DNA from: Minisyncoccota bacterium
GTDB lineage: Bacteria > Patescibacteriota > Minisyncoccia > Phycocordibacterales > WO2-35-19
Direction of reading: 5' to 3'
Length of the DNA stretch: 64,000 nucleotides
NCBI GenBank assembly: GCA_041664625.1
Contig: JBAYKK010000002.1
Location: forward strand, 7,755-71,754
Shown here: one piece after another, positions 1 through 64,000 of the stretch
Position numbering within the stretch: the first letter of the stretch is position 1
Layout of the letters: each line of letters starts with the position of its first letter
The notes under the pieces: model-generated
Seen by the model: the letters and a program-made list of their open reading frames with translations, nothing else
What the model was told of the DNA's origin: nothing
The model's database searches: none
Made by a program: the position numbers and the translations under genes

Positions 1-63
1 GGCCTCGATTTTTTCGAGGATTTCGAAGTTAAAATAAGCTTTTTTGTTTTGAATTAAGGACAT
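1..63 (-). CDS. smpB: SsrA-binding protein SmpB, first 21 codons only (gene continues beyond window start)
   Basis: Reverse-strand ATG at 61-63; translation MSLIQNKKAYFNFEILEKIEA fits the conserved SmpB N-terminus (NKKA-aromatic-E-I-E-EAG pattern). Confidence 0.45.
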   Translation of the reverse strand, partial: MSLIQNKKAYFNFEILEKIEA

Positions 64-122
64 ATTCTAATAATAGCAGTTTTGTGATAAAATATTAACT
101 TCAACAGATTAAATAAATCAAT

Positions 123-2027
123 ATGTCAAAACCAAAACCCACTAAAAAAAATATAGAAAAAAAGCCAAATGGAGTAATTAAAAATTCTTTTTTTGCTAAT
201 TTTGCTATCAGTATTTTGATATTATTTTTCGTAGTCTCTATTTATTCTTTGGTATCAAATAACAAAAATAAACCAGAAATCAGTATTTCTGAGTTAGCCA
301 AAGCGGTACAAGTGGGGGATGTGAAAGAAATCGCTGTTAAAAGTACTTCCATAGAAGCCACATTTAAAGATGGGGTTATAAAAACTTCAAAAAAAGAAGA
401 TGGGACAAACATTATCGAGACTTTAGCGGCTTATGGTGTAACGACCGAAGAGATTAGTAAATTAAAAGTCAGTGTCAATCAAGGTGGTGGATTTTTCTAT
501 TGGTTGGTCAATCTCTCCCCTATAATTTTCCCCGTACTTTTTATTGCTATTTTTATATGGATGATGACCCGCCAGATCAAAGGGGCTGGTATGCAAGCTT
601 TTTCTTTTGGTCAATCAAGAGCCAGACTCACCAATCCTGATGATCAAAAACAAAAAGTAACTTTCAAAGATGTGGCTGGCTGTAAAGAAGCCAAAGAAGA
701 ACTTTCAGAAATTGTAGATTTTCTTAAAAACCCTAAAAAGTTTTTTGAAATTGGCGCAAGAATTCCCAAAGGCATACTTCTTATGGGTGCACCGGGTACT
801 GGCAAAACGCTTTTGGCTAGAGCAGTGGCTGGTGAAGCGGGGGTAGCTTTCTTTTCGATCTCCGGTTCTGAGTTTGTGGAAATGTTTGTAGGAGTGGGAG
901 CTTCGCGGGTCCGTGATCTTTTTGATCTTGCCAAAAAAACCGCCCCAGCCATTATTTTCATGGACGAGATTGACGCCGTGGGTAGAGTGCGTGGGGGTGG
1001 TATGGGTGGCGGGAACGATGAAAGAGAACAAACTCTTAATCAGATTTTGGTAGAGATGGATGGTTTCGAACCAGCCGAAAAAGTGGTGGTCATGGCTGCT
1101 ACCAACCGGCCTGATGTTTTGGACCCAGCTCTTTTACGCCCCGGTAGATTTGATAGACGGGTGACTATTGATTTACCTGATAGAGCCGACAGGGAAGAAA
1201 TATTAAAAATTCATTCCAAAACCAAACCTTTTGCTGAAGATGTCAATTTGGTGATCATAGCTGAACGCACCCCTGGGTTTTCGGGTGCTGATCTTTATTC
1301 TCTTATGAACGAAGCGGCTATTTTGGCCGCTCGAGAAAATCGTACCAAAGTGGCCCAGTTTGACTTAGTGCGTTCTATTGAGAAAGTAATGCTTGGTCCA
1401 GAGCGAAGAAGTCATATTTTATCTAAAAAAGAAAAGGAAATCACTGCTTATCACGAAGCGGGGCATGCTTTGGTAGCTTCAGTTTTGCCTTATGCTGACC
1501 CGGTACACAAGATTTCTATTATTTCCCGTGGTCGTGCGGCTGGCTATACTCTGAAATTACCAATCGAAGATCACAGGTTGCAATCCAAAAATGAATTTTT
1601 GGATGATATTGCTATGTCTTTAGGTGGCTTTGTTACTGAAAAAATGATTTTTGGCGATTTGACTACCGGTCCATCCAATGATTTGCAGGTTTCTACGGCT
1701 CTGGCTCGTGATATGGTGACCAAATATGGTATGTCTGAAAGCCTAGGGCCCATAGCTTTGGAAGGGTCAGAAGGCAAAGCTCTCTTTGGTCGAGGAGTAA
1801 ATGATAAAGAATATTCTGAAGAAGTAGGAGCTCTCATAGACAAAGAAGTTTCTAAAATAATGAAAGAAGCACATGATAAAGCTGAAAAGATTCTCACCGA
1901 GCATAGGCCGTTACTTGATATAATAGCCAAAAGATTGATGGAAACTGAATCAATTGAAAGGGAAGAATTCGAAAATATGTTAGTTGCTAACGGTATAGAA
2001 CTTAAGAAAAAAGAGGTTTTGAATTAA
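123..2027 (+). CDS. ftsH: ATP-dependent zinc metalloprotease FtsH
   Basis: N-terminal TM, AAA+ Walker A GAPGTGKT, second-region-of-homology, HEAGHA zinc-binding motif; 634 aa. Confidence 0.95.
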
Positions 2028-2080
2028 AAGTTATTAACATAAAATATTGCCCGGTTTTTTGATTGGTCTAAAATGAAATT

Positions 2081-2551
2081 ATGAATAATAATCTATATTT
2101 TAGATCGGGCTTTACTTTAATAGAATTATTAGTGGTCATCGCTATCATAGGTGTCCTTTCTTCTATGGTTTTAGCTTCCTTAAATAATTCTCGAGTTAAG
2201 GCTAATGATGCTAAGATAAAAACCCAACTTTCTTCTTTGCGTGGGGCTGCTGAATTATATTATGGCGAAACCAACAGTACTTACGGTACTGCTGTGGTAG
2301 GGTCTGAAGCAGTAGGATTATCTATCGGTACTGGTTGTGCTTCAAATATGTTTGGTAATGCTAGAGTTTCTCCTTATACTCTCCTGGCCAATTACCCCTC
2401 TTATTCAAATGGTGGTAAGTGCACAACAAATGGGACAGATTATGCAGTTTCTGCTGAACTCAACGACGGCACGTTTTGGTGCGTTGATAGCAAAGGCAAA
2501 TCAAGACCCGAAGCTGCTCTGCAAGCCAATTCGGTTTACGTCTGTTCTTAA
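2081..2551 (+). CDS. type IV pilin-like protein (prepilin N-terminal cleavage/methylation motif)
   Basis: N-terminus ...RSGFTLIELLVVIAIIGVL: class III signal with G|FTLIEL, Glu5 and hydrophobic helix. Confidence 0.8.
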   Translation: MNNNLYFRSGFTLIELLVVIAIIGVLSSMVLASLNNSRVKANDAKIKTQLSSLRGAAELYYGETNSTYGTAVVGSEAVGLSIGTGCASNMFGNARVSPYTLLANYPSYSNGGKCTTNGTDYAVSAELNDGTFWCVDSKGKSRPEAALQANSVYVCS

Positions 2552-2681
2552 TTTTAAATTTTCAAACTTATTTTTTTGTGCACGCGGTAGGGATCTCTCG
2601 CCTTACAGGCGCAGTGCATCTTTTATATTTTTTCGTAGCGAAGCTACTCAAAAATTTATTCAAGATTTTCTCATCCTACCC

Positions 2682-2703
2682 GCAAGCAAAGCAGTTTGCT
2701 TGC
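2682..2703. terminator. GC-rich hairpin gcaagcaaa-gcag-tttgcttgc between pilin gene and tRNA
   Basis: 9-bp perfect stem seen directly; no clear U-run, so terminator function uncertain. Confidence 0.25.
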
Positions 2704-2745
2704 TCGCGTGCACAAAAAACACCAGCAAAGCTGGGTTTTATTTTG

Positions 2746-2818
2746 TGCACGCGGTAGGGCTCGAACCTACGACCACCGAGGTATAAGCTCGGCGCTCTAC
2801 CAACTGAGCTACGCGTGC
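2746..2818 (-). tRNA. tRNA-Ile, anticodon UAU (TAT)
   Basis: Hand-folded cloverleaf: acceptor GCACGCG/CGCGTGC, D-arm GCTC-AGTTGGTA-GAGC, anticodon arm CCGAG-CTTATAC-CTCGG, T-arm GTAGG-TTCGAGC-CCTAC, discriminator A; no encoded CCA. Confidence 0.75.
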
Positions 2819-2861
2819 GATGGTAATCTTAGAATAATACATATGGGCTAAAATTTCAATT

Positions 2862-5021
2862 TTACTCCATATGAACTACGTTTTTTGAAGCTATGTATTT
2901 GGCTAGGATCGGGTAGTTTTTTAATTCAAAATCTTCTTCAATTAAAGATCGGGCTTCGGTGCGAGCCGCCTCTACCATTTTGATGTTACGAAGCGCTTCC
3001 ATGGCCAAATCCGAAACACCCCACTGTTTGGCACCAGCCAAATCGCCAGTTCCTCTTTGTTGTAAATCAGCTTCAGCTAATTCAAAACCATTGCTGGAAG
3101 TGCTAAAAGATTTTAATCTGGCGATGGTTTTGGCCGATTTGCTATCAGCAAAAACAAAACAATATGGTTTGAAAGAGCTTCGCAAGACTCGGCCTCGCAG
3201 TTGGTGGAGTTGAGCCAAGCCAAATCGCTCGGCATTTTCAATGATAATGACGGTGGCGTTGGGCACGTTGACCCCCACTTCTATCACTGATGTGGCCACT
3301 AGTATATCTGTTTTGTGATCTTTGAAATCTCGCATTATTTTTTCTTTATCGGCCGGTTTCATTTGCCCAGTGATGGCCGATACTTTGAATTCTGGGAAAA
3401 CTTTATCTTGTAGTCTTTCGGTTTCTGATTTTACAGATTTGGCGTTCAAAGTATTTTCTTTGTCTGGATCAGGATCATTCACTCGCGGGCAAATGACGAA
3501 AACTTGCCGACCAGTTTGAAGCTCTAATCGTACTTTTTCGTAAGTTTCGGCTCTTTCGTGAGGTAAAACTATTTTGGTTTGGGGTAGTTGTCTACCAGGA
3601 GGCAATTCATCAAGTAGAGATAAATCTAGGTCTCCAAAAATAGTTAGAGCTAAGGTGCGAGGTATTGGTGTAGCGGTCATGGAGAGCAAGTGGGGAGCGA
3701 TGTCATGTTTGCGTCTGAGTTGCATACGTTGTTTGACCCCAAACCGATGTTGTTCATCAATTATTATAAGCGCCAAATTTTTAAATTTAACTGTTTTTTG
3801 GATAAGTGAATGGGTGCCGATAAGGATAGGGATTTCACCGTTTTCTACCCATTTCAAAAGTTGAGGTTTTGATATTTTGGTCCAAGTTTCTCTGTTGGTT
3901 TTGGAAGGGAATTTTTTGGCACCACTGCCAGTTATAAGCCCGATTGGCATTTTGTATTTAGCGAAATATTCTATAAAAGATTCAAAATGCTGTTCGGCTA
4001 GTATTTCAGTAGGGGCCATGTAAGCCACTTGCAGATTGCCGAATTCGCGGTTTGGGGGCAAGGTGGAAATAGCGGCGAAACTAGCAGTGGCAGCTACGGC
4101 AGTTTTGCCACTACCCACATCTCCTTCCAAAAGTCGAGACATGGGTGGCCCAGCTTTGAAATCATTTAATACTGCTTCTATTGATTTATTTTGAGCAGAA
4201 GTGAGTGGAAAAGGAAAAGTTTTTACAAATTCTTTTATTTCTTCTGGTTTTTTTGAAATTAAAAAAGATTTTTCTTTGGTTGCTAAATATTTTTCTTTCT
4301 GGCGATCAAGTTGGATGAAAAATATTTCTTCAAAAGCAAATCTTTTCCTCGCAATCTCGGCGTCTTCTTTTTTTCTAGGTGAGTGTATCCAGATCAAAGC
4401 GGTTTTCAAAGATGGTAGGCTATATTTTTTTAAAATATCAGCAGGGATAGGGTCTTCTATATTTTCTAACACTTCACTCCTGAATATTTTTTGCAAACAA
4501 TGATAAATCCAATTGGAAGAAATCCCTCGGCTTTCTGGATAAACCGGAGAAAGATTGAAATTGTCTTCGCCGGGGAACAACGAATCAGAAGTGCCTTCAG
4601 GTATTTCCGTGACTTTTTCTATTTTGGGATTAGAAAAATTAAGACTACCGTCTTTTTTGGCTGAAACTCGGCCTTCTACTCTCACCAACATACCCTCAAA
4701 AAACATTTTGGCGATATAAGGTTGGGAAAACCAAATGATGTTTATTTTACCGGTAGAATCTTCTACTTCGGCTGTTGAAATCGCCACTCTGGATTTGAAA
4801 GTTTTGCCGGTTTTTAATTTTGATATTTTACCAAAAACCACCACGTCTTCGCCGGCATTTAAAAATTCAATAGCTTTCACACTGCCAGCTTCACCGTATC
4901 TGGTAGGGAAGTGCCTTAAAATATCGCTTACTTTTTTGAGAGACATTTTGGCTAATGCCTTTTTTTGAAAAAGTGAGAGTTTTTGGATTGATTCGATAGG
5001 AGTATCTAAATTAATGATCAT
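2862..5021 (-). CDS. recG: ATP-dependent DNA helicase RecG
   Basis: N-terminal wedge/OB region, SF2 helicase motifs (GDVGSGKT, DEQHRFGV, SMTATPIPRTL, QLRGRV), 719 aa. Confidence 0.9.
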   Translation of the reverse strand: MIINLDTPIESIQKLSLFQKKALAKMSLKKVSDILRHFPTRYGEAGSVKAIEFLNAGEDVVVFGKISKLKTGKTFKSRVAISTAEVEDSTGKINIIWFSQPYIAKMFFEGMLVRVEGRVSAKKDGSLNFSNPKIEKVTEIPEGTSDSLFPGEDNFNLSPVYPESRGISSNWIYHCLQKIFRSEVLENIEDPIPADILKKYSLPSLKTALIWIHSPRKKEDAEIARKRFAFEEIFFIQLDRQKEKYLATKEKSFLISKKPEEIKEFVKTFPFPLTSAQNKSIEAVLNDFKAGPPMSRLLEGDVGSGKTAVAATASFAAISTLPPNREFGNLQVAYMAPTEILAEQHFESFIEYFAKYKMPIGLITGSGAKKFPSKTNRETWTKISKPQLLKWVENGEIPILIGTHSLIQKTVKFKNLALIIIDEQHRFGVKQRMQLRRKHDIAPHLLSMTATPIPRTLALTIFGDLDLSLLDELPPGRQLPQTKIVLPHERAETYEKVRLELQTGRQVFVICPRVNDPDPDKENTLNAKSVKSETERLQDKVFPEFKVSAITGQMKPADKEKIMRDFKDHKTDILVATSVIEVGVNVPNATVIIIENAERFGLAQLHQLRGRVLRSSFKPYCFVFADSKSAKTIARLKSFSTSSNGFELAEADLQQRGTGDLAGAKQWGVSDLAMEALRNIKMVEAARTEARSLIEEDFELKNYPILAKYIASKNVVHME

Positions 5022-5281
5022 TGTAGATTTGAACTAGTGGCGTTTATGGTGCCATCTTCAAATATTGTGCCGGGTGGTATTGGGCAAGCTTCAAAATCGC
5101 AGTTTGGTCCACTACGGCCCACGTAGCTCCCATCGGGGCAAAGCATCGCTTCCATGGTGCAGGCTACTGGTTTTTGTTCGTTAGGATTTTGGTATTCGGT
5201 AGGTGCCGGATTATATATATAAAGCAGGCCCCCAAAAATGAAGACCACTATGATAAACACAAATACGAAATTTTTATTCAT
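5018..5281 (-). CDS. small secreted/membrane Cys-rich hypothetical protein
   Basis: 87 aa, N-terminal hydrophobic segment, 4 Cys; no recognisable family. Confidence 0.45.
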   Translation of the reverse strand: MNKNFVFVFIIVVFIFGGLLYIYNPAPTEYQNPNEQKPVACTMEAMLCPDGSYVGRSGPNCDFEACPIPPGTIFEDGTINATSSNLQ

Positions 5282-5346
5282 AAGAGTATTTTAGCATATT
5301 TTCAATGTCTTACTAAAACATTGGGTATGATTTTTTAACAAAAAAT

Positions 5347-5374
5347 TTGCAACTTTATTTATATATTGTATAAT
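5347..5374 (+). promoter_or_regulatory. sigma70-like promoter TTGCAA-N16-TATAAT (TG immediately upstream of -10)
   Basis: Hexamers read directly; followed by AAGGAGA RBS and start at 5440. Confidence 0.4.
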
Positions 5375-5439
5375 ATAGTTTAGGTGATCTGGTTGCCAAA
5401 AGCGCCAGACAAAAGAACCTTATAAGGAGAATGCTTGTG

Positions 5440-6048
5440 ATGAGCGAAGACCGAAAGAAGTTTCTTCTTGATCAGCGTTTAGCAAACGGATTAAGCCTGA
5501 TCGTAGTGTGTAGTACAGTATATGCTACACTTGGTGGCAAGACTCACATCTTGACCAACCGGAACGGCATTATTTCCAAGAAACACGGCAGTATCGATTT
5601 GCGTTACGCAGAAGATAGCTGGGGCGTCGTCAGACATCGCACAGTAAGTCGCTGTGCCACACAGATTCTTTTCATTCCGCCTAAAAAACGGATGAATGTC
5701 AGCAATGGCGCTTTCAAGGTTATGGACGTGAATTACCAGAGCTTTGTTGAGGCTCACCACGCCGGAATTATCACAAACCCGCAGGACAAAACGGGAAAAG
5801 ATCGTGTGGAATTCGGCCACAAATTCGTGTGGTGCTCGCAATTCGGATGCTGGGAATGTAACAAGGGAAACACTAAAGTCTTTGTTTCTTGTCATCCAGA
5901 AGAACCTTTTTGGAGAGTCAGCGATCCGGCCGATTCCTCCAATAGCACGGTGTGCGGTTTCAAGTGTATCTACATGATAGGCGGAAACAGCATCAAGTCG
6001 GAATACAAAGCGTTTGAAGGGGCCGTAAAATACTTAGAGAATAAGTGA
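5440..6048 (+). CDS. hypothetical protein, compositionally GC-enriched orphan gene
   Basis: ORF-track frame 5431..6048; RBS AAGGAGA at 5424-5430 favours ATG 5440 (MSEDRKK...); visibly higher GC than flanks; own promoter and terminator. Confidence 0.6.
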   Translation: MSEDRKKFLLDQRLANGLSLIVVCSTVYATLGGKTHILTNRNGIISKKHGSIDLRYAEDSWGVVRHRTVSRCATQILFIPPKKRMNVSNGAFKVMDVNYQSFVEAHHAGIITNPQDKTGKDRVEFGHKFVWCSQFGCWECNKGNTKVFVSCHPEEPFWRVSDPADSSNSTVCGFKCIYMIGGNSIKSEYKAFEGAVKYLENK

Positions 6049-6061
6049 CGGCCCAAAGGTC

Positions 6062-6095
6062 CCGCAGAACACTGCGGGACCTTCGTTTTATGTTA
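6062..6095 (+). terminator. rho-independent terminator (aaggtcccgcag-aacact-gcgggacctt + T-rich)
   Basis: 11-bp GC stem followed by cgtttta. Confidence 0.6.
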
Positions 6096-6120
6096 TAAAC
6101 TTTTGTGGTATAAATTAAGT

Positions 6121-6750
6121 ATGAAAAATGAGGTTATATTTGATTATTCCGTGCAAGATGAGTGTGCCCGAGTAATAAAAACTCTCAAAAGGAGTGCTTG
6201 GTACAAAGAGCAGGGATACAAACCCAAATACCCTGATTTATTACAGAAAAAACTGGAAAAAGATGAAAAAATAAATGATCAAGATGTGCTGGAAGCCGTT
6301 TCGGCAGAATTCGATGAAAAATTTTATGCTAATGAAGTTGCAAAAATAAAAAACGATTGGGACCTAATAGAAGAAAAATTTTTTGAAAACCTCAAAAATC
6401 TCGGACAACCATTACAAGAAAAATATTATGTTTGTTTGACTAAATATGGCACCGTTGGTAGCTATGGCTGGCCAAGCGATATTCAAATAAATATAAATCA
6501 AAATAGGAGTAATTCAGCATCAAAAACATTGGCTCACGAAATTGTTCACCTGACTATAGAGCCGTTTATCAAACAATATAATATTGAACATTGGACAAAA
6601 GAGAGATTGGTAAACCTAACCATGAATAAATTTTTTCCTGAAACTCCAATATTACAGAGAGACCCTGAAAATGCAGAAAAAATTAACGAGGTTTTTGAAA
6701 GAGAATTTCCTAATATAGAAAATATAATAATTGGGATATCAACATTATAA
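6121..6750 (+). CDS. hypothetical protein with HExxH motif (AHEIVH), possible metallopeptidase-like
   Basis: ORF 6103..6750; TGGTATAAA -10-like box overlaps 6103 so ATG 6121 preferred; HEIVH seen. Confidence 0.5.
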   Translation: MKNEVIFDYSVQDECARVIKTLKRSAWYKEQGYKPKYPDLLQKKLEKDEKINDQDVLEAVSAEFDEKFYANEVAKIKNDWDLIEEKFFENLKNLGQPLQEKYYVCLTKYGTVGSYGWPSDIQININQNRSNSASKTLAHEIVHLTIEPFIKQYNIEHWTKERLVNLTMNKFFPETPILQRDPENAEKINEVFEREFPNIENIIIGISTL

Positions 6751-6957
6751 ATACCTCAAAAAAGCAATTTGGGGCTTCTGATTCCAAAAACTAAAGGCGG
6801 GGGGGAGGGAATTTCGGTCATTACATGACCAGTATCCCGATTGGATAATTTGTTTCGCGTAGCTCACAAATTATGCTCAATCGGGCTTCGAATCCCCCAC
6901 GAAAGTGCTCCCAGCACTTTCTCCTCTCCGCAGATTTTTCACTGCGTTTAAAATCTG

Positions 6958-7046
6958 CGGAGGGGGAGGGATTCGAACCCTCGGTACCTTTTAAAGGGTA
7001 CGCATCTTTAGCAAAGATGCACGATAGACCACTCTGACACCCCTCC
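6958..7046 (-). tRNA. tRNA-Ser, anticodon GCU (type II, long variable arm)
   Basis: Hand-folded: acceptor GGAGGGG/CCCCTCC, anticodon stem CATCT/AGATG with loop TTGCTAA, variable-arm helix GGTACC-loop-GGTACC, T-arm GAGGG-TTCGAAT-CCCTC, discriminator G. Confidence 0.8.
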
Positions 7047-7135
7047 ATCGGATGGCCAAAGCTTTAGCGAAGGCATCCAGTGGCTTATATTCTTACATAA
7101 GCCAGAGCTTTTATCAAAGGATTTCTAACATTTGA

Positions 7136-7201
7136 CCCAGTAGTGAATTTTGGCATTAGTTTCACTATGCACTTTGTGCCATGCCAAAATCTACTACTGG
7201 G
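7136..7201. repeat. MITE-like palindromic element, copy G (arms CCAGTAGTGAATTTTGGCAT / ATGCCAAAATCTACTACTGG)
   Basis: Shares conserved terminal inverted repeats with 6 other copies; flanked by TTGAC on both sides. Confidence 0.7.
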
Positions 7202-7236
7202 TTTGACTATTTTGTTTGTATTTGGTAGCTTTAGAG

Positions 7237-7258
7237 AAGCCCGTCAGAGGGCTTTTTA
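7237..7258 (+). terminator. hairpin aagcccgtcagagggctt + TTTTT immediately upstream of rpsN
   Basis: 6-bp GC stem plus U-run seen directly; terminator or attenuator. Confidence 0.4.
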
Positions 7259-7270
7259 ATAGAATTATAT

Positions 7271-7456
7271 ATGGCAAAAACTTCAGTAAAAGCAAGAGCT
7301 CTCAAAAAACCGAAATTTAGCACTCGGGCAGTTAAACGCTGTTTTAAGTGCGGTAGAGGCAGAGCTTATATGGGAGATTTCGGTCTTTGCCGAATTTGTT
7401 TCAGAGAACTTGCCAATGACGGCAAGATTCCCGGAGTTAAAAAATCATCATGGTAA
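7271..7456 (+). CDS. rpsN: 30S ribosomal protein S14 type Z (zinc-binding)
   Basis: 61 aa, CxxC...CxxC (CFKCGR...CRIC), conserved S14 C-terminal motif. Confidence 0.9.
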
Positions 7457-7848
7457 CAGACTCAATAGGAGATTTAATAATAAGGATCAAAAATGCAGGA
7501 AACACTGGTAAACAAAATGTTTCGGTGCCTTTTTCTAAAATGAAATTTGCTGTAGCCGAATTGCTTTCGGCTAAAGGTTTTGTTGGTGAAGTTTCTAAAA
7601 AGGGCAAAGGGGAAGTCTTTAGAACAATCGATATAGACTTGCTTTATACCAAAGACGGGGAGCCCATAATTTCCGGTGTCAAAAGAATATCAAAACCTTC
7701 TAGAAGACTTTATGAGAATTCTAAAAATCTCAAAGCTTTCCGCAAGGGTTATGGTATGTCAGTTTTGTCTACTCCCAAAGGGATTATGGCTGATGTAGAT
7801 GCTAAAAAAGGCAACTTAGGAGGAGAATTGTTATTTAATATTTGGTAG
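7450..7848 (+). CDS. rpsH: 30S ribosomal protein S8
   Basis: [17 protein letters not shown]... classic S8 N-terminus. Confidence 0.9.
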
Positions 7849-7962
7849 TTAAAGATACAAATATGCGAATGTTACAAATGCAACAAATGAATACAAATAA
7901 GAAAAATAGATTCGTAGCTATTAGTATAATTAGTACAATTCGTATATTGGTATCATAATATT

Positions 7963-8496
7963 ATGTCAAGAATAGGAAAAAAAGGAATAGTAATACCGGA
8001 CAAAACAGAAGTCACTATGAATTCTGGTGTTATTTTGGTGAAAGGACCAAAAGGTTCTTTGGAGAAGATTTTTCGTTCTGATATTTTGGTTACTATAAAT
8101 GAAAAAGATATTTCTTTGACTCTAGCTAAAGAAAACAAACAAACCAGGGCTTTGTGGGGAACTTACGCTTCTCATTTGAAAAATATGGTCAAAGGAGTAA
8201 CTGAAGGCTTCGAAAAGAAATTGATTTTGGAAGGAGTGGGTTTCAAATCTCAAGTGACTGGCAACAAACTGATTTTGGCTCTCGGATTTTCTCATCCAGT
8301 AGAGGTGGAGATACCAGAAGGATTGAGCGTAAAAGCCGAAAAAAACATAGTAACCGTATCAGGTATTGATAAAGAATTGGTTGGTAGTTTCTCTGCTAAA
8401 ACTAGAGCATTGAAAAAACCAGAACCATATAAAGGCAAAGGTTTTCGTTATTTTGATGAAGTTATAAGGAGAAAACAAGGTAAACGATCAGTATAA
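7963..8496 (+). CDS. rplF: 50S ribosomal protein L6
   Basis: MSRIGKKGIVIPDKTEVT...VKGPKG motif. Confidence 0.9.
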   Translation: MSRIGKKGIVIPDKTEVTMNSGVILVKGPKGSLEKIFRSDILVTINEKDISLTLAKENKQTRALWGTYASHLKNMVKGVTEGFEKKLILEGVGFKSQVTGNKLILALGFSHPVEVEIPEGLSVKAEKNIVTVSGIDKELVGSFSAKTRALKKPEPYKGKGFRYFDEVIRRKQGKRSV

Positions 8497-8512
8497 TTGA
8501 AAATTAAAAAAC

Positions 8513-8860
8513 ATGGATACCAAAGTTAAAAAAATACAAAGAGAAAGAAGGAAAAAGCGCATCAGAGCCAAGGTTTTTGGTGTGAACGCTAAACCTAGAC
8601 TTTCGGTATTTAGATCAAACAAATACATCACCGCCCAACTTATAGATGACACAAAAGGTTTGACTTTGGCTTCTGCTACTAGTAAGAATATGAAAGGCAA
8701 AAGTGTATTAGAAAAAGCCAAAGCGGTAGGTTCGAGTGTCGCCGAACAAGCCAAAACCAAAAAAATTGAAACAGCAGTGTTTGATAGAGGCGGTTATCTT
8801 TATACTGGTTCAGTCAAAGCGGTGGCTGATGGGGCTAGAGAATCTGGTCTTAAATTTTAA
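8513..8860 (+). CDS. rplR: 50S ribosomal protein L18
   Basis: RKKRIRAKV...PRLSVFRSNKYIYAQLIDD pattern. Confidence 0.9.
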   Translation: MDTKVKKIQRERRKKRIRAKVFGVNAKPRLSVFRSNKYITAQLIDDTKGLTLASATSKNMKGKSVLEKAKAVGSSVAEQAKTKKIETAVFDRGGYLYTGSVKAVADGARESGLKF

Positions 8861-8872
8861 TTAAATAATATT

Positions 8873-9505
8873 ATGCCTAACGAAGAAGAAAAAAAAGAAA
8901 TAGAAGGAATAGAAGAAGCGGTTGAGGAAACCATCATACCTTCTGAAATAGTGAAAGAAGCTTCTCCTGTAGCTCCTATTAATTTTACGCCAAACAACCG
9001 AGATAGACGCAAAAATGAACGCCGACCTTCTCGAAGACCAGAGCGAGCCAGACAAGAATTTGATAATAAAATCATAAGTGTAAGGAGAGTGACTCGTGTG
9101 GTTGCCGGAGGTCGTAGATTCAGTTTCAGTATCGCTATAGTTATCGGTGACAAAAAGGGCCGAGTAGGTGTAGGTATCGGCAAAGCGACAGATACTCCAA
9201 TCGCTATTGAAAAAGCTACTCAAGCAGCCAAAAAAAGCATGATCACTGTACGTTTGAACAAGAAAAATTCTATCAGCCACCCAGTCGAAGCCAAATACTC
9301 AAGCGCAATAGTTTCTATAATGCCGGCTCCAGGGAAGGGGGTGATCGCTGGAAGCGCTACTCGTGTAGTCTTGGAATTGGCTGGAGTGAAAGAAGTTTCT
9401 TCTAAAATCCTTTCCAGATCCAAAAACAAATTGAATATAGCTAGAGCTACCATCCAAGCTCTTCAGCAATTAAAAAATTTAAAGATTGAAAAATTAAAAA
9501 ATTAA
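8873..9505 (+). CDS. rpsE: 30S ribosomal protein S5 with ~60-aa acidic/basic N-terminal extension
   Basis: Core RVTRVVAGGRRFSFSIAIVIGDKKGRVGVGIGKA; extension EEKKEIEGIEE... Confidence 0.9.
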   Translation: MPNEEEKKEIEGIEEAVEETIIPSEIVKEASPVAPINFTPNNRDRRKNERRPSRRPERARQEFDNKIISVRRVTRVVAGGRRFSFSIAIVIGDKKGRVGVGIGKATDTPIAIEKATQAAKKSMITVRLNKKNSISHPVEAKYSSAIVSIMPAPGKGVIAGSATRVVLELAGVKEVSSKILSRSKNKLNIARATIQALQQLKNLKIEKLKN

Positions 9506-9551
9506 ACAAAATCATTCAATCTTTTAATATTTCAATTATTTAATCAAAAGT

Positions 9552-9971
9552 ATGCAACTCAACAATTTAAAAAAGAATAAATCAAACAGGAAAGCCAAAC
9601 AAGTTGGCCGAGGTGGTGCCCGTGGCAAAACTTCTGGTCGTGGGACCAAAGGTCAAAATGCTAGAGCTGGTAGAAAGAAAAGACCAGAAATGCGAGACAT
9701 CATTAAAAGATTGCCAAAATTAAGAGGTAGAGGAAAAAACTTCTTAAAATCTAGATTAGAAGAAAATACAGTCGTTAAATTCTCAGCTCTGGTTGAAGCT
9801 TTCAAAGTTGGCGAAACTGTCAGCCCTAAAGTTTTGCTTGAAAAAGGTCTCGTAAAAATAAGAAATGGTAAGATTCCAAAAATAAAAATCTTGGCCGATA
9901 ACCAAGTCAAAAAATCTTTTATCTTTGAAGGAGTTAAGGTTTCAGAAAATGTCAAAAAATTGGTGGTTTAA
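9552..9971 (+). CDS. rplO: 50S ribosomal protein L15
   Basis: GRGGARGKTSGRGTKGQ motif; only 46 bp after S5 so no L30 gene. Confidence 0.9.
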   Translation: MQLNNLKKNKSNRKAKQVGRGGARGKTSGRGTKGQNARAGRKKRPEMRDIIKRLPKLRGRGKNFLKSRLEENTVVKFSALVEAFKVGETVSPKVLLEKGLVKIRNGKIPKIKILADNQVKKSFIFEGVKVSENVKKLVV

Positions 9972-9982
9972 TTTATAACATA

Positions 9983-11254
9983 ATGAATAATTTTATTCAT
10001 AAAACAAAGTTAGTATTTGGAGATAAGATTTTAAGGGGTAGGATAATGTTCACCCTCTTAGTTTTGGTATTGTTTCGTTTGATGGCGGTGATCCCTATCC
10101 CTGGTATAGATACTTTGAGACTTGAGCAATTTTTGACTGGTAATGACTTCTTTGGCTTACTCAACATATTTTCTGGTGGTGGTCTTTCCAACTTGTCTAT
10201 CATAATGCTCGGAGTGAGCCCTTACATCACTTCTTCTATCATCATGCAACTTATGACGGTCATGTTCCCTAAACTCAAAGCTATGTATCAAGAAGAAGGG
10301 GACGCTGGTCGCAAGAAGTTTTCACAATATTCCAGACTTCTGACTGTGCCTTTGGCATTGATGCAAGGTTTTGCTTTTATCACTTTGCTTCAAAGTCAGG
10401 GTATTTTGGCTAAACTTTCTACTTTTGATTTGGTTACCAACTTGGTAGTTATAAGCACCGGTTCTATATTGCTTATGTGGTTGGGTGAACTTATTTCTGA
10501 ATTTGGTATCGGCAACGGTGTCTCGCTTATCATCTTCGCGGGTATCGTTTCGGTTTTGCCAGGTTCTATAAGCAAGCTTATCGTAGCTTTTGACCCATCA
10601 CAATTGCCAGCTTACCTTGGTTTCTTGGTAGCGGCTTTGGTAGTTATCTGGGGTGTGGTGGTGATCACTGAAGCGGAAAGACCAATACCAGTCACTTATG
10701 CCAAACAAGTCAGAGGCAACAAAGTCTATGGTGGAGTTTCTACTTATTTGCCACTGAGAGTGAACCAAGCGGGCGTGATACCTATCATCTTCGCTCTCTC
10801 TATTTTGCTTTTCCCTCAAATGATAATGAAGTTTTTGGTCAATATTAATATTGCTATCGTACAATCTATCTCTAATTTCTTGTTAGCTCTTTTGGAAAAT
10901 CAGTTGTTTTATGGAGTTGCTTATTTCCTTTTGGTTTTCATTTTTACTTATTTTTACACCGCGATCACTTTTGATCCAGATTCAATTTCCAAAAACTTGC
11001 AAAGGAGCGGAGCCTTTATACCTGGCATTCGCCCTGGTGTTCCTACTTCTCAATACATTGCCAACACTCTTTTCCGTTTGACTATGGTTGGGGCACTTTT
11101 CCTCGGTATCATCGCGGTCTTGCCGTTGGTGGTCAAATACTTCACTGGTATCAGCGCGGTGGCTATCGGTGGTACAAGCCTCCTCATCGTAGTTTCAGTT
11201 GTGATTGATCTCATCAAAAAAGTTGACGCCCAAATTTCCGCTAGGGAATATTAA
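9983..11254 (+). CDS. secY: preprotein translocase subunit SecY
   Basis: 10 TM pattern, conserved LFRLMAVIPIPGID N-terminal region, 423 aa. Confidence 0.9.
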   Translation: MNNFIHKTKLVFGDKILRGRIMFTLLVLVLFRLMAVIPIPGIDTLRLEQFLTGNDFFGLLNIFSGGGLSNLSIIMLGVSPYITSSIIMQLMTVMFPKLKAMYQEEGDAGRKKFSQYSRLLTVPLALMQGFAFITLLQSQGILAKLSTFDLVTNLVVISTGSILLMWLGELISEFGIGNGVSLIIFAGIVSVLPGSISKLIVAFDPSQLPAYLGFLVAALVVIWGVVVITEAERPIPVTYAKQVRGNKVYGGVSTYLPLRVNQAGVIPIIFALSILLFPQMIMKFLVNINIAIVQSISNFLLALLENQLFYGVAYFLLVFIFTYFYTAITFDPDSISKNLQRSGAFIPGIRPGVPTSQYIANTLFRLTMVGALFLGIIAVLPLVVKYFTGISAVAIGGTSLLIVVSVVIDLIKKVDAQISAREY

Positions 11255-11345
11255 AAACAAAAATAAAAAACAAATTCTTCCTCCCTAAAGGGTTCCCACA
11301 GAATTTGTTTTTTATTTTTGTTTTTACTTACTTATTTGCTATACT

Positions 11346-11996
11346 GTGAAAGAATTCGGTCGTGCTCCAATGGACGTATCGCACGACATGATTTCGCTAA
11401 ATCATATGACACCACAAACATTTATATTTTTTGGACCATCGGGTTCAGGTAAAGGCACTCAAGCCAAACTTTTACAAGACGAAATTAAAAAAAGAGATCC
11501 AGAACGCAATATCCTTTATATAGAAACTGGCCAAAAATTTAGAGAGTTGGCTCAGGGTGATTCTTTCACGGCTCAAAAAATAAAAGAAGTGATAGAAACC
11601 GGCGGGCTTTTGCCTGAGTTTTTGCCAGTCTGGGTGTGGACGGGGATTATGATTGAAAACATCAAAGGCGATGAGCACATTTTCACAGATGGACTTTCTC
11701 GTCAGCCCAAAGAAGCACCGGTTTTGGATTCGGCTATGAAATTTTATAAAAGAGAAAGACCAAAAGTTATTTCCATTGAAGTTTCCGACGAGTGGGCTAC
11801 CAAACTTTTGAAAGGCCGAGGTCGCGGGGATGATAATGACGCCGAAATAACCAAGAGATTGGGTTGGTACAAAGAAAATGTGATGCCTGCCATAGAATAT
11901 TTCAAAAACAATGATTATTATGAGTTTATAGCTATCGACGGCGAGCATACTATCGAAGAAGTGCATCAAGATATAATGACAAAAGTAGGTCTATGA
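11346..11996 (+). CDS. adk: adenylate kinase (true start possibly downstream ATG near 11406)
   Basis: P-loop FFGPSGSGKGTQA, LID region with R..DD. Confidence 0.85.
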   Translation: MKEFGRAPMDVSHDMISLNHMTPQTFIFFGPSGSGKGTQAKLLQDEIKKRDPERNILYIETGQKFRELAQGDSFTAQKIKEVIETGGLLPEFLPVWVWTGIMIENIKGDEHIFTDGLSRQPKEAPVLDSAMKFYKRERPKVISIEVSDEWATKLLKGRGRGDDNDAEITKRLGWYKENVMPAIEYFKNNDYYEFIAIDGEHTIEEVHQDIMTKVGL

Positions 11997-12766
11997 TTAA
12001 ATACAAAAAAGAGGAAGAGATAGCCATAATGAGAGAAGGAGGCAAGATCCATGCGCGCATTTTGCAAGAGGTGGCTAAAAAGGTTAAGCCAGGAGTCAAA
12101 ACTGATGCTTTGAATACTTACGCTGAACAACTTATCGATGAGGTCGGAGGCGTAGCTTCTTTCCTTGGTTACCAACCATATGACGCCAAAAGACCTTACC
12201 CTGCAGCGCTTTGCGTCTCTATCAATGAAGAAATCGTGCATGGTATCCCCAACGATGGTAACGAAAGGATTTTGTTTGAAGGTGATATTGTGACTTTGGA
12301 TTTGGGTTTAACTTACAAAGGCTTCATTACTGATGCGGCTATCACTGTGCCGGTCGGTAAAATAACCAAAGAGGTTGAGACTTTGGTTAGGGCTACCAAA
12401 GAAGCGTTGGACAGGGGCATAAAAGCTATGCGTCTGCATGGTCACATCGGAGATATCGGAGACGCTATCATGCAGGTAGCAATGAAGTATGATTTTGGTA
12501 TTATAGAAGGGCTCTCGGGTCATGGAGTGGGTTATAGTGTACATGAAGAGCCTTATGTGCCCAATAAAGCTAAGCGTGGCGAAGGCCCGGAGCTCAAAGA
12601 AGGTTTAGTTATCGCGATTGAACCGATGCTTTCGATGGGTAGTCGGGATATCAAAAGATTGTCAGATGGTTATACTTTCATCACACGTGACAAATCGCTT
12701 TCGGCGCATTTTGAACACACGGTGGTAATGACTAAAAGTGGTGTGGAAATATTAACAAAATTATAA
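11993..12766 (+). CDS. map: methionine aminopeptidase type I
   Basis: Pita-bread fold metal ligands (D..D..H..E..E pattern), 257 aa, overlaps adk stop by 4 nt. Confidence 0.9.
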   Translation: MIKYKKEEEIAIMREGGKIHARILQEVAKKVKPGVKTDALNTYAEQLIDEVGGVASFLGYQPYDAKRPYPAALCVSINEEIVHGIPNDGNERILFEGDIVTLDLGLTYKGFITDAAITVPVGKITKEVETLVRATKEALDRGIKAMRLHGHIGDIGDAIMQVAMKYDFGIIEGLSGHGVGYSVHEEPYVPNKAKRGEGPELKEGLVIAIEPMLSMGSRDIKRLSDGYTFITRDKSLSAHFEHTVVMTKSGVEILTKL

Positions 12767-12783
12767 TTAATAGTTCGCTAAAA

Positions 12784-13326
12784 ATGAATGAATTAACTTT
12801 CATTACAGGTAATGCTGGCAAAGCTAAATATCTTAGTGACTATTTTCATATTTCAATCGAACATCAAAAGCTCGATCTGATAGAAATACAATCTCTAAAT
12901 TTAAAAGAAATTGTGGAAGATAAAGCAAGGAGAGCTTACGAAATAATAAAAAGTCCTGTGATTGTAGAAGATGTTTCTTTAATTTTTAATGGAATGAAAA
13001 AGCTTCCAGGACCTCTTATAAAATGGTTTTTTGAAACTCTGGGTAATGATGGATTGATAAAATTAGTTGACTCATTAGATACTAGAGATGCTTTTGCAGA
13101 AGTTGAGTTTGCTATTTGTGATGAGTCTGGAGTGTATACGTTTAGTGGTTCAATGGAAGGAGTCATTTCAGATTTTCCTAGAGGAGAAATGGGATTTGGT
13201 TGGGACCCTATATTTATTCCTAAAGGCTATAACAAAACTTGGGCTGAAATGACAGATGATGAAAAGCATAAGACTTCTATGCGAAAAATTGCATTAGAAA
13301 AAATGTCAGAATTTTTAAAAAATTAA
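12784..13326 (+). CDS. rdgB: non-canonical purine NTP pyrophosphatase (Ham1/RdgB/ITPase family)
   Basis: FITGNAGK N-terminus and GFGWDPIF signature. Confidence 0.8.
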   Translation: MNELTFITGNAGKAKYLSDYFHISIEHQKLDLIEIQSLNLKEIVEDKARRAYEIIKSPVIVEDVSLIFNGMKKLPGPLIKWFFETLGNDGLIKLVDSLDTRDAFAEVEFAICDESGVYTFSGSMEGVISDFPRGEMGFGWDPIFIPKGYNKTWAEMTDDEKHKTSMRKIALEKMSEFLKN

Positions 13327-13398
13327 GTGAAAATAATTAGATTATTTGCTTTTCGATCTATATTAATATAGTATAAAAAATATAATTCAATTAAAATT

Positions 13399-13983
13399 AT
13401 GCAACATCCAAAAGAAGAACGTACATATGTAATGTTAAAACCAGACGGAGTCCGAAAGGGTCTTATCGGAGAAGTGATTAAACGTCTTGAGCAACGCGAT
13501 TTGAAGATCGTGGCACTTGAGATGTTTCAACCAACACTTGATCAAATTGATAATCATTATCCAAAAAATAAAGAATGGGTTACTAGATTAGGCACCAAAA
13601 CTTTGGGTACTTATGAAAAATATGGTTATGATGCGATGGCCGATTTTGGTACTATTGATCCAGCGTTAATTGGTCCTGAAATTCGTAAATGGTTACTTGA
13701 TTACATGATGTCTGCTCCCTTGGTTAAGGTGGTGGTACAAGGTATACATGCCGTAGATGTCGTCCGTAAGATTGCTGGGCCAACTTTGCCATATTTGGCT
13801 GATATGGGTACTATCCGTGGAGATTTTTCTATTGATTCCCCAGCTTTAGCAAATGCAGAAAAACGGGCAGTTATGAATATAATGCATTGTTCTGAAACTC
13901 CAGAAGAAGCCGAACACGAAATTAAACACTGGTTTGGCGATCAAAAAACCTTTAATTACAAACGATTCGGAGTTGATGAATAA
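13399..13983 (+). CDS. ndk: nucleoside diphosphate kinase-like protein (long form with insertions)
   Basis: ERT..MLKPDGVRKGLIGEVIKRLE, NIMHCSE (NIIHGSD-like) active-site region; 194 aa versus ~140 typical. Confidence 0.7.
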   Translation: MQHPKEERTYVMLKPDGVRKGLIGEVIKRLEQRDLKIVALEMFQPTLDQIDNHYPKNKEWVTRLGTKTLGTYEKYGYDAMADFGTIDPALIGPEIRKWLLDYMMSAPLVKVVVQGIHAVDVVRKIAGPTLPYLADMGTIRGDFSIDSPALANAEKRAVMNIMHCSETPEEAEHEIKHWFGDQKTFNYKRFGVDE

Positions 13984-13995
13984 AAACTGGTAATT

Positions 13996-14004
13996 TGGTA
14001 TAAT
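13996..14004 (+). promoter_or_regulatory. extended -10 promoter element TGgTATAAT
   Basis: Read directly; weak -35 TTGATG 19 bp upstream. Confidence 0.4.
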
Positions 14005-14019
14005 ACAAGCAGGGTTACT

Positions 14020-14172
14020 TGGATATTTTCTAACTTGCACATATTCAGGGAGGCTAACTTTTTTCGACGTAAAGTCGTAATCGAGGCCACCCACCTAATA
14101 TTTTTCAATTAGGGAATAAGTCCGGGTAGCCCTATGGAGAATCCGTCTCGTTTGTGCGAGACGGATTTTGCT
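14020..14172 (+). ncRNA. candidate ~150-nt structured leader / small RNA ending in intrinsic terminator
   Basis: Promoter upstream, internal hairpins (cgacgtaaagtcg, gggtagccc), terminator aatccgtctcg-tttgtg-cgagacggatt+TTTTG at 14140-14172; no ORF. Confidence 0.35.
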
Positions 14173-14228
14173 TGTCTCGCCGAAGCTCGAGCGTAGCGAG
14201 AAGCGGAGGAGGATGTTAAAATAACTTT

Positions 14229-14657
14229 ATGTTTAGAAAGCCGCTTTTTTTGGAAACTTTTATTTTACTTGCGACTGTTGGTATTCTTAATTATTTCGCT
14301 ACCCGTTATCATCTCTACTGGTCAACTTACGAATTTGATTCTCTAGTCCATTTTTTGGGTGGAGCCACTTTGTCTGCCTTTTTCTTGTGGGCTTACTTTT
14401 TTTCTGGTTTTTTTGATCCGCAAAAAAGAAAACTCAAAAACTTTTTGTTGGTCGCTTTTTTGGGGGCAATGTCGGTGGCTATAATTTGGGAGATTTATGA
14501 AATTTTTCTAGGCGAAGTGGCCGTGAGTGGAGCCGAATATCCGTACGATACTATGATGGATTTGATTATGGATTTTTTGGGTATTATGGCTTTTTGTTTT
14601 TACGGTTACATGAGAGAGTATAATCAAAAAATGATTATAAAAAATCAAAATGAATAA
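14229..14657 (+). CDS. hypothetical integral membrane protein (4 predicted TM)
   Basis: 142 aa, four hydrophobic segments; no recognisable family. Confidence 0.6.
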   Translation: MFRKPLFLETFILLATVGILNYFATRYHLYWSTYEFDSLVHFLGGATLSAFFLWAYFFSGFFDPQKRKLKNFLLVAFLGAMSVAIIWEIYEIFLGEVAVSGAEYPYDTMMDLIMDFLGIMAFCFYGYMREYNQKMIIKNQNE

Positions 14658-16119
14658 TTTAAAAATCACATTTTTTGGTGGGGCCGGTTCTACTACTGGG
14701 GCTAACATAATGCTTGAAGTTGGAAGTAATCCCACTTCGCCAAAGCTTCGCGGGACAAGAATTTTGGTGGATTGCGGACTTTTGCAAGGTGCTCGATTCG
14801 CTGAAGATAAAAATTTTGAAAATTTCAAATATAACCCAGCTGAAATTGATTTTCTTTTGATTACTCATGCTCATATGGATCATATAGGCAAAGTGCCCAA
14901 ATTGGTGCGTGATGGTTTCAAAGGCAAAATAATATCTACGGTGGAAACTATGGAACTGGCTCGACCGATGCTCGTAGATGCTCTGAAAGTGATGCAAGCT
15001 CGTCACCCCAACCAAACTCTTTTTGAAGAAGCTGATATAAACAAATCTTTTGCTTTGTGGGAAGGCCGAAGTTATGAAGAGAAAATAAATCTTTTTGAAA
15101 ATTGTAGTTTATTTATGCAAGATGCTGGGCATATATTGGGTTCGGCTATTTGCAATGTCACTTGTGGAGTGGGGGAAGAATCAAAGACCATAGCCTTCAC
15201 TGGGGACTTGGGTAATTCGCCTTCGCCTATTTTGCCAGATACCGAGACCCCAAAAGGAGTTGATTATTTGGTTATGGAGAGTGTCTATGGAGATAGGAAT
15301 CATGAAAGCAAAGACGAAAGAAGACAAAAATTAAAACAAGCTATTTTGAATGGCCAAGAAAGAGGGGGTACTATAGTGATCCCGGCTTTTTCCATAGAGC
15401 GGACTCAGGTTTTGCTTTATGAGTTGAATAATATGATTGAAGATCAAGAGATCCCCAAGGTGCCAGTTTTTTTGGACTCTCCTTTAGCTCTCAAAGTAAC
15501 TGATATTTATAAAAAATATCAAAAAGATTTCAAACCATCAGTCCAACAAGAAATACAATCGGGCGATGATATTTTTGATTTCCCTGGTTTACAAATAGTG
15601 AGGAATACCAGAGAGTCAGAAGAAATAGAAAAATTGGCCGGGCCTAAAATAATTTTGGCCGGTTCAGGTATGTCTGAAGGGGGGAGAGTGGTCAGTCATG
15701 AAGCTCGATTTTTGCCCGATCCTACGGCTACTATTATTTTAGTCGGTTATCAGTCAGTCGGTTCATTGGGTAGAGCGATTCAAGATGGAGTCAAAGAGGT
15801 TTTCATAGAGACTGATGGTGACAAGAGCAACGGTAAAGAAAAAGTAAAAGTCAGAGCCACTATTGAAAACATAACTGGTTATTCATCGCACAAAGATTCG
15901 GAGCATTTGCTGGAGTTCGTCGAAAAAGTAAATGACTCGACCTCACCCCCAACCCCTCTCCTTGCGAAGGAGAGGGGAGAAGGAAAAAAAGGATTGAAGA
16001 GGGTTTTCGTTATAATGGGCGAACCCAAATCATCCCTTTTCCTCACTCAACGCATCCGCGATTATCTCGATATTGACGCAGTTTATCCAGAAGAAAATAA
16101 AGAATACGAATTAAAATAA
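14650..16119 (+). CDS. metallo-beta-lactamase fold ribonuclease, beta-CASP family (RNase J-like)
   Basis: HAHMDH motif 2, D...H motifs, beta-CASP motif GYSSHKDSEHL; contains an in-frame hairpin-repeat insertion (TSPPTPLLAKERGEGKKG). Confidence 0.8.
   Translation: MNNLKITFFGGAGSTTGANIMLEVGSNPTSPKLRGTRILVDCGLLQGARFAEDKNFENFKYNPAEIDFLLITHAHMDHIGKVPKLVRDGFKGKIISTVETMELARPMLVDALKVMQARHPNQTLFEEADINKSFALWEGRSYEEKINLFENCSLFMQDAGHILGSAICNVTCGVGEESKTIAFTGDLGNSPSPILPDTETPKGVDYLVMESVYGDRNHESKDERRQKLKQAILNGQERGGTIVIPAFSIERTQVLLYELNNMIEDQEIPKVPVFLDSPLALKVTDIYKKYQKDFKPSVQQEIQSGDDIFDFPGLQIVRNTRESEEIEKLAGPKIILAGSGMSEGGRVVSHEARFLPDPTATIILVGYQSVGSLGRAIQDGVKEVFIETDGDKSNGKEKVKVRATIENITGYSSHKDSEHLLEFVEKVNDSTSPPTPLLAKERGEGKKGLKRVFVIMGEPKSSLFLTQRIRDYLDIDAVYPEENKEYELK
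15940..15977 (+). repeat. R-family hairpin repeat copy R1, inside the beta-CASP CDS, in frame
   Basis: acctcacccccaacccctctc-cttgcgaag-gagagggg matches intergenic family consensus. Confidence 0.7.
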
Positions 16120-16174
16120 CCTCACCCCGTTTTCCTTACGGAAAACTGCCCCTCTCCTAGACGCAGGGGAGGGG
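16118..16174 (+). repeat. R-family hairpin repeat copy R2 (double-hairpin variant)
   Basis: aacctcacccc + gttttccttacggaaaac + cccctctc-ctagacgcag-gggagggg. Confidence 0.7.
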
Positions 16175-16194
16175 AAAAATAAAAAATAAAACAG

Positions 16195-16242
16195 AAAAAC
16201 CCGCCGAGAGGGCAGAGATTTCTGCCGCCGTAGGCGGGTTCT
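16195..16242. terminator. bidirectional terminator between convergent genes (aacccgcc...ggcgggtt)
   Basis: Long GC stem flanked by A-run on plus and T-run on minus reading. Confidence 0.55.
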
Positions 16243-16244
16243 AG

Positions 16245-16787
16245 CTAGAGCAGGCTTCTGCCAGAGAAACTGTGGAAGCCGAGGAGTTCGCCATTGAGTT
16301 TGTCTTCGATTTCCTCACGGCCTAGAAATCTTTCAAAGTCTCCAGACCAGATATTGTTGTATTCAATACCAGAGTCATTATACCTGGCAGGCCCTCGTCC
16401 TCCATTGAAAATTTCCATTTCATAGGATTGACGTATGGCACTTTTCAAAAACGGGATAACGTTTTTGTAGTAAAAGCCATTGTATTCCATCCACCATACC
16501 GGAACCCAAATCAGGTTCACTCGGTAAAAAATCGTGGTGGTGCCAGCCGACCAGTCGGAGAGTGGGGTGGTGCAATAACGATCCACTACCCTGTACTTAC
16601 TATCTTCGGTGGTGTAAGTGATGGTCGTATAACCATCGTTACCGCTTGTTTTGATGGACTTACGGTTTTCGCCGCCGGCGTAACCGTCGAGCATGGCTTC
16701 GAAGAAAGCGGCCTTAGCCCCTTTCAAAATATCCACTTTCAAAACATCTGCTTTTTCCTGATATGTCATGAGAACCTTCCTGGGCAA
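16245..16787 (-). CDS. hypothetical protein (moderately GC-enriched)
   Basis: 180 aa, W/Y/G-rich; no family recognised by eye. Confidence 0.55.
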   Translation of the reverse strand: MPRKVLMTYQEKADVLKVDILKGAKAAFFEAMLDGYAGGENRKSIKTSGNDGYTTITYTTEDSKYRVVDRYCTTPLSDWSAGTTTIFYRVNLIWVPVWWMEYNGFYYKNVIPFLKSAIRQSYEMEIFNGGRGPARYNDSGIEYNNIWSGDFERFLGREEIEDKLNGELLGFHSFSGRSLL

Positions 16788-16806
16788 AATACTACCACAA
16801 CATTAC

Positions 16807-18336
16807 TTATCTCGCAAATTCAATAGTTCGAGATTCACGAATAACAACCACGCGGATTTCACCTGGGTATTTGAGTTCGTTTTCGATGCGGACGGCGATG
16901 TCGCGGGCCATACTTTTGGCTTCAACATCATTGACTTGAGAAGGGGTGACAAACACTCTGAGCTCTCTACCAGCTTGTAGAGCGTAAGCTTTTTCTACAC
17001 CAGTTACAGTAGTAGCGATGGCTTCTAGGTCACCCAAGCGTTTCAAGTAATTTTCTACGCTATCGCGTCTCGCTCCAGGTCTAGCACCAGAAATCGCATC
17101 AGCCGATTGGACGATATAAGATTCCAAAGTAGAGTAGGGGTATTCACCGTGGTGGGATTCCATGGCTCTGATTATTTTTTCATCAGCACCAAATTTCTGA
17201 AGGATGCGACGACCGATGTCTACGTGGGTACCAGCTATTTCATGATCTACCGCTTTGCCGATATCATGGAGCAATGCTCCGGCTTTGGCGACGGCTACAT
17301 TGGCACCGATCTCGGTAGCGAGCATACCAGCGATGTGGGACATTTCAATTGAGTGTTGCAAAACGTTTTGACCGTAAGAAGTCCGGAAATGTAATCGGCC
17401 CAAAATAGAAACTATGCGTGAGTCGAGGTTGAAAACTCCACACTCGTAAGCCGCCGCTTCGCCTTTTTCTCTCATTATTTTATTGATGTCTTGTTTGGCT
17501 TTTTCTATCATTTCTTCAATTTTGGCAGGTTGAATACGCCCGTCGGAAATTAAGTTTTCTAAAGCTACTCTAGCTATTTGTCTACGAACTGAATCGTAAG
17601 AAGAGATAGTGATAAGTCCTGGAGTATCGTCCACGATGACTTCTACTCCGGAAGCTCTCTCAAAAGCTTTGATGTTTCGGCCTTCTTTACCGATGATTTT
17701 ACCTTTGATTTCATCGGAAGGGATGGTGACAGTAGTAGAAAATACTTCGGAAGATACTGAGTTGGCCAATCTTTGGATAGAAGTGGTGAGTATTTCTTTG
17801 GCTTTGGCCTCAATCTTTTCGCTACCATCTTTTTCTAATTTCTGCATTCTCACTACGATATCTTCCTCGTGTTTTTTGGCTATTTCTCTGAGTAAGACTT
17901 CTTTGGCTTCTTCTTCGGTGAGGTTGGAGATTTTTTGTAACTCGTTAGATTTTTGTTTTTCCAAATTTTCTACCTTTTCTTTGATAGTTTTTACTTCGGA
18001 AACTTTTTCTTTAACTTGTTCTATTTCCTTGTCTATATCTACTTGTCTTTTATCCAAAAATTCCTCTTTTTTGATGAGGCGGTCTTCGGTTTTTTTAATT
18101 TTGTCTTCTTTTTCTTTAAACTCTACTCGGGTTTCTTTCAAAGTTTCTTCGGCTTTTTTCTCGGCTTCTTCGGTGATTTTCTTGGCTTCTTCCCTCGCGT
18201 GGAGCTCCATCTGCTTGATACGAAGTTCTACTGAACCGCGTTGACCTAAAGAGATTATCCATCGCAAGAAATAACCGAAACCGACTCCAACCAAAGCAGC
18301 TAATCCAGCTAGGAGTACTGCTAATTTTAATGACAT
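16807..18336 (-). CDS. rny: ribonuclease Y
   Basis: N-terminal TM, long coiled coil, KH domain, HD domain (LLHDIGKAVDHE). Confidence 0.9.
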   Translation of the reverse strand: MSLKLAVLLAGLAALVGVGFGYFLRWIISLGQRGSVELRIKQMELHAREEAKKITEEAEKKAEETLKETRVEFKEKEDKIKKTEDRLIKKEEFLDKRQVDIDKEIEQVKEKVSEVKTIKEKVENLEKQKSNELQKISNLTEEEAKEVLLREIAKKHEEDIVVRMQKLEKDGSEKIEAKAKEILTTSIQRLANSVSSEVFSTTVTIPSDEIKGKIIGKEGRNIKAFERASGVEVIVDDTPGLITISSYDSVRRQIARVALENLISDGRIQPAKIEEMIEKAKQDINKIMREKGEAAAYECGVFNLDSRIVSILGRLHFRTSYGQNVLQHSIEMSHIAGMLATEIGANVAVAKAGALLHDIGKAVDHEIAGTHVDIGRRILQKFGADEKIIRAMESHHGEYPYSTLESYIVQSADAISGARPGARRDSVENYLKRLGDLEAIATTVTGVEKAYALQAGRELRVFVTPSQVNDVEAKSMARDIAVRIENELKYPGEIRVVVIRESRTIEFAR

Positions 18337-18517
18337 ATATTTTGTTGTAATTCCGTCTTAGTTTAGACGAGTGCGGAGGCCTTTTTCTTTGTTTTTTGGA
18401 AAATTTAGGTTCATTTTGTTTAAAAATTGGGCATTCTTCACTGTTTATATAACGAAATTACTTGTTTAATAGTAATGCCTTAATTATACAGAATTTGCCT
18501 AAAATACGCAAATCAAA

Positions 18518-18574
18518 AACCTCACCCCACTTTCCTTCGGAAAGTTGCCCCTCTCTTATATTAAGAGAGGGGAG
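18518..18574 (+). repeat. R-family hairpin repeat copy R3 (double-hairpin variant)
   Basis: aacctcacccc + actttccttcggaaagt + cccctctc-ttatattaa-gagagggg. Confidence 0.7.
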
Positions 18575-18592
18575 TTCCGCCATAAATGAGTT

Positions 18593-19186
18593 TTATAGTA
18601 TTTTATCAACTATACCATAACGTTTAGCTTCATCGGCGGTCATGAAGAAGTCGCGTTCAACGTCGGCAGAAATTTTGGAGATTGTCTGGCCAGTATTTTC
18701 GGCGAGCATTTTGTTTAAATTTTCTCGAGTTTTCAAAATATGTTTGGCACGGATAGCGATGTCGGTAGCTTGACCTTCGGCTCCGCCAATAGGTTGGTGG
18801 ATCATCACTTCGGCATTTTTCAAAATAAATCTTTTACCTTTGGTACCAGCTGAAAGTACGATGGCGGCACCCGATGCGGCGATACCCACACAAAAAGTCG
18901 AGACATCTGGTTTGATGAATTTCATAGTGTCTACGATAGCTAAGGTAGAGGTGACTGAGCCACCAGGGGAGTTTATATAAAGCGAAATTTCTTTTTTGGA
19001 ATCTTCAGATTGCAAGAAAAGGAGTTGGGCGATGATGAGGTTGGCCATCGTGTCTTCGATTTCACCACCCAAAAATATGATGCGGTCTTTGAGAAGTCTT
19101 GAATAAATATCATAAGCTCGCTCACCGTTGTGAGTTTTTTCTATAACGGTGGGGACTAATATTGAGTTTTTTTCTGTGTTTTTCAT
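18593..19186 (-). CDS. clpP: ATP-dependent Clp protease proteolytic subunit
   Basis: Ser-His-Asp catalytic-region motifs ([11 protein letters not shown]..., MIHQP). Confidence 0.9.
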
Positions 19187-19193
19187 ATTTTTA

Positions 19194-20255
19194 TTAGTTT
19201 TCTAATAATTTGAGTACTTCAGAATTGATGAGGATGGTAGAAACATAAATACGGGCATTGGTTTCGGAAGCGCTAGGGTAGTGCTTCATAACTTCTTTAA
19301 CTTCGTTTTCCAAAATTTCTTTGTTTGGCTCTAGTTTTTCTGCTTCAGCGATTTTATTAAATATGAGTTGGATTTTGGCCTTTTTTTCAGAACTGTCCTT
19401 CAAATCTTTTTTCAAGTCATCTTCACTCTTTTTGATCTGGGTCAAATAATCGGCAAATTTACCACCCGCTCTTTCTATTTCATCTTTCATTTGGGCCAAA
19501 GATTTTTCGGTCTCGCTCTCTACTAATATATTAGGCAATTCGATATCGGTTTTTTTGACCAAAGCTTCCATGATTTGAGCTCTAGTTTTTTCTATGTTTC
19601 TGGCCTTCTTTTCGGCTACTATGTTTTCTTTTACTTTTTCTTTGAGTTCAGCCAAACTTTTAAAATTACCAGCTACTTTGGCGAATTCATCATCCAAAGC
19701 TGGTAAATCCTCATCTTTGATTTCTGGGTGGTTGTGGCCCGTCTCATCTTTATGAGCTTCATGCCAATCAAAATGCGCCTTGTTCCTTCGGATTTGCAAA
19801 AGTACATCTTCTAATTCTTTGTCTGTTGCCTCAGTTTTTTCTTCCTTGCTTGCTACTTGCTGCTTGCTACTTGCTGCTATTTTCTTATAGTCTGGCAATG
19901 TGAATTCTGGCATCACAGCAAAAACTACTTTGAATTCAACTGGATTGCCCAAGGCCAATTTGGTGATAGAAACTTTAGGTTGGCCGATTATGTCCAATTT
20001 GGCCTCGCTTATGATTTTAGGGAAGTGTTCTTTGAGTAATATATCAGCCGCTTCTCCCAATATTTCTCCTTCGTCTATTTTTTCAATTACTACGTTTTCT
20101 GGTATATGGCCTTTTCTAAAACCGGGGACGTCTAGAGATACACCAAACATATTTATGGCTTTTTTGCGGGCGGATACCAAAAAATCAGCGGGTATGGATA
20201 CTTCCATTTCCACTTCTGATTTTGGTAATTTTTTTATTTTGAATTCGTACGACAT
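19194..20255 (-). CDS. tig: trigger factor
   Basis: N-terminal ribosome-binding domain, PPIase region GFRKGHIP; 353 aa (short form). Confidence 0.8.
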
Positions 20256-20320
20256 CCCGTAGTAGATTTTGGCTATGTTATCACGATTCCGTAGGAATTA
20301 TAGCCAAAATTCACTACGGG
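20256..20320. repeat. MITE-like palindromic element, copy A, abutting tig start codon
   Basis: cccgtagtagattttggc...gccaaaattcactacggg. Confidence 0.7.
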
Positions 20321-20361
20321 AACACCGCACTAGTCTATCAAAATATGATTATTCCGACAAG

Positions 20362-20676
20362 TTATTGCAACTGTGCGTCGATGACTGCGGCGCCTTGGTC
20401 CAAATTGTTTATGTCGGTGGCGTTGAGGTCGGCTTGAATTGAGTCTAATTGATCAGAAGTGCTTTGAGTATTTAATGAAGCGGTTACAGAATCGATATTA
20501 TTTGTTTCTGAGACAGGCATGTAGGGGGTAGCTGGAGTCCTTTGTTTAAGGAAATACAAACCGGCAATTATTATAAGGGCCAAGATAATAATTACTGCTA
20601 TGAGTGGTCCAACTGATTTTTTTTCTACGACCTCTCCAGACATTGGGGGCATTTGATTTGGATTGAATGTGTCCAT
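20362..20676 (-). CDS. small single-pass membrane protein, hypothetical
   Basis: 104 aa, one TM (LIAVIIILALIIIAGLYFL). Confidence 0.5.
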   Translation of the reverse strand: MDTFNPNQMPPMSGEVVEKKSVGPLIAVIIILALIIIAGLYFLKQRTPATPYMPVSETNNIDSVTASLNTQSTSDQLDSIQADLNATDINNLDQGAAVIDAQLQ

Positions 20677-20706
20677 TTTTTTTAATTAAATTTATAATTT
20701 GTTTTT

Positions 20707-21405
20707 TTAATCTTCAATTTTATTAGTGGTTGTGGCAGTAGAAGTAGCTGAAGCGTGTTCTTTTTCAAATTTGTTTTGCCCCCTTTTAAGATTTTCAACT
20801 ACGTTCACTAATGCCTCATGAGCTTTTTTGATATCTTCTTTGACTTTTTCAATTTGTTTTTTGAGAGCTTCAAAATCTTTTTTTATGGTTTGGACTGTGG
20901 TTGAAGCGGCTGATACTGTCGTAGAAGCTGTGCTGGTAGAAATACCAATCAAACTAATACTGGTTTTGGCTATTTCTATTTTGGCCCTGGCTACAGTCAT
21001 GAGTTCTTTGGCTTTAGCCACATCAATTTTTTCGGCTTCCATTTTTGTTATCCTGGAATCTATACGATCGGCCAATTTCACTAATCTGTTTAAGGCGGCG
21101 CCAAACCTCTCTTGTGTGTTTTTAAAAAATTTGTCTACCTGTTCTTTTATTTTACCTACGACGTTTTGTCTTCTTTCTTCAATTGTGTTTTTAACTTCCT
21201 CTTTTTTTTGTTCCACTTCTTGTTTCAAATTTTCTCTTTGAGCTTCTATACCATCTTTGATGGTCTCTCTCTTTTGTTCCATTTCTTGTTTTCTGATTTC
21301 ATTTTGTTCTTGGTTATCGTCGGTAGAAGTGCTAGTTTCACCGAAAGTTAAAACAGGTGATACTAATAAAGCCATAAAAACTAAAAATGTTATTTTTTTA
21401 ATCAT
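20707..21405 (-). CDS. secreted coiled-coil protein, hypothetical
   Basis: Signal peptide MIKKITFLVFMALLVSPVLTFG then E/K/Q-rich heptad-like sequence; start chosen at internal ATG 21403-21405. Confidence 0.55.
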   Translation of the reverse strand: MIKKITFLVFMALLVSPVLTFGETSTSTDDNQEQNEIRKQEMEQKRETIKDGIEAQRENLKQEVEQKKEEVKNTIEERRQNVVGKIKEQVDKFFKNTQERFGAALNRLVKLADRIDSRITKMEAEKIDVAKAKELMTVARAKIEIAKTSISLIGISTSTASTTVSAASTTVQTIKKDFEALKKQIEKVKEDIKKAHEALVNVVENLKRGQNKFEKEHASATSTATTTNKIED

Positions 21406-21487
21406 TTTATTTTTGTTAGATAATAAAGTTCTACGCTGAACATGTTCAATTATACTACAAAAACAAAATTGCAAAAATAAAATGTGT

Positions 21488-22624
21488 TTATTCGGCCACT
21501 TCCAGTTCTTCGCCTTTGGTAGATTTTATATCTATTCTCCAGCCGGTGAGTTTGGCTGCCAGTCTCACGTTTTGACCACCTTTACCGATTGCAAGTGATT
21601 GCTGATCTTCAGAGACCACTACATTGGCTTGGTGGCTTTCTTCGTCCACTTCAATTGATGAGATTTTGGCAGGGGAGAGAGCGTCTTCAATGAATTCCAT
21701 TGGGTTTTCTGACCACTCTATGATGTCTATCTTTTCGCCGCCCAACTCAGATGTCACGGTTGCTACTCTTACGCCACGTTGGCCAACTAGTGAGCCGACT
21801 GGATCAATGTAGTTATCGTTTGAACCGACTGCTACTTTAGAACGTGAACCGGCTTCTCTGGCTACTGATTTTATTTCAATTGTGCCGTTGGCAAGTTCAG
21901 GAGCTTCGTTTTCAAAAAGTTTTATAAGGAATTTCGGATGTGAACGAGAAAGGCGCAAAGAAACACCTTTTGGACCATCTTCTACTCGATACAAATAAGC
22001 TCTGACTCTTTCTCCTTGAGCGAATCTTTCGCCAGGCATCTGTTCTTCGTAAGGCAAAATACCGACCGATCGGCCGACATCTACAAAAATATTTCCTCGT
22101 TCTACTCTCTGGACTGTGCCAGAAATAATTTCTCCTTCTCGGGCACCAAATTCTTTCAATACAGAAGATCTCTCGGCTTCTCGTATTTTTTGCATGATAA
22201 CTTGTTTGGCAGTTTGGCTTGCGATGCGACCGTAATCTCCTTTGGATTCAATTGGGAAAATAATCTCATCACCCACGGAAGTACCTTTTTTAATTTTTTG
22301 AGCGTCAGGCAAAAGAATATGGTGTTCAGGGTTGAAGAGCACTCGGTCATCATCTTTAGCCTCGGCTTCTTCCAAGGCTTCTTCCAAGGCCTCTTTGTCC
22401 ATGAATACTTTGGTGTCATCCACTACGATTTTGACTTGGCTCATCTCTACCCCACCACTGCGCAAATCGAAATTAGCCCGGATGATCTGGCCGCGTTTGC
22501 CGTATTCTTTTTTGTAAGCAGTCGCCAAAGCCATTTCTATAGCTTCTATAACTTTGTCTTTTGGTATACCTCGCTCTTCTTCTAATTGATCAAGGACTGA
22601 ATGTATAACTTTTAAATCAAACAT
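21488..22624 (-). CDS. nusA: transcription termination/antitermination factor NusA
   Basis: N-terminal domain, S1 and tandem KH domains, 378 aa. Confidence 0.85.
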   Translation of the reverse strand: MFDLKVIHSVLDQLEEERGIPKDKVIEAIEMALATAYKKEYGKRGQIIRANFDLRSGGVEMSQVKIVVDDTKVFMDKEALEEALEEAEAKDDDRVLFNPEHHILLPDAQKIKKGTSVGDEIIFPIESKGDYGRIASQTAKQVIMQKIREAERSSVLKEFGAREGEIISGTVQRVERGNIFVDVGRSVGILPYEEQMPGERFAQGERVRAYLYRVEDGPKGVSLRLSRSHPKFLIKLFENEAPELANGTIEIKSVAREAGSRSKVAVGSNDNYIDPVGSLVGQRGVRVATVTSELGGEKIDIIEWSENPMEFIEDALSPAKISSIEVDEESHQANVVVSEDQQSLAIGKGGQNVRLAAKLTGWRIDIKSTKGEELEVAE

Positions 22625-22647
22625 AATATGCGAATTAACGAATAAAA

Positions 22648-22685
22648 TAACTCACCCCCAACCCCTCTCTTACATTAAGAGAGGG
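22648..22685 (+). repeat. R-family hairpin repeat copy R4
   Basis: aactcacccccaacccctctc-ttacattaa-gagagggg. Confidence 0.7.
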
Positions 22686-22783
22686 GAAAACGAATAAATA
22701 AGAAAGAAAAAATCCGCGGGTAATGCGGAGTGACAATCTTTCAGTATTAAAACCATTATATACCCAAGAGGGTAAACAGTCAA

Positions 22784-22852
22784 CCCCGTAGTAGATTTTG
22801 GCATTGTGGCAAAGCCACCGCACGAAGTGCAATGCCAAAATTCACTACGGGG
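22784..22852. repeat. MITE-like palindromic element, copy B (flanked by GTCAA direct repeat)
   Basis: ccccgtagtagattttggcattg...caatgccaaaattcactacgggg. Confidence 0.7.
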
Positions 22853-22916
22853 TCAAGCCTGCTTTATCTACAGGTGCGCTTTGTTATTTAAATAACCTTA
22901 CCGTATAATTTGAAAC

Positions 22917-25900
22917 ATGAGTAATGAATCTCCCCAAAATCCACAACCTCAATATCCAGAAGGCTACGAAAATTGGCCTCAGGACGACAAAGAAGCTTTT
23001 GTAAAACTAAAAGAAAAGTTAGCCGATGCCGGTATAAAAATACAAATTGTAGAAGCCCAGATGAATCAGGGTATGTACAATGAAGACGAAAAAATTTTTA
23101 AGATTCGTCAAGACGCTAATGATGTCGACTACTTAACTGATTGTGCAGAAAATTCTATTTTTAAAGAACAAGATGGGGTGGATCAGCTGCCAGATCCGGG
23201 ACAAGTAGAAGATATTCACGAAGATCAAGAAGAAGAAACTGAAAAAGAAGATGATGAAGTAGAAGAAAATCGCGTGTTTGGTGGTGAAAAAGACGATGGG
23301 AGTATTGATAATAAAGTTTCTCCAGAACCAGCGATCGTTTCAGCCCCAGCCCCAGCCCCAGCCTCAACTCCGGAACTCCAAACAGAACCAAACACGAATC
23401 CAACTATTGAAGAATCAGGACTGGAAGGAGAAAAATTAGATAATTTTTTAAAAAAAATAGGTATTGCTTTTTTTGTTCACGGAGACGAGTTAGAAAATTT
23501 TAAAAAACTGTATCCTGGTCTTTTGGGAGAAAAATACAAAGAAATAAGAGAAGCATTTGAAGCTTTCTCTGGTAATGAAACTTTAAGAGAAAAGTTTTCC
23601 ACGGTAGTTTTGACTTATCCAAAGGAGTTGTATTATCCAAAAGTTTCTATTGAGCAAGAGATTAGGTTGTATGTAGATCTCAGGGCAACCAAAGAAGATA
23701 TAAGTGATTATCTCAATAATTTACCAGCTGAGGTACCGGGATCCCCAGAGCCGGGTCCATCAGAAATAAAAGAGGCTCTTGGTAAAAATGGAGAAACCAT
23801 AAAAGTGGGTGATAAAGTTGAGTGGGACAGTTTTACGGGTGAAGGGGTGGGTATGCTGGTTTCTTTTGAGAAAACCCCAGGCTCGCACATAAAAGCAATT
23901 ATTGATATCGGCTCAGATCGACAAATGGAAGTGTATGCAGACGAACTTTCTATTGTCAAAGATAATCCAGAGTTTGGGGCTGTGGTTCTGAGGTTGGTAG
24001 AAGAGGGCACAGAAAAAGAAAAACTTTTTGTAAGTCTCGACGAAATAAAAAGTATTATTAGTATTCAGCTTGGTCAGAGTGCAAAAATTGAAGAATTAAA
24101 TTTATCAGAAACTACTGAGGGTTTGCAATTAATGGTTAAACTGAATGCTGGAATGATGGGAGGTAAAATATCAATGGAAGGTAAAATAGTTAATATTGGA
24201 AATGATATCGCGGTTCAGGATTTGAATATTCAGGCTCGGGGTTATGTTAAATCTCAGATTGAAAGTAATGTTGCAAGCTTTAGTTCGATAATAAAAACAT
24301 ATTTTGAAAAACAAAAAGGAAAATCTGTATCAGGCCTACAAATAAGTGGTTCAGGATTAGTTGTAGAATTTGAAAATAAAAAAGCTCTAAAACCAACAGC
24401 AGTTACTTCTGAGTCTGATATTCCACCAGCCGCAGTTTCTACTGGAGAGAATCAGCCTGGTAATGGAGAGGAGTGGCAAAACTGGGAAGATTGGACGGAG
24501 TTTGAAAAAACGAGAGCTAGGAGAGCTAAAGGAGAAGTTGAGCATAGTCAAATAAGTGAAATCATAGATGGTATATATAAATCCCAAAAAAATAATATTG
24601 CTAAAAAAATAGAAGAAACTCTTAGGAAAAATGCCGGAGAAAATTTGACACCCGAACAAGAATTGGAACTGCGATCAAAAATAAACGACAAGATTTTTGA
24701 AGAGTTGGTCCAAAAGGAAAATGAGGCGTACTTAACGGTTTTGAAAGAAGCTCGAGGCGAAACTAAGATGGGTAAAGTGCTTGAAGGTGCCAAAAGTTTG
24801 CTCAGCACCAAAGCGGTGCAGTGGTATTTGGGGCTTTCTAAGACGCAGAGAATAGGGGTAAGTTTGGCGATTGGTGGTTTTGCTGGTTTTGCTATTGGTG
24901 GAGCGACTATAGGTGCGCTGGGGGTGGGAGGTTATTTAGGAAAAAGAGCTCTCACTGCTGTCACTGGTGCTGGAATGGGAGAATTGGTAAACAAAAAAAA
25001 GAGCTGGTCATTGGAAGAAATAAATAAAAATGAAGCAGAAGAAATTGAAGGTTTAAAAAAATCAGATTTTGATTTGGAAAAAAAATCAGAAAAATCTGCT
25101 GAAATAGATAAAAAATATAAAAAAGCAAGATTGAAAGCGGCTGCTTGGAAATTTGGTTTAACTGTCGCAGCTGGTGCTGGCACGAGTCTTTTGGCTAATC
25201 TTGCTGAAGGTGCATTTGTGGGTGTTGGTAGTGGTGGTGCTACCAAATCGGCTTTGGAATCAAAAGGTGGTAAATCTGCTCCTATTCAAGAAAGATTACC
25301 AAGAAAAGGTTTTGAACCAGGCCAAAAAACAGCTTCAGCTCCTGAAGGTTCTGTCTCAAAAACAACTGAATCTGTCGAGCCAACAAAATCATCTAGCCCT
25401 AGACCAGCCGAGGCCGTTATGCCAGAACCACAAATTGTGGCTAGACCAATACCATTCAAAGAAGTGCCAACTGAATCGGTGGTGATAAAGACACCAGCCG
25501 TATTGGAAATGTCAGAGCCATCAGCTCCAGAACCTGTGGTTTTAGAAAAAATATTTGATAATCCAGAAGTTTTGATACACGAAGTGAAAGCGGGGGATTC
25601 CACTTGGAATATTTTGAAAGAAACGCTGAATAATAACGAACAATTTAAAGGGTTAACCGAAGCCCAGCAGACTTATGTTTTGAGTAGTTTAACCAATAAA
25701 GTACTCCAAAATCCGCAGGATTACGGTTTGGGTGATGAGGGGGCTATCCAAATTGGAGATAAAACAGATTTCACTAAACTTTTTGAAAATACCAAAGAAG
25801 TAAATGCGATTTTTGAAAAAGCTAGTCAGACCATAACAGCCGGTGGCCCACAAGAAGTTTCTATTTTAGCCAACAATGCAAAGATCGCCAATTGGGTCAA

Positions 25901-26669
25901 CGCTCATCCAAATGAAGCTCTTACTGAAGACAAAGTAACTGAAATTTTAAGTACCAAAGAAATTTTGAGAGCCAAATATATAAATATGCCAATGCCAGAA
26001 GTTGCGACTGAACCATCGGTCACACAGACACCGGAAGTGCTAGAATTTTCAAAAGAACCAGATATTTTGCCAGAAGCCCTGGGGACACCAGAGGCACCAT
26101 TAGGGAAACCAACAGTAGATATGAATCCGGGGGAAACTGTCATGGCGGGGACCGGCTTAGCTGCCATGGGGCTTCTAAATAAAAACAATAGAAATCAATT
26201 AGAGGAGGAAATCAGGCAAGCCAAAGATAGATTGGGCGTACTTGAGGGCGGAAGAGCTAAAAACCCTAATTTGGAAAGGACTATGATGTCAGATTCTAAA
26301 TTTAACCAAGAGTTAGAAATGGCCTTTTTGGGCGAAATAGACAGTATATATGGCAAAAGTGGTTTGTTGGGTATAGGCCGAACACCGGGGATAAAGACCA
26401 AAGAATGGGCAGAAATGGCCAAAATTCCGGCTGTTAAGTTGGTAGAATATTATACCGGCGATTCTACAAAGGCTGGGCTTGCTCCAGACATTATCAAAAA
26501 ACTCACTATGAAAAATCATCAAACTTTGATGAGACAAATGGCGGGTCTCATGGAACAATCAAATGGAGCGGTCAAGCCGTTTGAAAATGAAAACGTAGAA
26601 CAATTTATTAGAAGATTGGGGGGCTATGTTTTGAGGACTCATTCTCAAAATTTAGCCAAAGCGGCATAA
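22917..26669 (+). CDS. giant hypothetical protein (1250 aa) with acidic/Pro-rich low-complexity, coiled coils and a Gly-rich TM cluster
   Basis: Single long ORF; PAPAPAPA and E/K-rich tracts; IGGFAGFAIGGATIGALGVGGYLG hydrophobic region. Confidence 0.7.
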   Translation: MSNESPQNPQPQYPEGYENWPQDDKEAFVKLKEKLADAGIKIQIVEAQMNQGMYNEDEKIFKIRQDANDVDYLTDCAENSIFKEQDGVDQLPDPGQVEDIHEDQEEETEKEDDEVEENRVFGGEKDDGSIDNKVSPEPAIVSAPAPAPASTPELQTEPNTNPTIEESGLEGEKLDNFLKKIGIAFFVHGDELENFKKLYPGLLGEKYKEIREAFEAFSGNETLREKFSTVVLTYPKELYYPKVSIEQEIRLYVDLRATKEDISDYLNNLPAEVPGSPEPGPSEIKEALGKNGETIKVGDKVEWDSFTGEGVGMLVSFEKTPGSHIKAIIDIGSDRQMEVYADELSIVKDNPEFGAVVLRLVEEGTEKEKLFVSLDEIKSIISIQLGQSAKIEELNLSETTEGLQLMVKLNAGMMGGKISMEGKIVNIGNDIAVQDLNIQARGYVKSQIESNVASFSSIIKTYFEKQKGKSVSGLQISGSGLVVEFENKKALKPTAVTSESDIPPAAVSTGENQPGNGEEWQNWEDWTEFEKTRARRAKGEVEHSQISEIIDGIYKSQKNNIAKKIEETLRKNAGENLTPEQELELRSKINDKIFEELVQKENEAYLTVLKEARGETKMGKVLEGAKSLLSTKAVQWYLGLSKTQRIGVSLAIGGFAGFAIGGATIGALGVGGYLGKRALTAVTGAGMGELVNKKKSWSLEEINKNEAEEIEGLKKSDFDLEKKSEKSAEIDKKYKKARLKAAAWKFGLTVAAGAGTSLLANLAEGAFVGVGSGGATKSALESKGGKSAPIQERLPRKGFEPGQKTASAPEGSVSKTTESVEPTKSSSPRPAEAVMPEPQIVARPIPFKEVPTESVVIKTPAVLEMSEPSAPEPVVLEKIFDNPEVLIHEVKAGDSTWNILKETLNNNEQFKGLTEAQQTYVLSSLTNKVLQNPQDYGLGDEGAIQIGDKTDFTKLFENTKEVNAIFEKASQTITAGGPQEVSILANNAKIANWVNAHPNEALTEDKVTEILSTKEILRAKYINMPMPEVATEPSVTQTPEVLEFSKEPDILPEALGTPEAPLGKPTVDMNPGETVMAGTGLAAMGLLNKNNRNQLEEEIRQAKDRLGVLEGGRAKNPNLERTMMSDSKFNQELEMAFLGEIDSIYGKSGLLGIGRTPGIKTKEWAEMAKIPAVKLVEYYTGDSTKAGLAPDIIKKLTMKNHQTLMRQMAGLMEQSNGAVKPFENENVEQFIRRLGGYVLRTHSQNLAKAA

Positions 26670-26694
26670 ATTAAAAAATAACTCAAAAATAGAG

Positions 26695-26994
26695 ATGAAC
26701 GAAGAATTTAACAAAAAAATAATCGAAGATTTTGGGCTGAGTAGCATGGATTCTAGGGAACAGGAGCGGATGATCGAAAAAATAGGCAATTTGCTTTTTG
26801 AATCTGTGGTAGAAAGGGCGGTGGATGTCATGGATGAAAATACCATGAATGATTTTGACGAGGCTGTGGGCAATGCTGGCAGTGATTATCAAAAAATTAT
26901 TGGTTTTCTCAAATCTCGTGTTTCTGGCTTTGATACTATAGTTTCCCAAGAGCTTTCCCGCCTCAAACGGGCTACTTCAGGTATTTTTGCTTGA
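26695..26994 (+). CDS. hypothetical small acidic protein
   Basis: 99 aa ORF, no family recognised. Confidence 0.45.
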   Translation: MNEEFNKKIIEDFGLSSMDSREQERMIEKIGNLLFESVVERAVDVMDENTMNDFDEAVGNAGSDYQKIIGFLKSRVSGFDTIVSQELSRLKRATSGIFA

Positions 26995-27018
26995 CACTCT
27001 ATTTTTGTTTGCTATGAT
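26991..27018 (+). promoter_or_regulatory. sigma70-like promoter TTGACA-N16-TATGAT upstream of tuf
   Basis: Hexamers read directly. Confidence 0.4.
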
Positions 27019-27088
27019 ATAAAATATTGTAAATAAGCAGGTTTTTAATTGCCTGCAAAAATTTATTATTTAATTTAATCAAAATATT

Positions 27089-28291
27089 ATGGCAGAAGCT
27101 TTTGATCGTTCTAAACCTCACGTAAACGTCGGTACCATTGGTCACGTCGACCATGGTAAGACTACTTTGACCGCATCAATTTTGAGAATCCTCGATATGA
27201 AAAAAGGCGAGGGTTATGGTGCTCGCGTTGAAGCCGTCGATAACATTGACAACGCTCCTGAAGAAAAGGCCCGAGGGATTACCATCGCCTTGCACCACAG
27301 TGAATATTGGACTCCTACTAGACATTACGCTCACATCGACGCTCCAGGTCACGCCGACTACATTAAAAACATGATTACTGGTGCTGCTCAGATGGATGGT
27401 GCCGTGCTCGTCGTTGCCGCTACTGATGGTGTGATGCCTCAAACTCGTGAACACATCCTTTTGGCTCACCAAGTGGGTGTGCCTAAGATTATCGTTTTCT
27501 TGAACAAATGCGATATGGTACCCGAACAAGATCTTATTGATTTGGTGGAAGAAGAAATTCGTGAACTTTTGACCAAAAACCATTATGACGGTGCTGCCAC
27601 TCCTATCATCCGTGGTTCAGGTCTCAAAGCTTTGGAAGCTAAAGATTTGGAAGACCCTTACGCTAAAGCGGTAGTAGAATTGGTCAACGCTCTCGATACT
27701 TACATCCCAATGCCAGATCGTGAACTTGATAAACCTTTCCTTATGCCAATTGAAGACATCTTCTCCATTGAAGGTAGAGGAACTGTGGTTACTGGTAAAA
27801 TCGAAAGGGGTGTCGTAAAAGTCGGTGAAGACGTAGACGTCATCGGTTTGCATGATGCTCAAAAAACTACTGTTACCGGTATTGAAATGTTCAATAAACA
27901 ACTTGAAAGAGGAGAAGCGGGGGATAACGCCGGCATCTTGCTCCGAGGTTTGAAAAAAGACGACGTGCATCGTGGTCAGGTTATTGCTAAACCAGGAAGC
28001 GTCACCCCTCATACAGACTTTGAATCAGAAGTTTACATTTTGAAGAAAGAAGAAGGTGGTAGACACACTCCATTTTTCACTGGTTACAAACCTCAGTTCT
28101 ACATCAGAACTACTGACGTGACTGGTGAAGTGACTTTGAAAGAAGGAGTAGAAATGGTTATGCCTGGAGACACCGCAACCTTCAAAGTCAAATTGGTAGC
28201 CCCAGTGGCCCTTGAAGAAAAACAAAAGTTTGCTATCCGCGAAGGAGGCAAGACTGTGGGAGCGGGTTTCGTAACCAAAATAGTTGCATAA
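27089..28291 (+). CDS. tuf: elongation factor Tu
   Basis: [25 protein letters not shown] motifs; 400 aa. Confidence 0.97.
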
Positions 28292-28293
28292 AA

Positions 28294-28361
28294 ACACCTC
28301 ACCCCTAGCCCCTCTTCATCGTCTGTTCGATTCTGCTGAATCGCCTAGATTAGGAGAGGGG
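28294..28361 (+). repeat. R-family hairpin repeat copy R5 (expanded, extra inner hairpin)
   Basis: acacctcacccctagcccctcttc...cgattctgctgaatcg...ggagagggg directly after tuf stop. Confidence 0.65.
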
Positions 28362-28385
28362 AAAAGGAAAGGAACAAAAGATAAT

Positions 28386-28757
28386 ATGACAGAGAGTACA
28401 TTAAAAAAAGAAAAGAAAACAACAAAGGCTAAGGTCAAAAAAGAAGACCCTATCTCTAAGTTGCGCATCAGAGTCATGGCCTATGAATATAAAGTGCTTG
28501 ATATTTCGGTCAAGCAAATCATAGACACGGCTATGCGTTATGATGCCAAGATCGTCGGCCCGATACCTTTGCCAACTGAAATCAAAAAATGGACAGTCAA
28601 CCGTTCACCTTTCGTTTACAAAAATGCTCGTGAGCAGTTTGAAATGAGAGTCCATCGCCGAGTGATTGATATAGTGAACCCAAGCCCAAAAATAATGGAT
28701 TCACTGACCAATCTTTCTCTACCAAGTGGTGTGAGTATCGACGTGAAAATCATCTAA
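28386..28757 (+). CDS. rpsJ: 30S ribosomal protein S10 with N-terminal K/E-rich extension
   Basis: Core IRIRVMAYEYKVLDISVKQIIDTAMRYDAKIVGPIPLPT; start moved to ATG 28386 (RBS GGAAAGGAA) because track ORF start runs through repeat R5. Confidence 0.85.
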   Translation: MTESTLKKEKKTTKAKVKKEDPISKLRIRVMAYEYKVLDISVKQIIDTAMRYDAKIVGPIPLPTEIKKWTVNRSPFVYKNAREQFEMRVHRRVIDIVNPSPKIMDSLTNLSLPSGVSIDVKII

Positions 28758-28811
28758 TACGAAGTAACGAATAGATTACGAATTGCAACGAAAATTACTA
28801 CGAATCAAATC

Positions 28812-28838
28812 AAAAAACCGCTGAGAGGCGGTTTTTGG
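28812..28838 (+). terminator. rho-independent terminator aaccgctgagaggcggtt + TTTT
   Basis: Read directly after rpsJ. Confidence 0.65.
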
Positions 28839-28984
28839 TTATCAACAGCGGGTCTTGCGCTTATTTGGGGTTTGTGATATACTTAATTATGTGAGTGTGG
28901 GAAAGCAATTTTCAGCACAAATGAATGTCTGCGAAAGCGCCACCCTCGGGTGGCATTTTCGTTGGTTTTTGGCTATAAATTTGA

Positions 28985-29051
28985 CCCGGTAGTAGATTTT
29001 GATATCGCACTTAAAGTGCCGGCAAGGCCAATATCAAAATTCACTACTGGG
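28985..29051. repeat. MITE-like palindromic element, copy C (flanked by TTGAC direct repeats)
   Basis: cccggtagtagattttgatatc...gatatcaaaattcactactggg. Confidence 0.7.
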
Positions 29052-29079
29052 TTGACTTTATTTTTTGAGGGAGTATAAT
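29052..29079 (+). promoter_or_regulatory. strong sigma70-like promoter TTGACT-N16-TATAAT; -35 box lies in the MITE target-site duplication
   Basis: Hexamers read directly. Confidence 0.5.
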
Positions 29080-29099
29080 TAAAGCACAGTTTAAAAGAT

Positions 29100-29120
29100 C
29101 CCCCGAAAGGGGTTTTTTCT
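29100..29120 (+). terminator. hairpin ccccgaaagggg + TTTTTT shortly after promoter (attenuator-like)
   Basis: Read directly. Confidence 0.5.
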
Positions 29121-29164
29121 AAACAAAATTTTATTTTATAATATAAATAAATTAACAAACCATT

Positions 29165-29341
29165 ATGTCATTAATAAATTATTTTAAAGAAACTAAAGTT
29201 GAGCTTACTCATGTCAATTGGCCAACCAGGAAACAGTCGATAGTCTTTTCTATCGTGGTGGTTATCATCTCAATTTTGACTGCTTTCTTTTTGGGACTAT
29301 TTGATTTTATTTTTTCTAGGATTTTGAATTTATTCATTTAA
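29165..29341 (+). CDS. secE: preprotein translocase subunit SecE (58 aa; below the ORF-track length cutoff)
   Basis: Translated by hand: MSLINYFKETKVELTHVNWPTRKQSIVFSIVVVIISILTAFFLGLFDFIFSRILNLFI; conserved V.EL..V.WP...E + single TM; precedes nusG. Confidence 0.75.
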   Translation: MSLINYFKETKVELTHVNWPTRKQSIVFSIVVVIISILTAFFLGLFDFIFSRILNLFI

Positions 29342-29456
29342 GTAAGATACAAATATACGAATGGTGCGAATGAAACAAATAGTTAAATCATACGAATCAA
29401 AAAATTTTATTTGTAGTCATTAGTATCATTTGTATAATTAGTATATTAGTATCATT

Positions 29457-30002
29457 ATGTCAAAACAACAAACACAAGAAAGTCGAAATTGGTATGCTAT
29501 CCATACCTACTCTGGCTATGAAAATGCCGTTTTAAGGAACTTGAAACAGCGCATTGAATCTTTGGGCATGGAAGACAAAATCTTCAATGTTTTGGTGCCA
29601 GTGGAGAAAAAAATAAAAATAAAAGGTAATAAACGAGTAGAAGAAGAGGAAAAAATCTATCCGGGTTATGTCTTGGTAGATATGATAGTGACTGATGATT
29701 CTTGGTATGTCGTCCGTAACACTCCTCGTGTGACTGGTTTCGTCGGAGCGGGAGTTTTCCCAGTGCCACTTGATCCCAAAGAAGTAGAAGAACTTTTCAA
29801 GAGGATGAGTTCTGAGAAGGTCAAACACAACATTGATCTTTCGCTTGATGATGCGGTAAAGATTGTTGATGGGCCATTCAAAGATTTGGAGGGCAAAGTT
29901 GGGGAAGTAGATGAGGAACGAGGCAAGGTCAAAGTCTTGGTGCCTATGTTTGGCCGTGAGACTCCGGTAGAATTGGACTTCTTGCAAGTTAAAAAGATTT
30001 AA
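29457..30002 (+). CDS. nusG: transcription termination/antitermination factor NusG
   Basis: NWYAIHTYSGYEN NGN domain, C-terminal KOW (KVGEVDEERGKVKVLVPMFGRETPVELDF). Confidence 0.9.
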   Translation: MSKQQTQESRNWYAIHTYSGYENAVLRNLKQRIESLGMEDKIFNVLVPVEKKIKIKGNKRVEEEEKIYPGYVLVDMIVTDDSWYVVRNTPRVTGFVGAGVFPVPLDPKEVEELFKRMSSEKVKHNIDLSLDDAVKIVDGPFKDLEGKVGEVDEERGKVKVLVPMFGRETPVELDFLQVKKI

Positions 30003-30019
30003 GGTAAGGTATAACCCGT

Positions 30020-30439
30020 ATGGCAAAAAAAATAACAAAAAAAATAAAATTGGTTATAACGGCTAAAAAGGCCACTCCAGCACCTCCAGTAGGTACTGCG
30101 CTTGGTCCAGCTGGTATAAACATTGGTGAATTCGTCACCAAATTCAACGAGGCCACCAAAGACATGGAAGGTTTGGTGCCAGCCGAAATTACTGTTTATG
30201 AAGACCGAACTTTTGATTTCGTATTGAAAACTCCTCCGGCTTCGAGCCTCATAATGAAAGCTTTGGGTATCGAAAAAGGAGCTGGTAAAGCACCTAGTCA
30301 AAAAGTGGGCACTATCACTAAAAAACAACTAGAAGAAATCGCTCAAATAAAAATGGTGGATTTAAACGCTAACGACTTAGAGGCAGCTGTCAAAATAATC
30401 GCTGGTCAGTGTAGGAGTATGGGCGTTGAGGTGAAATAG
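30020..30439 (+). CDS. rplK: 50S ribosomal protein L11
   Basis: [29 protein letters not shown] motif. Confidence 0.9.
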
Positions 30440-30446
30440 GCAACCT

Positions 30447-31112
30447 CTATAAAAGATATTTTTCTATATCTAATAAATTATTTAATTGTAGACATTCTAC
30501 GTTTGAATCGGGAGTTTTTAGGTTTACCAAAATGCTTTGAATCCCAAGTTTTCTGGGTTGTTCGTAGTCGGAAGACACTCGATCACCAATATAAAGAAAA
30601 TTTTCTGTTTTATAATCTGAATAAAAACTGAACCATAAATTAAACGCAGAAAGATCAGATTTTGATCCGTTATCTGCTGTAATAACATTTGAAAAAGTTT
30701 GTTTGGGAATTTCTAATTTCTCTAATTTAATTGTTGCATTGCTTTTATTTGATCCAGTAATCAAATCAATAAATTTATATTTGGTTTTTAGATTATTTAG
30801 CAAATCAAGCACTTTTTTATTTGGTTTCAGAAATTTGGCAATTGGAGCGTTTTCCAATGCTTCCTGAATTATTTCTCCGGCTCTTTCAATAGGGAATCCA
30901 AGGACAACAAGACTCTTGCTTCCACTCAAACCTTTTCCTTTTTTATATAAACCATCAAATTTTTTTCTCGCAGTTTCTTTATCCATTTTAAAATTTTTAG
31001 CAATTTGATCATAAATATATGTTTGTATAGCATCATCTATTTCTGGTGATTTTGGATAAAGTGTTTGATCAAGATCAAAACCGATTATTTTTATTTCATT
31101 AAAATCTTTCAT
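30447..31112 (-). CDS. HAD-superfamily hydrolase
   Basis: Motif I FDLDQTLY, later K and DxxxD-like motifs. Confidence 0.7.
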   Translation of the reverse strand: MKDFNEIKIIGFDLDQTLYPKSPEIDDAIQTYIYDQIAKNFKMDKETARKKFDGLYKKGKGLSGSKSLVVLGFPIERAGEIIQEALENAPIAKFLKPNKKVLDLLNNLKTKYKFIDLITGSNKSNATIKLEKLEIPKQTFSNVITADNGSKSDLSAFNLWFSFYSDYKTENFLYIGDRVSSDYEQPRKLGIQSILVNLKTPDSNVECLQLNNLLDIEKYLL

Positions 31113-31202
31113 TTATTTAAGTATTTTGCCATAAATATTGAGTATAATCTAGTTTTACATTTAATTGTTAAACAGGTAATCTGTGGGCAGAGAGGAAAAT
31201 AT

Positions 31203-31841
31203 ATGCAAATCATTAAACATGAGCTTTTGTCTAAAACTGAGTTATTGAGACGTCTCAAAGAAACTCGATTGAGAGGTTTTGATAAATTTCCTGTGTATCA
31301 AAATGCCACCTTGGAAGTTTTGGAGCAGGTTGATACGGAATTGTTGGTTCCCCCACAAAAGTATGTGTTGGTGGAAGGGGTCAAGACCATTTTGGATTTA
31401 GCCAGAAAATTTGCCGAAAGAGGAGTAGACATTTTTTCTTTGCAGGGAGCTCTTTTGTTTTGGCTTGAAGGATCTGATCCAGACAATGATCCACCCATTC
31501 CGTTTCTCCCGCCGGTGGTGGAAGAATCTTGGGAAAAAGATGAGCGAATGGTACCGCTCATTAACGATGGTATGCACCGAGTGTATACTGCTCGTAAGTT
31601 GGGGCGAAAGATCAACATTGTTTTGGTCAGAAATGTTCCAAAGGAATATCCTTACTACGCCTATGCGTTGGCGGATGGTTGGTCTCAGGTGGAGGAAATT
31701 CCAGAGCTTACGGATGGATACAAGAAAAAAGAGTATCGTAATCCGGATAATTACAAAGCTTTGTTCAGGGATTTCAACGCTGTGTTTGAAGGGGTTCAGA
31801 AGGATCGGAAAAAAACCAATCCGATTGAAATCAAGGCGTGA
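31203..31841 (+). CDS. ParB/sulfiredoxin-like domain protein (hypothetical), GC-enriched island gene 1
   Basis: In-frame ATG 31203 (MQIIKHELL) with RBS; LINDGMHRVYTARKLG resembles ParB/Srx DGHHR..A..LG motif. Confidence 0.5.
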   Translation: MQIIKHELLSKTELLRRLKETRLRGFDKFPVYQNATLEVLEQVDTELLVPPQKYVLVEGVKTILDLARKFAERGVDIFSLQGALLFWLEGSDPDNDPPIPFLPPVVEESWEKDERMVPLINDGMHRVYTARKLGRKINIVLVRNVPKEYPYYAYALADGWSQVEEIPELTDGYKKKEYRNPDNYKALFRDFNAVFEGVQKDRKKTNPIEIKA

Positions 31842-31924
31842 GTGCTTGTGTGTGGGGTCGTATCATACGGCCCCACTTTCTTTTTATATAAAAAAATGTA
31901 AGCTAGTACTCAGAGGAGAACTTT

Positions 31925-32539
31925 ATGGGATTTCAACGACCATCTTGGGACGAAATGTTTATGCTCAACGCGATTCTTGCTGGAGTGAGATCGTCGTGTC
32001 TTGTTCGGCAAGTTGGAGCTTCACTCGTGAAAGGAAAGAGGATTGTCGCTTCTGGATACAATGGCGCACCAAAGAATGTAATCACTTGTCTTGATAAGGG
32101 AGAGTGTTACTATCAGCGCCTTGCCTACGACGATTCGCTAAAGGGGCACGGAGACTTCACTGTTCTTAAAGAAGAGCGGAAACAATTTTGTAGTGCTATC
32201 CATGCAGAACAGAATGCTCTGAACCAGTGTCTGGAACACGGGGTGGAACCAAAAGGATCAACTCTATTTGTGACTAACGATCCTTGTCCGGGGTGTACGA
32301 AAAACATCATTCAAGCAGAAGTTGCTAAGGTTGTTGTTTGGAAAGATTATCTTCGTAATAAATTACTCACGGAAGATGAGTATAGTGTATCTCGGTACTG
32401 GCTAGCTCAAGCAGGTGTGGCGGTGACCAAACTGGATCTTTCAAGAGAAAGAATTCAGGAAATATTTTCTCTTGCACTGTCAGTTGGTGATCGGACCTTG
32501 TATCAATTTGTTGGTATGCTCACACCTCCCCAATCTTAA
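31925..32539 (+). CDS. dCMP deaminase family (cytidine/deoxycytidylate deaminase, ComEB-like)
   Basis: PSWDEMFM, C..RQVGA..V, GYNGAP, HAEQNAL and PCPGC zinc ligands. Confidence 0.85.
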   Translation: MGFQRPSWDEMFMLNAILAGVRSSCLVRQVGASLVKGKRIVASGYNGAPKNVITCLDKGECYYQRLAYDDSLKGHGDFTVLKEERKQFCSAIHAEQNALNQCLEHGVEPKGSTLFVTNDPCPGCTKNIIQAEVAKVVVWKDYLRNKLLTEDEYSVSRYWLAQAGVAVTKLDLSRERIQEIFSLALSVGDRTLYQFVGMLTPPQS

Positions 32540-32606
32540 TGATTGCGGGAGGTGGTTTTTTTATAATATAAAAAGTGGTATAAACAATCAGGGAGGATCT
32601 TTGATT

Positions 32607-34109
32607 ATGAAATTTGAACCACTGTATTATGAGGGGCGTCTCAGGGTGGTAAACCCTGAAGGTGATGTGGGCGTAGTAACTCTGTGGTCTAAGGTTGATT
32701 CGGCTATTCAAGTAATGTTGGAAGCTGGAGTCGACCTCTGTGAACAAACTTCGCGGGTTGCGATAGTGGCTAACCTATACGGTAATGGGTTGCAACAAAT
32801 GCTTCGTAACTTGCTATGGAATCCGCAGATTCAGCATATCTTAATTTTGGGGAAGAATCTGTCAGGCTCGCAGGAATCGCTCGTCAACTTTTTCGCATAT
32901 GGTCTGGAGGAAGTTGAATTTTTGGGAGCAAAGGCCTTTCAGATTCGTAATACCACCAGAAAAATTGATGGAGAACTGCAGGCAGACCGTTTCAAATCGG
33001 TTCCAAAGTTTTCTGTCTTGGGAGACTTGGGGAGTTCTGAAACTAAGGATGGGTTGGTGAAGTATTTCCAAAATCTTCTGACCCGTTTTCAAGGTGAAAT
33101 GGTACGCATTGAACCGCCACCAATTCCTGAGCCCGTTATTACTCGTTTTCCGTCTGAAGTTCGGTCACAGACGATTGTTCGGCGGACACCAATGGAGGCA
33201 TGGTCGGAACTGATTTTCCGTCTGTATCGTTTTGGTCATCGCAATAAAGTGACCAAAAGGACGGGAGAAGAGACTCGGATCGAACTTCTGAACACTCATG
33301 TGGTAGTGGAAGAACCATTTGAGGAGACGGAAAAATGTCTTTCTGAGTATGGTTTTAGTTTGGAAAAGTTTAGAGAATATCAGGATCGTTTCTTGGATTC
33401 TCAAAAACCTTCCGATCTTGACTACACTTACGGCAATCGATTGCGTGGACATTTCCATCGGGGCGATGTGATCGTTGATTCGCCACTCATTGTCGCTGAT
33501 CGGCTTCGAGAGTCGCCAGACTCTCGTCACTGTTATATTGCTCTTTGGGATAATCGACTAGATTTGCCCGAAGGCACTAAGTGTCCATGTTTCGTTTCTG
33601 CTTTCTTTCGTCATTTTGATGGCAAGCTCAACTTGACGGCAAACTTTCGAACTCACAACGCTATGGATGCTTGGCCAGAAAACCTTTATGGTCTGATGGC
33701 ATTACAGCGTTTCGTGGCTGGGCATGCTTCAATGCAAGTTGGACCCATCACAGTGATTAGCCACTCCATCAGCATTGATCCTATTGCTTTGGAAAAAGCG
33801 AAAGGAGTGGTTGAAAACAAAAAGACAGATGAGGTTATGGATCCTTCGATCGGAAAGTATGGTCCAAGAATGGATCCAAACGGGGAATTTACAGTTACTT
33901 TGGACACCATTTCATTTGAAATAGTTGTCGAACATTCCTACGGTGGAATGAAAATCGGAGAGTATAGAGGCAAAACTTCCGAAGAAATCGAACGACAGCT
34001 GGCTCGAGATGTGGCACTTTCTCAAATTTCCCATGCTCTTTACTTGGGGCGAGAATTGGCTCGTAAACAAATCCAGCTGGATGCAATACGAGCAAAAAAG
34101 CTTCTTTAA
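32607..34109 (+). CDS. fusion protein: ~220-aa N-terminal domain of unknown function + C-terminal thymidylate synthase (ThyA) family domain
   Basis: ATG 32607 with GGGAGG RBS; ThyA-family motifs KRTGEETR (RTGTGT-like), YGNRLRGH (YG..WR), PDSRH (PDSRR), KCPCF (PCH Cys nucleophile), DGKLNL, FRTH (QRS), NLYGL (NIASY). Confidence 0.7.
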   Translation: MKFEPLYYEGRLRVVNPEGDVGVVTLWSKVDSAIQVMLEAGVDLCEQTSRVAIVANLYGNGLQQMLRNLLWNPQIQHILILGKNLSGSQESLVNFFAYGLEEVEFLGAKAFQIRNTTRKIDGELQADRFKSVPKFSVLGDLGSSETKDGLVKYFQNLLTRFQGEMVRIEPPPIPEPVITRFPSEVRSQTIVRRTPMEAWSELIFRLYRFGHRNKVTKRTGEETRIELLNTHVVVEEPFEETEKCLSEYGFSLEKFREYQDRFLDSQKPSDLDYTYGNRLRGHFHRGDVIVDSPLIVADRLRESPDSRHCYIALWDNRLDLPEGTKCPCFVSAFFRHFDGKLNLTANFRTHNAMDAWPENLYGLMALQRFVAGHASMQVGPITVISHSISIDPIALEKAKGVVENKKTDEVMDPSIGKYGPRMDPNGEFTVTLDTISFEIVVEHSYGGMKIGEYRGKTSEEIERQLARDVALSQISHALYLGRELARKQIQLDAIRAKKLL

Positions 34110-34111
34110 AA

Positions 34112-34155
34112 TGGTCCGTCGCTTCTATTTGGAGTGACGGGCCTTCTTTTTTAAA
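34112..34155 (+). terminator. rho-independent terminator ggtccgtc...gacgggcc + TTCTTTTTT closing the GC-rich island
   Basis: 8-bp stem with one G-U wobble then U-run. Confidence 0.5.
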
Positions 34156-34190
34156 ATAGAAAAAAATCAATTATGTGGTATATTTTGGGC

Positions 34191-35399
34191 ATGAAAGATA
34201 CACAAATTAAAAAACTAATAGAAAGTGAAAAGAAGAGACAAAAGCAAGTCATAAACCTTATTGCCTCCGAAAATTATGTCTCCAAAGATGTGCTGGAAGC
34301 GTTGGGCTCAGAGTTGACCAACAAATATGCCGAAGGTTATGCGGGCGCTAGATATTATGGGGGGAATGGGTTTGTGGATAAAATAGAAAATTTGTGTAAA
34401 GAAAGAGCACTCAAACTTTTTGGGCTATCAAATAAAAAATGGCATGTGAACGTCCAACCACTTTCTGGTTCACCGGCTAATTTGGCAGTTTATTTGGGCC
34501 TAGTGCCAGTGGGGGGCAAAATCATGGGTATGAATTTACAAGATGGAGGGCATTTAACACATGGCTACAAAGTTTCGATTACTGGTAAAGTCTGGCAACA
34601 AGTCCCTTTTGGAGTAGACAGTAAGACTGAGGTTATTGATTATGATGAATTGAAAAAAATGGCAATAAAAGAAAAACCTCAGATTATCGTGGCTGGGTTT
34701 ACGGCTTATCCAAGAATAGTTGATTTCAAAAAGTTTAGAGAGATAGCAGACTTGTCACGCCGAAGCGATGCGAAGGCGGATGCGCCGTATCTCATGGTGG
34801 ATATGTCGCATTTTGCTGGATTGGTGGCTGGCGGAGTCTACCCGACACCTTTCAAATATGCCGATGTGGTCACGACTACTACCCACAAAACTTTGCGTGG
34901 GCCAAGATCTGCCATGATTTTTTCTAAAATTGATGAGAGAGAAATTTATAAAAAAATAGACAAAGCGGTTTTCCCAGGGATTCAAGGCGGTCCACATTTA
35001 AATCAGATAGCAGGTATCGCAGTTGCTTTGAAAGAGGCTTCTGGCCCAAGTTTTCAAAAATACGCCAAGCAAATTATAAAAAATGCCGATACTCTAGCCA
35101 AAGAATTAAAAAAATTGGGTTGGCGAATAGTCTCTGGTGGGACTGATACGCACTTGATATTGGTAGACACTTGGATGGATGGGAAGGGGATCGGAGGCAA
35201 AGAGGCAAGTGATAAGTTGGAAGCAGCTGGGATTATAGTCAATAAAAATACTATCCCAGGGGATACGCGGTCACCGGTTGATCCATCTGGTATCCGACTT
35301 GGTACTGCCGCCGAAACTACTCGTGGCAAAAAAGAAAAAGACTTCGTAGTGATAGCTCAAAAAATCGATAAGGTTTTGAGATCAAAAATGGTAAAATAA
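34191..35399 (+). CDS. glyA: serine hydroxymethyltransferase
   Basis: ASENYVS, GYAGARYYGG, THKTLRGPR (PLP Lys) motifs; start chosen at MKDTQIKK. Confidence 0.9.
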   Translation: MKDTQIKKLIESEKKRQKQVINLIASENYVSKDVLEALGSELTNKYAEGYAGARYYGGNGFVDKIENLCKERALKLFGLSNKKWHVNVQPLSGSPANLAVYLGLVPVGGKIMGMNLQDGGHLTHGYKVSITGKVWQQVPFGVDSKTEVIDYDELKKMAIKEKPQIIVAGFTAYPRIVDFKKFREIADLSRRSDAKADAPYLMVDMSHFAGLVAGGVYPTPFKYADVVTTTTHKTLRGPRSAMIFSKIDEREIYKKIDKAVFPGIQGGPHLNQIAGIAVALKEASGPSFQKYAKQIIKNADTLAKELKKLGWRIVSGGTDTHLILVDTWMDGKGIGGKEASDKLEAAGIIVNKNTIPGDTRSPVDPSGIRLGTAAETTRGKKEKDFVVIAQKIDKVLRSKMVK

Positions 35400-35403
35400 A
35401 AGA

Positions 35404-35934
35404 ATGAAAATGAACGAAAGGAAAATTGCGATGGTTGATTTGGAAACCAGTGGGGACGTTTTTGGGGTGCATGAAATATTAGAGATCGGCCTGGTAGTTT
35501 TTGATCAAAATACTTTTGAAATAACAGATACTTTGAATGTAAAAGTTAAACCGCTTAATATCGAAAATGCAGTGCCAGCCGCTATTGCTAAAAATGGTTA
35601 TAAAGCAGAAGATTGGCAGGATGCAATTGATTTGAAAGAAGCAGTACAAATGTTTGCTGACAAAACTCACGATGCTATTTTTTGTGCTTACAACGCTACT
35701 TTTGATTGGGGTTTTATGAATGATGCTTTTAGGAAGACTGGGGTCAAAGATATGATGGATTATCACCGTTTAGATTTGCTCTCCATCGCTTGGGATAAAG
35801 GCTTAGCTAAAAATGAAAGTTGGAGTCTCAAAACCGCTTGCGATATGTTTGGTATTTCGCCTGAACCTGCTGTCCATAGAGCTTTGAATGGTGCCATGAT
35901 AGCGTATGAGCTTTATAAAAAACTCATGCAGTGA
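35404..35934 (+). CDS. 3'-5' exonuclease, DnaQ-like DEDDh family
   Basis: Exo I VDLETSG, Exo II FDWGF region, Exo III HRALNGA. Confidence 0.75.
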   Translation: MKMNERKIAMVDLETSGDVFGVHEILEIGLVVFDQNTFEITDTLNVKVKPLNIENAVPAAIAKNGYKAEDWQDAIDLKEAVQMFADKTHDAIFCAYNATFDWGFMNDAFRKTGVKDMMDYHRLDLLSIAWDKGLAKNESWSLKTACDMFGISPEPAVHRALNGAMIAYELYKKLMQ

Positions 35935-35948
35935 TGTAAAATAAATAT

Positions 35949-37631
35949 ATGAAAATTCAAGAAAAAATTAAAAAATGGATAAAAGAAACTTTGGAGATAG
36001 AAGGGGATTTTGTGTTGGCTCATCCCAAAGATTTGAAAAATGGTGATTATTCTTTCTTTGCTACGTCGAAGCTTTCAGCGAAAGCGAGTACTCCAGAAGA
36101 AGCGGTAAATATTTTAAATGAAAATAAAATTCCAGAAATAGAAAAAATAGAAGTAGTGGGCAAGTTTATAAATTTTTATTTATCCAAAGGTTTTTTTGTC
36201 GATTCGGTTAAAGAAATTTTAGATAAAAAAGAAAATTATGGCAAAAATAATTTGCTTGAGGGTCAAAAAATCTTGATTGAGCATACTCAACCCAATCCGT
36301 TCAAAGAATTTCATATTGGGCATTTGATGAACAATGCAGTAGGAGAATCAGTTTTTAGAATTTTGGATGCAAACGGAGCAGAGATTACGGCCGTTGGTTA
36401 TCATGGGGATGTGGGGCTTCACGTAGCCAAAACTATTTGGGGCAAAATGCAAAAACCGGAACTCTCTTGGGGAGAGGCTTATGCCTATGGTTCTCAAAAT
36501 TTTGACGATCATAAAATAGAGATAACCGAAATAAACAAAAAAGTTTACGAAAAATCAGATCAGGAAATAAATAAATTATATGAAAATGGTAAAAAAGATT
36601 GTTTAGATTATTTTGAATCGCTTTATAAAAGATTAGACAGTCATTTTGATTTTCATTTTTTTGAAAGTGAAACTGGGGAAGTAGGGCAGGCTTTGGTAAT
36701 GCAAAATGTGGGTAAAGTTTTTGAAAATGGTGAGGGCGGGGCGGTGATTTTCAAAGGTGAAAATTTTCAGCCCCAGACTCATACTCGAGTCTTCATAAAT
36801 TCAGAAGGTATTCCCACTTATGAAGCCAAAGAAGTAGGTTTGGCTAAAATTAAAAAGGAAAAATATGATTATGATAAATCCATTACTGTCACCGCTAACG
36901 AACAGGATGCATTTTTTGATGTGACTGAGGTGGCGATCGGTGAAGTGAGGCCAGAACTCAAAGGCAAACTCAAACATCTTTCACATGGTATGTTGCGATT
37001 ACCGAGTGGTAAAATGTCTAGTCGCACTGGAGAGGTGATTACTGCGGAAAATTTGATTGAGCAGGTGAAAGAAAAAGTTTTTGAAAAAATAAAAGATCGG
37101 GAATTTGATGAGAATGAAAAACAAGAGATTGCGGAGATAGTGGCGGTCGGTGCCATTAAGTATTCCGTCTTAAGGCAAGCTATCGGGGGAGACATTATTT
37201 TTGATTTTGATAAATCAATTTCATTCGAAGGGGATTCGGGCCCTTATCTGCAGTATGCTTGTGTGCGCGCTAATTCGGTTTTGGAAAAAGCTAAAGCAGC
37301 CAAAATGATTTCTTCTGTCGGCTTCGCTGATTTTCCTTCGGAAAATACGACTCTAGAAATCATTTTGGCTGCTTCCGCGACTGAATTAGAAAAAATATTG
37401 TATCGATTTGAAGAAGTAGTAGAGCGAGCAGGGCAGGAGTATGCTCCACATCATATCGTGACTTACTTGACCGAGCTCGCCAGTGTTTTCAATAGTTTTT
37501 ATGCTAATAATAAAATTATAGACGGGAGTGACACGACTTCACCTTATAAAATTGCTCTGACTACCGCAGTAGCTCATACTCTCAGATCCGGTCTCCATAT
37601 TTTGGGTATCAAAGTGCCGGAGAAAATGTGA
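35949..37631 (+). CDS. argS: arginine--tRNA ligase
   Basis: Class I HIGH (FHIGHLMN), C-terminal DALR anticodon-binding region ending ...VPEKM. Confidence 0.9.
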   Translation: MKIQEKIKKWIKETLEIEGDFVLAHPKDLKNGDYSFFATSKLSAKASTPEEAVNILNENKIPEIEKIEVVGKFINFYLSKGFFVDSVKEILDKKENYGKNNLLEGQKILIEHTQPNPFKEFHIGHLMNNAVGESVFRILDANGAEITAVGYHGDVGLHVAKTIWGKMQKPELSWGEAYAYGSQNFDDHKIEITEINKKVYEKSDQEINKLYENGKKDCLDYFESLYKRLDSHFDFHFFESETGEVGQALVMQNVGKVFENGEGGAVIFKGENFQPQTHTRVFINSEGIPTYEAKEVGLAKIKKEKYDYDKSITVTANEQDAFFDVTEVAIGEVRPELKGKLKHLSHGMLRLPSGKMSSRTGEVITAENLIEQVKEKVFEKIKDREFDENEKQEIAEIVAVGAIKYSVLRQAIGGDIIFDFDKSISFEGDSGPYLQYACVRANSVLEKAKAAKMISSVGFADFPSENTTLEIILAASATELEKILYRFEEVVERAGQEYAPHHIVTYLTELASVFNSFYANNKIIDGSDTTSPYKIALTTAVAHTLRSGLHILGIKVPEKM

Positions 37632-37780
37632 TTTTGCCACCAGCAAAATCATCCTGAGCTAAACAAATAATTTTGATTATTTTTTAGCGAAGGGTAAATT
37701 TTGCCACCAGCAAAATCATCCTGAGCTAAACAAATAATTTTGATTATTTTTTAGCGAAGGGTAAATTTTGCCACCAGCAA
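37631..37780 (+). repeat. perfect tandem direct repeat, 67-bp unit x2.2 (attttgccaccagcaaaatcatcctgagctaaacaaataattttgattattttttagcgaagggtaa)
   Basis: Units 37631-37697, 37698-37764 identical; partial third 37765-37780; between argS stop and next ATG. Confidence 0.9.
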
Positions 37781-37787
37781 TAAAAAT

Positions 37788-38054
37788 ATGAAAATATTAG
37801 TTAAAGCCAAGACGGGAGCCAAGGAAAGCAAAATAAAAAAACTGAAAGATTCTCAAAATCTTTTTGGTGAAATTAAGTCTGAGTTAGATACATATGCTGT
37901 TTGGGTCAAAGAGCGGCCAGTGGCCGGCCAGGCCAATCTGGCCATAATTAAGCTTTTGGCTGAATATTTTGAAATCTCTCAATCTGAGGTGGTTTTGGTT
38001 TCTGGCGCTTCAACCAAAACCAAGGTGTTTGATATAGTCAGTTTGCTAAGATAG
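37788..38054 (+). CDS. small conserved protein, DUF167/YggU-like
   Basis: 88 aa; KAK.GA....I....L.V....P..G.AN..II..LA pattern. Confidence 0.5.
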   Translation: MKILVKAKTGAKESKIKKLKDSQNLFGEIKSELDTYAVWVKERPVAGQANLAIIKLLAEYFEISQSEVVLVSGASTKTKVFDIVSLLR

Positions 38055-38065
38055 TCTCATTTGAT

Positions 38066-38132
38066 CCAGTAGTAGATTTTGACATTACACTTCATGCTGT
38101 GGCTTTGCCACGATGTCAAAATTCACTACTGG
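38066..38132. repeat. MITE-like palindromic element, copy D (TTGAT / TTGAC flanks)
   Basis: ccagtagtagattttgacat...atgtcaaaattcactactgg. Confidence 0.7.
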
Positions 38133-38133
38133 A

Positions 38134-38161
38134 TTGACAATAAAACGTTATTTGGTAGTAT
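38134..38161 (+). promoter_or_regulatory. promoter TTGACA-N16-(TGg)TAGTAT upstream of rpsS; -35 adjacent to MITE end
   Basis: Read directly. Confidence 0.4.
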
Positions 38162-38200
38162 ATTACCTATCCGCCCCAGGCGGATTAAATTTGTAATAAT

Positions 38201-38545
38201 ATGTCACGATCACTCAAAAAAGGCCCTTACGTTGACCCAAGGGTTATCAAAAAAATAGAAGGCAAAAAGCCTCAGGATACTGGGGTTATTAAGACTTGGT
38301 CTAGAGCTTGTACTATTTCACCAGAGATGGTGGGTTTCACTTTTGGCGTGCACAATGGCCGAGATCATATCGAAGTTTTCGTCACTGAAGATTTGGTAGG
38401 TCACAAATTGGGTGAATTTTCTTTGACTCGCAAATTTATAAAACACGGAGGAAAGATGCAAAAAGATTTGGAGGCTAAGAAAAAAGACGATGAAATAAAC
38501 GCTGCTAAAGCTGCTAAAGCTTCGGTGGATGCCAAGAAAAAATAA
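38201..38545 (+). CDS. rpsS: 30S ribosomal protein S19 with K/A-rich C-terminal extension
   Basis: SLKKGPYVD...[23 protein letters not shown] core. Confidence 0.9.
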
Positions 38546-38560
38546 AATACTCAAAACAAA

Positions 38561-38929
38561 ATGAACGAAATAACCGCACAGCTAAATAGTTACAGACAAT
38601 CACCAAGAAAAGTGAGAGTAGTCGCAGATGCACTGAGGGGTAAGTCTATAAAAGAAGCCAAAAGTAGATTGGATTTTATAATCAAACGCGCTACTGGCCC
38701 ATTGCACAAACTGCTCAATTCAGCTGTCGCTAATGCCAAAAATTTGGGAGCCGATGTTGATAAACTTTTTGTTAAATCTATTTCAGTAGATGCCGGTAAA
38801 ATTTTATACAGAAGGATGCCAGTTTCTCATGGTTCAGCCCACACTATCCATAAACGCACTTCTCATATCAAAATAGTTTTGGCTGAGAAATTTAAAGCAG
38901 TAAAAAATAAAGATAATAAGAAAAAATAA
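38561..38929 (+). CDS. rplV: 50S ribosomal protein L22
   Basis: R.SPRKVR.V.D.IRGK pattern. Confidence 0.85.
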   Translation: MNEITAQLNSYRQSPRKVRVVADALRGKSIKEAKSRLDFIIKRATGPLHKLLNSAVANAKNLGADVDKLFVKSISVDAGKILYRRMPVSHGSAHTIHKRTSHIKIVLAEKFKAVKNKDNKKK

Positions 38930-38933
38930 TTTT

Positions 38934-39608
38934 ATGACACACACAGTACATCCATATGCTCATAGATTAGGTATCATTCGTGACTGGAAGTCACGTTGGT
39001 TTAGTGTCAAAGACAAATACCGAGAAAATTTGAAAAGTGATGTTTTGGTTTTTGAATATTTAAAAAAGAGATTAAAAAATTGTTTTGTTAATACTACTGA
39101 AATAGAAAGAAGCGCCAAAGTTTTTAGAATCATCATCGAAACTTCTCGTCCTGGTTTTATAATCGGCCGAAGCGGTGAGGGGATGGTGAAGCTCAGAGAA
39201 GATATCATCCGTTTTATGAAAAGACGCAAGTTGAATTTGGCCGAAGAGCTCAAAATAGACGTCAAAGAAGTTAAATCTCCAGAATCCAGCTCTATGATCG
39301 CGGCTCAGATGGTGGCCGAAGGATTGGAAAAAAGATTGCCTTTCCGCCGAGTCATCAAGACTATGATCGAAAAAGCTTATGCTAACCGTGATGTCAAAGG
39401 AGTGAAGATTACTCTTTCCGGTATTATGGGCGGTTCGGCTATGGCGAGGATAGAGACCAAAAAGGTAGGGCGTATCCCTTTGCAGACTTTGCGTGCTGAT
39501 ATTGACTATGCACTTTATGAAGCTCATCTACCGCTTGGTAAAATTGGTATAAAAGTTTGGATTTATAAAGGCGATATTTTCGAAAAAGATAAAAGTGTAA
39601 AATCATAA
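38934..39608 (+). CDS. rpsC: 30S ribosomal protein S3
   Basis: HPYAHRLGI..DW.SRWF, KH domain, C-terminal domain. Confidence 0.9.
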   Translation: MTHTVHPYAHRLGIIRDWKSRWFSVKDKYRENLKSDVLVFEYLKKRLKNCFVNTTEIERSAKVFRIIIETSRPGFIIGRSGEGMVKLREDIIRFMKRRKLNLAEELKIDVKEVKSPESSSMIAAQMVAEGLEKRLPFRRVIKTMIEKAYANRDVKGVKITLSGIMGGSAMARIETKKVGRIPLQTLRADIDYALYEAHLPLGKIGIKVWIYKGDIFEKDKSVKS

Positions 39609-39617
39609 TTTAATATC

Positions 39618-40037
39618 ATGTTATTCCCAAAAAAAGTTAAATACAGAAAATGGCATACCATGCGCGAAAATCCTGACAAAGTGAGTCCGGCTACTCGTGG
39701 TATCAAAGTGTCTTTTGGTTCTCATGGCCTCAAAGCCATGGTACCCGGCAGGATCACTTCCAAACAAATCGAAGCGGCTAGAAAAGCCATCACTCACAAT
39801 TTGGGTAAAACTGGTAGAGTTTGGATACGTATTTTCCCAGATATGCCTTTCACCAAAAAGCCAGCCGAAGTGAAAATGGGTAAAGGTAAAGGTGATATAG
39901 AAGGTTACTTGGTCAGAGTTTTGGCTGGGCAAGTGATGTTTGAAGTAGATGGAGCAGTTGATGCTGTGGCCGTAGAATCATTGCGCAAAGGCGGTACCAA
40001 GATGCCAGTGAAGACTAAGATTGTGGCTAGAATATAA
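39618..40037 (+). CDS. rplP: 50S ribosomal protein L16
   Basis: [13 protein letters not shown]... Confidence 0.9.
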
Positions 40038-40075
40038 CACCCCCCAACCCCCCTCTTACATTAAGAGGGGGAGAG
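40037..40075 (+). repeat. R-family hairpin repeat copy R6 (between rplP and rpmC)
   Basis: acaccccccaacccccctct-tacattaa-gagggggagag. Confidence 0.7.
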
Positions 40076-40098
40076 AAAAGAAAAAACAAAACAAAAAA

Positions 40099-40281
40099 AT
40101 GAAAAAAGAATTAGCAAAAAAGAATAAAGCAGATTTGCAAAAAGAACTTGACGAAAAGCGAGTAGCAGTTCATAGTATACGCTTTAACATGGCTGGTAGT
40201 AAAAGTAAAAATGTTAAGGAACAAAAGAACATCAAAAAAGATATAGCCAGAATCAAGACTGAATTAAGAATTATGAATTAA
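40099..40281 (+). CDS. rpmC: 50S ribosomal protein L29
   Basis: MKKELAKKNKADLQKELDEKRVAVHSIRF; internal in-frame ATG used because track ORF start lies in repeat R6. Confidence 0.8.
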   Translation: MKKELAKKNKADLQKELDEKRVAVHSIRFNMAGSKSKNVKEQKNIKKDIARIKTELRIMN

Positions 40282-40286
40282 GAATT

Positions 40287-40562
40287 ATGGATAAAAAGAA
40301 AGAAAAAAAGAATACAGAAGCAACAGAGACTATTTCCAGAGCCAAGACTTTGACTGGGGTAGTGGTATCAGACAAGATGAAAGACACTTGCGTGGTTTCT
40401 ATCACTCGATTTGTTAAACACACCAAATACAAAAAATATTATAAAGTTAGCAAGAAATACAAAGTGCATGATGTTGGCAATATCAAAAAGATTGGCGATA
40501 AAGTAGAAATAATTTCTTGCCGACCGATTTCCAAAGATAAGCATTTCATAATTGTAAGTTAA
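40287..40562 (+). CDS. rpsQ: 30S ribosomal protein S17
   Basis: LTGVVVSDKMKDTCVV core. Confidence 0.9.
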   Translation: MDKKKEKKNTEATETISRAKTLTGVVVSDKMKDTCVVSITRFVKHTKYKKYYKVSKKYKVHDVGNIKKIGDKVEIISCRPISKDKHFIIVS

Positions 40563-40566
40563 AAAC

Positions 40567-40944
40567 ATGATTCAACCACAAACAATAGTTAAAGTAGCCG
40601 ATAACTCAGGAGCCAAGATAGGTCGCGTTTTCAAGATACTCGGCAGTTCCAAAAAAAGATACGCTGGCATAGGCGAGTTGGTTATTTTTTCTGTTCAAAA
40701 AGCTGAACCCCGAAAAGAAATAAAAAAGAAAGCCGTTCTTTTGGGATTGGTGGTTCGTCAAAAAGCGCCATTACGACGCAAAGACGGTTCTTATATCCGT
40801 TTCGATGAAAACGCAGTGATCGTAGTAGATCAAAAAAAGGGTGAGATCGTACCAAAAGCCGGACGTATCTTTGGTCCAATACCTAGAGAAATTGCTGAGG
40901 CTGGTCACCAAGCTATAGTTTCGTTAGCCCCGGAAGTGATTTAA
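40567..40944 (+). CDS. rplN: 50S ribosomal protein L14
   Basis: MIQPQTIVKVADNSGAK. Confidence 0.9.
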   Translation: MIQPQTIVKVADNSGAKIGRVFKILGSSKKRYAGIGELVIFSVQKAEPRKEIKKKAVLLGLVVRQKAPLRRKDGSYIRFDENAVIVVDQKKGEIVPKAGRIFGPIPREIAEAGHQAIVSLAPEVI

Positions 40945-40948
40945 GATA

Positions 40949-40989
40949 ACACCCCCCAACCCCCCTCTTACATTAAGAGGGGGGAGGGA
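40949..40989 (+). repeat. R-family hairpin repeat copy R7 (between rplN and rplX)
   Basis: acaccccccaacccccctct-tacattaa-gaggggggaggg. Confidence 0.7.
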
Positions 40990-41016
40990 AAAGAAAAAAC
41001 AAATAAAAACAAAAAC

Positions 41017-41238
41017 ATGAAAATAAAAAAAGGAGACAAAGTAATGGTGATCACAGGTAAAGACAAAGGCAAATCAGGTCCTGTGGTTAAAGCTTTTCCT
41101 AAAAACGATATGGTTTTGGTAGAAGGAGTCAACAAACACAAATTACACAAAAGACCAAGGAAAAGTAATGAGAAAGGCAAGATTATAGAGCAGGCTACGC
41201 CGGTACATGTTTCCAATGTTAAGAAAGTAACCAAATAA
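41017..41238 (+). CDS. rplX: 50S ribosomal protein L24
   Basis: [23 protein letters not shown] motif. Confidence 0.9.
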
Positions 41239-41280
41239 AAACCTCACCCCCAGCCCCTCTCCTAGATGCAGGAGAGGGGA
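41239..41280 (+). repeat. R-family hairpin repeat copy R8 (between rplX and rplE)
   Basis: aacctcacccccagcccctctc-ctagatgcag-gagagggg. Confidence 0.7.
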
Positions 41281-41309
41281 GAAGGGAGAGAAAAAATAAC
41301 AAAAACAAT

Positions 41310-41858
41310 ATGAAATTAATGAAAGAAAAAACCAAAGACGCCTTCAAAGAACTCAAAGAAAAATTGGGTATGAAAAATGTCATGCAGTCTCCCAAGATTG
41401 TGAAAGTGGTAGTGAATTCCGGAGTTGGTTCTTTCAATGATAAAAAGAAAATTGATATCGTTATCGACCGATTGGCCAAAATCACTGGTCAAAAACCGAT
41501 CAAAAGGGGAGCCAAACAATCAGTCGCATCTTTCAAATCTAGACAAGGTGATATCGTAGGAGTGCAGATCACTTTGCGTGGCGAAAAAATGTGGAGTTTT
41601 TTGGATCGTCTTTTTCATATCGCGTTGCCTCGTACCAAAGACTTCAGAGGGATTTCAGAGACTGCCGTAGATGAAATGGGTAACTACACACTTTCCATCA
41701 AAGAGCATGTCGTGTTCCCAGAAACTGCTGATGAAGATTTGAAAGACGTTTTTGGTTTTTCAGCTACTTTGGTCACCAATCTCAAAAACTCAAAAGATGC
41801 ACTCGAATTTTTCAAAGCTCTAGATTTTCCTTTCAAAAAAACTTCTCTTAAGAAATAA
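41310..41858 (+). CDS. rplE: 50S ribosomal protein L5
   Basis: NVMQSPKIVKVVVN... L5 pattern, 182 aa. Confidence 0.9.
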   Translation: MKLMKEKTKDAFKELKEKLGMKNVMQSPKIVKVVVNSGVGSFNDKKKIDIVIDRLAKITGQKPIKRGAKQSVASFKSRQGDIVGVQITLRGEKMWSFLDRLFHIALPRTKDFRGISETAVDEMGNYTLSIKEHVVFPETADEDLKDVFGFSATLVTNLKNSKDALEFFKALDFPFKKTSLKK

Positions 41859-41870
41859 TTTTTTCCCAGA

Positions 41871-41908
41871 GGGTGACCCTTGAAGACCCTGCCCCAAAGG
41901 GTCACCCT
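41871..41908. repeat. inverted repeat agggtgaccct ... agggtcaccct (hairpin) after rplE
   Basis: Arms are reverse complements and each is self-palindromic. Confidence 0.5.
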
Positions 41909-41921
41909 CAGATTCTTAATA

Positions 41922-41954
41922 ACACACCCAACCCCCTCTTATTTTAAGAGGGGG
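41922..41954 (+). repeat. R-family hairpin repeat copy R9
   Basis: acacacccaaccccctct-tatttta-agaggggg. Confidence 0.65.
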
Positions 41955-41967
41955 CACTGGAACACAA

Positions 41968-42000
41968 AAAGCTCAACGACTCTCTCGTTGAGCTTTTTCG
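41968..42000 (+). terminator. rho-independent terminator agctcaacg-actctct-cgttgagct + TTTTT
   Basis: Read directly; ends r-protein transcription unit. Confidence 0.65.
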
Positions 42001-42039
42001 TTAATATACGCGCAAAAACAAGGACTTTTTGCGATTTAG

Positions 42040-42090
42040 TTGACAATCACTTGACAATTGAATACAGATTGGTTTACAATTGACTTGTAA
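42040..42090 (+). promoter_or_regulatory. operator-like region: direct repeats TTGACAAT x2 and perfect palindrome TTACAA-TTGAC-TTGTAA abutting ATG of downstream regulator
   Basis: Read directly at 42040-42047, 42051-42058 and 42074-42090. Confidence 0.4.
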
Positions 42091-43146
42091 ATGAAAAACA
42101 AGGAAAAAATACTAGAGATAATAAACAAACAAGGGAGGGTGACTTCTGCTGAAATCGCCTCTGAATTAGGCGTATCTCGCCAGTATGTAAATATGGTTAT
42201 TTCTGATCTGATTGCTGATAAAAAAATTATTAAAATAGGAGGAACTCGCAATGCCTTTTACATATCTTATACATTTGCAAAAAACCATCCTGAGACATTT
42301 CCTTCTGTATTTAAAAAAACTTATAAGAATCAATCGCTTGAGGAACACAAAGTTTTGGTTGAGATGGAAGAAAAACTTCCTCAAATTTTGAACTTGCCCG
42401 AAAATTTAAAAAGTATCATTACCTTTGCATTTTCTGAAATATTTAATAATGCTATCGAGCACTCACTATCAAAAAATATTTCGGTAGAAGTGGCTATGAG
42501 AGATAATAAACTTTCTTTTATTATTTTAGATTCTGGTATTGGGGTTTTTAGAAATATTATGGAAAAAAGAGGATTACATTCAGAAATTGAAGCTATCCAA
42601 GATCTACTCAAGGGCAAAACTACTACAATGCCAAAATCACATTCAGGTGAAGGTATTTTCTTTACTTCGAAATCGGCAGATTTATTTATTTTAGACAGTT
42701 TCGGCTACCAATTAACCATAAACACAAAGACAGACGGTGTTTCGATTAAAGATGTACCTGTTCTCAAAAAGGGTACACGGGTTATATTTGAAATTGATAC
42801 AAATTCAGAAAGACATCTCAATCAAGTATTCGAGAAATTCACCAATTTGGTGAATGAAGGAGAATATGGTTTTGATAAGACTGAAATCCGAGTCAAACTA
42901 TACACGATGGGCGGTGTGCACATATCACGTTCGCAGGCTCGTAGAATTCTCTCCGGATTAGAAAAATTCAAAATAATATTGTTTGATTTCGAAAATGTTC
43001 CTATTGTTGGACAGGCTTTTGCAGATGAAGTATACAGAGTTTTTCAGCATAAATATCCAGATATTAAACTTGAAGAAGAAAACATGTCCGAGGGTGTCCG
43101 CTTTATGATTGAGCGAGCCAAAAACGAGGTCAAAAAGTCATTGTAA
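42091..43146 (+). CDS. putative regulator: N-terminal HTH + GHKL/anti-sigma-factor-like ATPase + C-terminal DUF4325 (STAS-like)
   Basis: ILEIINKQGRVTSAEIASELGVSRQYVNMVI HTH; AFSEIFNNAIEHS / ILDSGIG N and G1 boxes; C-terminal KIILFDFENVPIVGQAFADEV. Confidence 0.6.
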   Translation: MKNKEKILEIINKQGRVTSAEIASELGVSRQYVNMVISDLIADKKIIKIGGTRNAFYISYTFAKNHPETFPSVFKKTYKNQSLEEHKVLVEMEEKLPQILNLPENLKSIITFAFSEIFNNAIEHSLSKNISVEVAMRDNKLSFIILDSGIGVFRNIMEKRGLHSEIEAIQDLLKGKTTTMPKSHSGEGIFFTSKSADLFILDSFGYQLTINTKTDGVSIKDVPVLKKGTRVIFEIDTNSERHLNQVFEKFTNLVNEGEYGFDKTEIRVKLYTMGGVHISRSQARRILSGLEKFKIILFDFENVPIVGQAFADEVYRVFQHKYPDIKLEEENMSEGVRFMIERAKNEVKKSL

Positions 43147-43194
43147 ATTTGATGAATATTGGGGATACCCAAGCTGTTTTTTGTCGAGGTTAAA

Positions 43195-43222
43195 AATCAT
43201 TCGCCTTGTAAGGAGAATGATT
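43195..43222. repeat. 28-bp palindromic element aatcattc-gccttgtaagga-gaatgatt (left copy)
   Basis: Inverted partner at 43523-43550; together they bracket the ArsR-like gene. Confidence 0.6.
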
Positions 43223-43239
43223 GGGAGTATAATTAGATT

Positions 43240-43515
43240 ATGGTTGCGATCAATTTTAAAGAATTGGAAAAAGAATTTGAAATATTTGCTAACGAGCATC
43301 GGTTAGCGATTCTAAAATGTTTAAAAAATGGCAAAAGTAAATGTGTAGGCGGGATATCGGATGAAATAAATCTCTCTTTTAAAATTACTTCCAAACATCT
43401 GTTGTATTTGGCCGAGCAGGGGATTTTGAGTAGGCACTATGATGGGCCGTTTGTGCTCTATAGTATTTCGGATAATTTATCTAGTTTAAATAAAACGATT
43501 ATTTCATATCTCTAA
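43240..43515 (+). CDS. ArsR/SmtB-family HTH transcriptional regulator-like protein
   Basis: HRLAILKCLKNGKSKCVGGISDEINLSFKITSKHLLYLAEQGIL fits ArsR wHTH pattern. Confidence 0.6.
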   Translation: MVAINFKELEKEFEIFANEHRLAILKCLKNGKSKCVGGISDEINLSFKITSKHLLYLAEQGILSRHYDGPFVLYSISDNLSSLNKTIISYL

Positions 43516-43522
43516 TTCCTCA

Positions 43523-43550
43523 AATCATTCTCCGTGCAAGGCGAATGATT
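43523..43550. repeat. 28-bp palindromic element aatcattc-tccgtgcaaggc-gaatgatt (right copy, inverted)
   Basis: Reverse complement of left copy except central 5 nt. Confidence 0.6.
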
Positions 43551-43719
43551 GGTTGGGCTTTCAAAATGCATAGGTTAGCCCTGTGCATTTTGATTAATGT
43601 CAGTTTGGAAAATGAGGAGAAAAGTTGTAAAATTTGGAGAGATATATTTAGGCCTGCCCGCCACGACTTCGTCATAGGCGATTCGGGTGGGTATATATTT
43701 AAATACTAATTTAAATTTT

Positions 43720-43893
43720 ATGTTAAGAAAAACCGAAGATCAAAATATAAGGAAACTTATGCGCTTGGGCAAAACTTCGCTCGGCATCACTTTGCCGGTC
43801 GCTCTCTTAAACCAGCTCGGCTGGCGCGAGAAGCAAAAACTCGTGGTCAAAAAAGTCCGCGGTGGCCTCACCATCAAAGATTGGCGTAAATAA
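43720..43893 (+). CDS. AbrB/MazE/SpoVT-type DNA-binding protein (antitoxin-like), orphan
   Basis: LGKTSLGITLPVALLNQLGW...LVVKKVRGGLTI resembles swapped-hairpin AbrB domain; start at in-frame ATG 43720. Confidence 0.45.
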   Translation: MLRKTEDQNIRKLMRLGKTSLGITLPVALLNQLGWREKQKLVVKKVRGGLTIKDWRK

Positions 43894-44178
43894 TTCCACC
43901 TTTATTGGAATTTTCCAGAATACCCTGAAGCTTTGTTTCAGGGGTGAATGGAAATGTAAAAGAAGTGTAAGCGGAGCTTGCTCTATACCAACAAAGTTGC
44001 CCTGATGTTGCTTGCCTAATAACCCGTCTGCTTTGCGGCGGGGATTAGGACAAGTAACCAACTTTATTTTTAGGGGTAAATGTGGTAGGGTTTGGGGTAT
44101 TATGATATTGGAGTGCAGACAAAAACTACATATAAAATAAAGGAGATGGATGAGGATTTCTTTGTTGAATAAATTAAT

Positions 44179-45270
44179 ATGAGCAACAATAACCACGAGA
44201 TTATAATTAATAAACAAGATGTTGTTCCATACATCTATTTTGTATGCTCAATGGCTCAGCGAGGCAGGATGTATGGAGGTCTGAGTGGAAAAAGTGATTA
44301 TATTGGAGGGGTATTTGATCGTTGGATTAATATAATACCTGAAAGTGTGATTTTTAATAAATATTTTCTTCCCAAGATAGCAGATAAGCTAGAAGTTATA
44401 TCTGATTATTATGAATATAACCCTAAAAAATCTGGGATTGCCCCAGATGTTTTGGGTGTAAAAATTGGAACAAAAGCAATACCATTTGTTGAATATGTAA
44501 ATAAATGGCAAGCACTAAATGATGCTCCGCAAATTGAAGTTAAATCATTCAAAAAAGGACAATATATGGTTAGTTTGAGAAATCAAGGTTATGACAAGCA
44601 ATATCTTGTGATGGTTGAAACGAATCTTGATAGCGACTATTTATTGCCTTTTTTCGAGGAAATTGCTACTAGCGAAGATATTTATAACAAATTAAAAATG
44701 GATGATAGTGTTTTCATTAAAAAAAATGAGAATAAAGATTTATCACCAGTCACAAAGATCAGGCGAGATAACACAAATTTGGGTTCTCTAAAACTTATTA
44801 CAGTTTGTTTGGCGAGTGACTTTATGCAATATTCAAACTTATGCAAAGGAGGAGAAAGTCCATTTTATATAAAAGAGATAAATATAACTCGTACTCCAAA
44901 AAAATTCCCGCGAGCATTATCTTTTTCAAATTTAGTAAATAAAAATAATAATAATGATATATATAAATGGAATGGAAAAAATATGTTAGATAAAAATATA
45001 AAACATAAATTACTTGATATTTATATTGAAAATATAGGTAAAATTCAATTTTTAAAAAATAGTAAAAGCTCGATCACAATCCACACAATTGGTAACGCGC
45101 AAATAAATAACACTGTATTAGAAGCAAATAAAACTTATATCGTGAAGCTCCAATTACTAGATAGATCCAAATCAAAGGGTGGTGAATATTTTATGCATAA
45201 ATCGATCATTGATAAAATTCCAAGCAAGGAGGATATTATGATTGACAATATAAGTAAATATATAAAATAA
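44179..45270 (+). CDS. hypothetical protein; candidate type II restriction endonuclease partner of adjacent m5C methyltransferase
   Basis: 363 aa, very AT-rich codon usage, convergent and 5 bp from MTase gene; no motif confidently recognised. Confidence 0.4.
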   Translation: MSNNNHEIIINKQDVVPYIYFVCSMAQRGRMYGGLSGKSDYIGGVFDRWINIIPESVIFNKYFLPKIADKLEVISDYYEYNPKKSGIAPDVLGVKIGTKAIPFVEYVNKWQALNDAPQIEVKSFKKGQYMVSLRNQGYDKQYLVMVETNLDSDYLLPFFEEIATSEDIYNKLKMDDSVFIKKNENKDLSPVTKIRRDNTNLGSLKLITVCLASDFMQYSNLCKGGESPFYIKEINITRTPKKFPRALSFSNLVNKNNNNDIYKWNGKNMLDKNIKHKLLDIYIENIGKIQFLKNSKSSITIHTIGNAQINNTVLEANKTYIVKLQLLDRSKSKGGEYFMHKSIIDKIPSKEDIMIDNISKYIK

Positions 45271-45275
45271 TTTTC

Positions 45276-46856
45276 TTACTCCATCGCTTTCATCATTTGC
45301 TTTGCTACAGCCTCAACAACAGGGACACTTACAGAATTTCCTGCTTGTTTGTATAATGATGAATCCGAAATTTTAGGTAAAATATATCCCTTAGGGAAAC
45401 CTTGTATTCTAAAACATTCTAGTGGTGTGAGTTTTCTTATACCTTTTTTGTCTTTAATAATTGGCACATTATGTCCGCCAGTACCCATGTTTGCGGTTAA
45501 AGTAGGGCATACACCGCTTTTATTTTCTCTCACATACTGTCTACGCCACTGGTATACTTTACCTTCTTCTCTAACAAAATTTTTTAGTCTGTCAAAAAGT
45601 GGTTTGCCGTTATAGTAGTATTTTTCCGGAACATTTTTTTCTAGTAAATTAGTGATTTTTTTGGTTAATTCAACCGACTCTGGGAATGAAAAATTGTCCG
45701 AATGCTCCTTATTTTTAAAACCAACGATATACACACGCTCCCTGTTTTGAGGAACATTCCCATATTCCATTGTGTTTAAAACTTTATATTTAATATGATA
45801 ACCAAAACCTTCCAGTGTTTCTCTGATTACTCGGAAAGTTTTCCCTTCATCATGGCTTGCTAAATTTTTTACATTTTCCAACAAAAATCCTTGTGGTTTT
45901 CTTGCCTCAATTATCCTCGCTATATCAAAAAATAAATTTCCTCTACCTTTTTCATCCTTAAAACCTTGCCTGTATCCTGCAATTGAAAATGCCTGACATG
46001 GAAATCCACCCAAAAGGAAATCAAATTCCGGTAAATCATCTATTCCTATTTTTCGTATATCCTCCACCACAAGTTTGGATGTTGGAAAATTCAAATCATA
46101 TGTCTTTTTACAATTTGGCTCAAAATCATTTGAAAAAACAGTTTCAAAACCAGCTTGCTCAAATCCAAGTCTTATTCCACCAACACCAGCAAAAAGATCT
46201 ATCGTTCCAAAGTTACTTTTAGATTTTGTTTTTGTTGGAGCAATTTTTAAATTATTAATATTGCGGATTACTTGAGCGACAACTCCTCGCACCTCCACCT
46301 CTTTTCTATAAATAGGGAAGAGAGTAGGGTTTGCGGGCTGGAGCCTAAATCTGCCATCTTCGCGGTACAACTTTTTTAAAGTAGTTTGATCTTCGTCAAT
46401 AATAGCGACTACAGTTTGACCATTTTCGGCAACTGATTGTTTTTTAATAACGACAACATCACCATCAAAAATTCCTTCATCTATCATGCTGTCGCCTGCC
46501 ACTCTCAAAGCGTAATAGCCATTCGAATTTCGAATGCTAGGATTCACAATTGAGATAGTTTCCTGATGATCCTCTATCACTTCAATTGGTTGCCCAGCAG
46601 CTATTGTCCCAATGATTGGGATTTTTACAAGTAAGTCGGTGTATTTAACATCAATTGAACGCTTCTGATTTTTTTTGTTTTTTTCTAAATGGCCAGCTTT
46701 TCTCATTTCCTCAACATGCTGGTGGATTGTAGATACAGACCGCAGTTTTAGTTTTTTCTTTATTTCTTCTAGAGAAGGGGAATAACCTTTGTTTTCAGAG
46801 TAAAGGTTTATAAAGTCCAGTATTTTCTTTTTTTGTGGAGTTAAACTTTTTTGCAT
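45276..46856 (-). CDS. LexA repressor (wHTH + S24 self-cleaving peptidase) fused to C-terminal DNA (cytosine-5)-methyltransferase
   Basis: N-term: IPIIGTIAAGQP (Ala-Gly cleavage site), RVAGDSMIDEGIFDGD (Ser), NGQTVVAIIDEDQTTLKKL (Lys), VIRNI; C-term: motif I DLFAGVGG, IV GFPCQAFS, VI ENV, VIII QNRERV, X GNSVSVPV; one continuous 526-aa ORF. Confidence 0.8.
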   Translation of the reverse strand: MQKSLTPQKKKILDFINLYSENKGYSPSLEEIKKKLKLRSVSTIHQHVEEMRKAGHLEKNKKNQKRSIDVKYTDLLVKIPIIGTIAAGQPIEVIEDHQETISIVNPSIRNSNGYYALRVAGDSMIDEGIFDGDVVVIKKQSVAENGQTVVAIIDEDQTTLKKLYREDGRFRLQPANPTLFPIYRKEVEVRGVVAQVIRNINNLKIAPTKTKSKSNFGTIDLFAGVGGIRLGFEQAGFETVFSNDFEPNCKKTYDLNFPTSKLVVEDIRKIGIDDLPEFDFLLGGFPCQAFSIAGYRQGFKDEKGRGNLFFDIARIIEARKPQGFLLENVKNLASHDEGKTFRVIRETLEGFGYHIKYKVLNTMEYGNVPQNRERVYIVGFKNKEHSDNFSFPESVELTKKITNLLEKNVPEKYYYNGKPLFDRLKNFVREEGKVYQWRRQYVRENKSGVCPTLTANMGTGGHNVPIIKDKKGIRKLTPLECFRIQGFPKGYILPKISDSSLYKQAGNSVSVPVVEAVAKQMMKAME

Positions 46857-46987
46857 ATGTTTATTATAAATTCTATTTGTTTATAGACCTAAAAAATCTG
46901 TGGATAACTTTCGGTTTTCTTTCGGTATTTATATAATGATTATGGTATAATACAAAAATTACAGGTAATTAAAAAATATTTTGATAC

Positions 46988-47677
46988 ATGGAATATAATT
47001 TACAAATTGAATTTATAAGTAGAAGGGGAGGAGTATTAGGACTATTTATTAAATCAGATGTCATACAGACTTTACCTTTTGAATTTGGTTTTAGACTAAA
47101 GAATATAGGTAATGAACCTATTAAGAATATAAATGTTTCTAATATTTTTTGGAAATCAGCTAATGGACAAGATATTGTTTTTAATGCAAACAAAAAATAC
47201 TATTTTGATATAATAAATCCAGGAGAAGAAATAGAGAGGTGGGTAGAAAAAGTTGGCACTTATGCTCATGGACTTTGTAATTTTAATTTGGGCGTAAAAT
47301 CAATTGACCCTAAAATTCTAGTTAAAACTTTCCAGGTTGATCCTTTTACAAAGAACTCTAGTTTTTGTGCGGACAACAATTTTGTAGACTTCTTTTTTGT
47401 AAGGAGTAAAAATGAATATGAGCAAAATTCGGCTAATAATTATATGTTACTTTTCGCGGTAATAACAACTGTTCTAACTGTTTTTACTTTTTATTTAAAC
47501 AAGCAACAGGTTTATTATACGGAAGTACAGAGTAGATCTGAACGAATTATCCAAGCTAGACAAGAATTAGAAGCGATTGAGCGTTGCAAACAATCGCCAG
47601 AATTAGAAGATTCTGGTCTATACGACACTTCTAGTGGAAAGCCCGCATCATGCAAAGAAGTACTTTCAGGGAGATAA
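46988..47677 (+). CDS. hypothetical protein with C-terminal TM segment
   Basis: 229 aa ORF. Confidence 0.5.
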   Translation: MEYNLQIEFISRRGGVLGLFIKSDVIQTLPFEFGFRLKNIGNEPIKNINVSNIFWKSANGQDIVFNANKKYYFDIINPGEEIERWVEKVGTYAHGLCNFNLGVKSIDPKILVKTFQVDPFTKNSSFCADNNFVDFFFVRSKNEYEQNSANNYMLLFAVITTVLTVFTFYLNKQQVYYTEVQSRSERIIQARQELEAIERCKQSPELEDSGLYDTSSGKPASCKEVLSGR

Positions 47678-47704
47678 AACTCTAAATAAAGTTTTTAAAT
47701 ATGT

Positions 47705-47754
47705 AGTCCGAATTTGGCTAAAATGTCATTTGACATTTTAGCCAAATTCGGACT
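47705..47754. repeat. perfect 50-bp palindrome (24-bp arms agtccgaatttggctaaaatgtca / tgacattttagccaaattcggact, 2-nt centre)
   Basis: Read directly; covers the start codon region of the downstream ORF. Confidence 0.85.
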
Positions 47755-48211
47755 TGAAAACAAGATTACAAGCCAACAAATTTGTGTTGAAAGTAATAAT
47801 TTAGAAATAGATACCAGTGATCTTTTGGAAAACATAAAAATATTGTTACAATATATTATATCACAAAAATCTAAATTAAGAAATAAATATATGGGATTAT
47901 TTGAATGGGGAGAAAAAAGATTTGCTCGTGGAATAGCAAAAGCTATGATACGAAGTTATAAATTATATAAAAAAACTTATCCAAATTTAAGTGAATTTGA
48001 ATTAATAAAAAATACATTGTCTGATCGTCCTGGTGATCCGGCCAAAAAATTACTCAATGATATTGAAGATGAAAATTTTTACCAAGATATTGGTGGTAAT
48101 TTTTTTGAAATCACGTATGTACTGATTCGTCTCGAATATATTGAATATATGCACGGAACATTAGATGAAGAAGATAAAAAACGAACGCAGTTTTTAGGAA
48201 TGTTCTCTTAG
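47723..48211 (+). CDS. hypothetical protein (track start 47714 is TTG; ATG 47723 preferred)
   Basis: ORF-track frame; MSFDILAKFGL... Confidence 0.5.
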   Translation: MSFDILAKFGLENKITSQQICVESNNLEIDTSDLLENIKILLQYIISQKSKLRNKYMGLFEWGEKRFARGIAKAMIRSYKLYKKTYPNLSEFELIKNTLSDRPGDPAKKLLNDIEDENFYQDIGGNFFEITYVLIRLEYIEYMHGTLDEEDKKRTQFLGMFS

Positions 48212-48233
48212 AAGAATTAGAAAAAGCAAATTT

Positions 48234-48479
48234 ATGAACAATACTGAAGTTTGTCCGATTTGTCAGAAACCTTACACTGATAAAAATATAAAAGTTGAGT
48301 ATCACTTAAGATATAATCCCATTCCAAAAACTATACATGCTTGTCAGGCCTGTAATTATGCAGAATTTTTGACAAGACATTGGAAAAGACATCTAAAACC
48401 CTGGCAATGGTGGAGAATAGCACGAGTTAGAGAATTTAATAAAGAAAACGGATATTTATTTGATAAAATAACTACCTAA
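48234..48479 (+). CDS. small zinc-ribbon protein, hypothetical
   Basis: CPICQ...CQAC Cys pairs. Confidence 0.5.
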   Translation: MNNTEVCPICQKPYTDKNIKVEYHLRYNPIPKTIHACQACNYAEFLTRHWKRHLKPWQWWRIARVREFNKENGYLFDKITT

Positions 48480-48500
48480 ATATATATTTAAATAAAACTT

Positions 48501-49157
48501 ATGAAATTACTACTTACATCGGGGGGATTGACCAATAAAAAAATAGTGGAGGCGCTGTTTGATTTGGTGGGGAAGAAACCAGAAGATACTTCGCTGGTTT
48601 TTATACCAACTGCCGCTAATGTGGAAAAAGGAGATAAGGGGTGGCTTATAGATGATTTGAAAAATTTGCAGAAGCAAAATTTTAAGCAAATAGATATTGC
48701 TGATATTTCCGCTGTTCCAGAAAGTGTTTGGAAGCCAAAATTTGAAGAAGCGGACGTAATGTTTTTTGAGGGTGGCAATACCTATCACCTGATGGAATGG
48801 ATAAACAAATCGGGACTTGTAAAATTATTGCCGGAATATCTAAAAACAAAAGTGTGGGTGGGTTTAAGCGCCGGAAGCATGGTTACGAATCCGGATTTGG
48901 CTAGAAAAATTTCCCAAGTGGTATATGAAGAAGATTTCGATAAGGACAGAGATATGGAAGGTCTTAATTATGTAGATTTTTATTTTCTACCCCATCTAAA
49001 CTCCCCATATTTTCCTCTGCTTAAGGAAAAAAATATCAGAAAAGCAACAAAGGATATGGTTAAAAAAGTTTACGCGATGGATGACCAATCGGCTTTAAAA
49101 GTGGTTGATGGAAAAATTGAAGTTGTAAGTGAGGGTAAGTGGTTTGTTATAAATTAA
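48501..49157 (+). CDS. peptidase E-like (S51 family / class I glutamine amidotransferase-like)
   Basis: LLTSGG..., GGNTYHLM, VGLSAGSMV (Ser nucleophile context). Confidence 0.65.
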   Translation: MKLLLTSGGLTNKKIVEALFDLVGKKPEDTSLVFIPTAANVEKGDKGWLIDDLKNLQKQNFKQIDIADISAVPESVWKPKFEEADVMFFEGGNTYHLMEWINKSGLVKLLPEYLKTKVWVGLSAGSMVTNPDLARKISQVVYEEDFDKDRDMEGLNYVDFYFLPHLNSPYFPLLKEKNIRKATKDMVKKVYAMDDQSALKVVDGKIEVVSEGKWFVIN

Positions 49158-49168
49158 TCTCTAACGGG

Positions 49169-49414
49169 ATGAAAAAATTGGAAATTGGTGGATTGTATGA
49201 GCATTATAAGGGGACGAAGGTGAGGGTGATTTGCGAAGCGACACACTCGGAGACTTTGGAACCGATGGTGGTTTATATGCATCTGGAAGATGGGGGAATG
49301 TGGGCTCGGCCTAGAAAGATGTTTTTGGAAACTATTATAAAAAATGGTAAAAAAGTGGAGCGGTTTAAAAAAATAAACCAGAAGCTTTCAATAAAGCCAA
49401 ATAAGAGAAAATAA
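49169..49414 (+). CDS. DUF1653-like small protein
   Basis: LYEHYKGTKVRVI...SETLEPMVVYMHLEDGGMWARP pattern; internal ATG chosen to avoid overlap. Confidence 0.5.
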   Translation: MKKLEIGGLYEHYKGTKVRVICEATHSETLEPMVVYMHLEDGGMWARPRKMFLETIIKNGKKVERFKKINQKLSIKPNKRK

Positions 49415-49561
49415 ATTTTTAAAATCAAACATATTTGAAGTAATTAAAAAATGAAAGTTATCAACATCTGGTACTTTTATTGGGTAGAAAATTATATAAT
49501 TAAGCTAGTTAATAAGACTCAATACATATTTACAAAGCAAGTAGAATGTATTATTATATAG

Positions 49562-50068
49562 ATGACTAATAAAAACAAAACTATGGCGGAATTAAATAAA
49601 TTAAAATATAGAAATGCAATTTTGTATTTTATAAAATATTGCAACAATAAATATTTGGGGGCGACAAAACTCAATAAGCTTTTGTATTATTTAGATTTTA
49701 TAAATTACCGAGACAGACAAATGTCTGTTACTGGGGATTTTTATATTCACAATAATTACGGACCGACCCCGATTGAAGTCGAAAGAATAATTTCTGAAAT
49801 GAAAGACAAAGAAATAAATATAAAGGAAGATCCTTTTGAAAATTCGCGCAAGATTTCTTTTGAGTTAAAAAAAGGAGTAGATGTTGATGAAACGCTTTTT
49901 AGCGAAGAAGAAAAAGAATTATTAAAAAGTATTTGCAAAGAATTTTCAGATTGGTCTACAGAAAAAATTGTTGAGCAAACCCACTTGGAATCTCCTTGGT
50001 TTTATTCAAAACCTTTTGAAAAAGTTGATTACAAATATTCGTCTGACATAGATTTTTTTACCGAATAG
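49562..50068 (+). CDS. Panacea-domain (DUF4065) antitoxin-like protein
   Basis: KLNKLLYYLDF...GDFYIHNNYGPTPIEV matches DUF4065/SocA-like pattern. Confidence 0.55.
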   Translation: MTNKNKTMAELNKLKYRNAILYFIKYCNNKYLGATKLNKLLYYLDFINYRDRQMSVTGDFYIHNNYGPTPIEVERIISEMKDKEINIKEDPFENSRKISFELKKGVDVDETLFSEEEKELLKSICKEFSDWSTEKIVEQTHLESPWFYSKPFEKVDYKYSSDIDFFTE

Positions 50069-50072
50069 ACTT

Positions 50073-50471
50073 ATGGAAATCGAATGGGATGTTATTGAAA
50101 CAGAGAATTTCATTCGTTCTTGCGAACGAAACAATGTATCCCAGGAAGTGAAAGAGTCTTTGAGGGTATGGGCTAAGTCAGTGAGAAGACAGATAACACC
50201 AAGAAATGCAAGGCCATTTATTTCTCCTCGTAATATTTTTGAAATATGGATAGCGGGAATCGGAAACCCTGATACTAATAAAGGCAAAAGTGGGGGTTAT
50301 CGTTTTATGTATTATATTTTGATTTCTGAAAAGAAATTGGTTATAGATATAATAGAAGAAAGGAACGATTTAAAATTTAAGGGCTCAAGCGGTAAAAAAC
50401 AAAAAAATTGGGATAAGCATTTTATTGAGCTAAAAAAGGAACTTCTAAATAAATACGAAAAATTAAAATAA
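50073..50471 (+). CDS. RelE/ParE-superfamily toxin-like protein
   Basis: GKSGGYRFMYYILISEKKLVIDIIEERNDL resembles RelE/ParE core; 4 bp after antitoxin gene. Confidence 0.45.
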   Translation: MEIEWDVIETENFIRSCERNNVSQEVKESLRVWAKSVRRQITPRNARPFISPRNIFEIWIAGIGNPDTNKGKSGGYRFMYYILISEKKLVIDIIEERNDLKFKGSSGKKQKNWDKHFIELKKELLNKYEKLK

Positions 50472-50524
50472 CTACTTAAATATATATTTAAATCACATGA
50501 AAAAATTATAACTAATTAAATACA

Positions 50525-50845
50525 ATGTTTGAAAAATTTTTTGGGCCAAAAAATGAAGAGGAAGTGGAAAGAGCTCTTTTTGAGGTGGGGAGCAAGGAAT
50601 TAGAGGTTGGGGTAAATGGTCCCACAATGTTCCATGCGTTTAATGCGATGAGGGAGGAGAATAAGAAAAAAGGATATGGTTTTACTAATAACCATATCTT
50701 GAAGGTGGTCAGAGAGTGTGCTTTTGGACATGTTTCTGAAATTGAGGATTCATTAATGGGTGGGCGAGATGAAGTGTATAAAAAGATTGATTCAGAGATT
50801 GAAAGGTTGCATCAAGATTTACCAGAATCAGAGCGAGGGGTTTAA
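50525..50845 (+). CDS. hypothetical protein
   Basis: 106 aa ORF. Confidence 0.4.
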   Translation: MFEKFFGPKNEEEVERALFEVGSKELEVGVNGPTMFHAFNAMREENKKKGYGFTNNHILKVVRECAFGHVSEIEDSLMGGRDEVYKKIDSEIERLHQDLPESERGV

Positions 50846-51059
50846 GAAAAGAAAAATTATTCTAAAAAAGGAAATAAATTTATGGTCATAGATATAGAAC
50901 TCACATTGAATAGGTTTGGATTAGGAAAGATTGCCGAGAATAAATTTCAATTTTTTTGGTTGAGGTTTTCTAAGTGGCAGATCCCAGGAAAATATTCAAT
51001 TTCTTTTGAAATAAACTGGAAGATGAAAGATAAATAAGAGATAAAATGCTGCTATTAGT

Positions 51060-51330
51060 TGGGGGAATGGTACTTGTCATGGGTCTCAAGGGAAGCATCG
51101 CTTCCCGGTGGCTGGAAACTTTCCAGCGAAGGGTTCATGCGCTTTCGGCCCGGACCTCGTGCGGCAGCAGGTGAGCCACAGCTTATCCTGCGGCATCCGA
51201 AAATTCGGCACACCCAGTTTGTGTCGGAATTCTGGATGATCGGCACACAGCCGACGATCCGCCTTGGAGTTCAATTCTCCAAGTAAATCAAAACCCCCGT
51301 CTCTTCAAGGAGAGCGGGGGTTTTCTCATT
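51060..51330 (+). ncRNA. GC-rich structured non-coding region of unknown identity ending in intrinsic terminator
   Basis: Three mutually overlapping stop-free frames (non-coding signature), hairpins gggaagc-atc-gcttccc, ctggaaa/tttccag, ccgaa-aa-ttcgg, T-arm-like TGGAG-TTCAATT-CTCCA, terminator aaacccccgtctc-ttcaag-gagagcgggggttt+TCTC. Confidence 0.35.
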
Positions 51331-51349
51331 AAAATGTTATAATAAGTTT

Positions 51350-51712
51350 ATGGAATTAAATAAATTAACTGCAGAGGAAAAGAAAGTGATAATTGATAAG
51401 GGCACTGAAGCGCCTTTTTTGGGTGAGTATGTCAACAATAAAGCCACTGGAGTATATGTTTGCAGACAGTGCGAGGCGCCTTTGTATAATTCTCAAGATA
51501 AATTTGAGAGCAGTTGCGGTTGGCCGAGTTTTGATGATGAAATAGAGGGGGCAGTCAAGCATGTGCCCGATGCAGACCAGGTGCGAACTGAGATTATTTG
51601 TGCTCGTTGCGGTGGACATTTGGGTCATGTATTTTTGGGGGAAAATTTGACTGATAAAAATATTCGACATTGTGTCAATTCGATCTCATTAAAATTTGTT
51701 AGTGGGCGATAA
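51350..51712 (+). CDS. msrB: peptide methionine sulfoxide reductase MsrB
   Basis: [31 protein letters not shown] zinc/catalytic Cys motifs. Confidence 0.85.
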
Positions 51713-52370
51713 ATAGGCCGATGATGCGGTGGGCACCGGCGTCGAGCAGGGCGCGGCGAGCTTCGTCTAGAGAGGCGCCGGTGGTGTAGACGTCGTCCAA
51801 GACGATAACGGTGGGGAGATGGCCGGCCCGCGGTAGCGGGCCGGCCATCATTGAGTCTTTAACATTTTCTTTTCTTTCTTCTTTGCTTAAGGTGGTTTGT
51901 CTTCGGGTTTCCCTCACTTTTTTCAAAGTGTTATAAGAAACGATTATGTTTTCGCCCCCTATTTTTTTAATTTCTTTAACTAATTCTTCACACTGATTAA
52001 ATCCTCGCTCTCTTTTTTCTTTTTGGCTCATAGGCATAGGCACAAGCAGGGGTGGGGAGCCTTCAAAAAGAGCGATCTCTGATGAGAGTTCCATCATTTC
52101 TTCATATAAATACAAAGCTATGCGCTTCCTTAGGTTAGCGTTGTTTTTGTATTTGATAGATTTGACGATCAATCGGACGACTTGGTTTTGATAATCAAAA
52201 AGTACAAAAATATCTTTTGAATAAACTGGTGATTTGGGTAGAAGGTCTCGCAAAAGGTTGGGGTCAAGCCTCAAGAGTTTTTGGACCTTCGTGCTTTCGG
52301 GCACCAAGAGGTTTTGACAAAATTCAATCAATTGCTTCCACCACATCACTATTGTTCGGGTGAATTTCAT
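51699..52370 (-). CDS. comFC: ComF-family phosphoribosyltransferase (ComFC-like)
   Basis: C-terminal PRTase motif [14 protein letters not shown]; start at internal ATG 52368-52370; 3' ~170 nt strongly GC-enriched. Confidence 0.65.
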
Positions 52371-52394
52371 TATGTTATAATAATACATCATGAG

Positions 52395-52528
52395 TCCCGT
52401 AGTAGAAAATGGCATGGGAAAGTTTTTATTGTTTAGATTAAGAATGTTATTATTAATGAATAGATTATTATGTGTTTTAACTATAAAAATGGCACTTTCC
52501 AAAAACAATGCCATTTTTCACTAACGGG
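52395..52528. repeat. MITE-like palindromic element, copy E (expanded ~134 bp; arms cccgtagtagaaaatggcat / atgccatttttcactaacggg), flanked by ATGAGT direct repeat
   Basis: Coordinates +/-1; right arm ends at pilM start codon. Confidence 0.65.
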
Positions 52529-53632
52529 ATGAGTTTCATTTCTGACATTTTTGAAAAGAAAAATACGAGCGCTATTGGTATCGATATTGGCTCTTCTTCT
52601 ATCAAAGTAGTTCAACTTCATAAAAAGGGTGATAAAGCTATACTTGACACTTACGGTGAGCTTTCTTTGGGTCCGTATGGGGGTGTTTCAATCGGCCAAT
52701 CTACCAATTTGCCCACCGAAAAAATAGTGCAAGCGGTCAGAGATCTCTTGGCCGAAAAAGAAGTTGCCATTACTACCAAAGTTTGTGGTTTGGCCATCCC
52801 TTTCAAAGCTTCTCTGCTCTCTATTATAGAAATGCCGGCCATAGGTATGAAAGAGCTCGGTATGATGATACCGATTGAAGCTCGTAAATATATACCGGTG
52901 CCGATATCAGACGTGACCATCGATTGGTCGGTAGTACCCAAATCCGAAGTTGAAGATATCCCTGTTATGAAGGGTGAAAATAAAGTCAAAACAGTCGATA
53001 TACTTTTGGTGGCTATCCATAATAATATTATCAATCAATATCGGGATGTTGTTTCCAAGGCTGGTTTAGAGGCCAAATTTTTTGAAATCGAAGTTTTCAG
53101 TTCTATGAGAGCTATTTTGGAAGGGGTGCAAGGGGCGGTCATGATTTTTGATATGGGGGCGTCAACTACCAAATTGTATATGATAGATAGAGGTTTGGTA
53201 CATCATTCTCACACTATAAATCGAGGCTCTCAAGACATAACCGCCAATATCGCGAGATCTCTCAATATTTCAACTGAAGAAGCTGAGGTAATAAAAAGAT
53301 CTGCTGGTTCCGGCAAAACATCAGAGGGCTTCGACCTTTCAGAATCGGTGGCCAATGTGGCAGACAGTATATTTTCTGAGGCCAATAGATTTTTGTTTGA
53401 ATTTCAGAAAAAAAGAAATCAAAATATCAAATCAGTATTTTTGACTGGCGGAGGTTCGGCTCTGCGGGGTTTCAGAGATTTGGCAGCAGCCAATTTCAAA
53501 GTTGAAGTGATATCCAGTAATCCATTTGAAAAAGTAGAAGTACCAGCATTTTTGGAAAATATCCTCAAAGAAACTGGCCCAGAATTCACCGTCGCAGTCG
53601 GCGCTGCTCTGCGTTGTCTCCAAGAATTATAA
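52529..53632 (+). CDS. pilM: type IV pilus assembly protein PilM
   Basis: Actin-like ATPase fold pattern IGIDIGSSSIKVV; start at ATG 52529 (MSFISDIF), in frame with the track ORF. Confidence 0.8.
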   Translation: MSFISDIFEKKNTSAIGIDIGSSSIKVVQLHKKGDKAILDTYGELSLGPYGGVSIGQSTNLPTEKIVQAVRDLLAEKEVAITTKVCGLAIPFKASLLSIIEMPAIGMKELGMMIPIEARKYIPVPISDVTIDWSVVPKSEVEDIPVMKGENKVKTVDILLVAIHNNIINQYRDVVSKAGLEAKFFEIEVFSSMRAILEGVQGAVMIFDMGASTTKLYMIDRGLVHHSHTINRGSQDITANIARSLNISTEEAEVIKRSAGSGKTSEGFDLSESVANVADSIFSEANRFLFEFQKKRNQNIKSVFLTGGGSALRGFRDLAAANFKVEVISSNPFEKVEVPAFLENILKETGPEFTVAVGAALRCLQEL

Positions 53633-53697
53633 AAATAAGTAATCAACAATATTTGTTTACACTGGGGTCTTGTTTTAGAGTATAATTAGTATTAATT

Positions 53698-54267
53698 ATG
53701 GCACCCAATTTTCAATCATCATTTATTCCCAAAGAACCGGTTACCGAGGAGGTTTTTAAAAGGAAAAAAACTGGCATCGCTGGGGTCTTGGCGGTTTCTT
53801 TGTTGATTGCTTCGATCATTATTTCTATAGGTCTTTATGTTTATAAGGGTATGGTTAAAAATGAGATTCAAAATCTAGAGTCAGAATTATCGACAGCTGA
53901 ACAAAACATCGATAAAAAAACTATCGCAGAAATGTCTCAGTTCAGCAAAAAACTGAGCCTTACCAAAAGTGTAGTGCTTAAACACCAAGTGCTTTCCAAA
54001 TTTTTGGAGGCCCTCGCTTCTTCCACAGTCAGTTCGGTGCAGTTTACGAGTTTTGATTATGGCAATATGGAGCAAGGCAAATTAAACGTTAGTTTGAAAG
54101 GTAAGGCGACCGGCTATGCTAGTGTAGCTTTGCAAGAACAAATATTTTCCCAAAATAAATATTTTAAATCTCTATCGTTTTCCAATTTGAATTTGACTGA
54201 TAAAGGCTTGGTTTCTTTTGATCTGGCTATTTCAGTTGATCCGCAAATTTCTACTTATTCCCCATAA
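53698..54267 (+). CDS. pilN: type IV pilus assembly protein PilN-like
   Basis: Single N-terminal TM then coiled-coil, position after pilM. Confidence 0.6.
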   Translation: MAPNFQSSFIPKEPVTEEVFKRKKTGIAGVLAVSLLIASIIISIGLYVYKGMVKNEIQNLESELSTAEQNIDKKTIAEMSQFSKKLSLTKSVVLKHQVLSKFLEALASSTVSSVQFTSFDYGNMEQGKLNVSLKGKATGYASVALQEQIFSQNKYFKSLSFSNLNLTDKGLVSFDLAISVDPQISTYSP

Positions 54268-54275
54268 TTTATTAT

Positions 54276-54818
54276 ATGAGTAATATTTCAATAATCGCGT
54301 ATTTAATAATTTCTGTTTCCATCGGGTATACTTTTGCGTACTCTTCGTTTGGAGAGGTAACTAAATTGTTAGATCAAAAACAAAAATATGAGAATTCTCT
54401 GGCCATGATCCTCAGTGTGGAAAACAAAAAAAACGAACTATTGACGGAGTTCAATGCGATATCTGATGCCGATAAAAAAAATATAGACACAGTCTTGCCA
54501 AGTTCTCTGGATTTTGTGAGATTGGTTTCTCAGATTGACGCGGTGGCTGCAAATTATGGCATATCTATAGGCAAAATATCTTCAAGAGAAGTGGGGACTT
54601 CCGCGGGTGCTTCAATAGAGACTACGGCGCCTACCAAAAGTTATGGTTCTTCGATTATTCAATTTTCTTTTGATTCGTCTTACGATAATTTCAATAAGTT
54701 TTTGACTGATTTGGAAAAAAGTTTGAGAATTTTGGACATTAGATCCATCAAATTAGAAACTCAAGACAAAGGAGTTTATGCTTATACAGTGGAGTTCGAA
54801 ACTTATTGGCTTAAATAA
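54276..54818 (+). CDS. pilO: type IV pilus assembly protein PilO-like
   Basis: N-terminal TM, coiled-coil, gene order. Confidence 0.55.
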   Translation: MSNISIIAYLIISVSIGYTFAYSSFGEVTKLLDQKQKYENSLAMILSVENKKNELLTEFNAISDADKKNIDTVLPSSLDFVRLVSQIDAVAANYGISIGKISSREVGTSAGASIETTAPTKSYGSSIIQFSFDSSYDNFNKFLTDLEKSLRILDIRSIKLETQDKGVYAYTVEFETYWLK

Positions 54819-54820
54819 TT

Positions 54821-55117
54821 ATGAAAAATTCAAAAAACAAAAGAACAATCGTACTAGCCGTCATTTTGTTGGGGCTTTTGGTTGTGGCTTACAAAACAAT
54901 GTTTGTTTCAAGCAATAACGATCTGCTGGTTAGCGATGAAAACGTATTGGCGGGGGAGAGAGTCGAAACAATCTTGAAAGAAATCGAGGGTATAAATTTT
55001 GATTTAAGTGTAATGGAAAATGAAAGTTTCAAATCTCTTAAAAGTATTGAAACTCCGCTCGTGTCTTTGCCTGTCGGCAGACCAAATCCATTTTCTTTAG
55101 TTTCTGGTTCAAATTAG
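54821..55117 (+). CDS. small single-TM protein (PilP-like position), hypothetical
   Basis: 98 aa, N-terminal TM; gene order only. Confidence 0.4.
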   Translation: MKNSKNKRTIVLAVILLGLLVVAYKTMFVSSNNDLLVSDENVLAGERVETILKEIEGINFDLSVMENESFKSLKSIETPLVSLPVGRPNPFSLVSGSN

Positions 55118-55128
55118 ATATATAAACT

Positions 55129-56901
55129 ATGAGTATTTTAGATGTTTTAATAAAACAAGGGGTAATTGAAACCAAAGATCTTTCTGGTATCAAAGAAAAG
55201 GTCGAAGTTTCGGGAGAAAACCTGGACGAAACTCTTTTGTCGTTTGGTATAAGTGAAGAAGATATTTTGAGAGCAAAGTCTGATTTTTATTCTATGCCTG
55301 TCAAAAAGATTGATGTTTCTTTGGTAACAAGTAAAATTCTTGATTATGTACCCGAAGAAGCGGCTGTCTATTATCAATTCGTGCCAATAGGAGTGGCCGA
55401 TGGGGTTTTGGAAGTCGGAGTCATAAATCCAGACAATATTTCGGCTCGCGATGCTCTCAATTTCATATCATCAAAAATAAATTTATCTTATAAAACTTTT
55501 ATTATTTCCAAAGAAGATTTTAATAAGGTTATAACTTTGTATAAAGGACTATCGGGTGAAGTGACCAAAGCTCTTTCTGAACTTGAAACTGAATTTGTAT
55601 CAGATTTAAAAAAAGAAGACAAAAATGATGAAAATGAAGAAAAAAAAGTGGAAGATGAAAACGAAAACGAAAACAATCTAAACTCTTCCGAATCGGATGA
55701 TACTAAGGGTACAAAAGTTATAGAGAATGCTCCAGTCACCAAAATAGTGGCTACTATTTTGAGGTACGCTATTGATGGGAGAGCTTCGGATATCCATATA
55801 GAACCAATGTCGGCCAATGTGCGTATACGTTTCAGAGTAGATGGCATCATGAACACTAGTATTGTCTTGCCTTTGAGGGTACACAGCGCCGTGGTAGCGA
55901 GGATAAAAATTATGTCCAACATGCGTCTTGATGAAAAAAGAAAACCGCAAGATGGCCGTTTCAGTGCAAAATTAGATAAGAGAAAAGTGGATTTCCGAGT
56001 TTCAACTTTCCCGACTTACTTTGGTGAAAAAGTGGTTATCCGTATTTTGGACCAAGAAAAGGGTATAAAAAAACTGAGTGAATTGGGTTTAAGCAAACAA
56101 AATCTCGAGCAGATCATGGGCGCCATTGATCGACCTTATGGACTGATTCTCATATCAGGGCCTACCGGCTCAGGTAAATCGACCACTTTGTATTCAATGA
56201 TGAATGAAGTCGATAGGGATCACAAAAACGTGCTTTCTTTGGAAGATCCCATAGAATACAACATGGAGGGTATGAGTCAGTCTCAAGTGATGCCTGAAAT
56301 CGGTTATACCTTTGCTTCTGGACTGCGTACTACTTTGCGTCAGGACCCCGACATCATAATGGTGGGTGAGATCCGTGATAAAGAAACCGCTCAATTGGCC
56401 ATCCAAGCCGCTTTGACTGGTCACTTGGTATTTTCGACTATCCACACCAACACGGCGATAGGAGTGGTGCCCCGTTTGATTGATATGGGTGTGGACCCTT
56501 ATTTGATTGCGCCTACTCTCATATTGGCTATCGCCCAAAGATTGGCCCGATCTTTTGCGCCAGGTGCTGGTAAGCCGATACCTATAGATGCAAGTATAAA
56601 AATGATGATTGATAAACAAATCCTGGATTTGCCAGAAGCTTACAAAAAAGAAATACCAATCGGCAAAGAATTTTATGGTATTTCTGCTGGGCCCAATTCA
56701 CCAAGTGGCATTTCGGGCCGAGTTGCCATCATGGAAGTTTTGGAAATAGATAAAGAACTAAGACAAATTATTTTGAAGACTCCAACCGAACAAGAAATTT
56801 GGAAACATGCCAGATCAAAAGGCATGCTCACTATGAAGGATGATGCACTGATCAAAGCTTTTGGCAAAATTATACCGTATGAAGAGTTTAATTCTTTTTA
56901 A
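55129..56901 (+). CDS. pilB: type IV pilus assembly ATPase PilB (GspE family)
   Basis: N-terminal GSPII_N-like domain, Walker A SGPTGSGKSTT, Asp box, His box, Walker B. Confidence 0.9.
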   Translation: MSILDVLIKQGVIETKDLSGIKEKVEVSGENLDETLLSFGISEEDILRAKSDFYSMPVKKIDVSLVTSKILDYVPEEAAVYYQFVPIGVADGVLEVGVINPDNISARDALNFISSKINLSYKTFIISKEDFNKVITLYKGLSGEVTKALSELETEFVSDLKKEDKNDENEEKKVEDENENENNLNSSESDDTKGTKVIENAPVTKIVATILRYAIDGRASDIHIEPMSANVRIRFRVDGIMNTSIVLPLRVHSAVVARIKIMSNMRLDEKRKPQDGRFSAKLDKRKVDFRVSTFPTYFGEKVVIRILDQEKGIKKLSELGLSKQNLEQIMGAIDRPYGLILISGPTGSGKSTTLYSMMNEVDRDHKNVLSLEDPIEYNMEGMSQSQVMPEIGYTFASGLRTTLRQDPDIIMVGEIRDKETAQLAIQAALTGHLVFSTIHTNTAIGVVPRLIDMGVDPYLIAPTLILAIAQRLARSFAPGAGKPIPIDASIKMMIDKQILDLPEAYKKEIPIGKEFYGISAGPNSPSGISGRVAIMEVLEIDKELRQIILKTPTEQEIWKHARSKGMLTMKDDALIKAFGKIIPYEEFNSF

Positions 56902-56939
56902 TGATGGTTTAGAATCTTTATTGGTGTATAATTTATTTT

Positions 56940-57329
56940 ATGACAGAACCAGAAAAAAAATACAAAATTATAATAGTAGATGATGACGATTTTTTGATTA
57001 ACATGTATTCAACCAAATTTGGTAATAGTGGAGTTTTGGTAGATGCCTGTAAATCCGGACAAGCTTTGTTGGAAAAATTAAGTGCCGGAGCCAAAGCGGA
57101 TCTCATACTCTTGGATATAATAATGCCTAACCTTAGTGGGGTAGAAACATTAAAAATGATGCGTAAACAAAAAATAGGCGCTGATATCCCCGTGATGGTA
57201 CTGACCAATCAAAATGATGAAAAAGACATAGAAGAAACCAAAAAATTGGGGGTAGTTGGTTATGTGGTCAAAGCGGCGGCGACGCCAACGGAGGTTTTGG
57301 AAGAAGTAATGAAAATCATCAAAAAATAA
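56940..57329 (+). CDS. stand-alone response-regulator receiver (REC) domain protein
   Basis: IIIVDDD...DLILLDIIMP...VLTN pattern with phospho-acceptor Asp. Confidence 0.75.
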   Translation: MTEPEKKYKIIIVDDDDFLINMYSTKFGNSGVLVDACKSGQALLEKLSAGAKADLILLDIIMPNLSGVETLKMMRKQKIGADIPVMVLTNQNDEKDIEETKKLGVVGYVVKAAATPTEVLEEVMKIIKK

Positions 57330-57330
57330 A

Positions 57331-58380
57331 ATGGAAGATTTAGACACACTTATAGAACTTTTGGTTAAAGAAGGAGCTTCAGATTTGCATATTTCTGAAG
57401 ATCGGAATCCCCATATAAGGATTTCTGGTCAGCTCATGCCTTTACTCAAATATCCAAAATTCACTAAAGCTTTGATGCAAAATATTTTAAGCAAAACTCT
57501 TTCTGAATTGAAAAGTGCTACTTTCAAAACTTCGCAGAGTGCAGATTTTGCTTATAGTCATAAAGGCGAAAGATTCCGAGTCCATTCGTATGTTGATCAA
57601 CAAAAGATTTGTATGACTTTTAGACATATTCCCAAGAAAATACCTTCTTTGTCTGACCTAAGCTTGCCTGATGCTTTGACTAATTTTGCTCGGTTAAAAT
57701 CAGGTTTTTTCCTCGTGGTTGGACCAACCGGTCATGGTAAATCAACCACTCTTGCTTCGTTGGTGGAAGTTATAAATATAGAAAGATTAGAAAATATTAT
57801 TACCATAGAAGATCCGGTGGAATATTTGTTTACCCCTAAAAAATCAGTGATTCATCAAAGAGAAGTCGGTATAGATACGCCAAGTTTTGCTTCTGCTTTA
57901 CATGATTGTTTCCGGGCGGATGTAAACGTGATAATGGTAGGAGAAATGAGGGATGCTGATACCATCTCTACAGCAGTTTCAGCTGCCGAAACTGGGCATT
58001 TGGTATTTTCTACTTTGCACACCAACAATGCTGCTCAGACCGTAGATCGCATTATTGATTCTTTTGATCCTTCCCAACAAAATCAAATCCGCATTCAACT
58101 AGCCGCTTCTCTTTCTGGTATTTTTTCCCAAAGATTGATACCCAAAATATCAGGGGGTTTAACTCCGGCTTATGAGCTTATGTTAAATAATGTCGCCGTA
58201 TCCAATCTTATAAGAGACAAGCGTACTCACGAATTAAATACTGTGATTGAGACCAGCTCCGGTGAGGGCATGATAGATTTCAATAGATGTTTAGTAGAAA
58301 AAGTAAACAAAGGTGAAATTACGGTTGAAAATGCTTATCTTTATTCCACCAATCCGAAATCTTTAGAAAAACTTTTGTAA
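57331..58380 (+). CDS. pilT: twitching-motility ATPase PilT
   Basis: Walker A VGPTGHGKSTT, AIRNLIRE-like C-terminal motif (SNLIRDKR). Confidence 0.85.
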   Translation: MEDLDTLIELLVKEGASDLHISEDRNPHIRISGQLMPLLKYPKFTKALMQNILSKTLSELKSATFKTSQSADFAYSHKGERFRVHSYVDQQKICMTFRHIPKKIPSLSDLSLPDALTNFARLKSGFFLVVGPTGHGKSTTLASLVEVINIERLENIITIEDPVEYLFTPKKSVIHQREVGIDTPSFASALHDCFRADVNVIMVGEMRDADTISTAVSAAETGHLVFSTLHTNNAAQTVDRIIDSFDPSQQNQIRIQLAASLSGIFSQRLIPKISGGLTPAYELMLNNVAVSNLIRDKRTHELNTVIETSSGEGMIDFNRCLVEKVNKGEITVENAYLYSTNPKSLEKLL

Positions 58381-58384
58381 TCTT

Positions 58385-59596
58385 ATGCTTTTTTTATACA
58401 AAACCATAAATAAAAACGGTGAAAGAGAAGAGGGTAGCGTAGAGGCTTTAAACGTGGACGTGGCTATAACTTCTTTGCAAAGGAGAGGTTTGGCAGTTTC
58501 TTCTATAAAAGCTAAAGACGGTGATGACGGCGATATTCTCAAAAAAATTCCTTTTTTAAACAAAGTTTCTAACAAAGATATTGTTATTTTGTCTAGACAG
58601 ATGTCTACTCTTTTTGAAGCTCAGGTTTCGGCTCTGAGGATTTTTAAACTTATCGGAACCGAAGCCGAAAATCCTACTTTAAGAAAACATTTATTGGAGA
58701 TCGTAGATGATTTGCAAGGTGGAGCTTATATATCGGCCGCTCTCTCAAAACACCCAGAAATATTTTCTGATTTTTACGTCAACATGGTTAAATCCGGAGA
58801 AGAATCTGGTCATATAGATCAGACTTTCGCTTATCTAGCCGATTATATGGATCGTAACTATGAAGTCACTTCTAAGGCTAAAAATGCTTTGATTTATCCG
58901 GCTTTTGTGATTTTCACTTTTTTGTCAGTGATGGTGCTCATGTTTACAGTTATTGTGCCAAAAATTGGCGCGATTATAAAAGAATCTGGTCAAGATGTTC
59001 CTATATATACTAAAATAGTTTTTTGGGTGAGTGACCTCTTTGTTAACAATTGGCTGGTTATGTTGGTAGGGGTGATAGCTGTGATAGGGGGTTTGATTTG
59101 GTACGGTGGGACCAAAGAAGGTAAGAGATGGATTTCTAATACTAGACTTTACGTGCCTTTCGTCGGTGATTTGTATAGAAAACTTTATCTTTCTCGTTTT
59201 TCCGACAACATGAGCACCATGGTACTTTCTGGTATACCAATGCTCAAAGCTATTGAAGTCACTTCTTCTATTATAGAAAATGAAATTTATAAAGAGATTT
59301 TGGATGGAGCTCTGGTCAAGGTCAAAGCTGGGCAAGCTCTTTCGGTAGCTTTGGCTGATAAAAAAGAGATACCCAATATTTTGATTCAAATGGTCAGAGT
59401 AGGTGAGGAGACCGGCGAGCTTGGTAATATTTTGAAAACTATGTCCAAGTTTTATCAAAGAGAAGTGATGAACGCTGTCGATACTTTGGTCAGTATGATT
59501 GAGCCTATAATGATCGTGGCCTTGGGTATTGGTGTCGGTATTTTGCTTGCTTCAGTCCTCATGCCTATTTATAATATAGCTTCATCAGCGACATGA
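58385..59596 (+). CDS. pilC: type IV pilus platform protein PilC (GspF family)
   Basis: Two GspF repeats, 3 TM, 403 aa. Confidence 0.85.
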   Translation: MLFLYKTINKNGEREEGSVEALNVDVAITSLQRRGLAVSSIKAKDGDDGDILKKIPFLNKVSNKDIVILSRQMSTLFEAQVSALRIFKLIGTEAENPTLRKHLLEIVDDLQGGAYISAALSKHPEIFSDFYVNMVKSGEESGHIDQTFAYLADYMDRNYEVTSKAKNALIYPAFVIFTFLSVMVLMFTVIVPKIGAIIKESGQDVPIYTKIVFWVSDLFVNNWLVMLVGVIAVIGGLIWYGGTKEGKRWISNTRLYVPFVGDLYRKLYLSRFSDNMSTMVLSGIPMLKAIEVTSSIIENEIYKEILDGALVKVKAGQALSVALADKKEIPNILIQMVRVGEETGELGNILKTMSKFYQREVMNAVDTLVSMIEPIMIVALGIGVGILLASVLMPIYNIASSAT

Positions 59597-60069
59597 TTAA
59601 AAAAATAAAAAATAAAGGACACGTCCTGAGTTTATCGAACGGATTTTCTTTGGTTGAACTGCTCATAGTTATTTGTATTATTGGTATTTTGTCTACTATT
59701 GTGTTGAGTAGTGTTTCTAATTCTAGGGCTCGGGCCTATGATTCAAAAATAAAACAACAACTTTCTAGTTTCCGTACGGCCGCTGAAATATATTTTTCCA
59801 ATCAGATTCCTCCCAATTATGGACCAACCACTTCAGTCTGCAGTAGCGGTATTTTCAATGACGTCAGTGCTGACAATGGGGCTCCGGGTTTGTATATAGC
59901 CGCTGGCAACATCCCTAGTTTTTCGGATATAAAGTGTGGTTCAAATGGAGTAGATTATGCTATTAAAGCTAGTCTTTATTCCGGTAATGAATATTGGTGT
60001 ATAGACAATAAAGGTTCTTCAAGAATAATCACCGGAGCTATAGGAGACTCTGCTACTTTTTGTTTATAA
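59593..60069 (+). CDS. type IV pilin (prepilin)
   Basis: Leader MIKKIKNKGHVLSLSNG|FSLVELLIV; class III signal. Confidence 0.8.
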   Translation: MIKKIKNKGHVLSLSNGFSLVELLIVICIIGILSTIVLSSVSNSRARAYDSKIKQQLSSFRTAAEIYFSNQIPPNYGPTTSVCSSGIFNDVSADNGAPGLYIAAGNIPSFSDIKCGSNGVDYAIKASLYSGNEYWCIDNKGSSRIITGAIGDSATFCL

Positions 60070-60170
60070 AAACAGATATCCACATATTTGTTACCAAAAA
60101 ATTATCCTTTGTTTATAATGTAGTTAAGGCTTGAAAGATATTAAATATTAAGGTCGATACAATCAAGCTT

Positions 60171-60184
60171 CTCTCTCGAGAGAG
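60171..60184. promoter_or_regulatory. 14-bp perfect palindrome CTCTCTCGAGAGAG ~25 bp upstream of pilin gene
   Basis: Read directly. Confidence 0.3.
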
Positions 60185-60209
60185 TAATTAATTAAATTCA
60201 TTTAAAATT

Positions 60210-60680
60210 ATGTTTAAAAATAAAAAAGGTTTTACACTTATTGAACTTTTGGTGGTTATAGCTATTATTGGTATTTTGTCTTCAGTTGTTTTGGCTTCCC
60301 TAAACACCGCAAGAGCAAGAGGTAATATGGCAAAAGTTAAAGCACAATTGGCTGGAGCCCGTGCAGCAGCTGAATTATATTATGACACTGCAGGTGGTTA
60401 TGCAGCTGGAACTTGTGCAGCCGCTCCTACAGGGATGTTTGCCGATACAAACTCTGGTTTGAATCAATACGCGGATACGGATAATTATCCATCTGGAACA
60501 ACTATGGACTGTGGTGGTTCAGGCACAGCTTATTCTATGGCGGCTGCTTTAGGAGGTAGTGTATGGTGTGTTGACAGTTTAGGTATTTCTAGAGACAAAA
60601 CATCAGCTGGAGTTACTTACACAGCTCTTACTGGTGCTACAGGTGCTCATGCAGTTGCAGCAGGTACAGTTTGTCAATAG
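60210..60680 (+). CDS. pilA: type IV pilin (candidate major pilin PilA)
   Basis: MFKNKKG|FTLIELLVVIAIIGIL; Ala/Gly/Thr-rich C-terminus with Cys pair. Confidence 0.8.
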   Translation: MFKNKKGFTLIELLVVIAIIGILSSVVLASLNTARARGNMAKVKAQLAGARAAAELYYDTAGGYAAGTCAAAPTGMFADTNSGLNQYADTDNYPSGTTMDCGGSGTAYSMAAALGGSVWCVDSLGISRDKTSAGVTYTALTGATGAHAVAAGTVCQ

Positions 60681-60707
60681 TATACAAAATTATATTTTGT
60701 CTAAAAT

Positions 60708-60736
60708 CAAAACCCCGCTGTTGCGGGGTTTTGTGT
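60708..60736 (+). terminator. rho-independent terminator aaccccgc-tgtt-gcggggtt + TTTG
   Basis: Read directly. Confidence 0.7.
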
Positions 60737-60756
60737 TATTATTTAAATAATGCAAT

Positions 60757-60827
60757 CCCGTAGTGAATTTTGACTATAATTCCTGCGGAATCAGTTAAAA
60801 ATTAACATAGTCAAAATCTACTACGGG
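60757..60827. repeat. MITE-like palindromic element, copy F, flanked by 7-bp direct repeat ATGCAAT (second copy is the pilD start)
   Basis: cccgtagtgaattttgactat...atagtcaaaatctactacggg; TSD at 60750-60756 and 60828-60834. Confidence 0.75.
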
Positions 60828-61688
60828 ATGCAATATATTTTTGGGGTACTTATATTTTTTGTCGGTACTGCTTTGGGGAGTTTTATCGCCGTGATTGCCG
60901 ATCGCTACAACACAGGGCTACCCTGGACCAAAGGCCGGTCAATTTGTTTTTCTTGTGATACTGAACTTAAAAATAAAGATCTTTTCCCTTTGTTTTCTTT
61001 TTTGTGGCTCAAGGGCAAATGCCGATATTGCCAAAGCAAAATTCCTAGAGAGACTTTTTTTGTGGAAATTTTGATGGGCGCTCTCACAGTTTTAGCTGTT
61101 TTTAAATCTGGTTTTTTGGGTTTTGATTTTTCTTCCTTAATTCTTAATTCATACTTCATAATTCAATTTTTACTTTTAACTGCTATTTTTGGAAATATCC
61201 TTCTGATTTCTATTTATGATCTTAAGCATTTCATTATTCCCGACGTTTTTTTAATTTGTTTCTTTGTTTTTGCTTTTATTCTTAATTCCTACTTCATAAT
61301 TCATAATTCACTTTCTTATTTTTTCATAATTCAAAATCTGCTTTCTGGTCTTGTTTTAACTTTACCGTTTCTTCTAATATTTTTGATTTCACGAGGGGCT
61401 TGGTTTGGATTTGGGGACGTGAAGTATATTGCGGTTTTGGGGTTTTTCCTTGGTCTGGTGCAGGGTTTGTCAGCGGTAGTTTTGGCTTTTTGGATTGGAG
61501 CGGTTTTTGCTGTTTTGGCACTGGTTTTTAAAAAAATTACACCCTATATAAATTTGCCTCTGTTTAAAAATAATCTTACAATTAAGTCTGAAATACCATT
61601 TGGACCTTTCCTTTCTTTGGGGATAATAATAAGTTTTTATTTGAGTCTAGATTTATTTTACATAAATGAAATATTTAAATTTTTCTAA
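60828..61688 (+). CDS. pilD: prepilin peptidase PilD (A24 family)
   Basis: N-terminal CxxC...CxxC zinc motif, multiple TM, conserved GFGDVK Asp region. Confidence 0.85.
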   Translation: MQYIFGVLIFFVGTALGSFIAVIADRYNTGLPWTKGRSICFSCDTELKNKDLFPLFSFLWLKGKCRYCQSKIPRETFFVEILMGALTVLAVFKSGFLGFDFSSLILNSYFIIQFLLLTAIFGNILLISIYDLKHFIIPDVFLICFFVFAFILNSYFIIHNSLSYFFIIQNLLSGLVLTLPFLLIFLISRGAWFGFGDVKYIAVLGFFLGLVQGLSAVVLAFWIGAVFAVLALVFKKITPYINLPLFKNNLTIKSEIPFGPFLSLGIIISFYLSLDLFYINEIFKFF

Positions 61689-62256
61689 AAATAAAGGATT
61701 CACATTGCTTGAGTTGATGGTGGTTATCACTATAGCCACAGCAGTAATAACTTCTTTGGTCTTTCAACAAAATAAATGGAACGACAGTTTAACTGTCAAT
61801 TCTCAAGCCTATGAATTAGCTTTGATGATCCGGCAATCCCAGATTTATAGTCTGGGAGTAAGAGAATATGTTGGTGGTACTGGTGATAAATTCAACATAG
61901 GTTATGGAGTTTACTTTAGTCAGAGTAATTTGAATGGATACGTGTTTTTTGCCGATAAAAATGGCAATCAAAAATATGATGCGGGAGAAAGTATAGAAAC
62001 CAAAACCTTCACTAGAGGTGTAACCATAAAAGATGTTTGTGGTGAAGACACCAATGGCTGTTTCCCTGGTAGTGGGCCTTTGACAAGTGTAAGCATTTCG
62101 TTTTTTAGACCAGAGATTAAAGCTAATATGAGTCTTTTGAATGCCGGCGGAGGTTCAACTGGTGACCCTCCTGTTACCATTCGTTTGCAATCTGTGGGTG
62201 GTAAGTATTCTTCGGTCAAAGTAGATTCTAACGGCCAGGTCTCTATAATACAATGA
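61666..62256 (+). CDS. minor pilin / pseudopilin (GspH/FimT-like)
   Basis: KNKG|FTLLELMVVI prepilin motif. Confidence 0.7.
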   Translation: MKYLNFSKNKGFTLLELMVVITIATAVITSLVFQQNKWNDSLTVNSQAYELALMIRQSQIYSLGVREYVGGTGDKFNIGYGVYFSQSNLNGYVFFADKNGNQKYDAGESIETKTFTRGVTIKDVCGEDTNGCFPGSGPLTSVSISFFRPEIKANMSLLNAGGGSTGDPPVTIRLQSVGGKYSSVKVDSNGQVSIIQ

Positions 62257-62834
62257 TAATTAAAAAATCTTCAATCTTCAATTTTCAATTTTCAATTCCC
62301 GCGAAGCGAAGTGGAGGCTTCACTTTGGTAGAACTTCTGGTTGCGGTCTCTTTGTTTGTGGTAGTGGCCACTATTTCTATTGGTGCTATTTTGAGTGTTT
62401 TTAATGCCAACAAAAAAGCCCAATCATCCAAAACAGTGGTAGACAATTTTAATCTTTCTATTGAAAATATGTCTAGGACCGTACGCTTTGGCAACAATTA
62501 TCATTGTGGCGTTAGTGGTACAATTTCTGTGCCGAGCAGTTGCCCAGGTGGAGATACTTTTTTTGCGGTTACCTTCAATGGCAGTGTCGTAGTTTATCGC
62601 TTAAATGGTACGGCAATTCAAAAATCTGATGATGGTGGAGTTAATTATACAGACATCACTGACCCAGCAGCGGTCATAGAATATTTGAAATTTTATGTTT
62701 TTGGTACTACTGTTTCAGACAATGATCAGCCTTACGTGGTGGTAGTTATCAAAGGTAAAGTTGGGAATAAAGTAATCAATCAAACCACATTTTCCATAGA
62801 AACTTTAATGTCTCAAAGATCACTTGATTTATGA
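62253..62834 (+). CDS. minor pilin / pseudopilin with 22-aa repeat-built leader
   Basis: ...KRSGG|FTLVELLVAV; leader encoded by heptamer repeats. Confidence 0.7.
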   Translation: MIIKKSSIFNFQFSIPAKRSGGFTLVELLVAVSLFVVVATISIGAILSVFNANKKAQSSKTVVDNFNLSIENMSRTVRFGNNYHCGVSGTISVPSSCPGGDTFFAVTFNGSVVVYRLNGTAIQKSDDGGVNYTDITDPAAVIEYLKFYVFGTTVSDNDQPYVVVVIKGKVGNKVINQTTFSIETLMSQRSLDL

Positions 62835-63406
62835 TAAATAAAATTTTCAATATTCAATATTCAATTTCTAATTACTCAAGAGGTTTTACTATACTTGAAT
62901 CAATAGTGGCCATTGCGGTTTTGTCACTCTCAGTTTCTGGAGCTTTTTCGGCAGTTACTCAGAGTCTTTCTCAGGCTACTATCGCCAAAGATGAAGTCAA
63001 AGCTTTTTATTTGGCTCAGGAAGCGATAGAAGTAATAAGAAACAAAAGAGATGCTAATCAACTCAGTTTATTAAATACTGGATCTGGTTTTTGGCTTGCT
63101 GGCATTGCTCAGTATGATACTGACCCTTGTTATTTTGAAAAAGTCTGTCAGATTGATGCCAATCCAATACCACCAACTTTGGTTTATTGCAACTCTTCTT
63201 CGTGGGGCAGCTGTGCTTATTTGAAACAAAACCCAACTACTTTTATGTATAATTACACTACCGGAACGGCCACCAATTTCAAAAGAGAAATAAAAATTGA
63301 ATCAGTAAATGCCAATGAAGTAGCCATAATCGTCAGAGTTTCTTGGACGAAAGGTATAATAACCAGAGAATTTAAGATAAAGAGCTATTTATTTAATTGG
63401 ATTTAA
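62831..63406 (+). CDS. minor pilin / pseudopilin (PilV/GspI-like)
   Basis: ...NYSRG|FTILESIVAI; leader encoded by heptamer repeats. Confidence 0.7.
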   Translation: MINKIFNIQYSISNYSRGFTILESIVAIAVLSLSVSGAFSAVTQSLSQATIAKDEVKAFYLAQEAIEVIRNKRDANQLSLLNTGSGFWLAGIAQYDTDPCYFEKVCQIDANPIPPTLVYCNSSSWGSCAYLKQNPTTFMYNYTTGTATNFKREIKIESVNANEVAIIVRVSWTKGIITREFKIKSYLFNWI

Positions 63407-63407
63407 T

Positions 63408-63953
63408 ATGAAATTGAAAATTGAAAATTATAAATTGAAAATTCCTGCGCAGAGGGCCGGTATGACATTGTTTATAGCGATTATGATCATGAGTGTATTA
63501 CTTTTTATAAGTTTTGCCGTGATTAATATAGGACTCAAAGCCACCACTTTCGCTACTTCGGGCAGAGATTCCCAGTATGCTTTTTATGCAGCTGACAGTG
63601 GAACGGAGTGTGCCGTGTATTGGGATTCTAAACCAGCTACTGGTAGTGCCTTTGCCACTTCTACTTCCGGGGATAGTTTAAATTTCACATGTGCCGGATC
63701 GGCCGATATGAATACTGGTCAAGCCATAGTCGGAACGTCTACGCTTTCAAGGATAGGGGGTGGAGGTAGCGCTAATCCTACCAGTATTTTTGGTTTTGTT
63801 ATGAACCAAGGATCTGATCCAGTAAATTATTGCGCTATCGTGACAGTCACCAAAAATCTGAACGGTACTACTTATATCAAATCTCGAGGTTATAACACTT
63901 GTGATACTTCAAATACTAAAAGGGTGGAAAGAGGGGTGGAGGTTACCTACTAA
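63408..63953 (+). CDS. PilX-like minor pilin / pilus-associated protein
   Basis: ...PAQRAGMTLFIAIMIM TM helix after repeat-built leader; Cys pairs in C-terminal domain. Confidence 0.5.
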   Translation: MKLKIENYKLKIPAQRAGMTLFIAIMIMSVLLFISFAVINIGLKATTFATSGRDSQYAFYAADSGTECAVYWDSKPATGSAFATSTSGDSLNFTCAGSADMNTGQAIVGTSTLSRIGGGGSANPTSIFGFVMNQGSDPVNYCAIVTVTKNLNGTTYIKSRGYNTCDTSNTKRVERGVEVTY

Positions 63954-64000
63954 AACCTCAGCTTTTTGTGATAGTATTTTGGTATGAAAACACCAAATGA

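Follow-up and report, generated by a model that had tools for sequence, protein, structure and literature searches.

A dispersed triplex-type hairpin repeat lying in frame within a loop of a beta-CASP ribonuclease gene of a Minisyncoccota bacterium

Introduction

How does a copy of a dispersed hairpin repeat come to lie inside the reading frame of a conserved ribonuclease gene, and what becomes of it there? The question is raised by a 38-mer, ACCTCACCCCCAACCCCTCTCCTTGCGAAGGAGAGGGG, found at positions 15940-15977 on the plus strand of a 64-kb stretch of DNA from a Minisyncoccota bacterium (the whole stretch analysed, hereafter the window), in frame within ORF 14650-16119. A sequence-only reading of the window had described this element as a repeat copy inserted into a beta-CASP coding sequence, and its letters, strand and frame are all confirmed here. 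The 38-mer is very probably one copy of a dispersed intrastrand-triplex/hairpin repeat that was put in frame into a loop of the beta-CASP protein, where it would be translated and tolerated.

The host protein and its disordered loop

The host protein contains the Pfam domains Beta-Casp (1.1e-34), Lactamase_B and RMMBL, together with the THAHMDH motif and residues H161, D186 and H414, and matches TTHA0252 in the PDB with E = 1e-68. Its AlphaFold2 model (mean pLDDT 88, pTM 0.90) presents a complete fold, with a target-normalised TM-score of 0.94 against 3idz (TTHA0252). The reading frame remains unbroken through two inserts, located at sites A and D (Table 1). The motif C residue, His400 in TTHA0252, is Met (VIMGE) throughout the Paceibacterota family, except in the distant locus L097 (VHGE); this Met has no connection with the insert.

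Site D follows motif B (GYSSHKDSEHL) and precedes the strand of motif C (VFVIMGE). The 38-mer encodes TSPPTPLLAKERGE, which appears in the host protein in the context ...VNDSTSPPTPLLAKERGEGKKGLKRVF... In the model, residues 432-446 have pLDDT <50 and are devoid of secondary structure, between a helix (417-429) and a strand (451-455), so that the surface-loop placement proposed from the sequence agrees with the predicted structure. The frame used by the element contains no stop codon. Given this open frame and the disordered loop, the insert is most likely translated as ~15 extra residues (TSPPTPLLAKERGEG) and tolerated, translation being suggested by the unbroken reading frame. A candidate peptide spanning the junction is VNDSTSPPTPLLAK.

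Filled and empty sites among orthologues

Distant orthologues carry a linker of 5-10 aa at site D in all 101 cases scored, and inserts are confined to a close Zambryskibacteria-like clade. The density of hairpins follows the same division, with 0.145 per kb in close loci versus 0.010 in distant loci (~14x). The peptide is found in the clade with the higher density and is missing from the genomes with the lower one, the repeat-poor relatives in which its presence had been named as the observation that would speak against an insertion. At the nucleotide level, the empty-site DNA of locus L003, AAAATAAATGAATCAAAAAAACTCAAAAAAGTT, aligns to both flanks of the insert. The unit that is absent from empty-site orthologues (~15940-15983) is slightly longer than 38 nt and includes the purine tail AGAAGG. 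Judging from these alignments, the insert is ancestrally absent at site D, and the 38-mer is an insertion, as had been claimed, and no old linker.

Within the clade, insertions recur in four loops of the protein (sites A-D), and 88 of the 119 orthologues contain at least one. Site D itself is either filled or empty among close orthologues, and the filled sites hold differing repeat types. Parsimony requires 26 Fitch steps when site D is scored as filled or empty and 57 when insert types are distinguished, versus a mean of 63 for shuffled tips, hence almost no phylogenetic signal, although these event counts are rough because the neighbour-joining tree of orthologues that are 60-80% identical is poorly resolved. 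Palindromic repeats are found in frame at sites B, C and D of the beta-CASP gene as well as in a loop of RsmE, and the host ORFs are kept.

Copies within one genome can be identical. In L002, the copies at sites B and D agree over 45 nt, and in L008 the beta-CASP copy agrees with the RsmE copy over 46 nt. The insert at site D of the window shares 41/44 positions with the L082 copy and 40/44 with the L008 copy (91-93%), while the host genes are only 75% and 62% identical, and their third codon positions 52% and 43%. Taken together, the alignments of orthologues show repeated gain, loss or replacement at site D and at three further loops, and comparative patterns of this kind suggest that the repeat family is mobile. 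The earlier statement that the element is, or was, mobile and can be exapted into protein therefore holds in its first part, through presence and absence, swaps of type and identical copies within a genome. The second part, exaptation, is at most putative: no sign of a new protein function is seen.

A three-block architecture

In its sequence, the 38-mer contains all three blocks of an intrastrand triplex motif, in the arrangement known from the BoxC/PIT/TMECO repeats of E. coli. On the plus strand, a C-rich box and a linker of 2-3 nt precede the hairpin, in which the pyrimidine arm comes first and a loop separates it from the purine arm. This hairpin has 11 perfect pairs and, folded as DNA, a z-score of -3.4 relative to shuffled sequences; the folding tools used deal with Watson-Crick hairpins only. 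The third block was assessed by a separate criterion, in which a pyrimidine arm and its purine complement, separated by a loop, are followed after a short loop by another block that runs antiparallel to the purine arm; the stem has 6-15 nt with at most one mismatch, and the allowed triads are G.GC, A.AT and T.AT. The minus strand of 15941-15977 reads CCCCTCTCC-TTCGCAA-GGAGAGGGG-TTG-GGGGTGAGG, and 9/9 triads with the purine arm are allowed, which corresponds to the canonical purine motif. Motifs with at least nine triads occur six times in the window, versus none in 29 of 30 dinucleotide shuffles.

Covariation between box and stem points in the same direction. Over 29 distinct stems, boxes match their own stem with a score of 0.80, versus 0.67 when stems are permuted (maximum 0.72 in 5000 permutations). 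With all 55 hairpins included, the score is 0.81 in the mirror register and 0.65 in the direct one, which identifies the third block as a mirror and not a direct repeat. Box positions opposite A are A or T, a pattern that suits the purine motif only when it is formed by the minus strand. The element would be able, as DNA and with the minus strand as its G-rich strand, to fold as a purine-motif triplex. An i-motif, a G-quadruplex and pairing between box and tail were also considered by eye and dropped, for too few tracts or lack of complementarity.

The repeat family in the window and in sampled loci

The family comprises nine copies in the window, every one on the plus strand (15940, 16120, 18520, 22650, 28297, 40036, 40946, 41242 and 41918; Table 1). 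Hairpin patterns have two matches each in the window versus none expected, and the flagged 38-mer is a true family member, not a chance match. The copy that follows the host stop has an orthologous counterpart in L086, and other variants occupy that junction in L002, L007 and L088.

Table 1. Coordinates of the host gene, its inserts, the blocks of the 38-mer and the other family copies in the window
Feature	Positions	Strand	Basis or remark
Host gene, beta-CASP metallo-beta-lactamase ribonuclease, TTHA0252-like, 489 aa	14650..16119	+	ORF, Pfam, PDB match
Site A insert (residues ~26-35), GSNPTSPKLRGT, another small repeat with core CTTCGCYAARGCTWCG	14726..14756 (boundaries approximate)	+	~9 extra codons relative to 16/19 close-clade loci
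Site D repeat insert, 38-mer plus purine tail AGAAGG, encoding TSPPTPLLAKERGEG	15940..15983	+	alignment of filled and empty sites
C-rich 'third-strand' box CCTCACCCC, minus strand GGGGTGAGG	15941..15949	+	triads, covariation
Linker (loop 2) CAA	15950..15952	+	most family copies have a 2-3 nt linker
Pyrimidine arm CCCCTCTCCTT	15953..15963	+	hairpin fold
Hairpin loop GCG	15964..15966	+	with a 9-bp stem, 7-nt loop TTGCGAA, 15962-15968
Purine arm AAGGAGAGGGG	15967..15977	+	hairpin fold, triads
Family copy, box CCTCACCCC, extra small hairpin in linker, hairpin CCCCTCTCC/GGGGAGGGG	16120..16174	+	begins right after the TAA stop of the host gene
Family copy, TTCG-loop hairpin in linker	18520..18572	+	flanked by the RNase Y and ClpP genes, both on the minus strand
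Family copy TAACTCACCCC-CAA-CCCCTCTCTTA...TAAGAGAGGGG	22647..22686	+	between divergent nusA and a 1250-aa ORF
Family copy, nested hairpin of ~30 nt within its loop	28297..28361	+	begins 6 nt past a TAA stop
Family copy adjoining the stop of ORF 39618-40037	40034..40071	+	38 nt identical to copy 40946-40983
Family copy adjoining the stop of ORF 40567-40944	40946..40984	+	
Family copy nearest to the in-gene copy in box and stem	41242..41279	+	preceded by a TAA stop and followed by the ATG at 41310
Family copy TAACACACCC-AA-CCCCCTCTTA...TAAGAGGGGG	41918..41954	+	

Across the sampled loci, 37 well-defined copies were collected, a sizeable minority of them in frame inside genes. Orientation is strict: all 12 copies found at the 3' ends of genes, right after the stop codon, read in sense, and so do the in-gene copies for which DNA was examined (13/13). 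The 5' edge of the element is TAAC in 23 of the 37 copies and AAC in 28. A single reading frame common to all in-gene copies is ruled out; most share one, and the RsmE copy of L079 uses another. A role of the RNA is hinted at by the TTCG loops and by the sense orientation past stop codons, yet RNA cannot form a purine-motif triplex (PMC4666352).

Searches for known elements in and around these copies gave the following picture. At gathering thresholds, Rfam finds two tRNAs in the whole window and no family for the repeat, and a permissive search of 14600-16300 returns sub-threshold matches only, including a serC leader on the copy at 16129-16174 (26 bits, threshold 35) that was treated as chance. 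A scan for intrinsic terminators passes over the copies in the gene and behind its stop, which lack a T-run, and returns a sole terminator-like site, on the minus strand at 16200-16216. Among ten neighbouring ORFs, none encodes a RAYT (IS200/IS605-like Y1) or other transposase. No target-site duplication can be defined, A-rich flanks masking short duplications such as AAATA, nor can any terminal inverted repeats other than the arms of the hairpin, and no excision product was identified. Extra segments in NDK and NusA, hinted at by Pfam coordinates, do not look like translated repeats.

Origin and maintenance of the insert

The proposed course of events is that a repeat copy entered in frame into a loop of the otherwise conserved beta-CASP ribonuclease gene and would be tolerated there, as are the palindromic elements of Rickettsia. 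Spread may occur by copy-and-paste or by gene conversion between copies, possibly aided by the replication problems that such structures cause. Intergenic copies would lie exactly on TAA stops because of a preference for (A)ATA|AC at the left junction.

A different history, which we regard as conceivable although doubtful, is a single ancient insertion in the ancestor of the clade, followed by gene conversion between copies and by frequent deletion. Differing variants do share an identical right junction (in the window and in L001, ...AGG AAAAAAA(A)GGATTGAAGAGG), the junction right after the stop codon is likewise common to variants, and AAACTCACCCCTAAAAAAAG in L085 as well as short APKK linkers are possible remnants of deletion. 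However, left junctions vary between genomes, unrelated types (EDGER, CTTCGC...GCTWCG) occupy the same loops, and the phylogenetic signal is near that of shuffled tips. Even under a single insertion, the DNA would still be copied from other genomic copies, and the repeat would be dynamic anyway.

It is improbable that the structure is kept for a use in the host gene, for instance as a pause site, as an internal 3' end or as the target through which the ribonuclease is autoregulated, the peptide being a by-product. The perfect 11-bp GC-rich stem is kept, the insert is more conserved than host synonymous sites, and hairpins of differing sequence occur at the same site in orthologues, all of which such a use would explain. 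Yet 44% of close orthologues and every distant one have no insert, the unit also exists in RsmE and in intergenic DNA, with identical copies within a genome, and neither a terminator-like T-run nor an Rfam match accompanies it. Loop length varies in the family, as a fast-evolving native linker resembling the repeat by chance or through low-complexity Pro/Gly coding would have it, but the uniformly short linkers of the 101 distant orthologues, the three-block nucleotide match and exact identities of 26-46 nt to other copies, with none expected by chance, make this reading highly implausible. An artefact of assembly or binning, in which a mis-join spliced the repeat into the gene, is a negligible prospect: the genome was assembled from a metagenome, and mis-assembly at repeats can occur, but ncbi, jgi and ena list the identical protein, on two contigs, in-frame inserts are present at the same loops in dozens of independent assemblies, and the frame and both flanks are unbroken.

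Insertion of a dispersed repeat copy into the beta-CASP loop thus stays the preferred reading. A bolder version of it can be put forward only tentatively, in which the BoxC/PIT-type triplex motifs of this clade are actively spreading, strand-specific, guided by a preference for (A)ATA|AC, and so for TAA stops, and repeatedly rewriting the surface loops of essential proteins. If this were true, four loops of one RNase and one loop of RsmE would have been rewritten by such motifs, the comparison of filled and empty sites would be the first direct evidence of this type for the mobility of triplex repeats, and an unknown enzyme or replication-linked copying would recognise the folded three-block structure.

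Relation to known repeat families

BoxC/PIT/TMECO repeats of E. coli and other bacteria have been known for decades. They share with the present element the same three blocks (C-rich arm, loop of 3-6 nt, G-rich arm, loop of ~3 nt, second G-rich block), a length of ~37 nt, a multi-copy state, a GC content that is high relative to the genome, and an arrangement in facing pairs with local insertions, deletions and rearrangements nearby. Their G-rich strand forms a class II purine-motif triplex (Hoyne & Maher 2000; Holder et al. 2015, PMC4666352), which for TMECO in E. coli was shown in vitro and loosely tied to genomic instability (PMC4666352). The TMECO consensus, CCCTCNCCC N3-6 GGGNGAGGG N3 GGGNGAGGG, is found neither in the window nor in any of 134 loci, and its absence makes the present repeat a separate sequence family. 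TMECO in E. coli is moreover 'always intergenic', without strand bias and not linked to mobility (PMC4666352), whereas the present element has in-frame copies in genes, sense orientation in all twelve 3'-end copies, and both filled and empty sites.

Rickettsia palindromic elements (RPEs) are likewise dispersed, palindromic, inserted in frame in unrelated conserved genes and compatible with the fold of the protein (PMC10969869). They are set apart by description, with ~100-150 bp and a conserved peptide module versus 38-45 nt here, and the present element differs from them in its mirror-repeat third block and in its fast recurrent turnover at the same loops, as opposed to old shared insertions. 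REP elements, which RAYT transposases mobilise, and MITEs in general are also short, multi-copy, GC-rich hairpins, mostly at gene ends and with a short conserved 5' tag, which is GTAG or CGTC in REPs and (T)AAC here. In fungal mitochondria, GC clusters and double-hairpin elements are GC-rich palindromic mini-elements of an AT-rich genome that vary from strain to strain and in some cases fall within coding regions. Their context is organellar, and they are not known to contain a third block of the triplex type.

The significance of the locus lies in the presence of the same architecture in bacteria of the candidate phyla radiation (CPR), with clean filled and empty sites in a conserved gene. 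Identical copies within a genome, strict orientation and a preferred left junction make movement directly testable. Such repeats may offer very small genomes a route to vary the length and sequence of protein surface loops. In CPR proteins, 'linkers' that are first Pro-rich and then Gly/Arg-rich may be translated repeats, with effects on annotation, alignment and phylogeny.

Other inserts in the loops of the host gene

The EDGER-type insert, found in L084 and L006, was considered as a further dispersed repeat and rejected, since its core GAGCGAAGTCGA is absent from the window and matches three times across 134 loci. The site A insert is unrelated to the repeat type of site D; along with the three-block triplex-type motif and the four recurrent hot loops, it goes beyond what the sequence-only reading had described. 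Its core recurs in the window at 7057-7072 on the minus strand and in L002, L003, L007, L084, L088, L089 and L110. In the model of the host protein, this insert is placed between the strands 19-24 and 36-40.

In-frame insertion into a beta-CASP ribonuclease

A copy of a dispersed three-block repeat has been set, with the reading frame kept, into an ancestrally empty loop of a beta-CASP protein, a loop disordered in the structural model. The observation of the sequence-only reading, a 38-nt element (ACCTCACCCCCAACCCCTCTCCTTGCGAAGGAGAGGGG) within a 489-aa ORF, is confirmed with the frame intact (reading ...EFVEKVNDSTSPPTPLLAKERGEGKKGLKRVFVIMGEP...), and its interpretation is supported and extended below. 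To judge from the intact frame, the insert is probably translated. The ORF encodes a metallo-beta-lactamase ribonuclease with the Pfam domains Beta-Casp, Lactamase_B and RMMBL, an identical protein is present in the database as a 'Candidatus Paceibacterota' MAG protein, and the nearest solved structure is Thermus thermophilus TTHA0252 (phmmer, E = 1e-68). The hairpin of the 38-mer has 11 perfect pairs (z = -3.4 against shuffles, folded as single-stranded DNA) and is distinct in composition, since the window is only 38% G+C.

An AlphaFold2 model from a 119-sequence alignment (mean pLDDT 88.2, pTM 0.90) matches TTHA0252 (target-normalised TM-score 0.94). The insert is flanked by helix 417-429, after motif B, and strand 451-455, which bears the motif-C position, and the phmmer alignment with TTHA0252 stops at residue 425, immediately before it. 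The inserted residues map to the low-pLDDT loop between helix and strand (residues 432-446, pLDDT <50, no secondary structure); the suggestion that they are tolerated in a surface loop is thus supported by a predicted disordered segment. The motif C histidine itself (His400 of TTHA0252) is replaced by methionine (xMGE) throughout nearly all of the Paceibacterota family, ~50%-identical orthologues included; the window has VIMGE, and HGE occurs in one distant locus, L097.

Comparison with 120 orthologous proteins and 134 genomic loci of relatives (L numbers) places the insertion in a clade of close orthologues. In all 101 distant orthologues (~44-54% identity), the segment from LEFVExx to KVFVxMGE has 5-10 residues (5 in 76, 7 in 19), and long inserts occur only in the close Zambryskibacteria-like clade (>=58% identity). 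Within this clade, the empty-site DNA of L003 (AAAATAAATGAATCAAAAAAACTCAAAAAAGTT) aligns to both flanks of the window insert, AATGACTCG[ACCTCACCCC...GGGGAGAAGG]AAAAAAAGGATTGAAG, and makes the insert boundaries visible. The density of pyrimidine-arm hairpins is 0.145 per kb in close-clade loci, 0.11 in the window and 0.010 in distant loci; orthologues from these repeat-poor genomes carry only the short linker and not the peptide, which favours insertion.

A three-block, triplex-type architecture

Hairpin-based patterns match further places in the window, where chance predicts none, and define nine family copies, all on the + strand (Table). Eight of the nine are intergenic, several starting exactly at a TAA stop or a few bases past it. 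No Rfam family matches the repeat; the intergenic copies have no T-run and none was called in a terminator scan. Some copies bear a small TTCG-loop hairpin in the linker. Others have small hairpins nested in the main loop, which indicates that repeats insert into repeats.

Across copies, the upstream C-rich box mirrors the pyrimidine arm; relative to the purine arm it is a copy in parallel orientation in which G becomes C and A is kept or becomes T, as in L007 (CCCCACCCC-TCA-CCCCTCCCC-AAA-GGGGAGGGG), L086 (TAACCCACCCC-AA-CCCCTCCCTTA...TAAGGGAGGGG) and the window copy at 40946 (TAACACCCCCC-AA-CCCCCCTCTTA...TAAGAGGGGGG). With one representative for each of 29 distinct stems, agreement between a box and its own stem is 0.80, against 0.67 (maximum 0.72) for 5000 permuted pairings; across the full set of 55 hairpins, scores are 0.81 in the mirror register and 0.65 in the direct one. 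The minus strand therefore reads pyrimidine arm, loop, purine arm, a 2-3 nt linker and a G/T/A block, a layout that is, at the level of sequence, exactly that of a purine-motif intrastrand triplex with putative G.GC, A.AT and T.AT triads. ITxF-like rules find six triplex motifs in the window, the minus strand being the G-rich one each time, and 29 of 30 dinucleotide shuffles contain none; in the flagged 38-mer, 9 of 9 triads are accommodated.

The E. coli BoxC, PIT and TMECO elements have the form CCCTCNCCC N3-6 GGGNGAGGG N3 GGGNGAGGG, adopt triplexes in vitro, occur in facing pairs and are markers of unstable intergenic regions (PMC4666352). The literal TMECO consensus has no match in the window or the 134 loci, and the present repeat is therefore classed as a separate sequence family of the same design. 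Those of E. coli are 'always intergenic' and without strand bias (PMC4666352), whereas here some copies lie inside genes and a sense bias is seen.

Recurrent loops and probable copy exchange

The same loops have been targeted repeatedly. The loop of the flagged insert (site D) is filled in 67 of 119 close orthologues by at least seven peptide types, EDGERSRT among them, and most of these inserts are, at the DNA level, variants of one hairpin kind with differing stems. Like inserts occupy further loops in other genomes, namely site A (residues 26-35, in the turn that joins strand 19-24 to strand 36-40), site B (173-176) and site C (386-394), so that 88 of 119 close orthologues have at least one. 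On a rough, poorly resolved neighbour-joining tree, site D type requires 57 steps (shuffled-tip mean 63) and presence or absence 26, and the window protein, with inserts at A and D, groups beside an orthologue (P0003) that has neither. An RsmE-like 16S rRNA methyltransferase also carries the repeat in one variable loop, as different variants in L008 and L079. The proposal that the family is or was mobile is supported by this turnover among close orthologues and by copies identical within a genome.

The site A insert of the window gene (GSNPTSPKLRGT), in frame and missing in most orthologues, derives from a different small repeat with a conserved core (CTTCGCYAARGCTWCG) bordered by a variable stem. 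This core recurs immediately upstream of tRNA-Ser both in the window and in L007, at beta-CASP site C in L088 and L089 and, in L002, nested within the loop of a triplex-type copy. The EDGERSRT insert is an unrelated structured element (DNA hairpin ATGGY...RCCAT) found in the site D loop of 14 of the 119 orthologues; across the loci examined, its core does not recur as a dispersed repeat.

Copies can also resemble one another more closely than their host genes do. In L002 the site B and site D copies of the beta-CASP gene match without a difference over 45 nt, as do the beta-CASP and RsmE copies of L008 over 46 nt. The window insert is identical to that of L082 at 41 of 44 positions (host genes 75%, third codon positions 52%) and to that of L008 at 40 of 44 (62% and 43%). 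Conservation so far above that of synonymous sites means that the insert cannot have drifted along with the gene around it: it was acquired later from a conserved pool, was corrected against other copies, or is constrained in its own sequence.

A single insertion long ago, followed by conversion and loss, a variant of the account preferred here, is a rather doubtful alternative: variants share their right junctions and possible deletion remnants exist, such as the 5' box left alone in L085 (AAACTCACCCCTAAAAAAAG, peptide NSPLKK) and the site D linkers APKK, APSK and ASQK, shorter than the ancestral NESKKLKK, in several orthologues (L081, L088, L086), but copying between repeats is needed all the same. 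A regulatory structure specific to the beta-CASP gene is unlikely, as the insert is missing in 44% of close and all distant orthologues and the same unit occurs in other genes and spacers. A native linker is contradicted by the orthologue and repeat data, and an assembly artefact by multi-assembly data.

Junctions, orientation and spread

Orientation and junctions were surveyed in 37 well-defined copies from the window and close loci. Twelve lie <=30 nt past the stop of a long ORF, all sense and none antisense; convergent gene pairs have two facing copies. An automated scan flagged 13 copies within long ORFs, several being stop-to-stop ORF or orientation artefacts; in the 13 in-gene copies read by eye (beta-CASP, RsmE), the coding strand is the C-rich strand in every case. 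Two of the three antisense frames of the element are open, so stop codons do not explain the strict sense orientation, which suggests that the mechanism is strand-specific or that G-rich mRNA is selected against.

Of the 37 copies, 23 have TAAC at their 5' edge and 28 have AAC. At the beta-CASP stop, four variants (window and L086, L002, L007, L088) start at one bond, TAA^C, where empty sites read TAA^AAA...; the site C junction is GAAATA^AC..., with GAAATA^T/G... when empty. This suggests that junctions of the type (A)ATA^A are preferred, which, in an AT-rich genome with genes often ending ...AAATAA, would bring copies onto stop codons. The junction flanks are A-rich and would mask any target-site duplication.

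The inserted copy would be neutral or nearly so once translated, by analogy with the Rickettsia palindromic elements (RPEs), the comparison case for tolerated in-frame palindromic repeats (PMC10969869). Spread probably proceeds by copying from other genomic copies, and the route could be gene conversion, template switching at replication-stalling structures or an enzyme recognising the fold. Intergenic copies may act as DNA (triplex, instability) or as RNA (3'-end hairpin); according to PMC4666352, RNA does not form purine-motif triplexes, and the TTCG loops together with the sense orientation suggest a role for the transcripts. Both kinds of repeat are already known separately, in-frame palindromic ones as RPEs and triplex-type ones as BoxC/PIT/TMECO; for their combination, triplex-type repeats that recur in certain loops of conserved CPR genes, occur in sense orientation only and abut stop codons, literature searches found no published description.

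Other features of the window

Another dispersed repeat, unrelated to the 38-mer family, is present in six copies, each an inverted repeat with ~22-nt arms (ACCCnGTAGTAGATTTTGnCAT ... ATGnCAAAATTCACTACnGGGT) 11-29 nt apart. At its 3' end, tRNA-Ser overlaps a 16-bp inverted repeat that is GC-rich (CCTCTCCGCAGATTTT / AAAATCTGCGGAGGGG). Two long perfect inverted repeats are AT-rich, one at 11252-11326 with 27-nt arms 21 nt apart and the other, at 47705-47754, a 24-nt-arm near-palindrome. Two ORFs have no Pfam match; their neighbours are otherwise housekeeping genes (Ham1, NDK, RNase Y, ClpP, trigger factor, NusA).

Table. Coordinates of the repeats, inserts and associated genes (window unless a locus is named)
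Feature	Position	Strand	Remark
beta-CASP gene	14650-16119		
Motif C	16015-16023		
Site A insert	14726-14756	+	
Family copy (flagged)	15940-15977	+	site D
Family copy	16120	+	directly after beta-CASP stop; TTCG hairpin 16129-16146
Family copy	18520	+	TTCG hairpin 18529-18545
Family copy	22650	+	
Family copy	28297	+	nested hairpin 28309-28361
Family copy	40036	+	40034-40071 identical over 38 nt to 40946-40983
Family copy	40946	+	
Family copy	41242	+	
Family copy	41918	+	
Nested hairpin	L002 13772-13827		
RsmE-like gene	L008 11850-12557		
RsmE-like gene	L079 11051-11764		
5' box alone	L085 8400-8426		
EDGERSRT-type insert	L084 11249-11338		
EDGERSRT-type insert	L123 535-624		
EDGERSRT-type insert	L006 11204-11269		
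Site A repeat core	7057-7072	-	
tRNA-Ser	6957-7046	-	
16-bp inverted repeat	6923-6969		
~22-nt-arm repeat	7135-7202		
~22-nt-arm repeat	20255-20321		
~22-nt-arm repeat	22783-22853		
~22-nt-arm repeat	28975-29061		
~22-nt-arm repeat	38064-38134		
~22-nt-arm repeat	60755-60829		
Long inverted repeat	11252-11326		
Long inverted repeat	47705-47754		
ORF without Pfam match	22917-26669	+	1250 aa
ORF without Pfam match	20707-21474	-	255 aa

Follow-up and report, generated by a model that had tools for sequence, protein, structure and literature searches.

A conserved bacterial gene module built around a three-domain thymidylate-synthase-family protein and a ParB/sulfiredoxin-fold partner

Thymidylate synthase (TS) family proteins occur in several described settings. 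Methanogen-type TS (TIGR03283; the Methanobacteriaceae homologues L082-L084 and Methanobacterium virus PhiF1) are single-domain proteins of about 205-227 aa with a short TS core, whereas the bifunctional DHFR-TS of protozoa and plants joins a TS core to a Rossmann-type domain within the folate cycle. The hydroxymethyluracil phages SPO1, PhiW-14, SP10 and PaMx11 place a dCMP deaminase side by side with a dUMP hydroxymethyltransferase, a dUTPase/dTTPase and a nucleotidase/kinase (PMC5889632), and in PaMx11 the dU hydroxymethyltransferase is followed by a YfbR-like HD 5'-deoxynucleotidase. Sulfiredoxin (Srx), SerK and SbnI are built on a single-domain ParB/Srx fold in which a PPI strand is followed by a G-x-H-R phosphate-binding motif (PMC12704722). 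In the PUA-Calcineurin-CE-HAD system, an HAD phosphatase is tightly coupled to a CE-type nucleotide-handling domain, the HAD converting dNTP to dNDP and Calcineurin-CE then converting dNDP to dNMP (PMC12871103). MtrA, the corrinoid subunit of the methyl-H4MPT:CoM methyltransferase, holds its cobalt through His84, which is partnered by Glu54 (PMC4915002).

We compared these systems with a locus of a Minisyncoccota bacterium lying in a window of 64,000 nucleotides, the whole stretch of DNA analysed. Its features, in window coordinates, are as follows.

30447-31112, minus strand: HAD-superfamily phosphatase (Pfam HAD_2 and Hydrolase), divergently transcribed
31203-31841, plus strand: ParB-CE protein, 212 aa, ParB/sulfiredoxin fold (Pfam PF24392, 2.2e-36)
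31852-31886, plus strand: terminator-like hairpin with T-run, 11 pairs (7 G-C), 3' of the ParB-CE gene
31925-32539, plus strand: zinc-dependent dCMP deaminase, 204 aa (PF00383, dCMP_cyt_deam_1, 1.3e-19; HAEQNA, PCPGC)
32607-34109, plus strand: three-domain TS-family protein (the fusion), 500 aa, 'thymidylate synthase' in the NCBI and JGI annotations
32607-33116, plus strand: MtrA-like Rossmann-type N-terminal domain, residues 1-170 (profile of 24 N-domains)
33162-33806, plus strand: TS catalytic core of methanogen/archaeal type, residues ~186-400 (TIGR03283, PF00303)
33870-34082, plus strand: PterinBD-DUF4346 domain, residues 422-492 (PF14251, 8.1e-15)
34113-34153, plus strand: intrinsic-terminator-like hairpin with T-run, 13 pairs (13-bp stem, 8 G-C), 3' of the fusion gene
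34173-35399, plus strand: glyA, serine hydroxymethyltransferase (PF00464, 3e-159)

A sequence-only reading had proposed the three genes of the block as a ParB/Srx-fold protein, a zinc dCMP deaminase and a 500-aa TS-family protein. All three are real at these positions, and the motifs it cited (NDGMHRVYTARKLG, HAEQNAL, PCPGC and WPENLYGL) are present; it overlooked the probable membership of the adjacent HAD gene in the module, and the C-terminal pterin-binding domain of the third protein. The mechanical ORF of the third gene starts at 32472, and homologues all begin at MKFEPLYY, position 32607. The block does have a terminator of its own, as had been suggested, in the strong hairpin downstream of its last gene. 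Terminator-like sites in the region do not exceed shuffle expectation in total number; the stem at 31852-31886 is nonetheless long.

The architecture of the fusion recurs in more than 1000 homologues; the AF2 model of the fusion has a pLDDT of 83.8. Its TS motifs are present as first described, but the core is central rather than occupying the C-terminal 280 aa, with the MtrA-like part before it and DUF4346 at the C-terminal end. The core matches TIGR03283 (1.9e-31, 109 bits, cut-off 174.55) and PF00303 (Thymidylat_synt; 6.6e-8, 32.5 bits, passing the cut-off of 24.3); it fails to reach the cut-off of either equivalog-level TS model. Foldseek found MilA 5jnh and ThyA at about 1e-12, and the nearest relatives by sequence are the Methanobacteriaceae enzymes, at 34-35% identity. 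Methanogen-type TS and the fusion have YTYGNRLRGHF, SRR/SRH, (V/C)PC and (W/F)R(S/T)H motifs in common and both keep the catalytic Cys and the uracil-specifying Asn. Unlike the fusion, methanogen-type TS retains D169 and the H-I-Y motif and has no MtrA-like domain, DUF4346 or ParB-CE partner.

Residue conservation was assessed in 47 diverse family members from seven or more lineages. C328, Y275, R307, R348 and N359 (E. coli C146, Y94, R126, R166 and N177) are invariant in all 47. Relative to E. coli ThyA, the folate contact D169 has become Asn, the sugar 3'-OH contact Y209 has become Asp, H207 is Ser and R127 is His, and all of these but the change at R127 also set the fusion apart from methanogen TS; N351 replaces D169 in 46/47 members and D391 replaces Y209 in 43/47. 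The proposal that the retained Asn points to a uracil-nucleotide substrate gains support from the invariance of N359 and from recurrent gene neighbours, all of which produce dUMP.

The N-terminal domain is homologous over ~100 residues to MtrA and its cytoplasmic homologues, with an NL(L/I)xNPxIR helix in common. A profile of 24 N-domains matches MtrA structures 8q3v (3.2e-6) and 5laa (7e-5); the Pfam MtrA model gives the fusion only 0.0028, below the gathering threshold, and matches just 2 of 53 members. In contrast to MtrA, the domain is joined to a TS core and lacks both the cobalt ligand and its partner: His84 lies in a two-residue insertion absent from the fusion, and the Glu54 position is Tyr58. 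PF14251 matches all 53 members, and DUF4346 has been duplicated jointly with the TS core in N-TS-C-TS-C proteins. With an MtrA-related rather than DHFR N-domain and an extra C-terminal pterin-binding domain, the fusion resembles DHFR-TS as a design analogy only. TcDHFR-TS matches in Foldseek stem from the TS part, E. coli FolA gave no match to the fusion, and we know of no reductase activity, established or predicted, for the fusion, unlike DHFR-TS. One clade of fusions has no partner genes, so the enzyme is able to function alone.

ParB-CE matches PF24392 across the entire profile (positions 1-147 of 147) and carries DPxxDPPIP, EESxE and NDG[MI]HR motifs, with no conserved Cys, HTH or dimerisation domain. 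Its 525 homologues are 63-83% identical across phyla. Foldseek searches with the AF2 model (pLDDT 83.7, pTM 0.84) returned Srx-ATP 3cyi (1.7e-4), Atu1540 2hwj and the free serine kinases 5x0j and SbnI. ParB-CE shares the single-domain fold, PPI strand and G-x-H-R motif of Srx, SerK and SbnI, its top structural matches (PMC12704722), although the TM-scores reach only about 0.3 on the query and 0.55 on Srx, and the hhalign probability against Srx is low. It also differs from them in the EESxE insert and in a C-terminal extension of ~70 residues, rich in conserved Lys, Arg and Tyr, and has Met or Ile where Srx has its catalytic Cys. It is not a ParB of the nuclease or partition type; its nearest folds are ATP-binding sulfiredoxin and free serine kinase. 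We infer that ParB-CE acts as an NTP hydrolase, a kinase or a regulator.

The dCMP deaminase contains an insertion of ~30 aa, matches ComEB TIGR02571 (4.9e-29, below cut-off) and the PHROG dCMP deaminase (9e-41), and is 57-69% identical to the syntenic gene of other CPR loci. For the HAD protein, the top NCBIfam matches, all below cut-off, are TIGR02253 and pyrimidine 5'-nucleotidase TIGR01993 (1.5e-10, full length), and the nearest solved structures are XMP phosphatase 7ef6 (9.7e-6) and the yeast nucleotide phosphatases 3nuq and 3onn. Judged by these similarities it is probably a pyrimidine or nucleotide 5'-nucleotidase. In other CPR loci the equivalent slot carries a HAD-fold gene of another kind, marked by a DFDGV motif, and both types match pyrimidine and nucleotide 5'-nucleotidases best; we count HAD as a probable member of the module. 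The downstream gene, glyA, encodes the serine hydroxymethyltransferase that supplies 5,10-methylene-tetrahydrofolate. It is directly downstream in Saccharibacteria locus L005 too (74% identical), and adjacent in two CPR loci.

Linkage was counted in 59 genome loci with sufficient flank. In 54 of them no more than 4 kb separates ParB-CE from the fusion (with both on the same strand in 53), HAD adjoins the fusion in 40, a dCMP or dCTP deaminase is nearby in 27, and HAD and/or deaminase is present in 50. Within fusion-HAD-ParB-CE operons the genes overlap at their stop and start codons, and protein P0267 joins fusion and HAD covalently in a single chain. The neighbours include a true dCTP deaminase (198.8 bits to TIGR02274, whose cut-off is 92.8) and, immediately downstream in two CPR loci, dut. 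With dCMP deaminase, dCTP deaminase, dUTPase and glyA as neighbours, the suggested tie to dTMP metabolism and glyA is borne out. We found no other thyA, thyX or folA within the 64-kb window, no folA near the module in any CPR locus, and no further TS-family gene in the window or ~8 kb to each side in the other three CPR loci. In 13 actinobacterial loci a canonical thyA-folA pair is found no more than 4 kb away. Catellatospora aurea, Actinokineospora spheciospongiae and a Conexibacter sp. are among the cultured organisms that carry the module. The block itself sits inside a tuf-rpsJ-nusG-rplK ... argS-rpsS region, between rplK and argS/rpsS, and in Acidobacteria the module is flanked by tyrS, rnhB, rplS, dnaE, mutL, uvrB and recX. 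The module is cellular and occurs in several bacterial phyla, and the block is not strain-specific.

Family and fold assignments, conserved catalytic residues, operon linkage across phyla and the housekeeping location are direct observations. The best explanation, to which we give an even chance, is a conserved housekeeping module of cellular pyrimidine-deoxynucleotide metabolism, here in its CPR form, that produces dUMP and then places a one-carbon unit on C5, with dTMP the most likely product. The zinc deaminase would convert dCMP to dUMP, a supply that dCTP deaminase or dUTPase would provide in other lineages, and GlyA would turn serine into 5,10-methylene-tetrahydrofolate. Cys328 of the fusion would then attack C6 of dUMP and the one-carbon unit would be transferred, with the DUF4346 and MtrA-like domains serving as putative accessory modules that bind cofactor or ligand. 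As a pyrimidine 5'-nucleotidase, HAD may trim the pools of dUMP/dTMP; alternatively, ParB-CE and HAD may jointly act on (d)NTP or (d)NDP. The PUA-Calcineurin-CE-HAD system offers an analogy for such an HAD and CE pair (PMC12871103). The Srx-like GxHR site of ParB-CE is predicted to bind a nucleoside triphosphate, and the protein could hydrolyse dCTP or dUTP towards the monophosphate substrate, act as a phosphotransferase or gate the synthase; choosing among the three would be a guess. We infer the dUMP substrate, the one-carbon donor, dTMP rather than 5-hydroxymethyl-dUMP as product, and all activities given here to ParB-CE, HAD and the accessory domains. The sub-cut-off TS core, the residue changes relative to ThyA and a dUMP hydroxymethyltransferase among the closest phage relatives count against this explanation, and the actinobacterial thyA-folA pair beside the module suggests either redundancy or a different product.

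The module could instead run a cellular 5-hydroxymethyl-pyrimidine pathway, which we regard as unlikely. The fusion would be a dUMP hydroxymethyltransferase that regenerates tetrahydrofolate, so that no DHFR is needed, in keeping with the lack of folA close to the module in CPR loci. ParB-CE would be a kinase acting on the new 5-CH2OH group, as free serine kinase does on the CH2OH of serine, or on the 5'-phosphate, and HAD would remove competing dTMP/dUMP or proofread; the product would be a modified base or nucleoside, or thymine via an activated intermediate. Such a pathway would fit the gene content: a deaminase of dC nucleotides, a TS homologue, an enzyme handling NTPs and a nucleotidase stand side by side here as they do in the pre-replicative gene set of the hydroxymethyluracil phages (PMC5889632). 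It would also fit the nearest ParB-CE folds, since Srx, SerK and SbnI are ATP-dependent phosphotransferases on O-nucleophiles, the family-wide D169N and Y209D changes that separate the fusion from proven TS enzymes, the actinobacterial thyA-folA pair, and the weak phage relatives, which include the PaMx11 dUMP hydroxymethyltransferase (25% identity) and annotated dCMP hydroxymethylases. The module differs from the phage set in being cellular and not viral, in its ParB-CE, which is missing from the phages, and in its MtrA-like and DUF4346 domains, which the phage enzymes lack in Pfam. Against the pathway, CPR neighbourhoods contain no 5-HMUDK-type kinase, glycosyltransferase, aminotransferase or other post-replicative enzyme. 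The core's closest sequence relatives are methanogen thymidylate synthases, and as the sole TS-family gene in the CPR stretches examined, set among translation genes, the fusion better fits an essential dTMP supply. We are also aware of no report of a modified pyrimidine from these lineages, which further counts against this pathway.

A more improbable proposal is an anti-phage, nucleotide-depleting conflict system in which ParB-CE and HAD degrade dNTPs on infection while the deaminase and TS-like enzyme rewire pyrimidine pools. The Pfam family takes its name from predicted nucleotide-targeting immune effectors, 'CE' standing for conflict effector, and HAD with a CE domain is a proven dNTP-depletion pair (PMC12871103, which names Nicastro et al. 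2023 as the source for 'CE'). The deaminase resembles anti-phage dCTP deaminases (NF041025, 2.6e-23; PADLOC dCTPase, 1.9e-28; both partial matches), in actinomycetes the module adjoins genes for a giant WD40 protein and for a ParB-CE protein of 1007 aa, and its phyletic pattern is patchy, with evident inter-phylum transfer. Yet PADLOC has no match for ParB-CE, the fusion or either HAD, and the module differs from the PUA-Calcineurin-CE-HAD system in having a ParB rather than calcineurin fold, no PUA sensor and a housekeeping context. Its extreme conservation (60-83% identity across phyla) is unlike that of fast-evolving defence genes, its position among ribosomal and translation genes is fixed in four CPR lineages, and the Acidobacteria loci have housekeeping flanks and no sensor or abortive-infection component.

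The sequence-only reading had also described a GC-enriched island, possibly a phage-derived hypermodification cluster. The G+C excess is real but mild (0.4375, or 0.44, against 0.380 for the whole window), within the gene-to-gene spread: the three genes have G+C z-scores of +0.3, +1.4 and +1.4 and GC3 z-scores of 0.4-1.1, tuf (1.6) and two other genes (1.9) score higher in G+C, and glyA stands at 0.412. The step at the left flank arises mainly because the HAD gene is very AT-rich (0.282, z -2.3). Gene order is kept in three other CPR lineages, including other CPR classes, and the module has diverged about as much as glyA has; synteny and normal composition, two of the observations named in that reading as telling against an island, are both seen here. 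No integrase, tRNA or repeat boundaries were found around the block, the only tRNAs lying at 2.7 and 7.0 kb, and no enzyme of DNA-level modification is encoded within 10 kb. Searches of 50,697 phage records and of IMG/VR turned up no ParB-CE relative, matches in BFVD were limited to the generic ParB fold at E-values above 1e-3, and phage matches to the fusion cover the TS core only, at 23-29% identity. Recent import of a DNA pyrimidine hypermodification island derived from phage, for which the slightly raised G+C and GC3 and a ParB-fold protein adjoining TS-family and deaminase genes might speak, is therefore exceedingly improbable, being largely refuted by the synteny and the absent phage relatives.

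Together our results place an unusual three-domain TS-family enzyme, with a ParB/Srx-fold partner, at the core of a module found in several bacterial phyla.

The block consists of three plus-strand genes that end in a terminator of their own, as the sequence-only reading had proposed, and every motif quoted in that reading was found in the encoded proteins. The proteins are ParB-CE (a ParB/sulfiredoxin-fold protein), a deaminase and a three-domain protein of the thymidylate synthase (TS) family, referred to here as the fusion. The features of the block and its left neighbor are as follows.

31203-31841, plus strand: ParB-CE gene, 212 aa, PF24392 at 2.2e-36
31852-31886: 11-pair hairpin 3' of the ParB-CE gene
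31925-32539, plus strand: dCMP deaminase gene, 204 aa, dCMP_cyt_deam_1 (PF00383) at 1.3e-19
32607-34109, plus strand: fusion gene, 500 aa, with the start at 32607 common to all homologues
34113-34153: 13-pair hairpin with a T-run, 3' of the fusion gene
Adjoining the block on its left, minus strand: HAD gene, unusually AT-rich (G+C 0.282)

The TS family motifs had been assigned to the C-terminal part of the fusion; they are present, but the TS core is central (residues ~186-400) and a PterinBD-DUF4346 domain follows at residues 422-492 (8.1e-15). The block had also been described as GC-rich. Its G+C content of 0.4375 does exceed that of the window (0.380), but the excess is modest: against the distribution of window genes the three genes have z values of +0.3, +1.4 and +1.4 (GC3 z 0.4-1.1), and tuf, nusG, rpsJ and two other window genes are similar to them or above. 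The contrast on the left is sharp because the HAD gene is so AT-rich. No riboswitch or other Rfam family was found near the block. The earlier observation was thus partly confirmed and its interpretation partly supported.

The genomic setting is that of core genes. The window order runs tuf-rpsJ-secE-nusG-rplK, HAD (on the minus strand), ParB-CE, deaminase, fusion, glyA, an RNase T-like exonuclease, argS, and rpsS-rplV-rpsC onward. In Saccharibacteria, Zambryskiibacteria and another Patescibacteria MAG, a HAD-fold gene, ParB-CE, deaminase and fusion likewise lie between nusG-rplK and argS, with the deaminase placed first in the Zambryskiibacteria locus. Proteins from these syntenic CPR loci are 57-69% identical to those of the window, near the 74% of glyA. 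In a neighbor-joining tree the Bryobacterales and Terriglobia copies fall among CPR copies, indicating inter-phylum transfer, yet no recent import into the window genome. With CPR synteny, a G+C content within the gene-to-gene spread and this tree, the proposal of an imported island was not borne out.

Several features of the window lie outside the block. The ribosomal-protein region at 27089-41900 is rearranged, with the module between rplK and rpsS; within it, rplA does not follow rplK, and rplC/D/W/B are absent from the interval between rpsJ and rpsS. Between nusA and tuf, a 1250-aa ORF (22917-26669, plus strand) has no Pfam match, and a G+C trough of 0.29-0.34 (mean 0.38) at ~44000-51000 contains several short ORFs. 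A tRNA-Ile with anticodon TAT (UAU) is encoded at 2745-2818 on the minus strand; such tRNAs are uncommon for AUA reading in bacteria, where the usual solution is a CAU tRNA modified with lysidine.

Both the fusion and ParB-CE have hundreds to thousands of homologues in which length and architecture are kept. Identity to the window proteins is 60-83% in Patescibacteria and Acidobacteriota (Bryobacterales, Terriglobia) and 35-55% in Magnetococcales, Thiomargarita, Competibacteraceae, Solirubrobacterales, several actinomycetes, Synergistaceae and deltaproteobacteria, and the three-domain architecture occurs in more than 1000 sequences from CPR bacteria, Acidobacteriota, Magnetococcales, Actinomycetota, Synergistaceae and others. 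We collected 84 genome and 40 metagenome loci and used the window proteins as queries against their ORFs; neighbors within 4 kb of the fusion were then counted in the 59 non-redundant genome loci that had 2.5 kb or more on each side. ParB-CE was present in 54 of the 59 (on the same strand in 53), ruling out coincidental adjacency. A HAD phosphatase was found in 40/59 and a dCMP or dCTP deaminase in 27/59, and at least one of the two in 50/59. Acidobacteria have the order fusion-HAD-ParB-CE with overlapping stop and start codons, an arrangement also recovered with ParB-CE as the starting point, and one representative protein is a covalent fusion-HAD chain. In 13 actinobacterial loci a canonical thyA-folA pair lies within 4 kb. 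One clade of fusions, 41-44% identical to that of the window, has only unrelated genes around it, which makes ParB-CE an accessory partner that the fusion does not require.

The wider neighborhoods vary by lineage. Five stand-alone fusion loci (L107, L109, L111, L112 and L119) have no ParB-CE, HAD or deaminase within 8 kb, and share as syntenic neighbors a GAF protein, an M23 peptidase, a sigma-54 activator, an agmatinase-family protein and deoxyhypusine synthase. The surroundings of the acidobacterial operon are conserved in ~15 loci (L001 5922-7964 and 11205-11609; also L003, L004 and L006-L013): upstream are an uncharacterized 360-aa protein and a protein resembling intradiol (catechol 1,2-)dioxygenases, which scores under the equivalog cut-offs, and downstream, in the opposite orientation, is a DUF6152 gene. 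The fusion-HAD-ParB-CE operon of two MAG contigs with a Bordetella label (L015, L029) is of the Bryobacterales type and groups with Acidobacteria in the tree; the label is probably due to mis-binning or mislabelling. In Catellatospora and Actinokineospora (L057 10945-13968 and 2699-7885; also L061), a WD40-repeat protein of ~1700 aa lies ahead of the module. After the module come a 1007-aa protein, which has a second, C-terminal ParB-CE domain at residues 828-941 and no match over its first 800 residues, and a canonical thyA-folA pair.

The central domain of the fusion belongs to the TS family. PF00303 matches the window protein at 32.5 bits (cut-off 24.3) and all 53 of 53 family members, and Foldseek with the full-length model returned ThyA and MilA at ~1e-12, the list being filled by TS matches. 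The closest relatives of the core are methanogen thymidylate synthases (34-35% identity). The corresponding model TIGR03283 aligns to residues 192-389 at 1.9e-31 with 109.2 bits, under its cut-off of 174.55, and TIGR03284 scores 23.6 bits, under 108.35, so that neither curated TS equivalog is reached. Across 47 diverse members, the nucleophile Cys328 (E. coli C146), the general base Tyr275 (Y94), the phosphate-binding Arg307 (R126) and Arg348 (R166), and the uracil-specifying Asn359 (N177) are each present in 47/47; the R127 position is His in 34/47. These five invariant residues support an active enzyme working on a uracil nucleotide, and the uracil preference that had been proposed from the retained Asn holds across the family. 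The folate-contacting D169 position is Asn351 in 46/47 members. At the H207 and Y209 positions, which in E. coli TS contact the deoxyribose 3'-OH, an ungapped alignment with methanogen TS places Ser389 and Asp391, although a 3-residue shift is possible; the nearby His386 and Ser387 are invariant in the family. In the same alignment methanogen TS retains Asp at the D169 position and the canonical residues at H207 and Y209. The fusion thus has the fold and catalytic residues of the ThyA family, but falls below the equivalog cut-offs and lacks Asp169; therefore we do not class it as a plain ThyA member. Four longer relatives (P0241, P0242, P0266 and P0376; 680-840 aa) have the order N-domain, TS, DUF4346, TS, DUF4346, a covalent TS dimer, and the second TS copy of P0241 has Ser at the catalytic Cys position.

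By profile comparison, the N-terminal 170 residues of the fusion share homology with the MtrA cobamide-binding domain. A profile built from 24 N-domains matched the MtrA structures 8q3v_A (3.2e-6) and 5laa (7e-5) in the PDB, and Pfam MtrA (PF04208) scored 17.8 bits on the window N-domain, under its gathering score of 25. In MtrA, His84 is the lower axial cobalt ligand and is hydrogen-bonded to Glu54 (PMC4915002). His84 falls in a 2-residue insertion that is missing from the fusion family, and the Glu54 position is Tyr or Phe in 47/47 members (Tyr in the window fusion). The missing ligand rules out a His-on corrinoid binder.

ParB-CE matches PF24392 over profile positions 1-147 of 147 (125.5 bits, cut-off 23), and no HTH or other Pfam domain was found in its 212 residues. 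The partition ParB is a CTPase clamp with a GERRxR motif, an HTH that binds parS and a C-terminal dimerisation domain, whereas ParB-CE has NDGMHR and does not belong to that class. The structures nearest to its AF2 model (pLDDT 83.7, pTM 0.84) are sulfiredoxin with ATP bound, Atu1540 and two free serine kinases, SerK and SbnI. ParB-CE and sulfiredoxin have in common the PPI strand and the G-x-H-R motif, and hhalign against the human protein gave a motif-consistent alignment of low probability, but the position of the sulfiredoxin catalytic Cys is Met or Ile in ParB-CE. With no conserved Cys, a sulfiredoxin-type reductase is ruled out, as is a dUTPase replacement, since dut co-occurs in CPR loci, in two of them directly downstream.

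The deaminase carries HAEQNA and PCPGC and matches PF00383 at 70.4 bits (cut-off 25); the ComEB equivalog scores 101 bits, under 219. In Magnetococcales and Alphaproteobacteria operons, this slot holds a true dCTP deaminase (TIGR02274, 198.8 bits against 92.8). The HAD slot also varies: in three CPR loci the gene is NT5C-like and carries DFDGV, and in the window it is Sdt1/XMP-phosphatase-like and on the opposite strand to the block. A profile of the NT5C-like CPR proteins found no match in the PDB, and HAD motifs with a weak Pfam match tentatively suggest a nucleotidase. Different families in one slot have the look of non-orthologous replacement, an argument for a need for a nucleotidase at this place. 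The sequence-only reading had treated the HAD gene as a flank; it probably belongs to the module.

On the evidence, the block is best read as a housekeeping module in which dUMP is produced and then receives a one-carbon unit at C5. The deaminase would convert dCMP to dUMP, with dCTP or dUTP as the source in other lineages, GlyA would supply methylene-tetrahydrofolate, and the fusion would transfer the one-carbon unit to C5 of dUMP. HAD would serve as a pyrimidine nucleotidase and ParB-CE would handle a nucleoside triphosphate. If the two work as in the PUA-Calcineurin-CE-HAD cascade (PMC12871103), they may take dCTP or dUTP down to the monophosphate; ParB-CE as a kinase or as an NTP-gated regulator would fit the modelled fold equally well. 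We infer both these activities and the product of the fusion, dTMP or 5-hydroxymethyl-dUMP.

We know of no sequence signature that tells methylation from hydroxymethylation by TS homologues. A cellular pathway in which the fusion makes 5-hydroxymethyl-dUMP would accommodate the D169N and apparent Y209D changes and the coexistence of thyA-folA with the module in Actinobacteria, and the gene set resembles that of hydroxymethyluracil phages (PMC5889632); we consider it unlikely. A phage parallel to the fusion-HAD pairing occurs in Pseudomonas phage PaMx11, where a TS-family dUMP hydroxymethyltransferase is followed by an HD-domain YfbR-like 5'-deoxynucleotidase (L088 3757-4353); the record gives this nucleotidase gene the name 'thyA'. 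In a more elaborate and quite improbable scheme, the TS-like core would hydroxymethylate dUMP, ParB-CE would phosphorylate the 5-CH2OH to give an activated 5-phosphomethyl-dUMP, and HAD would be the proofreading phosphatase. Hydroxymethylation of dUMP would regenerate tetrahydrofolate, so that no dihydrofolate reductase would be needed; if the scheme is true, the intermediate would either be reduced to thymidylate, a DHFR-independent thymine synthesis, or end up, in CPR, Acidobacteria and others, as a modified pyrimidine of the DNA or the nucleotide pool.

An anti-phage defense system is suggested by the name of the domain, 'CE' denoting conflict effector, a term applied to immune effectors predicted to target nucleotides (PMC12871103). 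PADLOC had no match for the fusion, and PADLOC and PHROGs had none for ParB-CE; with these results and a housekeeping neighborhood, ParB-CE does not sit as an effector in an immune or conflict system here, and defense, which fits the synteny, conservation and context poorly, is a decidedly improbable reading. Least probable is a phage-derived island, the hypermodification cluster of the sequence-only reading, which fits the same observations poorly and was not borne out: the flanks are ribosomal and translation genes, phage records and IMG/VR held no ParB-CE relatives, BFVD returned for ParB-CE only generic ParB-fold matches with E above 1e-3, phage matches to the fusion were confined to the TS core at no more than 29% identity, and no post-replicative enzymes (5-HMUDK, glycosyl-, amino- or acyl-transferases, 5mYOX dioxygenase) were among the genes called in 10 kb on each side.

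Databases name the fusion 'thymidylate synthase' and ParB-CE 'hypothetical protein'. Literature searches found nothing on the fusion architecture, DUF4346 or a TS/ParB-CE/HAD linkage, and nothing relevant on 'methanogen-type thymidylate synthase' or on MtrA with TS and cobalamin; the paper naming ParB-CE, reportedly most likely Nicastro et al. 2023 (NAR), lay outside the search and may hold a prior mention.

Thymidylate synthesis is essential and a drug target, and ThyA and ThyX have been regarded as its two forms. The single chain with an MtrA-like domain, a TS core and DUF4346 represents a third, widespread architecture, tied in most lineages to a ParB/sulfiredoxin-fold protein and a nucleotidase. 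As a thymidylate-branch operon the block is ordinary; it is unusual in its enzyme architecture, its ParB-fold partner and its cross-phylum conservation. Catellatospora aurea, Actinokineospora spheciospongiae and Conexibacter sp. are cultured carriers, so that the following questions can be tested directly. Should small-genome CPR bacteria have no dTMP source other than the fusion, it would account for the way in which they turn salvaged dC nucleotides into dT, and if the accessory domains of the fusion alter cofactor use or recycling, this would bear on organisms that have thyA-type chemistry without folA. The housekeeping module would, if true, give a 'ParB-CE' domain its first metabolic, non-conflict role.

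Follow-up and report, generated by a model that had tools for sequence, protein, structure and literature searches.

A three-block G/C-rich repeat of a Patescibacteria genome that resembles the BoxC/PIT/TM_ECO intrastrand triplex motif

Described triplex motifs and other small repeats

BoxC, PIT element and TM_ECO are three names for one intrastrand triplex motif of E. coli (Hoyne/Maher 2000; Holder et al. 2015, PMC4666352), which has been known since the 1990s. Its third strand lies antiparallel to the purine arm and forms purine-motif (class II) triads, G.G-C, A.A-T and T.A-T, with no more than one mismatch. An oligonucleotide of the G-rich E. coli strand was found by CD and NMR to form the triplex with a Tm of 70-82 °C, a result that concerns E. 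coli sequences only, and NMR favoured the triplex over a G-quadruplex (G4). The triplex was undetected by DMS footprinting in E. coli in vivo, no function was found, and PIT elements had no promoter or terminator effect. The E. coli copies were also not associated with mobile elements (Holder et al., PMC4666352). TM_ECO sequences have been read as G4-forming as well, in the HPG1/HPG2 "G-quadruplex-hairpin-duplex switch" (Kaplan et al. 2016, PMC5100583). TM_ECO occurs in 5414 of 5426 E. coli genomes.

The window, that is, the whole 64-kb stretch of DNA analysed, contains nine copies of a repeat that resembles this motif closely. The reverse complement of TM_ECO reads CCCTCACCC-CGG/TAA-CCCTCTCCC-loop-GGGAGAGGG, and the window element reads CCTCACCCC-CGG/TAA/CAA-CCCCTCTCC-loop-GGAGAGGGG. 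Both consist of three 8-11-nt blocks on one strand, with a 3-nt loop 2, a G-rich third strand and the same triads. They have a near-identical core, with third-strand TCAC and duplex TCTC; the loop-2 sequences TTA and CCG are common to both, and both are dispersed and patchy between relatives. The published pattern, CCCTCNCCC-N3-6-GGGNGAGGG-N3-GGGNGAGGG, gave no match in the window because four G/C, not three, stand beside loop 2. The window element is thus shifted by one base, which makes it a member of the broad class and not TM_ECO sensu stricto. The exact TM_ECO pattern was found alongside the window variant in 12 environmental loci (17 matches, among the matches listed). Unlike TM_ECO, the window family has a polypurine tail, an optional GNA hairpin in loop 2 that is absent from the published definition, in-frame genic copies and a Patescibacteria (CPR) host. 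It is also about 28 times denser, with 9 copies per 64 kb in the window against 23 per 4.64 Mb in E. coli, where the median is 18 per genome.

Other known repeats share some of these features. Elements of the REP/BIME/REPIN type are likewise short (20-40 nt) GC-rich palindromes with an asymmetric flank and a high copy number, intergenic and also found within operons, and they can stabilise upstream mRNA. Unlike REP/REPIN, the window elements lack the GTAG/CGTC tag, and their flank, (T)AACCTCACCCC or TAACACCCCCC, forms the third strand of a mirror repeat instead of a cleavage tetranucleotide; the copies are not arranged in inverted pairs, and no RAYT (Y1 HUH) gene was seen by Pfam in the 64-kb window. 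H-DNA likewise contains a pyrimidine-tract mirror repeat, represented here by the C-rich 5' segment (X) together with the 5' arm; its triads have the same chemistry, and it is linked to genome instability. In contrast to H-DNA, the complementary arm lies on the same strand, so that one strand can form all three without unpairing a long duplex. Rickettsia palindromic elements, reportedly 100-150 bp long, are said to be small palindromes that are inserted in-frame in genes and kept as peptide segments in tolerant loops. The in-frame genic insertion is alike, whereas their sequence is unrelated and lacks the triplex architecture.

We favour the view that the elements are of the BoxC/PIT/TM_ECO kind and are probably a G/C-rich intrastrand triplex motif that persists as duplicative, largely selfish or neutral DNA. 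The first-pass annotation had proposed RNA processing or stability hairpins, protein-binding sites and REP/BIME-like selfish elements. The last of these comes closest, in view of the BoxC class, the variable presence, the duplication and the in-frame copies; RNA processing or stability, a possible role, found no direct support.

The nine copies and their surroundings

All nine copies that had been reported were present, with none expected by chance, and in every one the C-rich segment lies 5' of the hairpin on the plus strand, as had been claimed. The strict pattern CCCCTCTC-N5-14-GAGAGGGG matched four times in the window (0.00 expected) and the relaxed pattern CCCTCT-N4-16-AGAGGG seven times (0.04 expected). 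The two copies outside the relaxed pattern have one T.G pair (16149-16174) or a 35-nt loop insert (28309-28361). The 9-mer CCTCACCCC alone was not significant, with 14 matches in the window at no more than one mismatch against 6.65 expected. Two subtypes can be distinguished among the nine: type I, ACCTCACCCC with CCCCTCTCC/GGAGAGGGG, at 15940, 16118, 18518, 22648, 28294 and 41239, and type II, TAACACCCCCC with CCCCCCTCTTA/TAAGAGGGGGG, at 40035, 40947 and 41920. The layout of pyrimidine arm, purine arm and third strand, each about 8-10 nt, is common to all nine and to 33 copies from relatives (n=42 together). Once the full stems are drawn, the loops of 9 or 10 nt described earlier shrink to 3-6 nt; this is the length of loop 1 in eight of the nine copies, and it is 35 nt in the copy at 28297. 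Loop 2 measures 2-4 nt in seven copies and is a hairpin of 17-18 nt in those at 16119 and 18519.

Copy 1 (15940-15977, type I) consists of X at 15940-15949, the linker CAA, a pyrimidine arm at 15953-15963, the loop GCG and a purine arm at 15967-15977, with a purine-rich tail to about 16002. It had been taken as intergenic and is in fact in-frame within the MBL/beta-CASP ORF at 14650-16119, where it encodes TSPPTPLLAKERGEGKKG; beta-CASP orthologs with an empty site read EKVAP-KKVFVIMGEP at the point of insertion. Copy 2 (16119-16174, type I) has X (16119-16128) beginning at the beta-CASP stop codon, the loop-2 hairpin GTTTTCC-TTAC-GGAAAAC at 16129-16146, arms at 16149-16158 and 16165-16174 that include one T.G pair, and an A-rich tail to 16199. 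The loop-2 hairpin of copy 3 (18519-18572, type I) is ACTTTCC-TTC-GGAAAGT, which is cGAAg on the G-rich strand. This copy has no tail and is antisense to the flanking rny and clpP, both on the minus strand; a 41-aa gene call that covers it is spurious. Copy 4 (22649-22686), a type I variant with X = AACTCACCCC, the stem CCCCTCTCTTA/TAAGAGAGGGG and a purine-rich tail to about 22712, occupies the divergent gap between nusA (minus strand) and a 1250-aa ORF (plus strand). Copy 5 (28297-28361, type I) begins 6 nt past the tuf stop codon and has one T.G pair; the 35-nt insert in its loop 1 has a hairpin of its own, CGATTC-TGCT-GAATCG, and the purine tail reaches the rpsJ ATG at 28386.

The remaining four copies lie between or behind ribosomal-protein genes. 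Copy 6 (40035-40099, type II) fills the L16/L29 junction: X (40035-40044) takes in the L16 stop TAA, the arms are at 40049-40058 and 40062-40071, and the polypurine tail (40072-40099) ends at the rpmC ATG at 40100. The L14/L24 junction holds copy 7 (40947-41016, type II), with X at 40947-40957, the linker AA, arms at 40960-40970 and 40974-40984, and a polypurine tail (40985-41016) ending at the rplX ATG at 41017. Copy 8 (41241-41309, type I), at the L24/L5 junction, has X at 41241-41250, the linker CAG, arms at 41254-41263 and 41270-41279, and a polypurine tail (41280-41309) ending at the rplE ATG at 41310. Copy 9 (41920-41954, type II), 64 nt past the L5 stop codon, has a degenerate X (TAACACACCC) in which one C is replaced by A, arms at 41932-41941 and 41945-41954, and no tail. 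All nine are on the plus strand. As had been noted, the ORF caller ran starts through the copies, placing rpsJ at a TTG at 28284 and rpmC at a TTG at 40021, upstream of their real ATG codons. The emphasis on ribosomal-protein operons holds for the five of nine copies at ribosomal-protein or tuf junctions, but one copy is in an ORF, one is antisense and one is in a divergent gap. The family at large, as its viral and metagenomic matches show, is specific neither to such operons nor to CPR.

The 25 nt that follow the element are at least 88% purine in seven of the nine copies, and only 1.4% of background windows reach 84% or more. The predicted RNA hairpins have energies of about −20 to −28 kcal/mol, calculated with folding tools that model hairpins only. 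Strong GC hairpins close behind stop codons might be intrinsic terminators or attenuators. However, the hairpins are followed by A/G-rich sequence, a U-run follows none of the nine, and several copies are internal to ribosomal-protein operons, in line with the earlier statement that these are not full terminators. A canonical intrinsic terminator, GCTCAACGA-CTCTC-TCGTTGAGC followed by TTTTT, was read from the sequence at 41971-41998 on the plus strand, although the terminator scan did not list it. It is separate from the repeat, lies 17 nt beyond copy 9 and closes the S19-L5 operon, and the same terminator hairpin follows elements in the relatives L018, L021 and L024. The terminator reading is hardly credible, and so is that of chance low-complexity matches, for which the expectation is 0.00-0.04.

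Rfam reported only two tRNAs in the window at the gathering score and no family for the elements; the sole match in 39900-42100 at E<=1 was a chance mir-320 of 18.8 bits against a threshold of 55.5. A literature search on Patescibacteria repeats found nothing specific.

Third-strand covariation and the strand that folds

The first-pass annotation overlooked that the C-rich 5' segment is no free flank of the hairpin. Our comparison showed that X is a third strand that covaries with the hairpin, a mirror repeat in keeping with the triplex code. Each base of X corresponds to one of the purine arm (R) in parallel register, G being faced by C and A by either A or T; among 69 distinct variants, drawn from about 300 loci, this rule is near-perfect. 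At positions opposite G, X has C in 452 of 467 cases among these variants. At positions opposite an internal A, X has T 59 times, A 43 times, G 6 times and C once, as counted in 61 distinct elements that were chosen solely on C-opposite-G. Among 233 distinct hairpins with a C-rich segment upstream and an asymmetric purine arm, the parallel register was perfect in 72 and the reversed register in 8, against a mean of 2.3 (maximum 10) for shuffled sequences and a mean of 16 (maximum 27) when R was swapped. CPR loci alone gave 18/28 for the parallel and 0/28 for the reversed register.

Two other partners for these segments were considered and rejected. Pairing of X with the purine tail that follows, or with an SD-like sequence, does not agree with the unconserved tail sequence or with the register counts (reversed 8 against 72). 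For the polypurine tail as a second third strand on the plus strand, the median match was 0.45, and only 2 of 42 copies reached 0.8 or more.

Read 5' to 3', the G-rich (bottom) strand contains the pyrimidine arm, loop 1, the purine arm, loop 2 and the third strand, for example CCCCTCTCC-loop-GGAGAGGGG-TTG-GGGGTGAGG. Where loop 2 is a hairpin, its stem changes in a compensatory manner while its loop stays constant, on the G-rich strand GAA in at least 9 elements, GCA in 2, and GTAA or GCAA in some. Loops of the type cGNAg and cGNNAg, to which these belong, form exceptionally stable DNA mini-hairpins. The almost equal use of A and T opposite A, where C is nearly absent, fits the purine motif, whereas the pyrimidine motif, of which RNA is capable, would demand U. 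Both the third-strand code and these GNA loops implicate the G-rich strand of the DNA and not RNA. In single-stranded form, the hairpin of this DNA strand would accommodate the third strand in its major groove, running antiparallel to the purine arm and forming G.G-C, T.A-T and A.A-T triads as in a class II purine-motif triplex; loop 2 is 2-4 nt long or a small GNA-loop hairpin. Selection on the three-strand match would then be visible as covariation. Wobble pairs did not discriminate between the strands: T.G on the plus (RNA-sense) strand is all that keeps the stem in the window copies 16149 and 28309, and the opposite case occurs in two relatives (L024 at 12904, L031 at 6987), giving a tally of 2 versus 2.

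The same G-rich strand could in principle act as a G-quadruplex/hairpin/duplex switch, as proposed for HPG1/HPG2, in which a C-rich 5' flank gives the hairpin. The E. coli homologues have four tracts of at least three G and K+-dependent CD changes, and four tracts are likewise present in the type IV variants of relatives (GGGGAGGG-TTA-GGGTGGGG). However, types I and II, which dominate in the window, do not have four G3 tracts and contain only two of three or more G (GG-AGA-GGGG-TTG-GGGGG-TGA-GG; GGGGGG-TT-GGGGGG). A G4 switch also leaves unexplained why A and T of the third strand track the duplex and why the C-rich arm covaries, and NMR of the E. coli sequence favoured the triplex. We consider such a switch very improbable.

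Orientation, turnover and meaning of the elements

The orientation of the elements relative to transcription was examined with genes called by a self-trained codon model; longest-ORF calling is unfit for this test because purine-rich coding strands yield long antisense ORFs. Between co-directional flanking genes, 27 copies in the clade are sense and 4 antisense, so that orientation is not random, and in 22 of 42 copies no more than 3 nt separate the start of X from the upstream stop codon; both counts are inflated by orthologous sites. The E. coli copies, in contrast, have no strand bias and are always intergenic. Minus-strand copies in relatives follow minus-strand genes (L011 at 11774, L014 at 5770, L030 at 1932, L017 at 4561), which indicates that the elements are oriented according to transcription rather than chromosome strand. 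The GC skew of the window is uniformly positive. Replication-strand orientation was not supported as an explanation, since the minus copies of relatives are co-oriented with minus genes in loci of overall positive skew. A crude ORF sign test on environmental contigs gave a weak or mixed bias (metagenomes 44:42, viral contigs 92:42, among the matches listed).

The sense bias and the adjoining stop codons would be accounted for more directly by an intercistronic element at the RNA level, in which the C-rich mRNA hairpin, maybe capped by X as a pyrimidine-motif RNA triple helix, would serve as a 3'-exonuclease barrier, a processing site or a device that uncouples translation between cistrons, with the polypurine or A-rich tail as the unstructured leader of the next gene. 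The purine-rich tails in seven of nine window copies, the hairpin energies and the two stems kept by G.U on the sense strand alone agree with this proposal, and pyrimidine-type triplexes can form in RNA. Its chemistry is less favourable: A stands opposite A-U at 43 of 109 positions, which is non-canonical for a pyrimidine motif, C+ triads in runs of 4-6 are unfavourable at neutral pH, and the constant loop-2 triloop is special as GAA on G-rich DNA but not as UUC in RNA. The antisense and in-ORF copies, the weak or mixed bias in the crude orientation test, the E. coli PIT elements without promoter or terminator effect, and the empty or differently filled junctions of close relatives also speak against it. 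An RNA-level role is a possible but rather unlikely alternative. If the elements are triplex motifs of the BoxC kind, the mostly sense orientation would leave the G-rich, triplex-forming strand as the transcription template, and the mRNA would receive only the C-rich version of the hairpin.

The presence of the elements varies at orthologous sites. The L16/L29 spacer is 62 nt long in the window and 2-12 nt in relatives, and only some species have the element in the L14/L24 and L24/L5 spacers, which elsewhere are empty or occupied by unrelated palindromes. Copies 6 and 7 are recent duplicates, with about 92% identity over about 75 nt (40030-40105 versus 40942-41023), and the duplicate is bounded by microhomology (ATAA, ATGAAAA) and not by a target-site duplication. 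This one duplicated pair suggests that whole stop-to-start spacers are copied through TAA/ATGAAA microhomology. Three real in-ORF copies were found, among them an in-frame insertion in the linker of ArgRS. Beyond the clade, the exact type I pattern matched at least 120 stretches in each of the viral and metagenome collections; the matches listed span a GC content of 0.34-0.73, and the viral contigs among them sometimes contain 5-14 copies each. A BLAST search of cultured-phage records, a method that serves short low-complexity queries poorly, matched one record.

High copy number, recent duplication and variable orthologous presence, together with the abundance in viral contigs, would also be expected of a substrate for a single-strand DNA transposase (HUH/Y1, RAYT-like). 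The transposase would then recognise the folded G-rich strand, with a conserved flank beside the hairpin, and mobilise the non-autonomous element in trans, as RAYTs do with REP/REPIN. Against this stand the missing GTAG/CGTC tag, the microhomology at the ends of the recent duplicate, and the E. coli copies that are unassociated with mobile elements; neither a Y1/IS200-type gene nor any other transposase was present in the Pfam annotation of the 64-kb window. We regard this mode of spread as quite improbable.

Under the preferred reading as triplex motifs of the BoxC class, the copies are most likely selfish or neutral, and any effects of the mRNA hairpin are incidental. The elements fill the scarce gaps of a compact CPR genome, as a rule spanning precisely the stretch between a TAA stop and the ATGAAA start that follows and carrying a polypurine tail; they occupy variable protein loops where they are in-frame, and they are gained and lost at orthologous sites.

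These results extend the BoxC/PIT/TM class to Patescibacteria (CPR; Paceibacterota/Zambryskibacteria clade) and show that it is abundant in viral contigs. The density is very high for a minimal genome in which non-coding DNA is costly, and the copies lie inside core ribosomal-protein operons and essential genes. They mislead ORF callers, add peptide segments to proteins and flag junctions at which relatives differ in gene order. Dozens of natural variants that obey the triad code and carry DNA-type GNA loops give indirect support to the view that the triplex fold, and not the hairpin alone, is under selection. It is conceivable, though in our estimate unlikely, that the three-way covariation and the conserved GNA mini-hairpin amount to comparative-genomic evidence for a purine-motif DNA triplex that is folded and selected in living cells, and that the fold might be a working device for this CPR clade as well as many phages. 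If that were true, an undescribed, structure-dependent system of copying or mobilisation, spread between bacteria by phages, may recognise the fold; alternatively, the fold may be a punctuation mark at the DNA level at cistron boundaries.

Copies in the window and their neighbours

All nine hairpins that the first-pass annotation had grouped as a repeat family are present at the positions it gave, as confirmed by direct reading of 39900-42100 and of the other sites. Each consists of a pyrimidine arm, a loop (loop 1) and a purine arm (R), preceded by a C-rich segment (X) that is joined to the stem by a linker (loop 2). X lies 5' of the hairpin on the plus strand in 9 of 9 copies, so that the common orientation claimed earlier also holds. 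Because the G+C content of the window is only about 38%, the copies are conspicuous as G+C islands, again as had been described. A strict hairpin pattern matched four times in the window (0.00 expected) and a relaxed pattern seven times (0.04 expected); of the two copies outside the relaxed pattern, one (16149-16174) has a T.G pair and the other (28309-28361) an insert of 35 nt in its loop. The insert itself (28318-28352) forms its own hairpin, CGATTC-TGCT-GAATCG, and leaves the outer stem intact. Six window copies are of type I (ACCTCACCCC / CCCCTCTCC / GGAGAGGGG) and three, at 40035, 40947 and 41920, are of type II (TAACACCCCCC / CCCCCCTCTTA / TAAGAGGGGGG). Polypurine tails follow 7 of the 9 copies, with at least 88% purine in the next 25 nt; only 1.4% of background windows reach 84%.

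Gene context was read from translations and precomputed Pfam matches. The copy at 15940 lies in-frame within an MBL/β-CASP gene (14650-16119), and the copy at 16119 starts at the stop codon of the same gene. The copy at 18519, between rny and clpP, is antisense, since both flanking genes are on the minus strand. In public gene calls, an ORF of 41 aa without a Pfam match covers exactly this element (18458-18583, minus strand) and is probably a gene-caller artefact. The copy at 22649 occupies a divergent gap between nusA and a 1250-aa ORF, and that at 28297 the tuf/rpsJ gap. Those at 40035, 40947 and 41241 fill the L16/L29, L14/L24 and L24/L5 junctions, respectively, and the copy at 41920 lies 3' of L5, followed by a separate canonical terminator at 41971-41998. 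Given these matches and contexts, we assign almost no weight to the reading of the copies as terminators or chance hairpins. The terminator hairpin has the form (G)GCTCAACG-loop-CGTTGAGC(C) followed by a T-run. It is conserved at three loci of relatives (L018 ~10690, L021 ~10700, L024 ~12930), and several species have it just 3' of triplex elements; possibly this is the other family of repeats that the first-pass annotation named.

The window holds the ribosomal-protein gene cluster in separate, reordered pieces (7271-12766, 27089-28757, 29457-30439, 38201-41858), with S14-S8-L6-L18-S5-(139 aa)-SecY-adk-map at 7.3-12.8 kb, tuf-S10 at 27.1-28.8 kb, nusG-L11 at 29.5-30.4 kb and S19-L22-S3-L16-L29-S17-L14-L24-L5 at 38.2-41.9 kb; L3, L4, L23 and L2 are absent from the 64 kb. 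Unrelated genes lie 3' of L5 in relatives as well. The ~10 kb from L5 to pilM and the type IV pilus genes (42000-52500) is missing in the related loci L003, L005 and L009, in which pilM comes within one or two genes of L5. This region, low in G+C in part (0.31-0.32 at 44-50 kb), encodes an HTH/HATPase protein, a LexA-S24 peptidase-DNA methylase fusion, SocA_Panacea and several unknowns, and is probably an acquired island. ARAGORN also detected a tRNA-Ile with anticodon TAT (UAU) at 2745-2818 on the minus strand; most bacteria use the CAU/lysidine tRNA-Ile2 in its place.

A third strand matched to the stem

X forms a mirror repeat with the 5' arm of the hairpin. When X is set beside R in parallel, anchored at the stem base, C stands opposite G, and A or T stands opposite A. 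In relatives, differing stems are paired with correspondingly differing X segments: CCCCACCC with GGGGAGGG, CCTCATCC with GGGGAAGG, TAACCCCCT with TAAGGGGGA and TAACTCCTC with TAAGAGGAG. A search of about 330 loci for hairpins, with X disregarded and elements fetched by an X-containing pattern left out, gave 69 distinct X/R combinations. Among these variants, the X base opposite G was C at 452 of 467 positions. In elements chosen only on C opposite G, the base opposite internal A of R was T in 59 cases, A in 43, G in 6 and C in 1. Among 233 distinct hairpins with C-rich sequence upstream and an asymmetric purine arm, X and R matched perfectly in the parallel register in 72 and in the reversed register in 8. 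The number of perfect matches averaged 2.3 (maximum 10 in 1000) when the upstream bases were shuffled and 16 (maximum 27) when R was swapped between elements. In CPR (Patescibacteria) loci alone, gathered via the L5 protein, the match was parallel in 18 of 28 and reversed in 0 of 28.

X is joined to the stem by a linker of 2-4 nt or by a small hairpin. The linker hairpins have compensatory stems, including GTTTTCC/GGAAAAC, ACTTTCC/GGAAAGT, GGCC/GGCC and GTCGCGC/GCGCGAC, and a nearly constant loop, which in at least nine elements reads TTC on the C strand and hence GAA on the G strand; TGC/GCA occurs in two, and TTAC/GTAA and TTGC/GCAA are also present.

On the G strand, the complement of the C-rich strand, the order is pyrimidine arm, loop 1, purine arm, loop 2 and a G/T/A strand, the last antiparallel to the purine arm with triads G.G-C, T.A-T and A.A-T. 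This architecture is that of a class II purine-motif intrastrand triplex, and the window element is very probably a repeat of the type known in E. coli as BoxC, later as the PIT element (Hoyne/Maher 2000) and then as TM_ECO (Holder et al. 2015, PMC4666352). An example from Table 1 of PMC4666352, CCCTCTCCC-TGT-GGGAGAGGG-CCG-GGGTGAGGG, reads in reverse complement as CCCTCACCC-CGG-CCCTCTCCC-loop-GGGAGAGGG; the window form, CCTCACCCC-CGG/CAA/TAA-CCCCTCTCC-loop-GGAGAGGGG, is the same except that one C has crossed the TCAC/TCTC core. No match to the exact published pattern was found in the window, whereas 12 environmental loci with the window variant contain it as well. TM_ECO itself occurs, unannotated, in 5414 of 5426 complete E. 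coli genomes, at a median of 18 places; one copy sits between flgF and flgG, where the sense strand is the G-rich one. The E. coli triplex was not detected in vivo by DMS, and the element has no promoter or terminator activity and is tied to local genome variability. The E. coli sequences have alternatively been read as a G-quadruplex/hairpin switch (PMC5100583), a reading that we consider highly improbable for the present family.

Orientation, and DNA against RNA

Orientation relative to transcription was assessed for 42 elements of the Paceibacterota/Zambryskibacteria clade to which the window belongs, with genes called by a self-trained codon model; orthologous sites are included, and the counts are thus not independent. 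The elements proved mostly sense: 24 lie between co-directional genes, 3 within ORFs, 5 after a stop codon in convergent gaps and 2 are sense to the downstream gene only, against 4 antisense to both neighbours. In 22 of the 42, no more than 3 nt separate the start of X from the stop codon upstream. Because minus-strand copies follow minus-strand genes, orientation tracks transcription. When a crude ORF test was applied to the environmental set, sense copies were in excess in viral contigs (92:42) but not in metagenome contigs (44:42).

The sense orientation, the adjoining stop codons, an A-rich tail that runs up to the next AUG and strong RNA hairpins (-20 to -28 kcal/mol) would suit an intercistronic function of the element in RNA, as would the two window copies that hold the stem only via G.U on the sense strand. 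However, two copies in relatives show the reverse wobble pattern, and the bases opposite A and the loop-2 triloop both favour the G-rich DNA strand; we regard a function at the RNA level as possible but doubtful. The triloop, GAA or GCA closed by C-G on the G-rich strand, is of the cGNAg type. Such loops reportedly form exceptionally stable DNA mini-hairpins, in work attributed to Hirao and Yoshizawa, and we know of no special status for a UUC loop in RNA. Opposite A, A and T are about equally frequent and C is virtually absent (1), which is the purine-motif rule and thus favours the G-rich DNA strand. If the motif were of the pyrimidine kind, formed on the C-rich strand or in RNA, U and runs of 4-6 protonated C would be needed. 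According to the literature, purine-motif triplexes form in DNA and not in RNA.

Orthologous sites, duplication and distribution

Junctions were compared across 80 species loci around rplE. The L16/L29 junction is 62 nt in the window and 2-12 nt in relatives. At L14/L24 and L24/L5, some species carry a triplex element, of type I, II or IV at the same site, and others have nothing (4-9 nt) or wholly different palindromic inserts. The copies at 40035 and 40947, tails included, are ~92% identical over ~75 nt, from ATAA to ATGAAAA, a likeness that at the sequence level indicates recent copying of the whole stop-to-start spacer. Microhomology is seen at both ends of the duplicated spacer against the empty site of the related locus L005, AGAATATAA-GT-ATGAAAAAAGA. 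Within genes, the ArgRS of L027 and L029 carries an element in-frame in a variable linker. The β-CASP gene has an empty site, EKVAP-KKVFVIMGEP, in many orthologues and differing P-rich...GEG...KK inserts at the same point in others.

At the protein level, seven β-CASP orthologues (P0124, P0130, P0140, P0146, P0147, P0151 and P0165) have other inserts at this site, such as ...EDGERSRT... and ...SPGLRLDLSSTEERQGKQ..., which may represent triplex elements with a hairpin in loop 2, or elements of other types. The S19-L5 operon spacers across Paceibacteria contain many unrelated AT-rich palindromic inserts of 40-230 nt (L014, L015, L017, L021, L022, L027-L029, L033, L035, L041, L047, L049, L056, L078, L088 and others). 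Examples are a CACGAATGACACGAAT...ATTCGT family, a AAAATTGAAAATT family and long inverted repeats that begin immediately after the stop codon and end immediately before the ATG. The junctions are general hot spots at which small inserts accumulate.

The exact type-I pattern, with 24-25 specified bases, was found in at least 120 stretches of a viral collection and at least 120 of a metagenome collection. Among the matches listed, the contigs range from 34 to 73% G+C, and some viral contigs hold 3-14 copies. Two viral contigs contain tandem type-I arrays with a period of ~72 nt (L125, IMGVR_UViG_3300020057_000061, 1278-2380; L147, 3300020203_000232, 4878-5850); these are tandem repeats and not CRISPR-like, because the inter-unit sequence is identical. 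This wide occurrence indicates that the element is neither CPR-specific nor tied to ribosomal-protein operons. The first-pass placement of copies at L16/L29, L14/L24 and L24/L5, after L5 and after tuf stands. Of particular note are the CPR host, the density, the positions within genes and core operons, and how broadly natural variants covary in keeping with the purine-motif code.

Most likely, the elements are DNA that duplicates and is for the most part selfish or neutral, with its three-strand match kept at the level of single-stranded DNA. Compatible with this reading, although unlikely, is that they serve as substrates of a RAYT-like ssDNA transposase. Belotserkovskii et al. are said to have found that G-rich non-template strands block transcription through R-loops. 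On the most likely reading, the only places where a compact genome would tolerate the elements are variable protein loops and stop-to-start gaps, and it would do so mainly in the orientation in which the G-rich strand is the transcription template; the hairpin in the mRNA would be a side effect.
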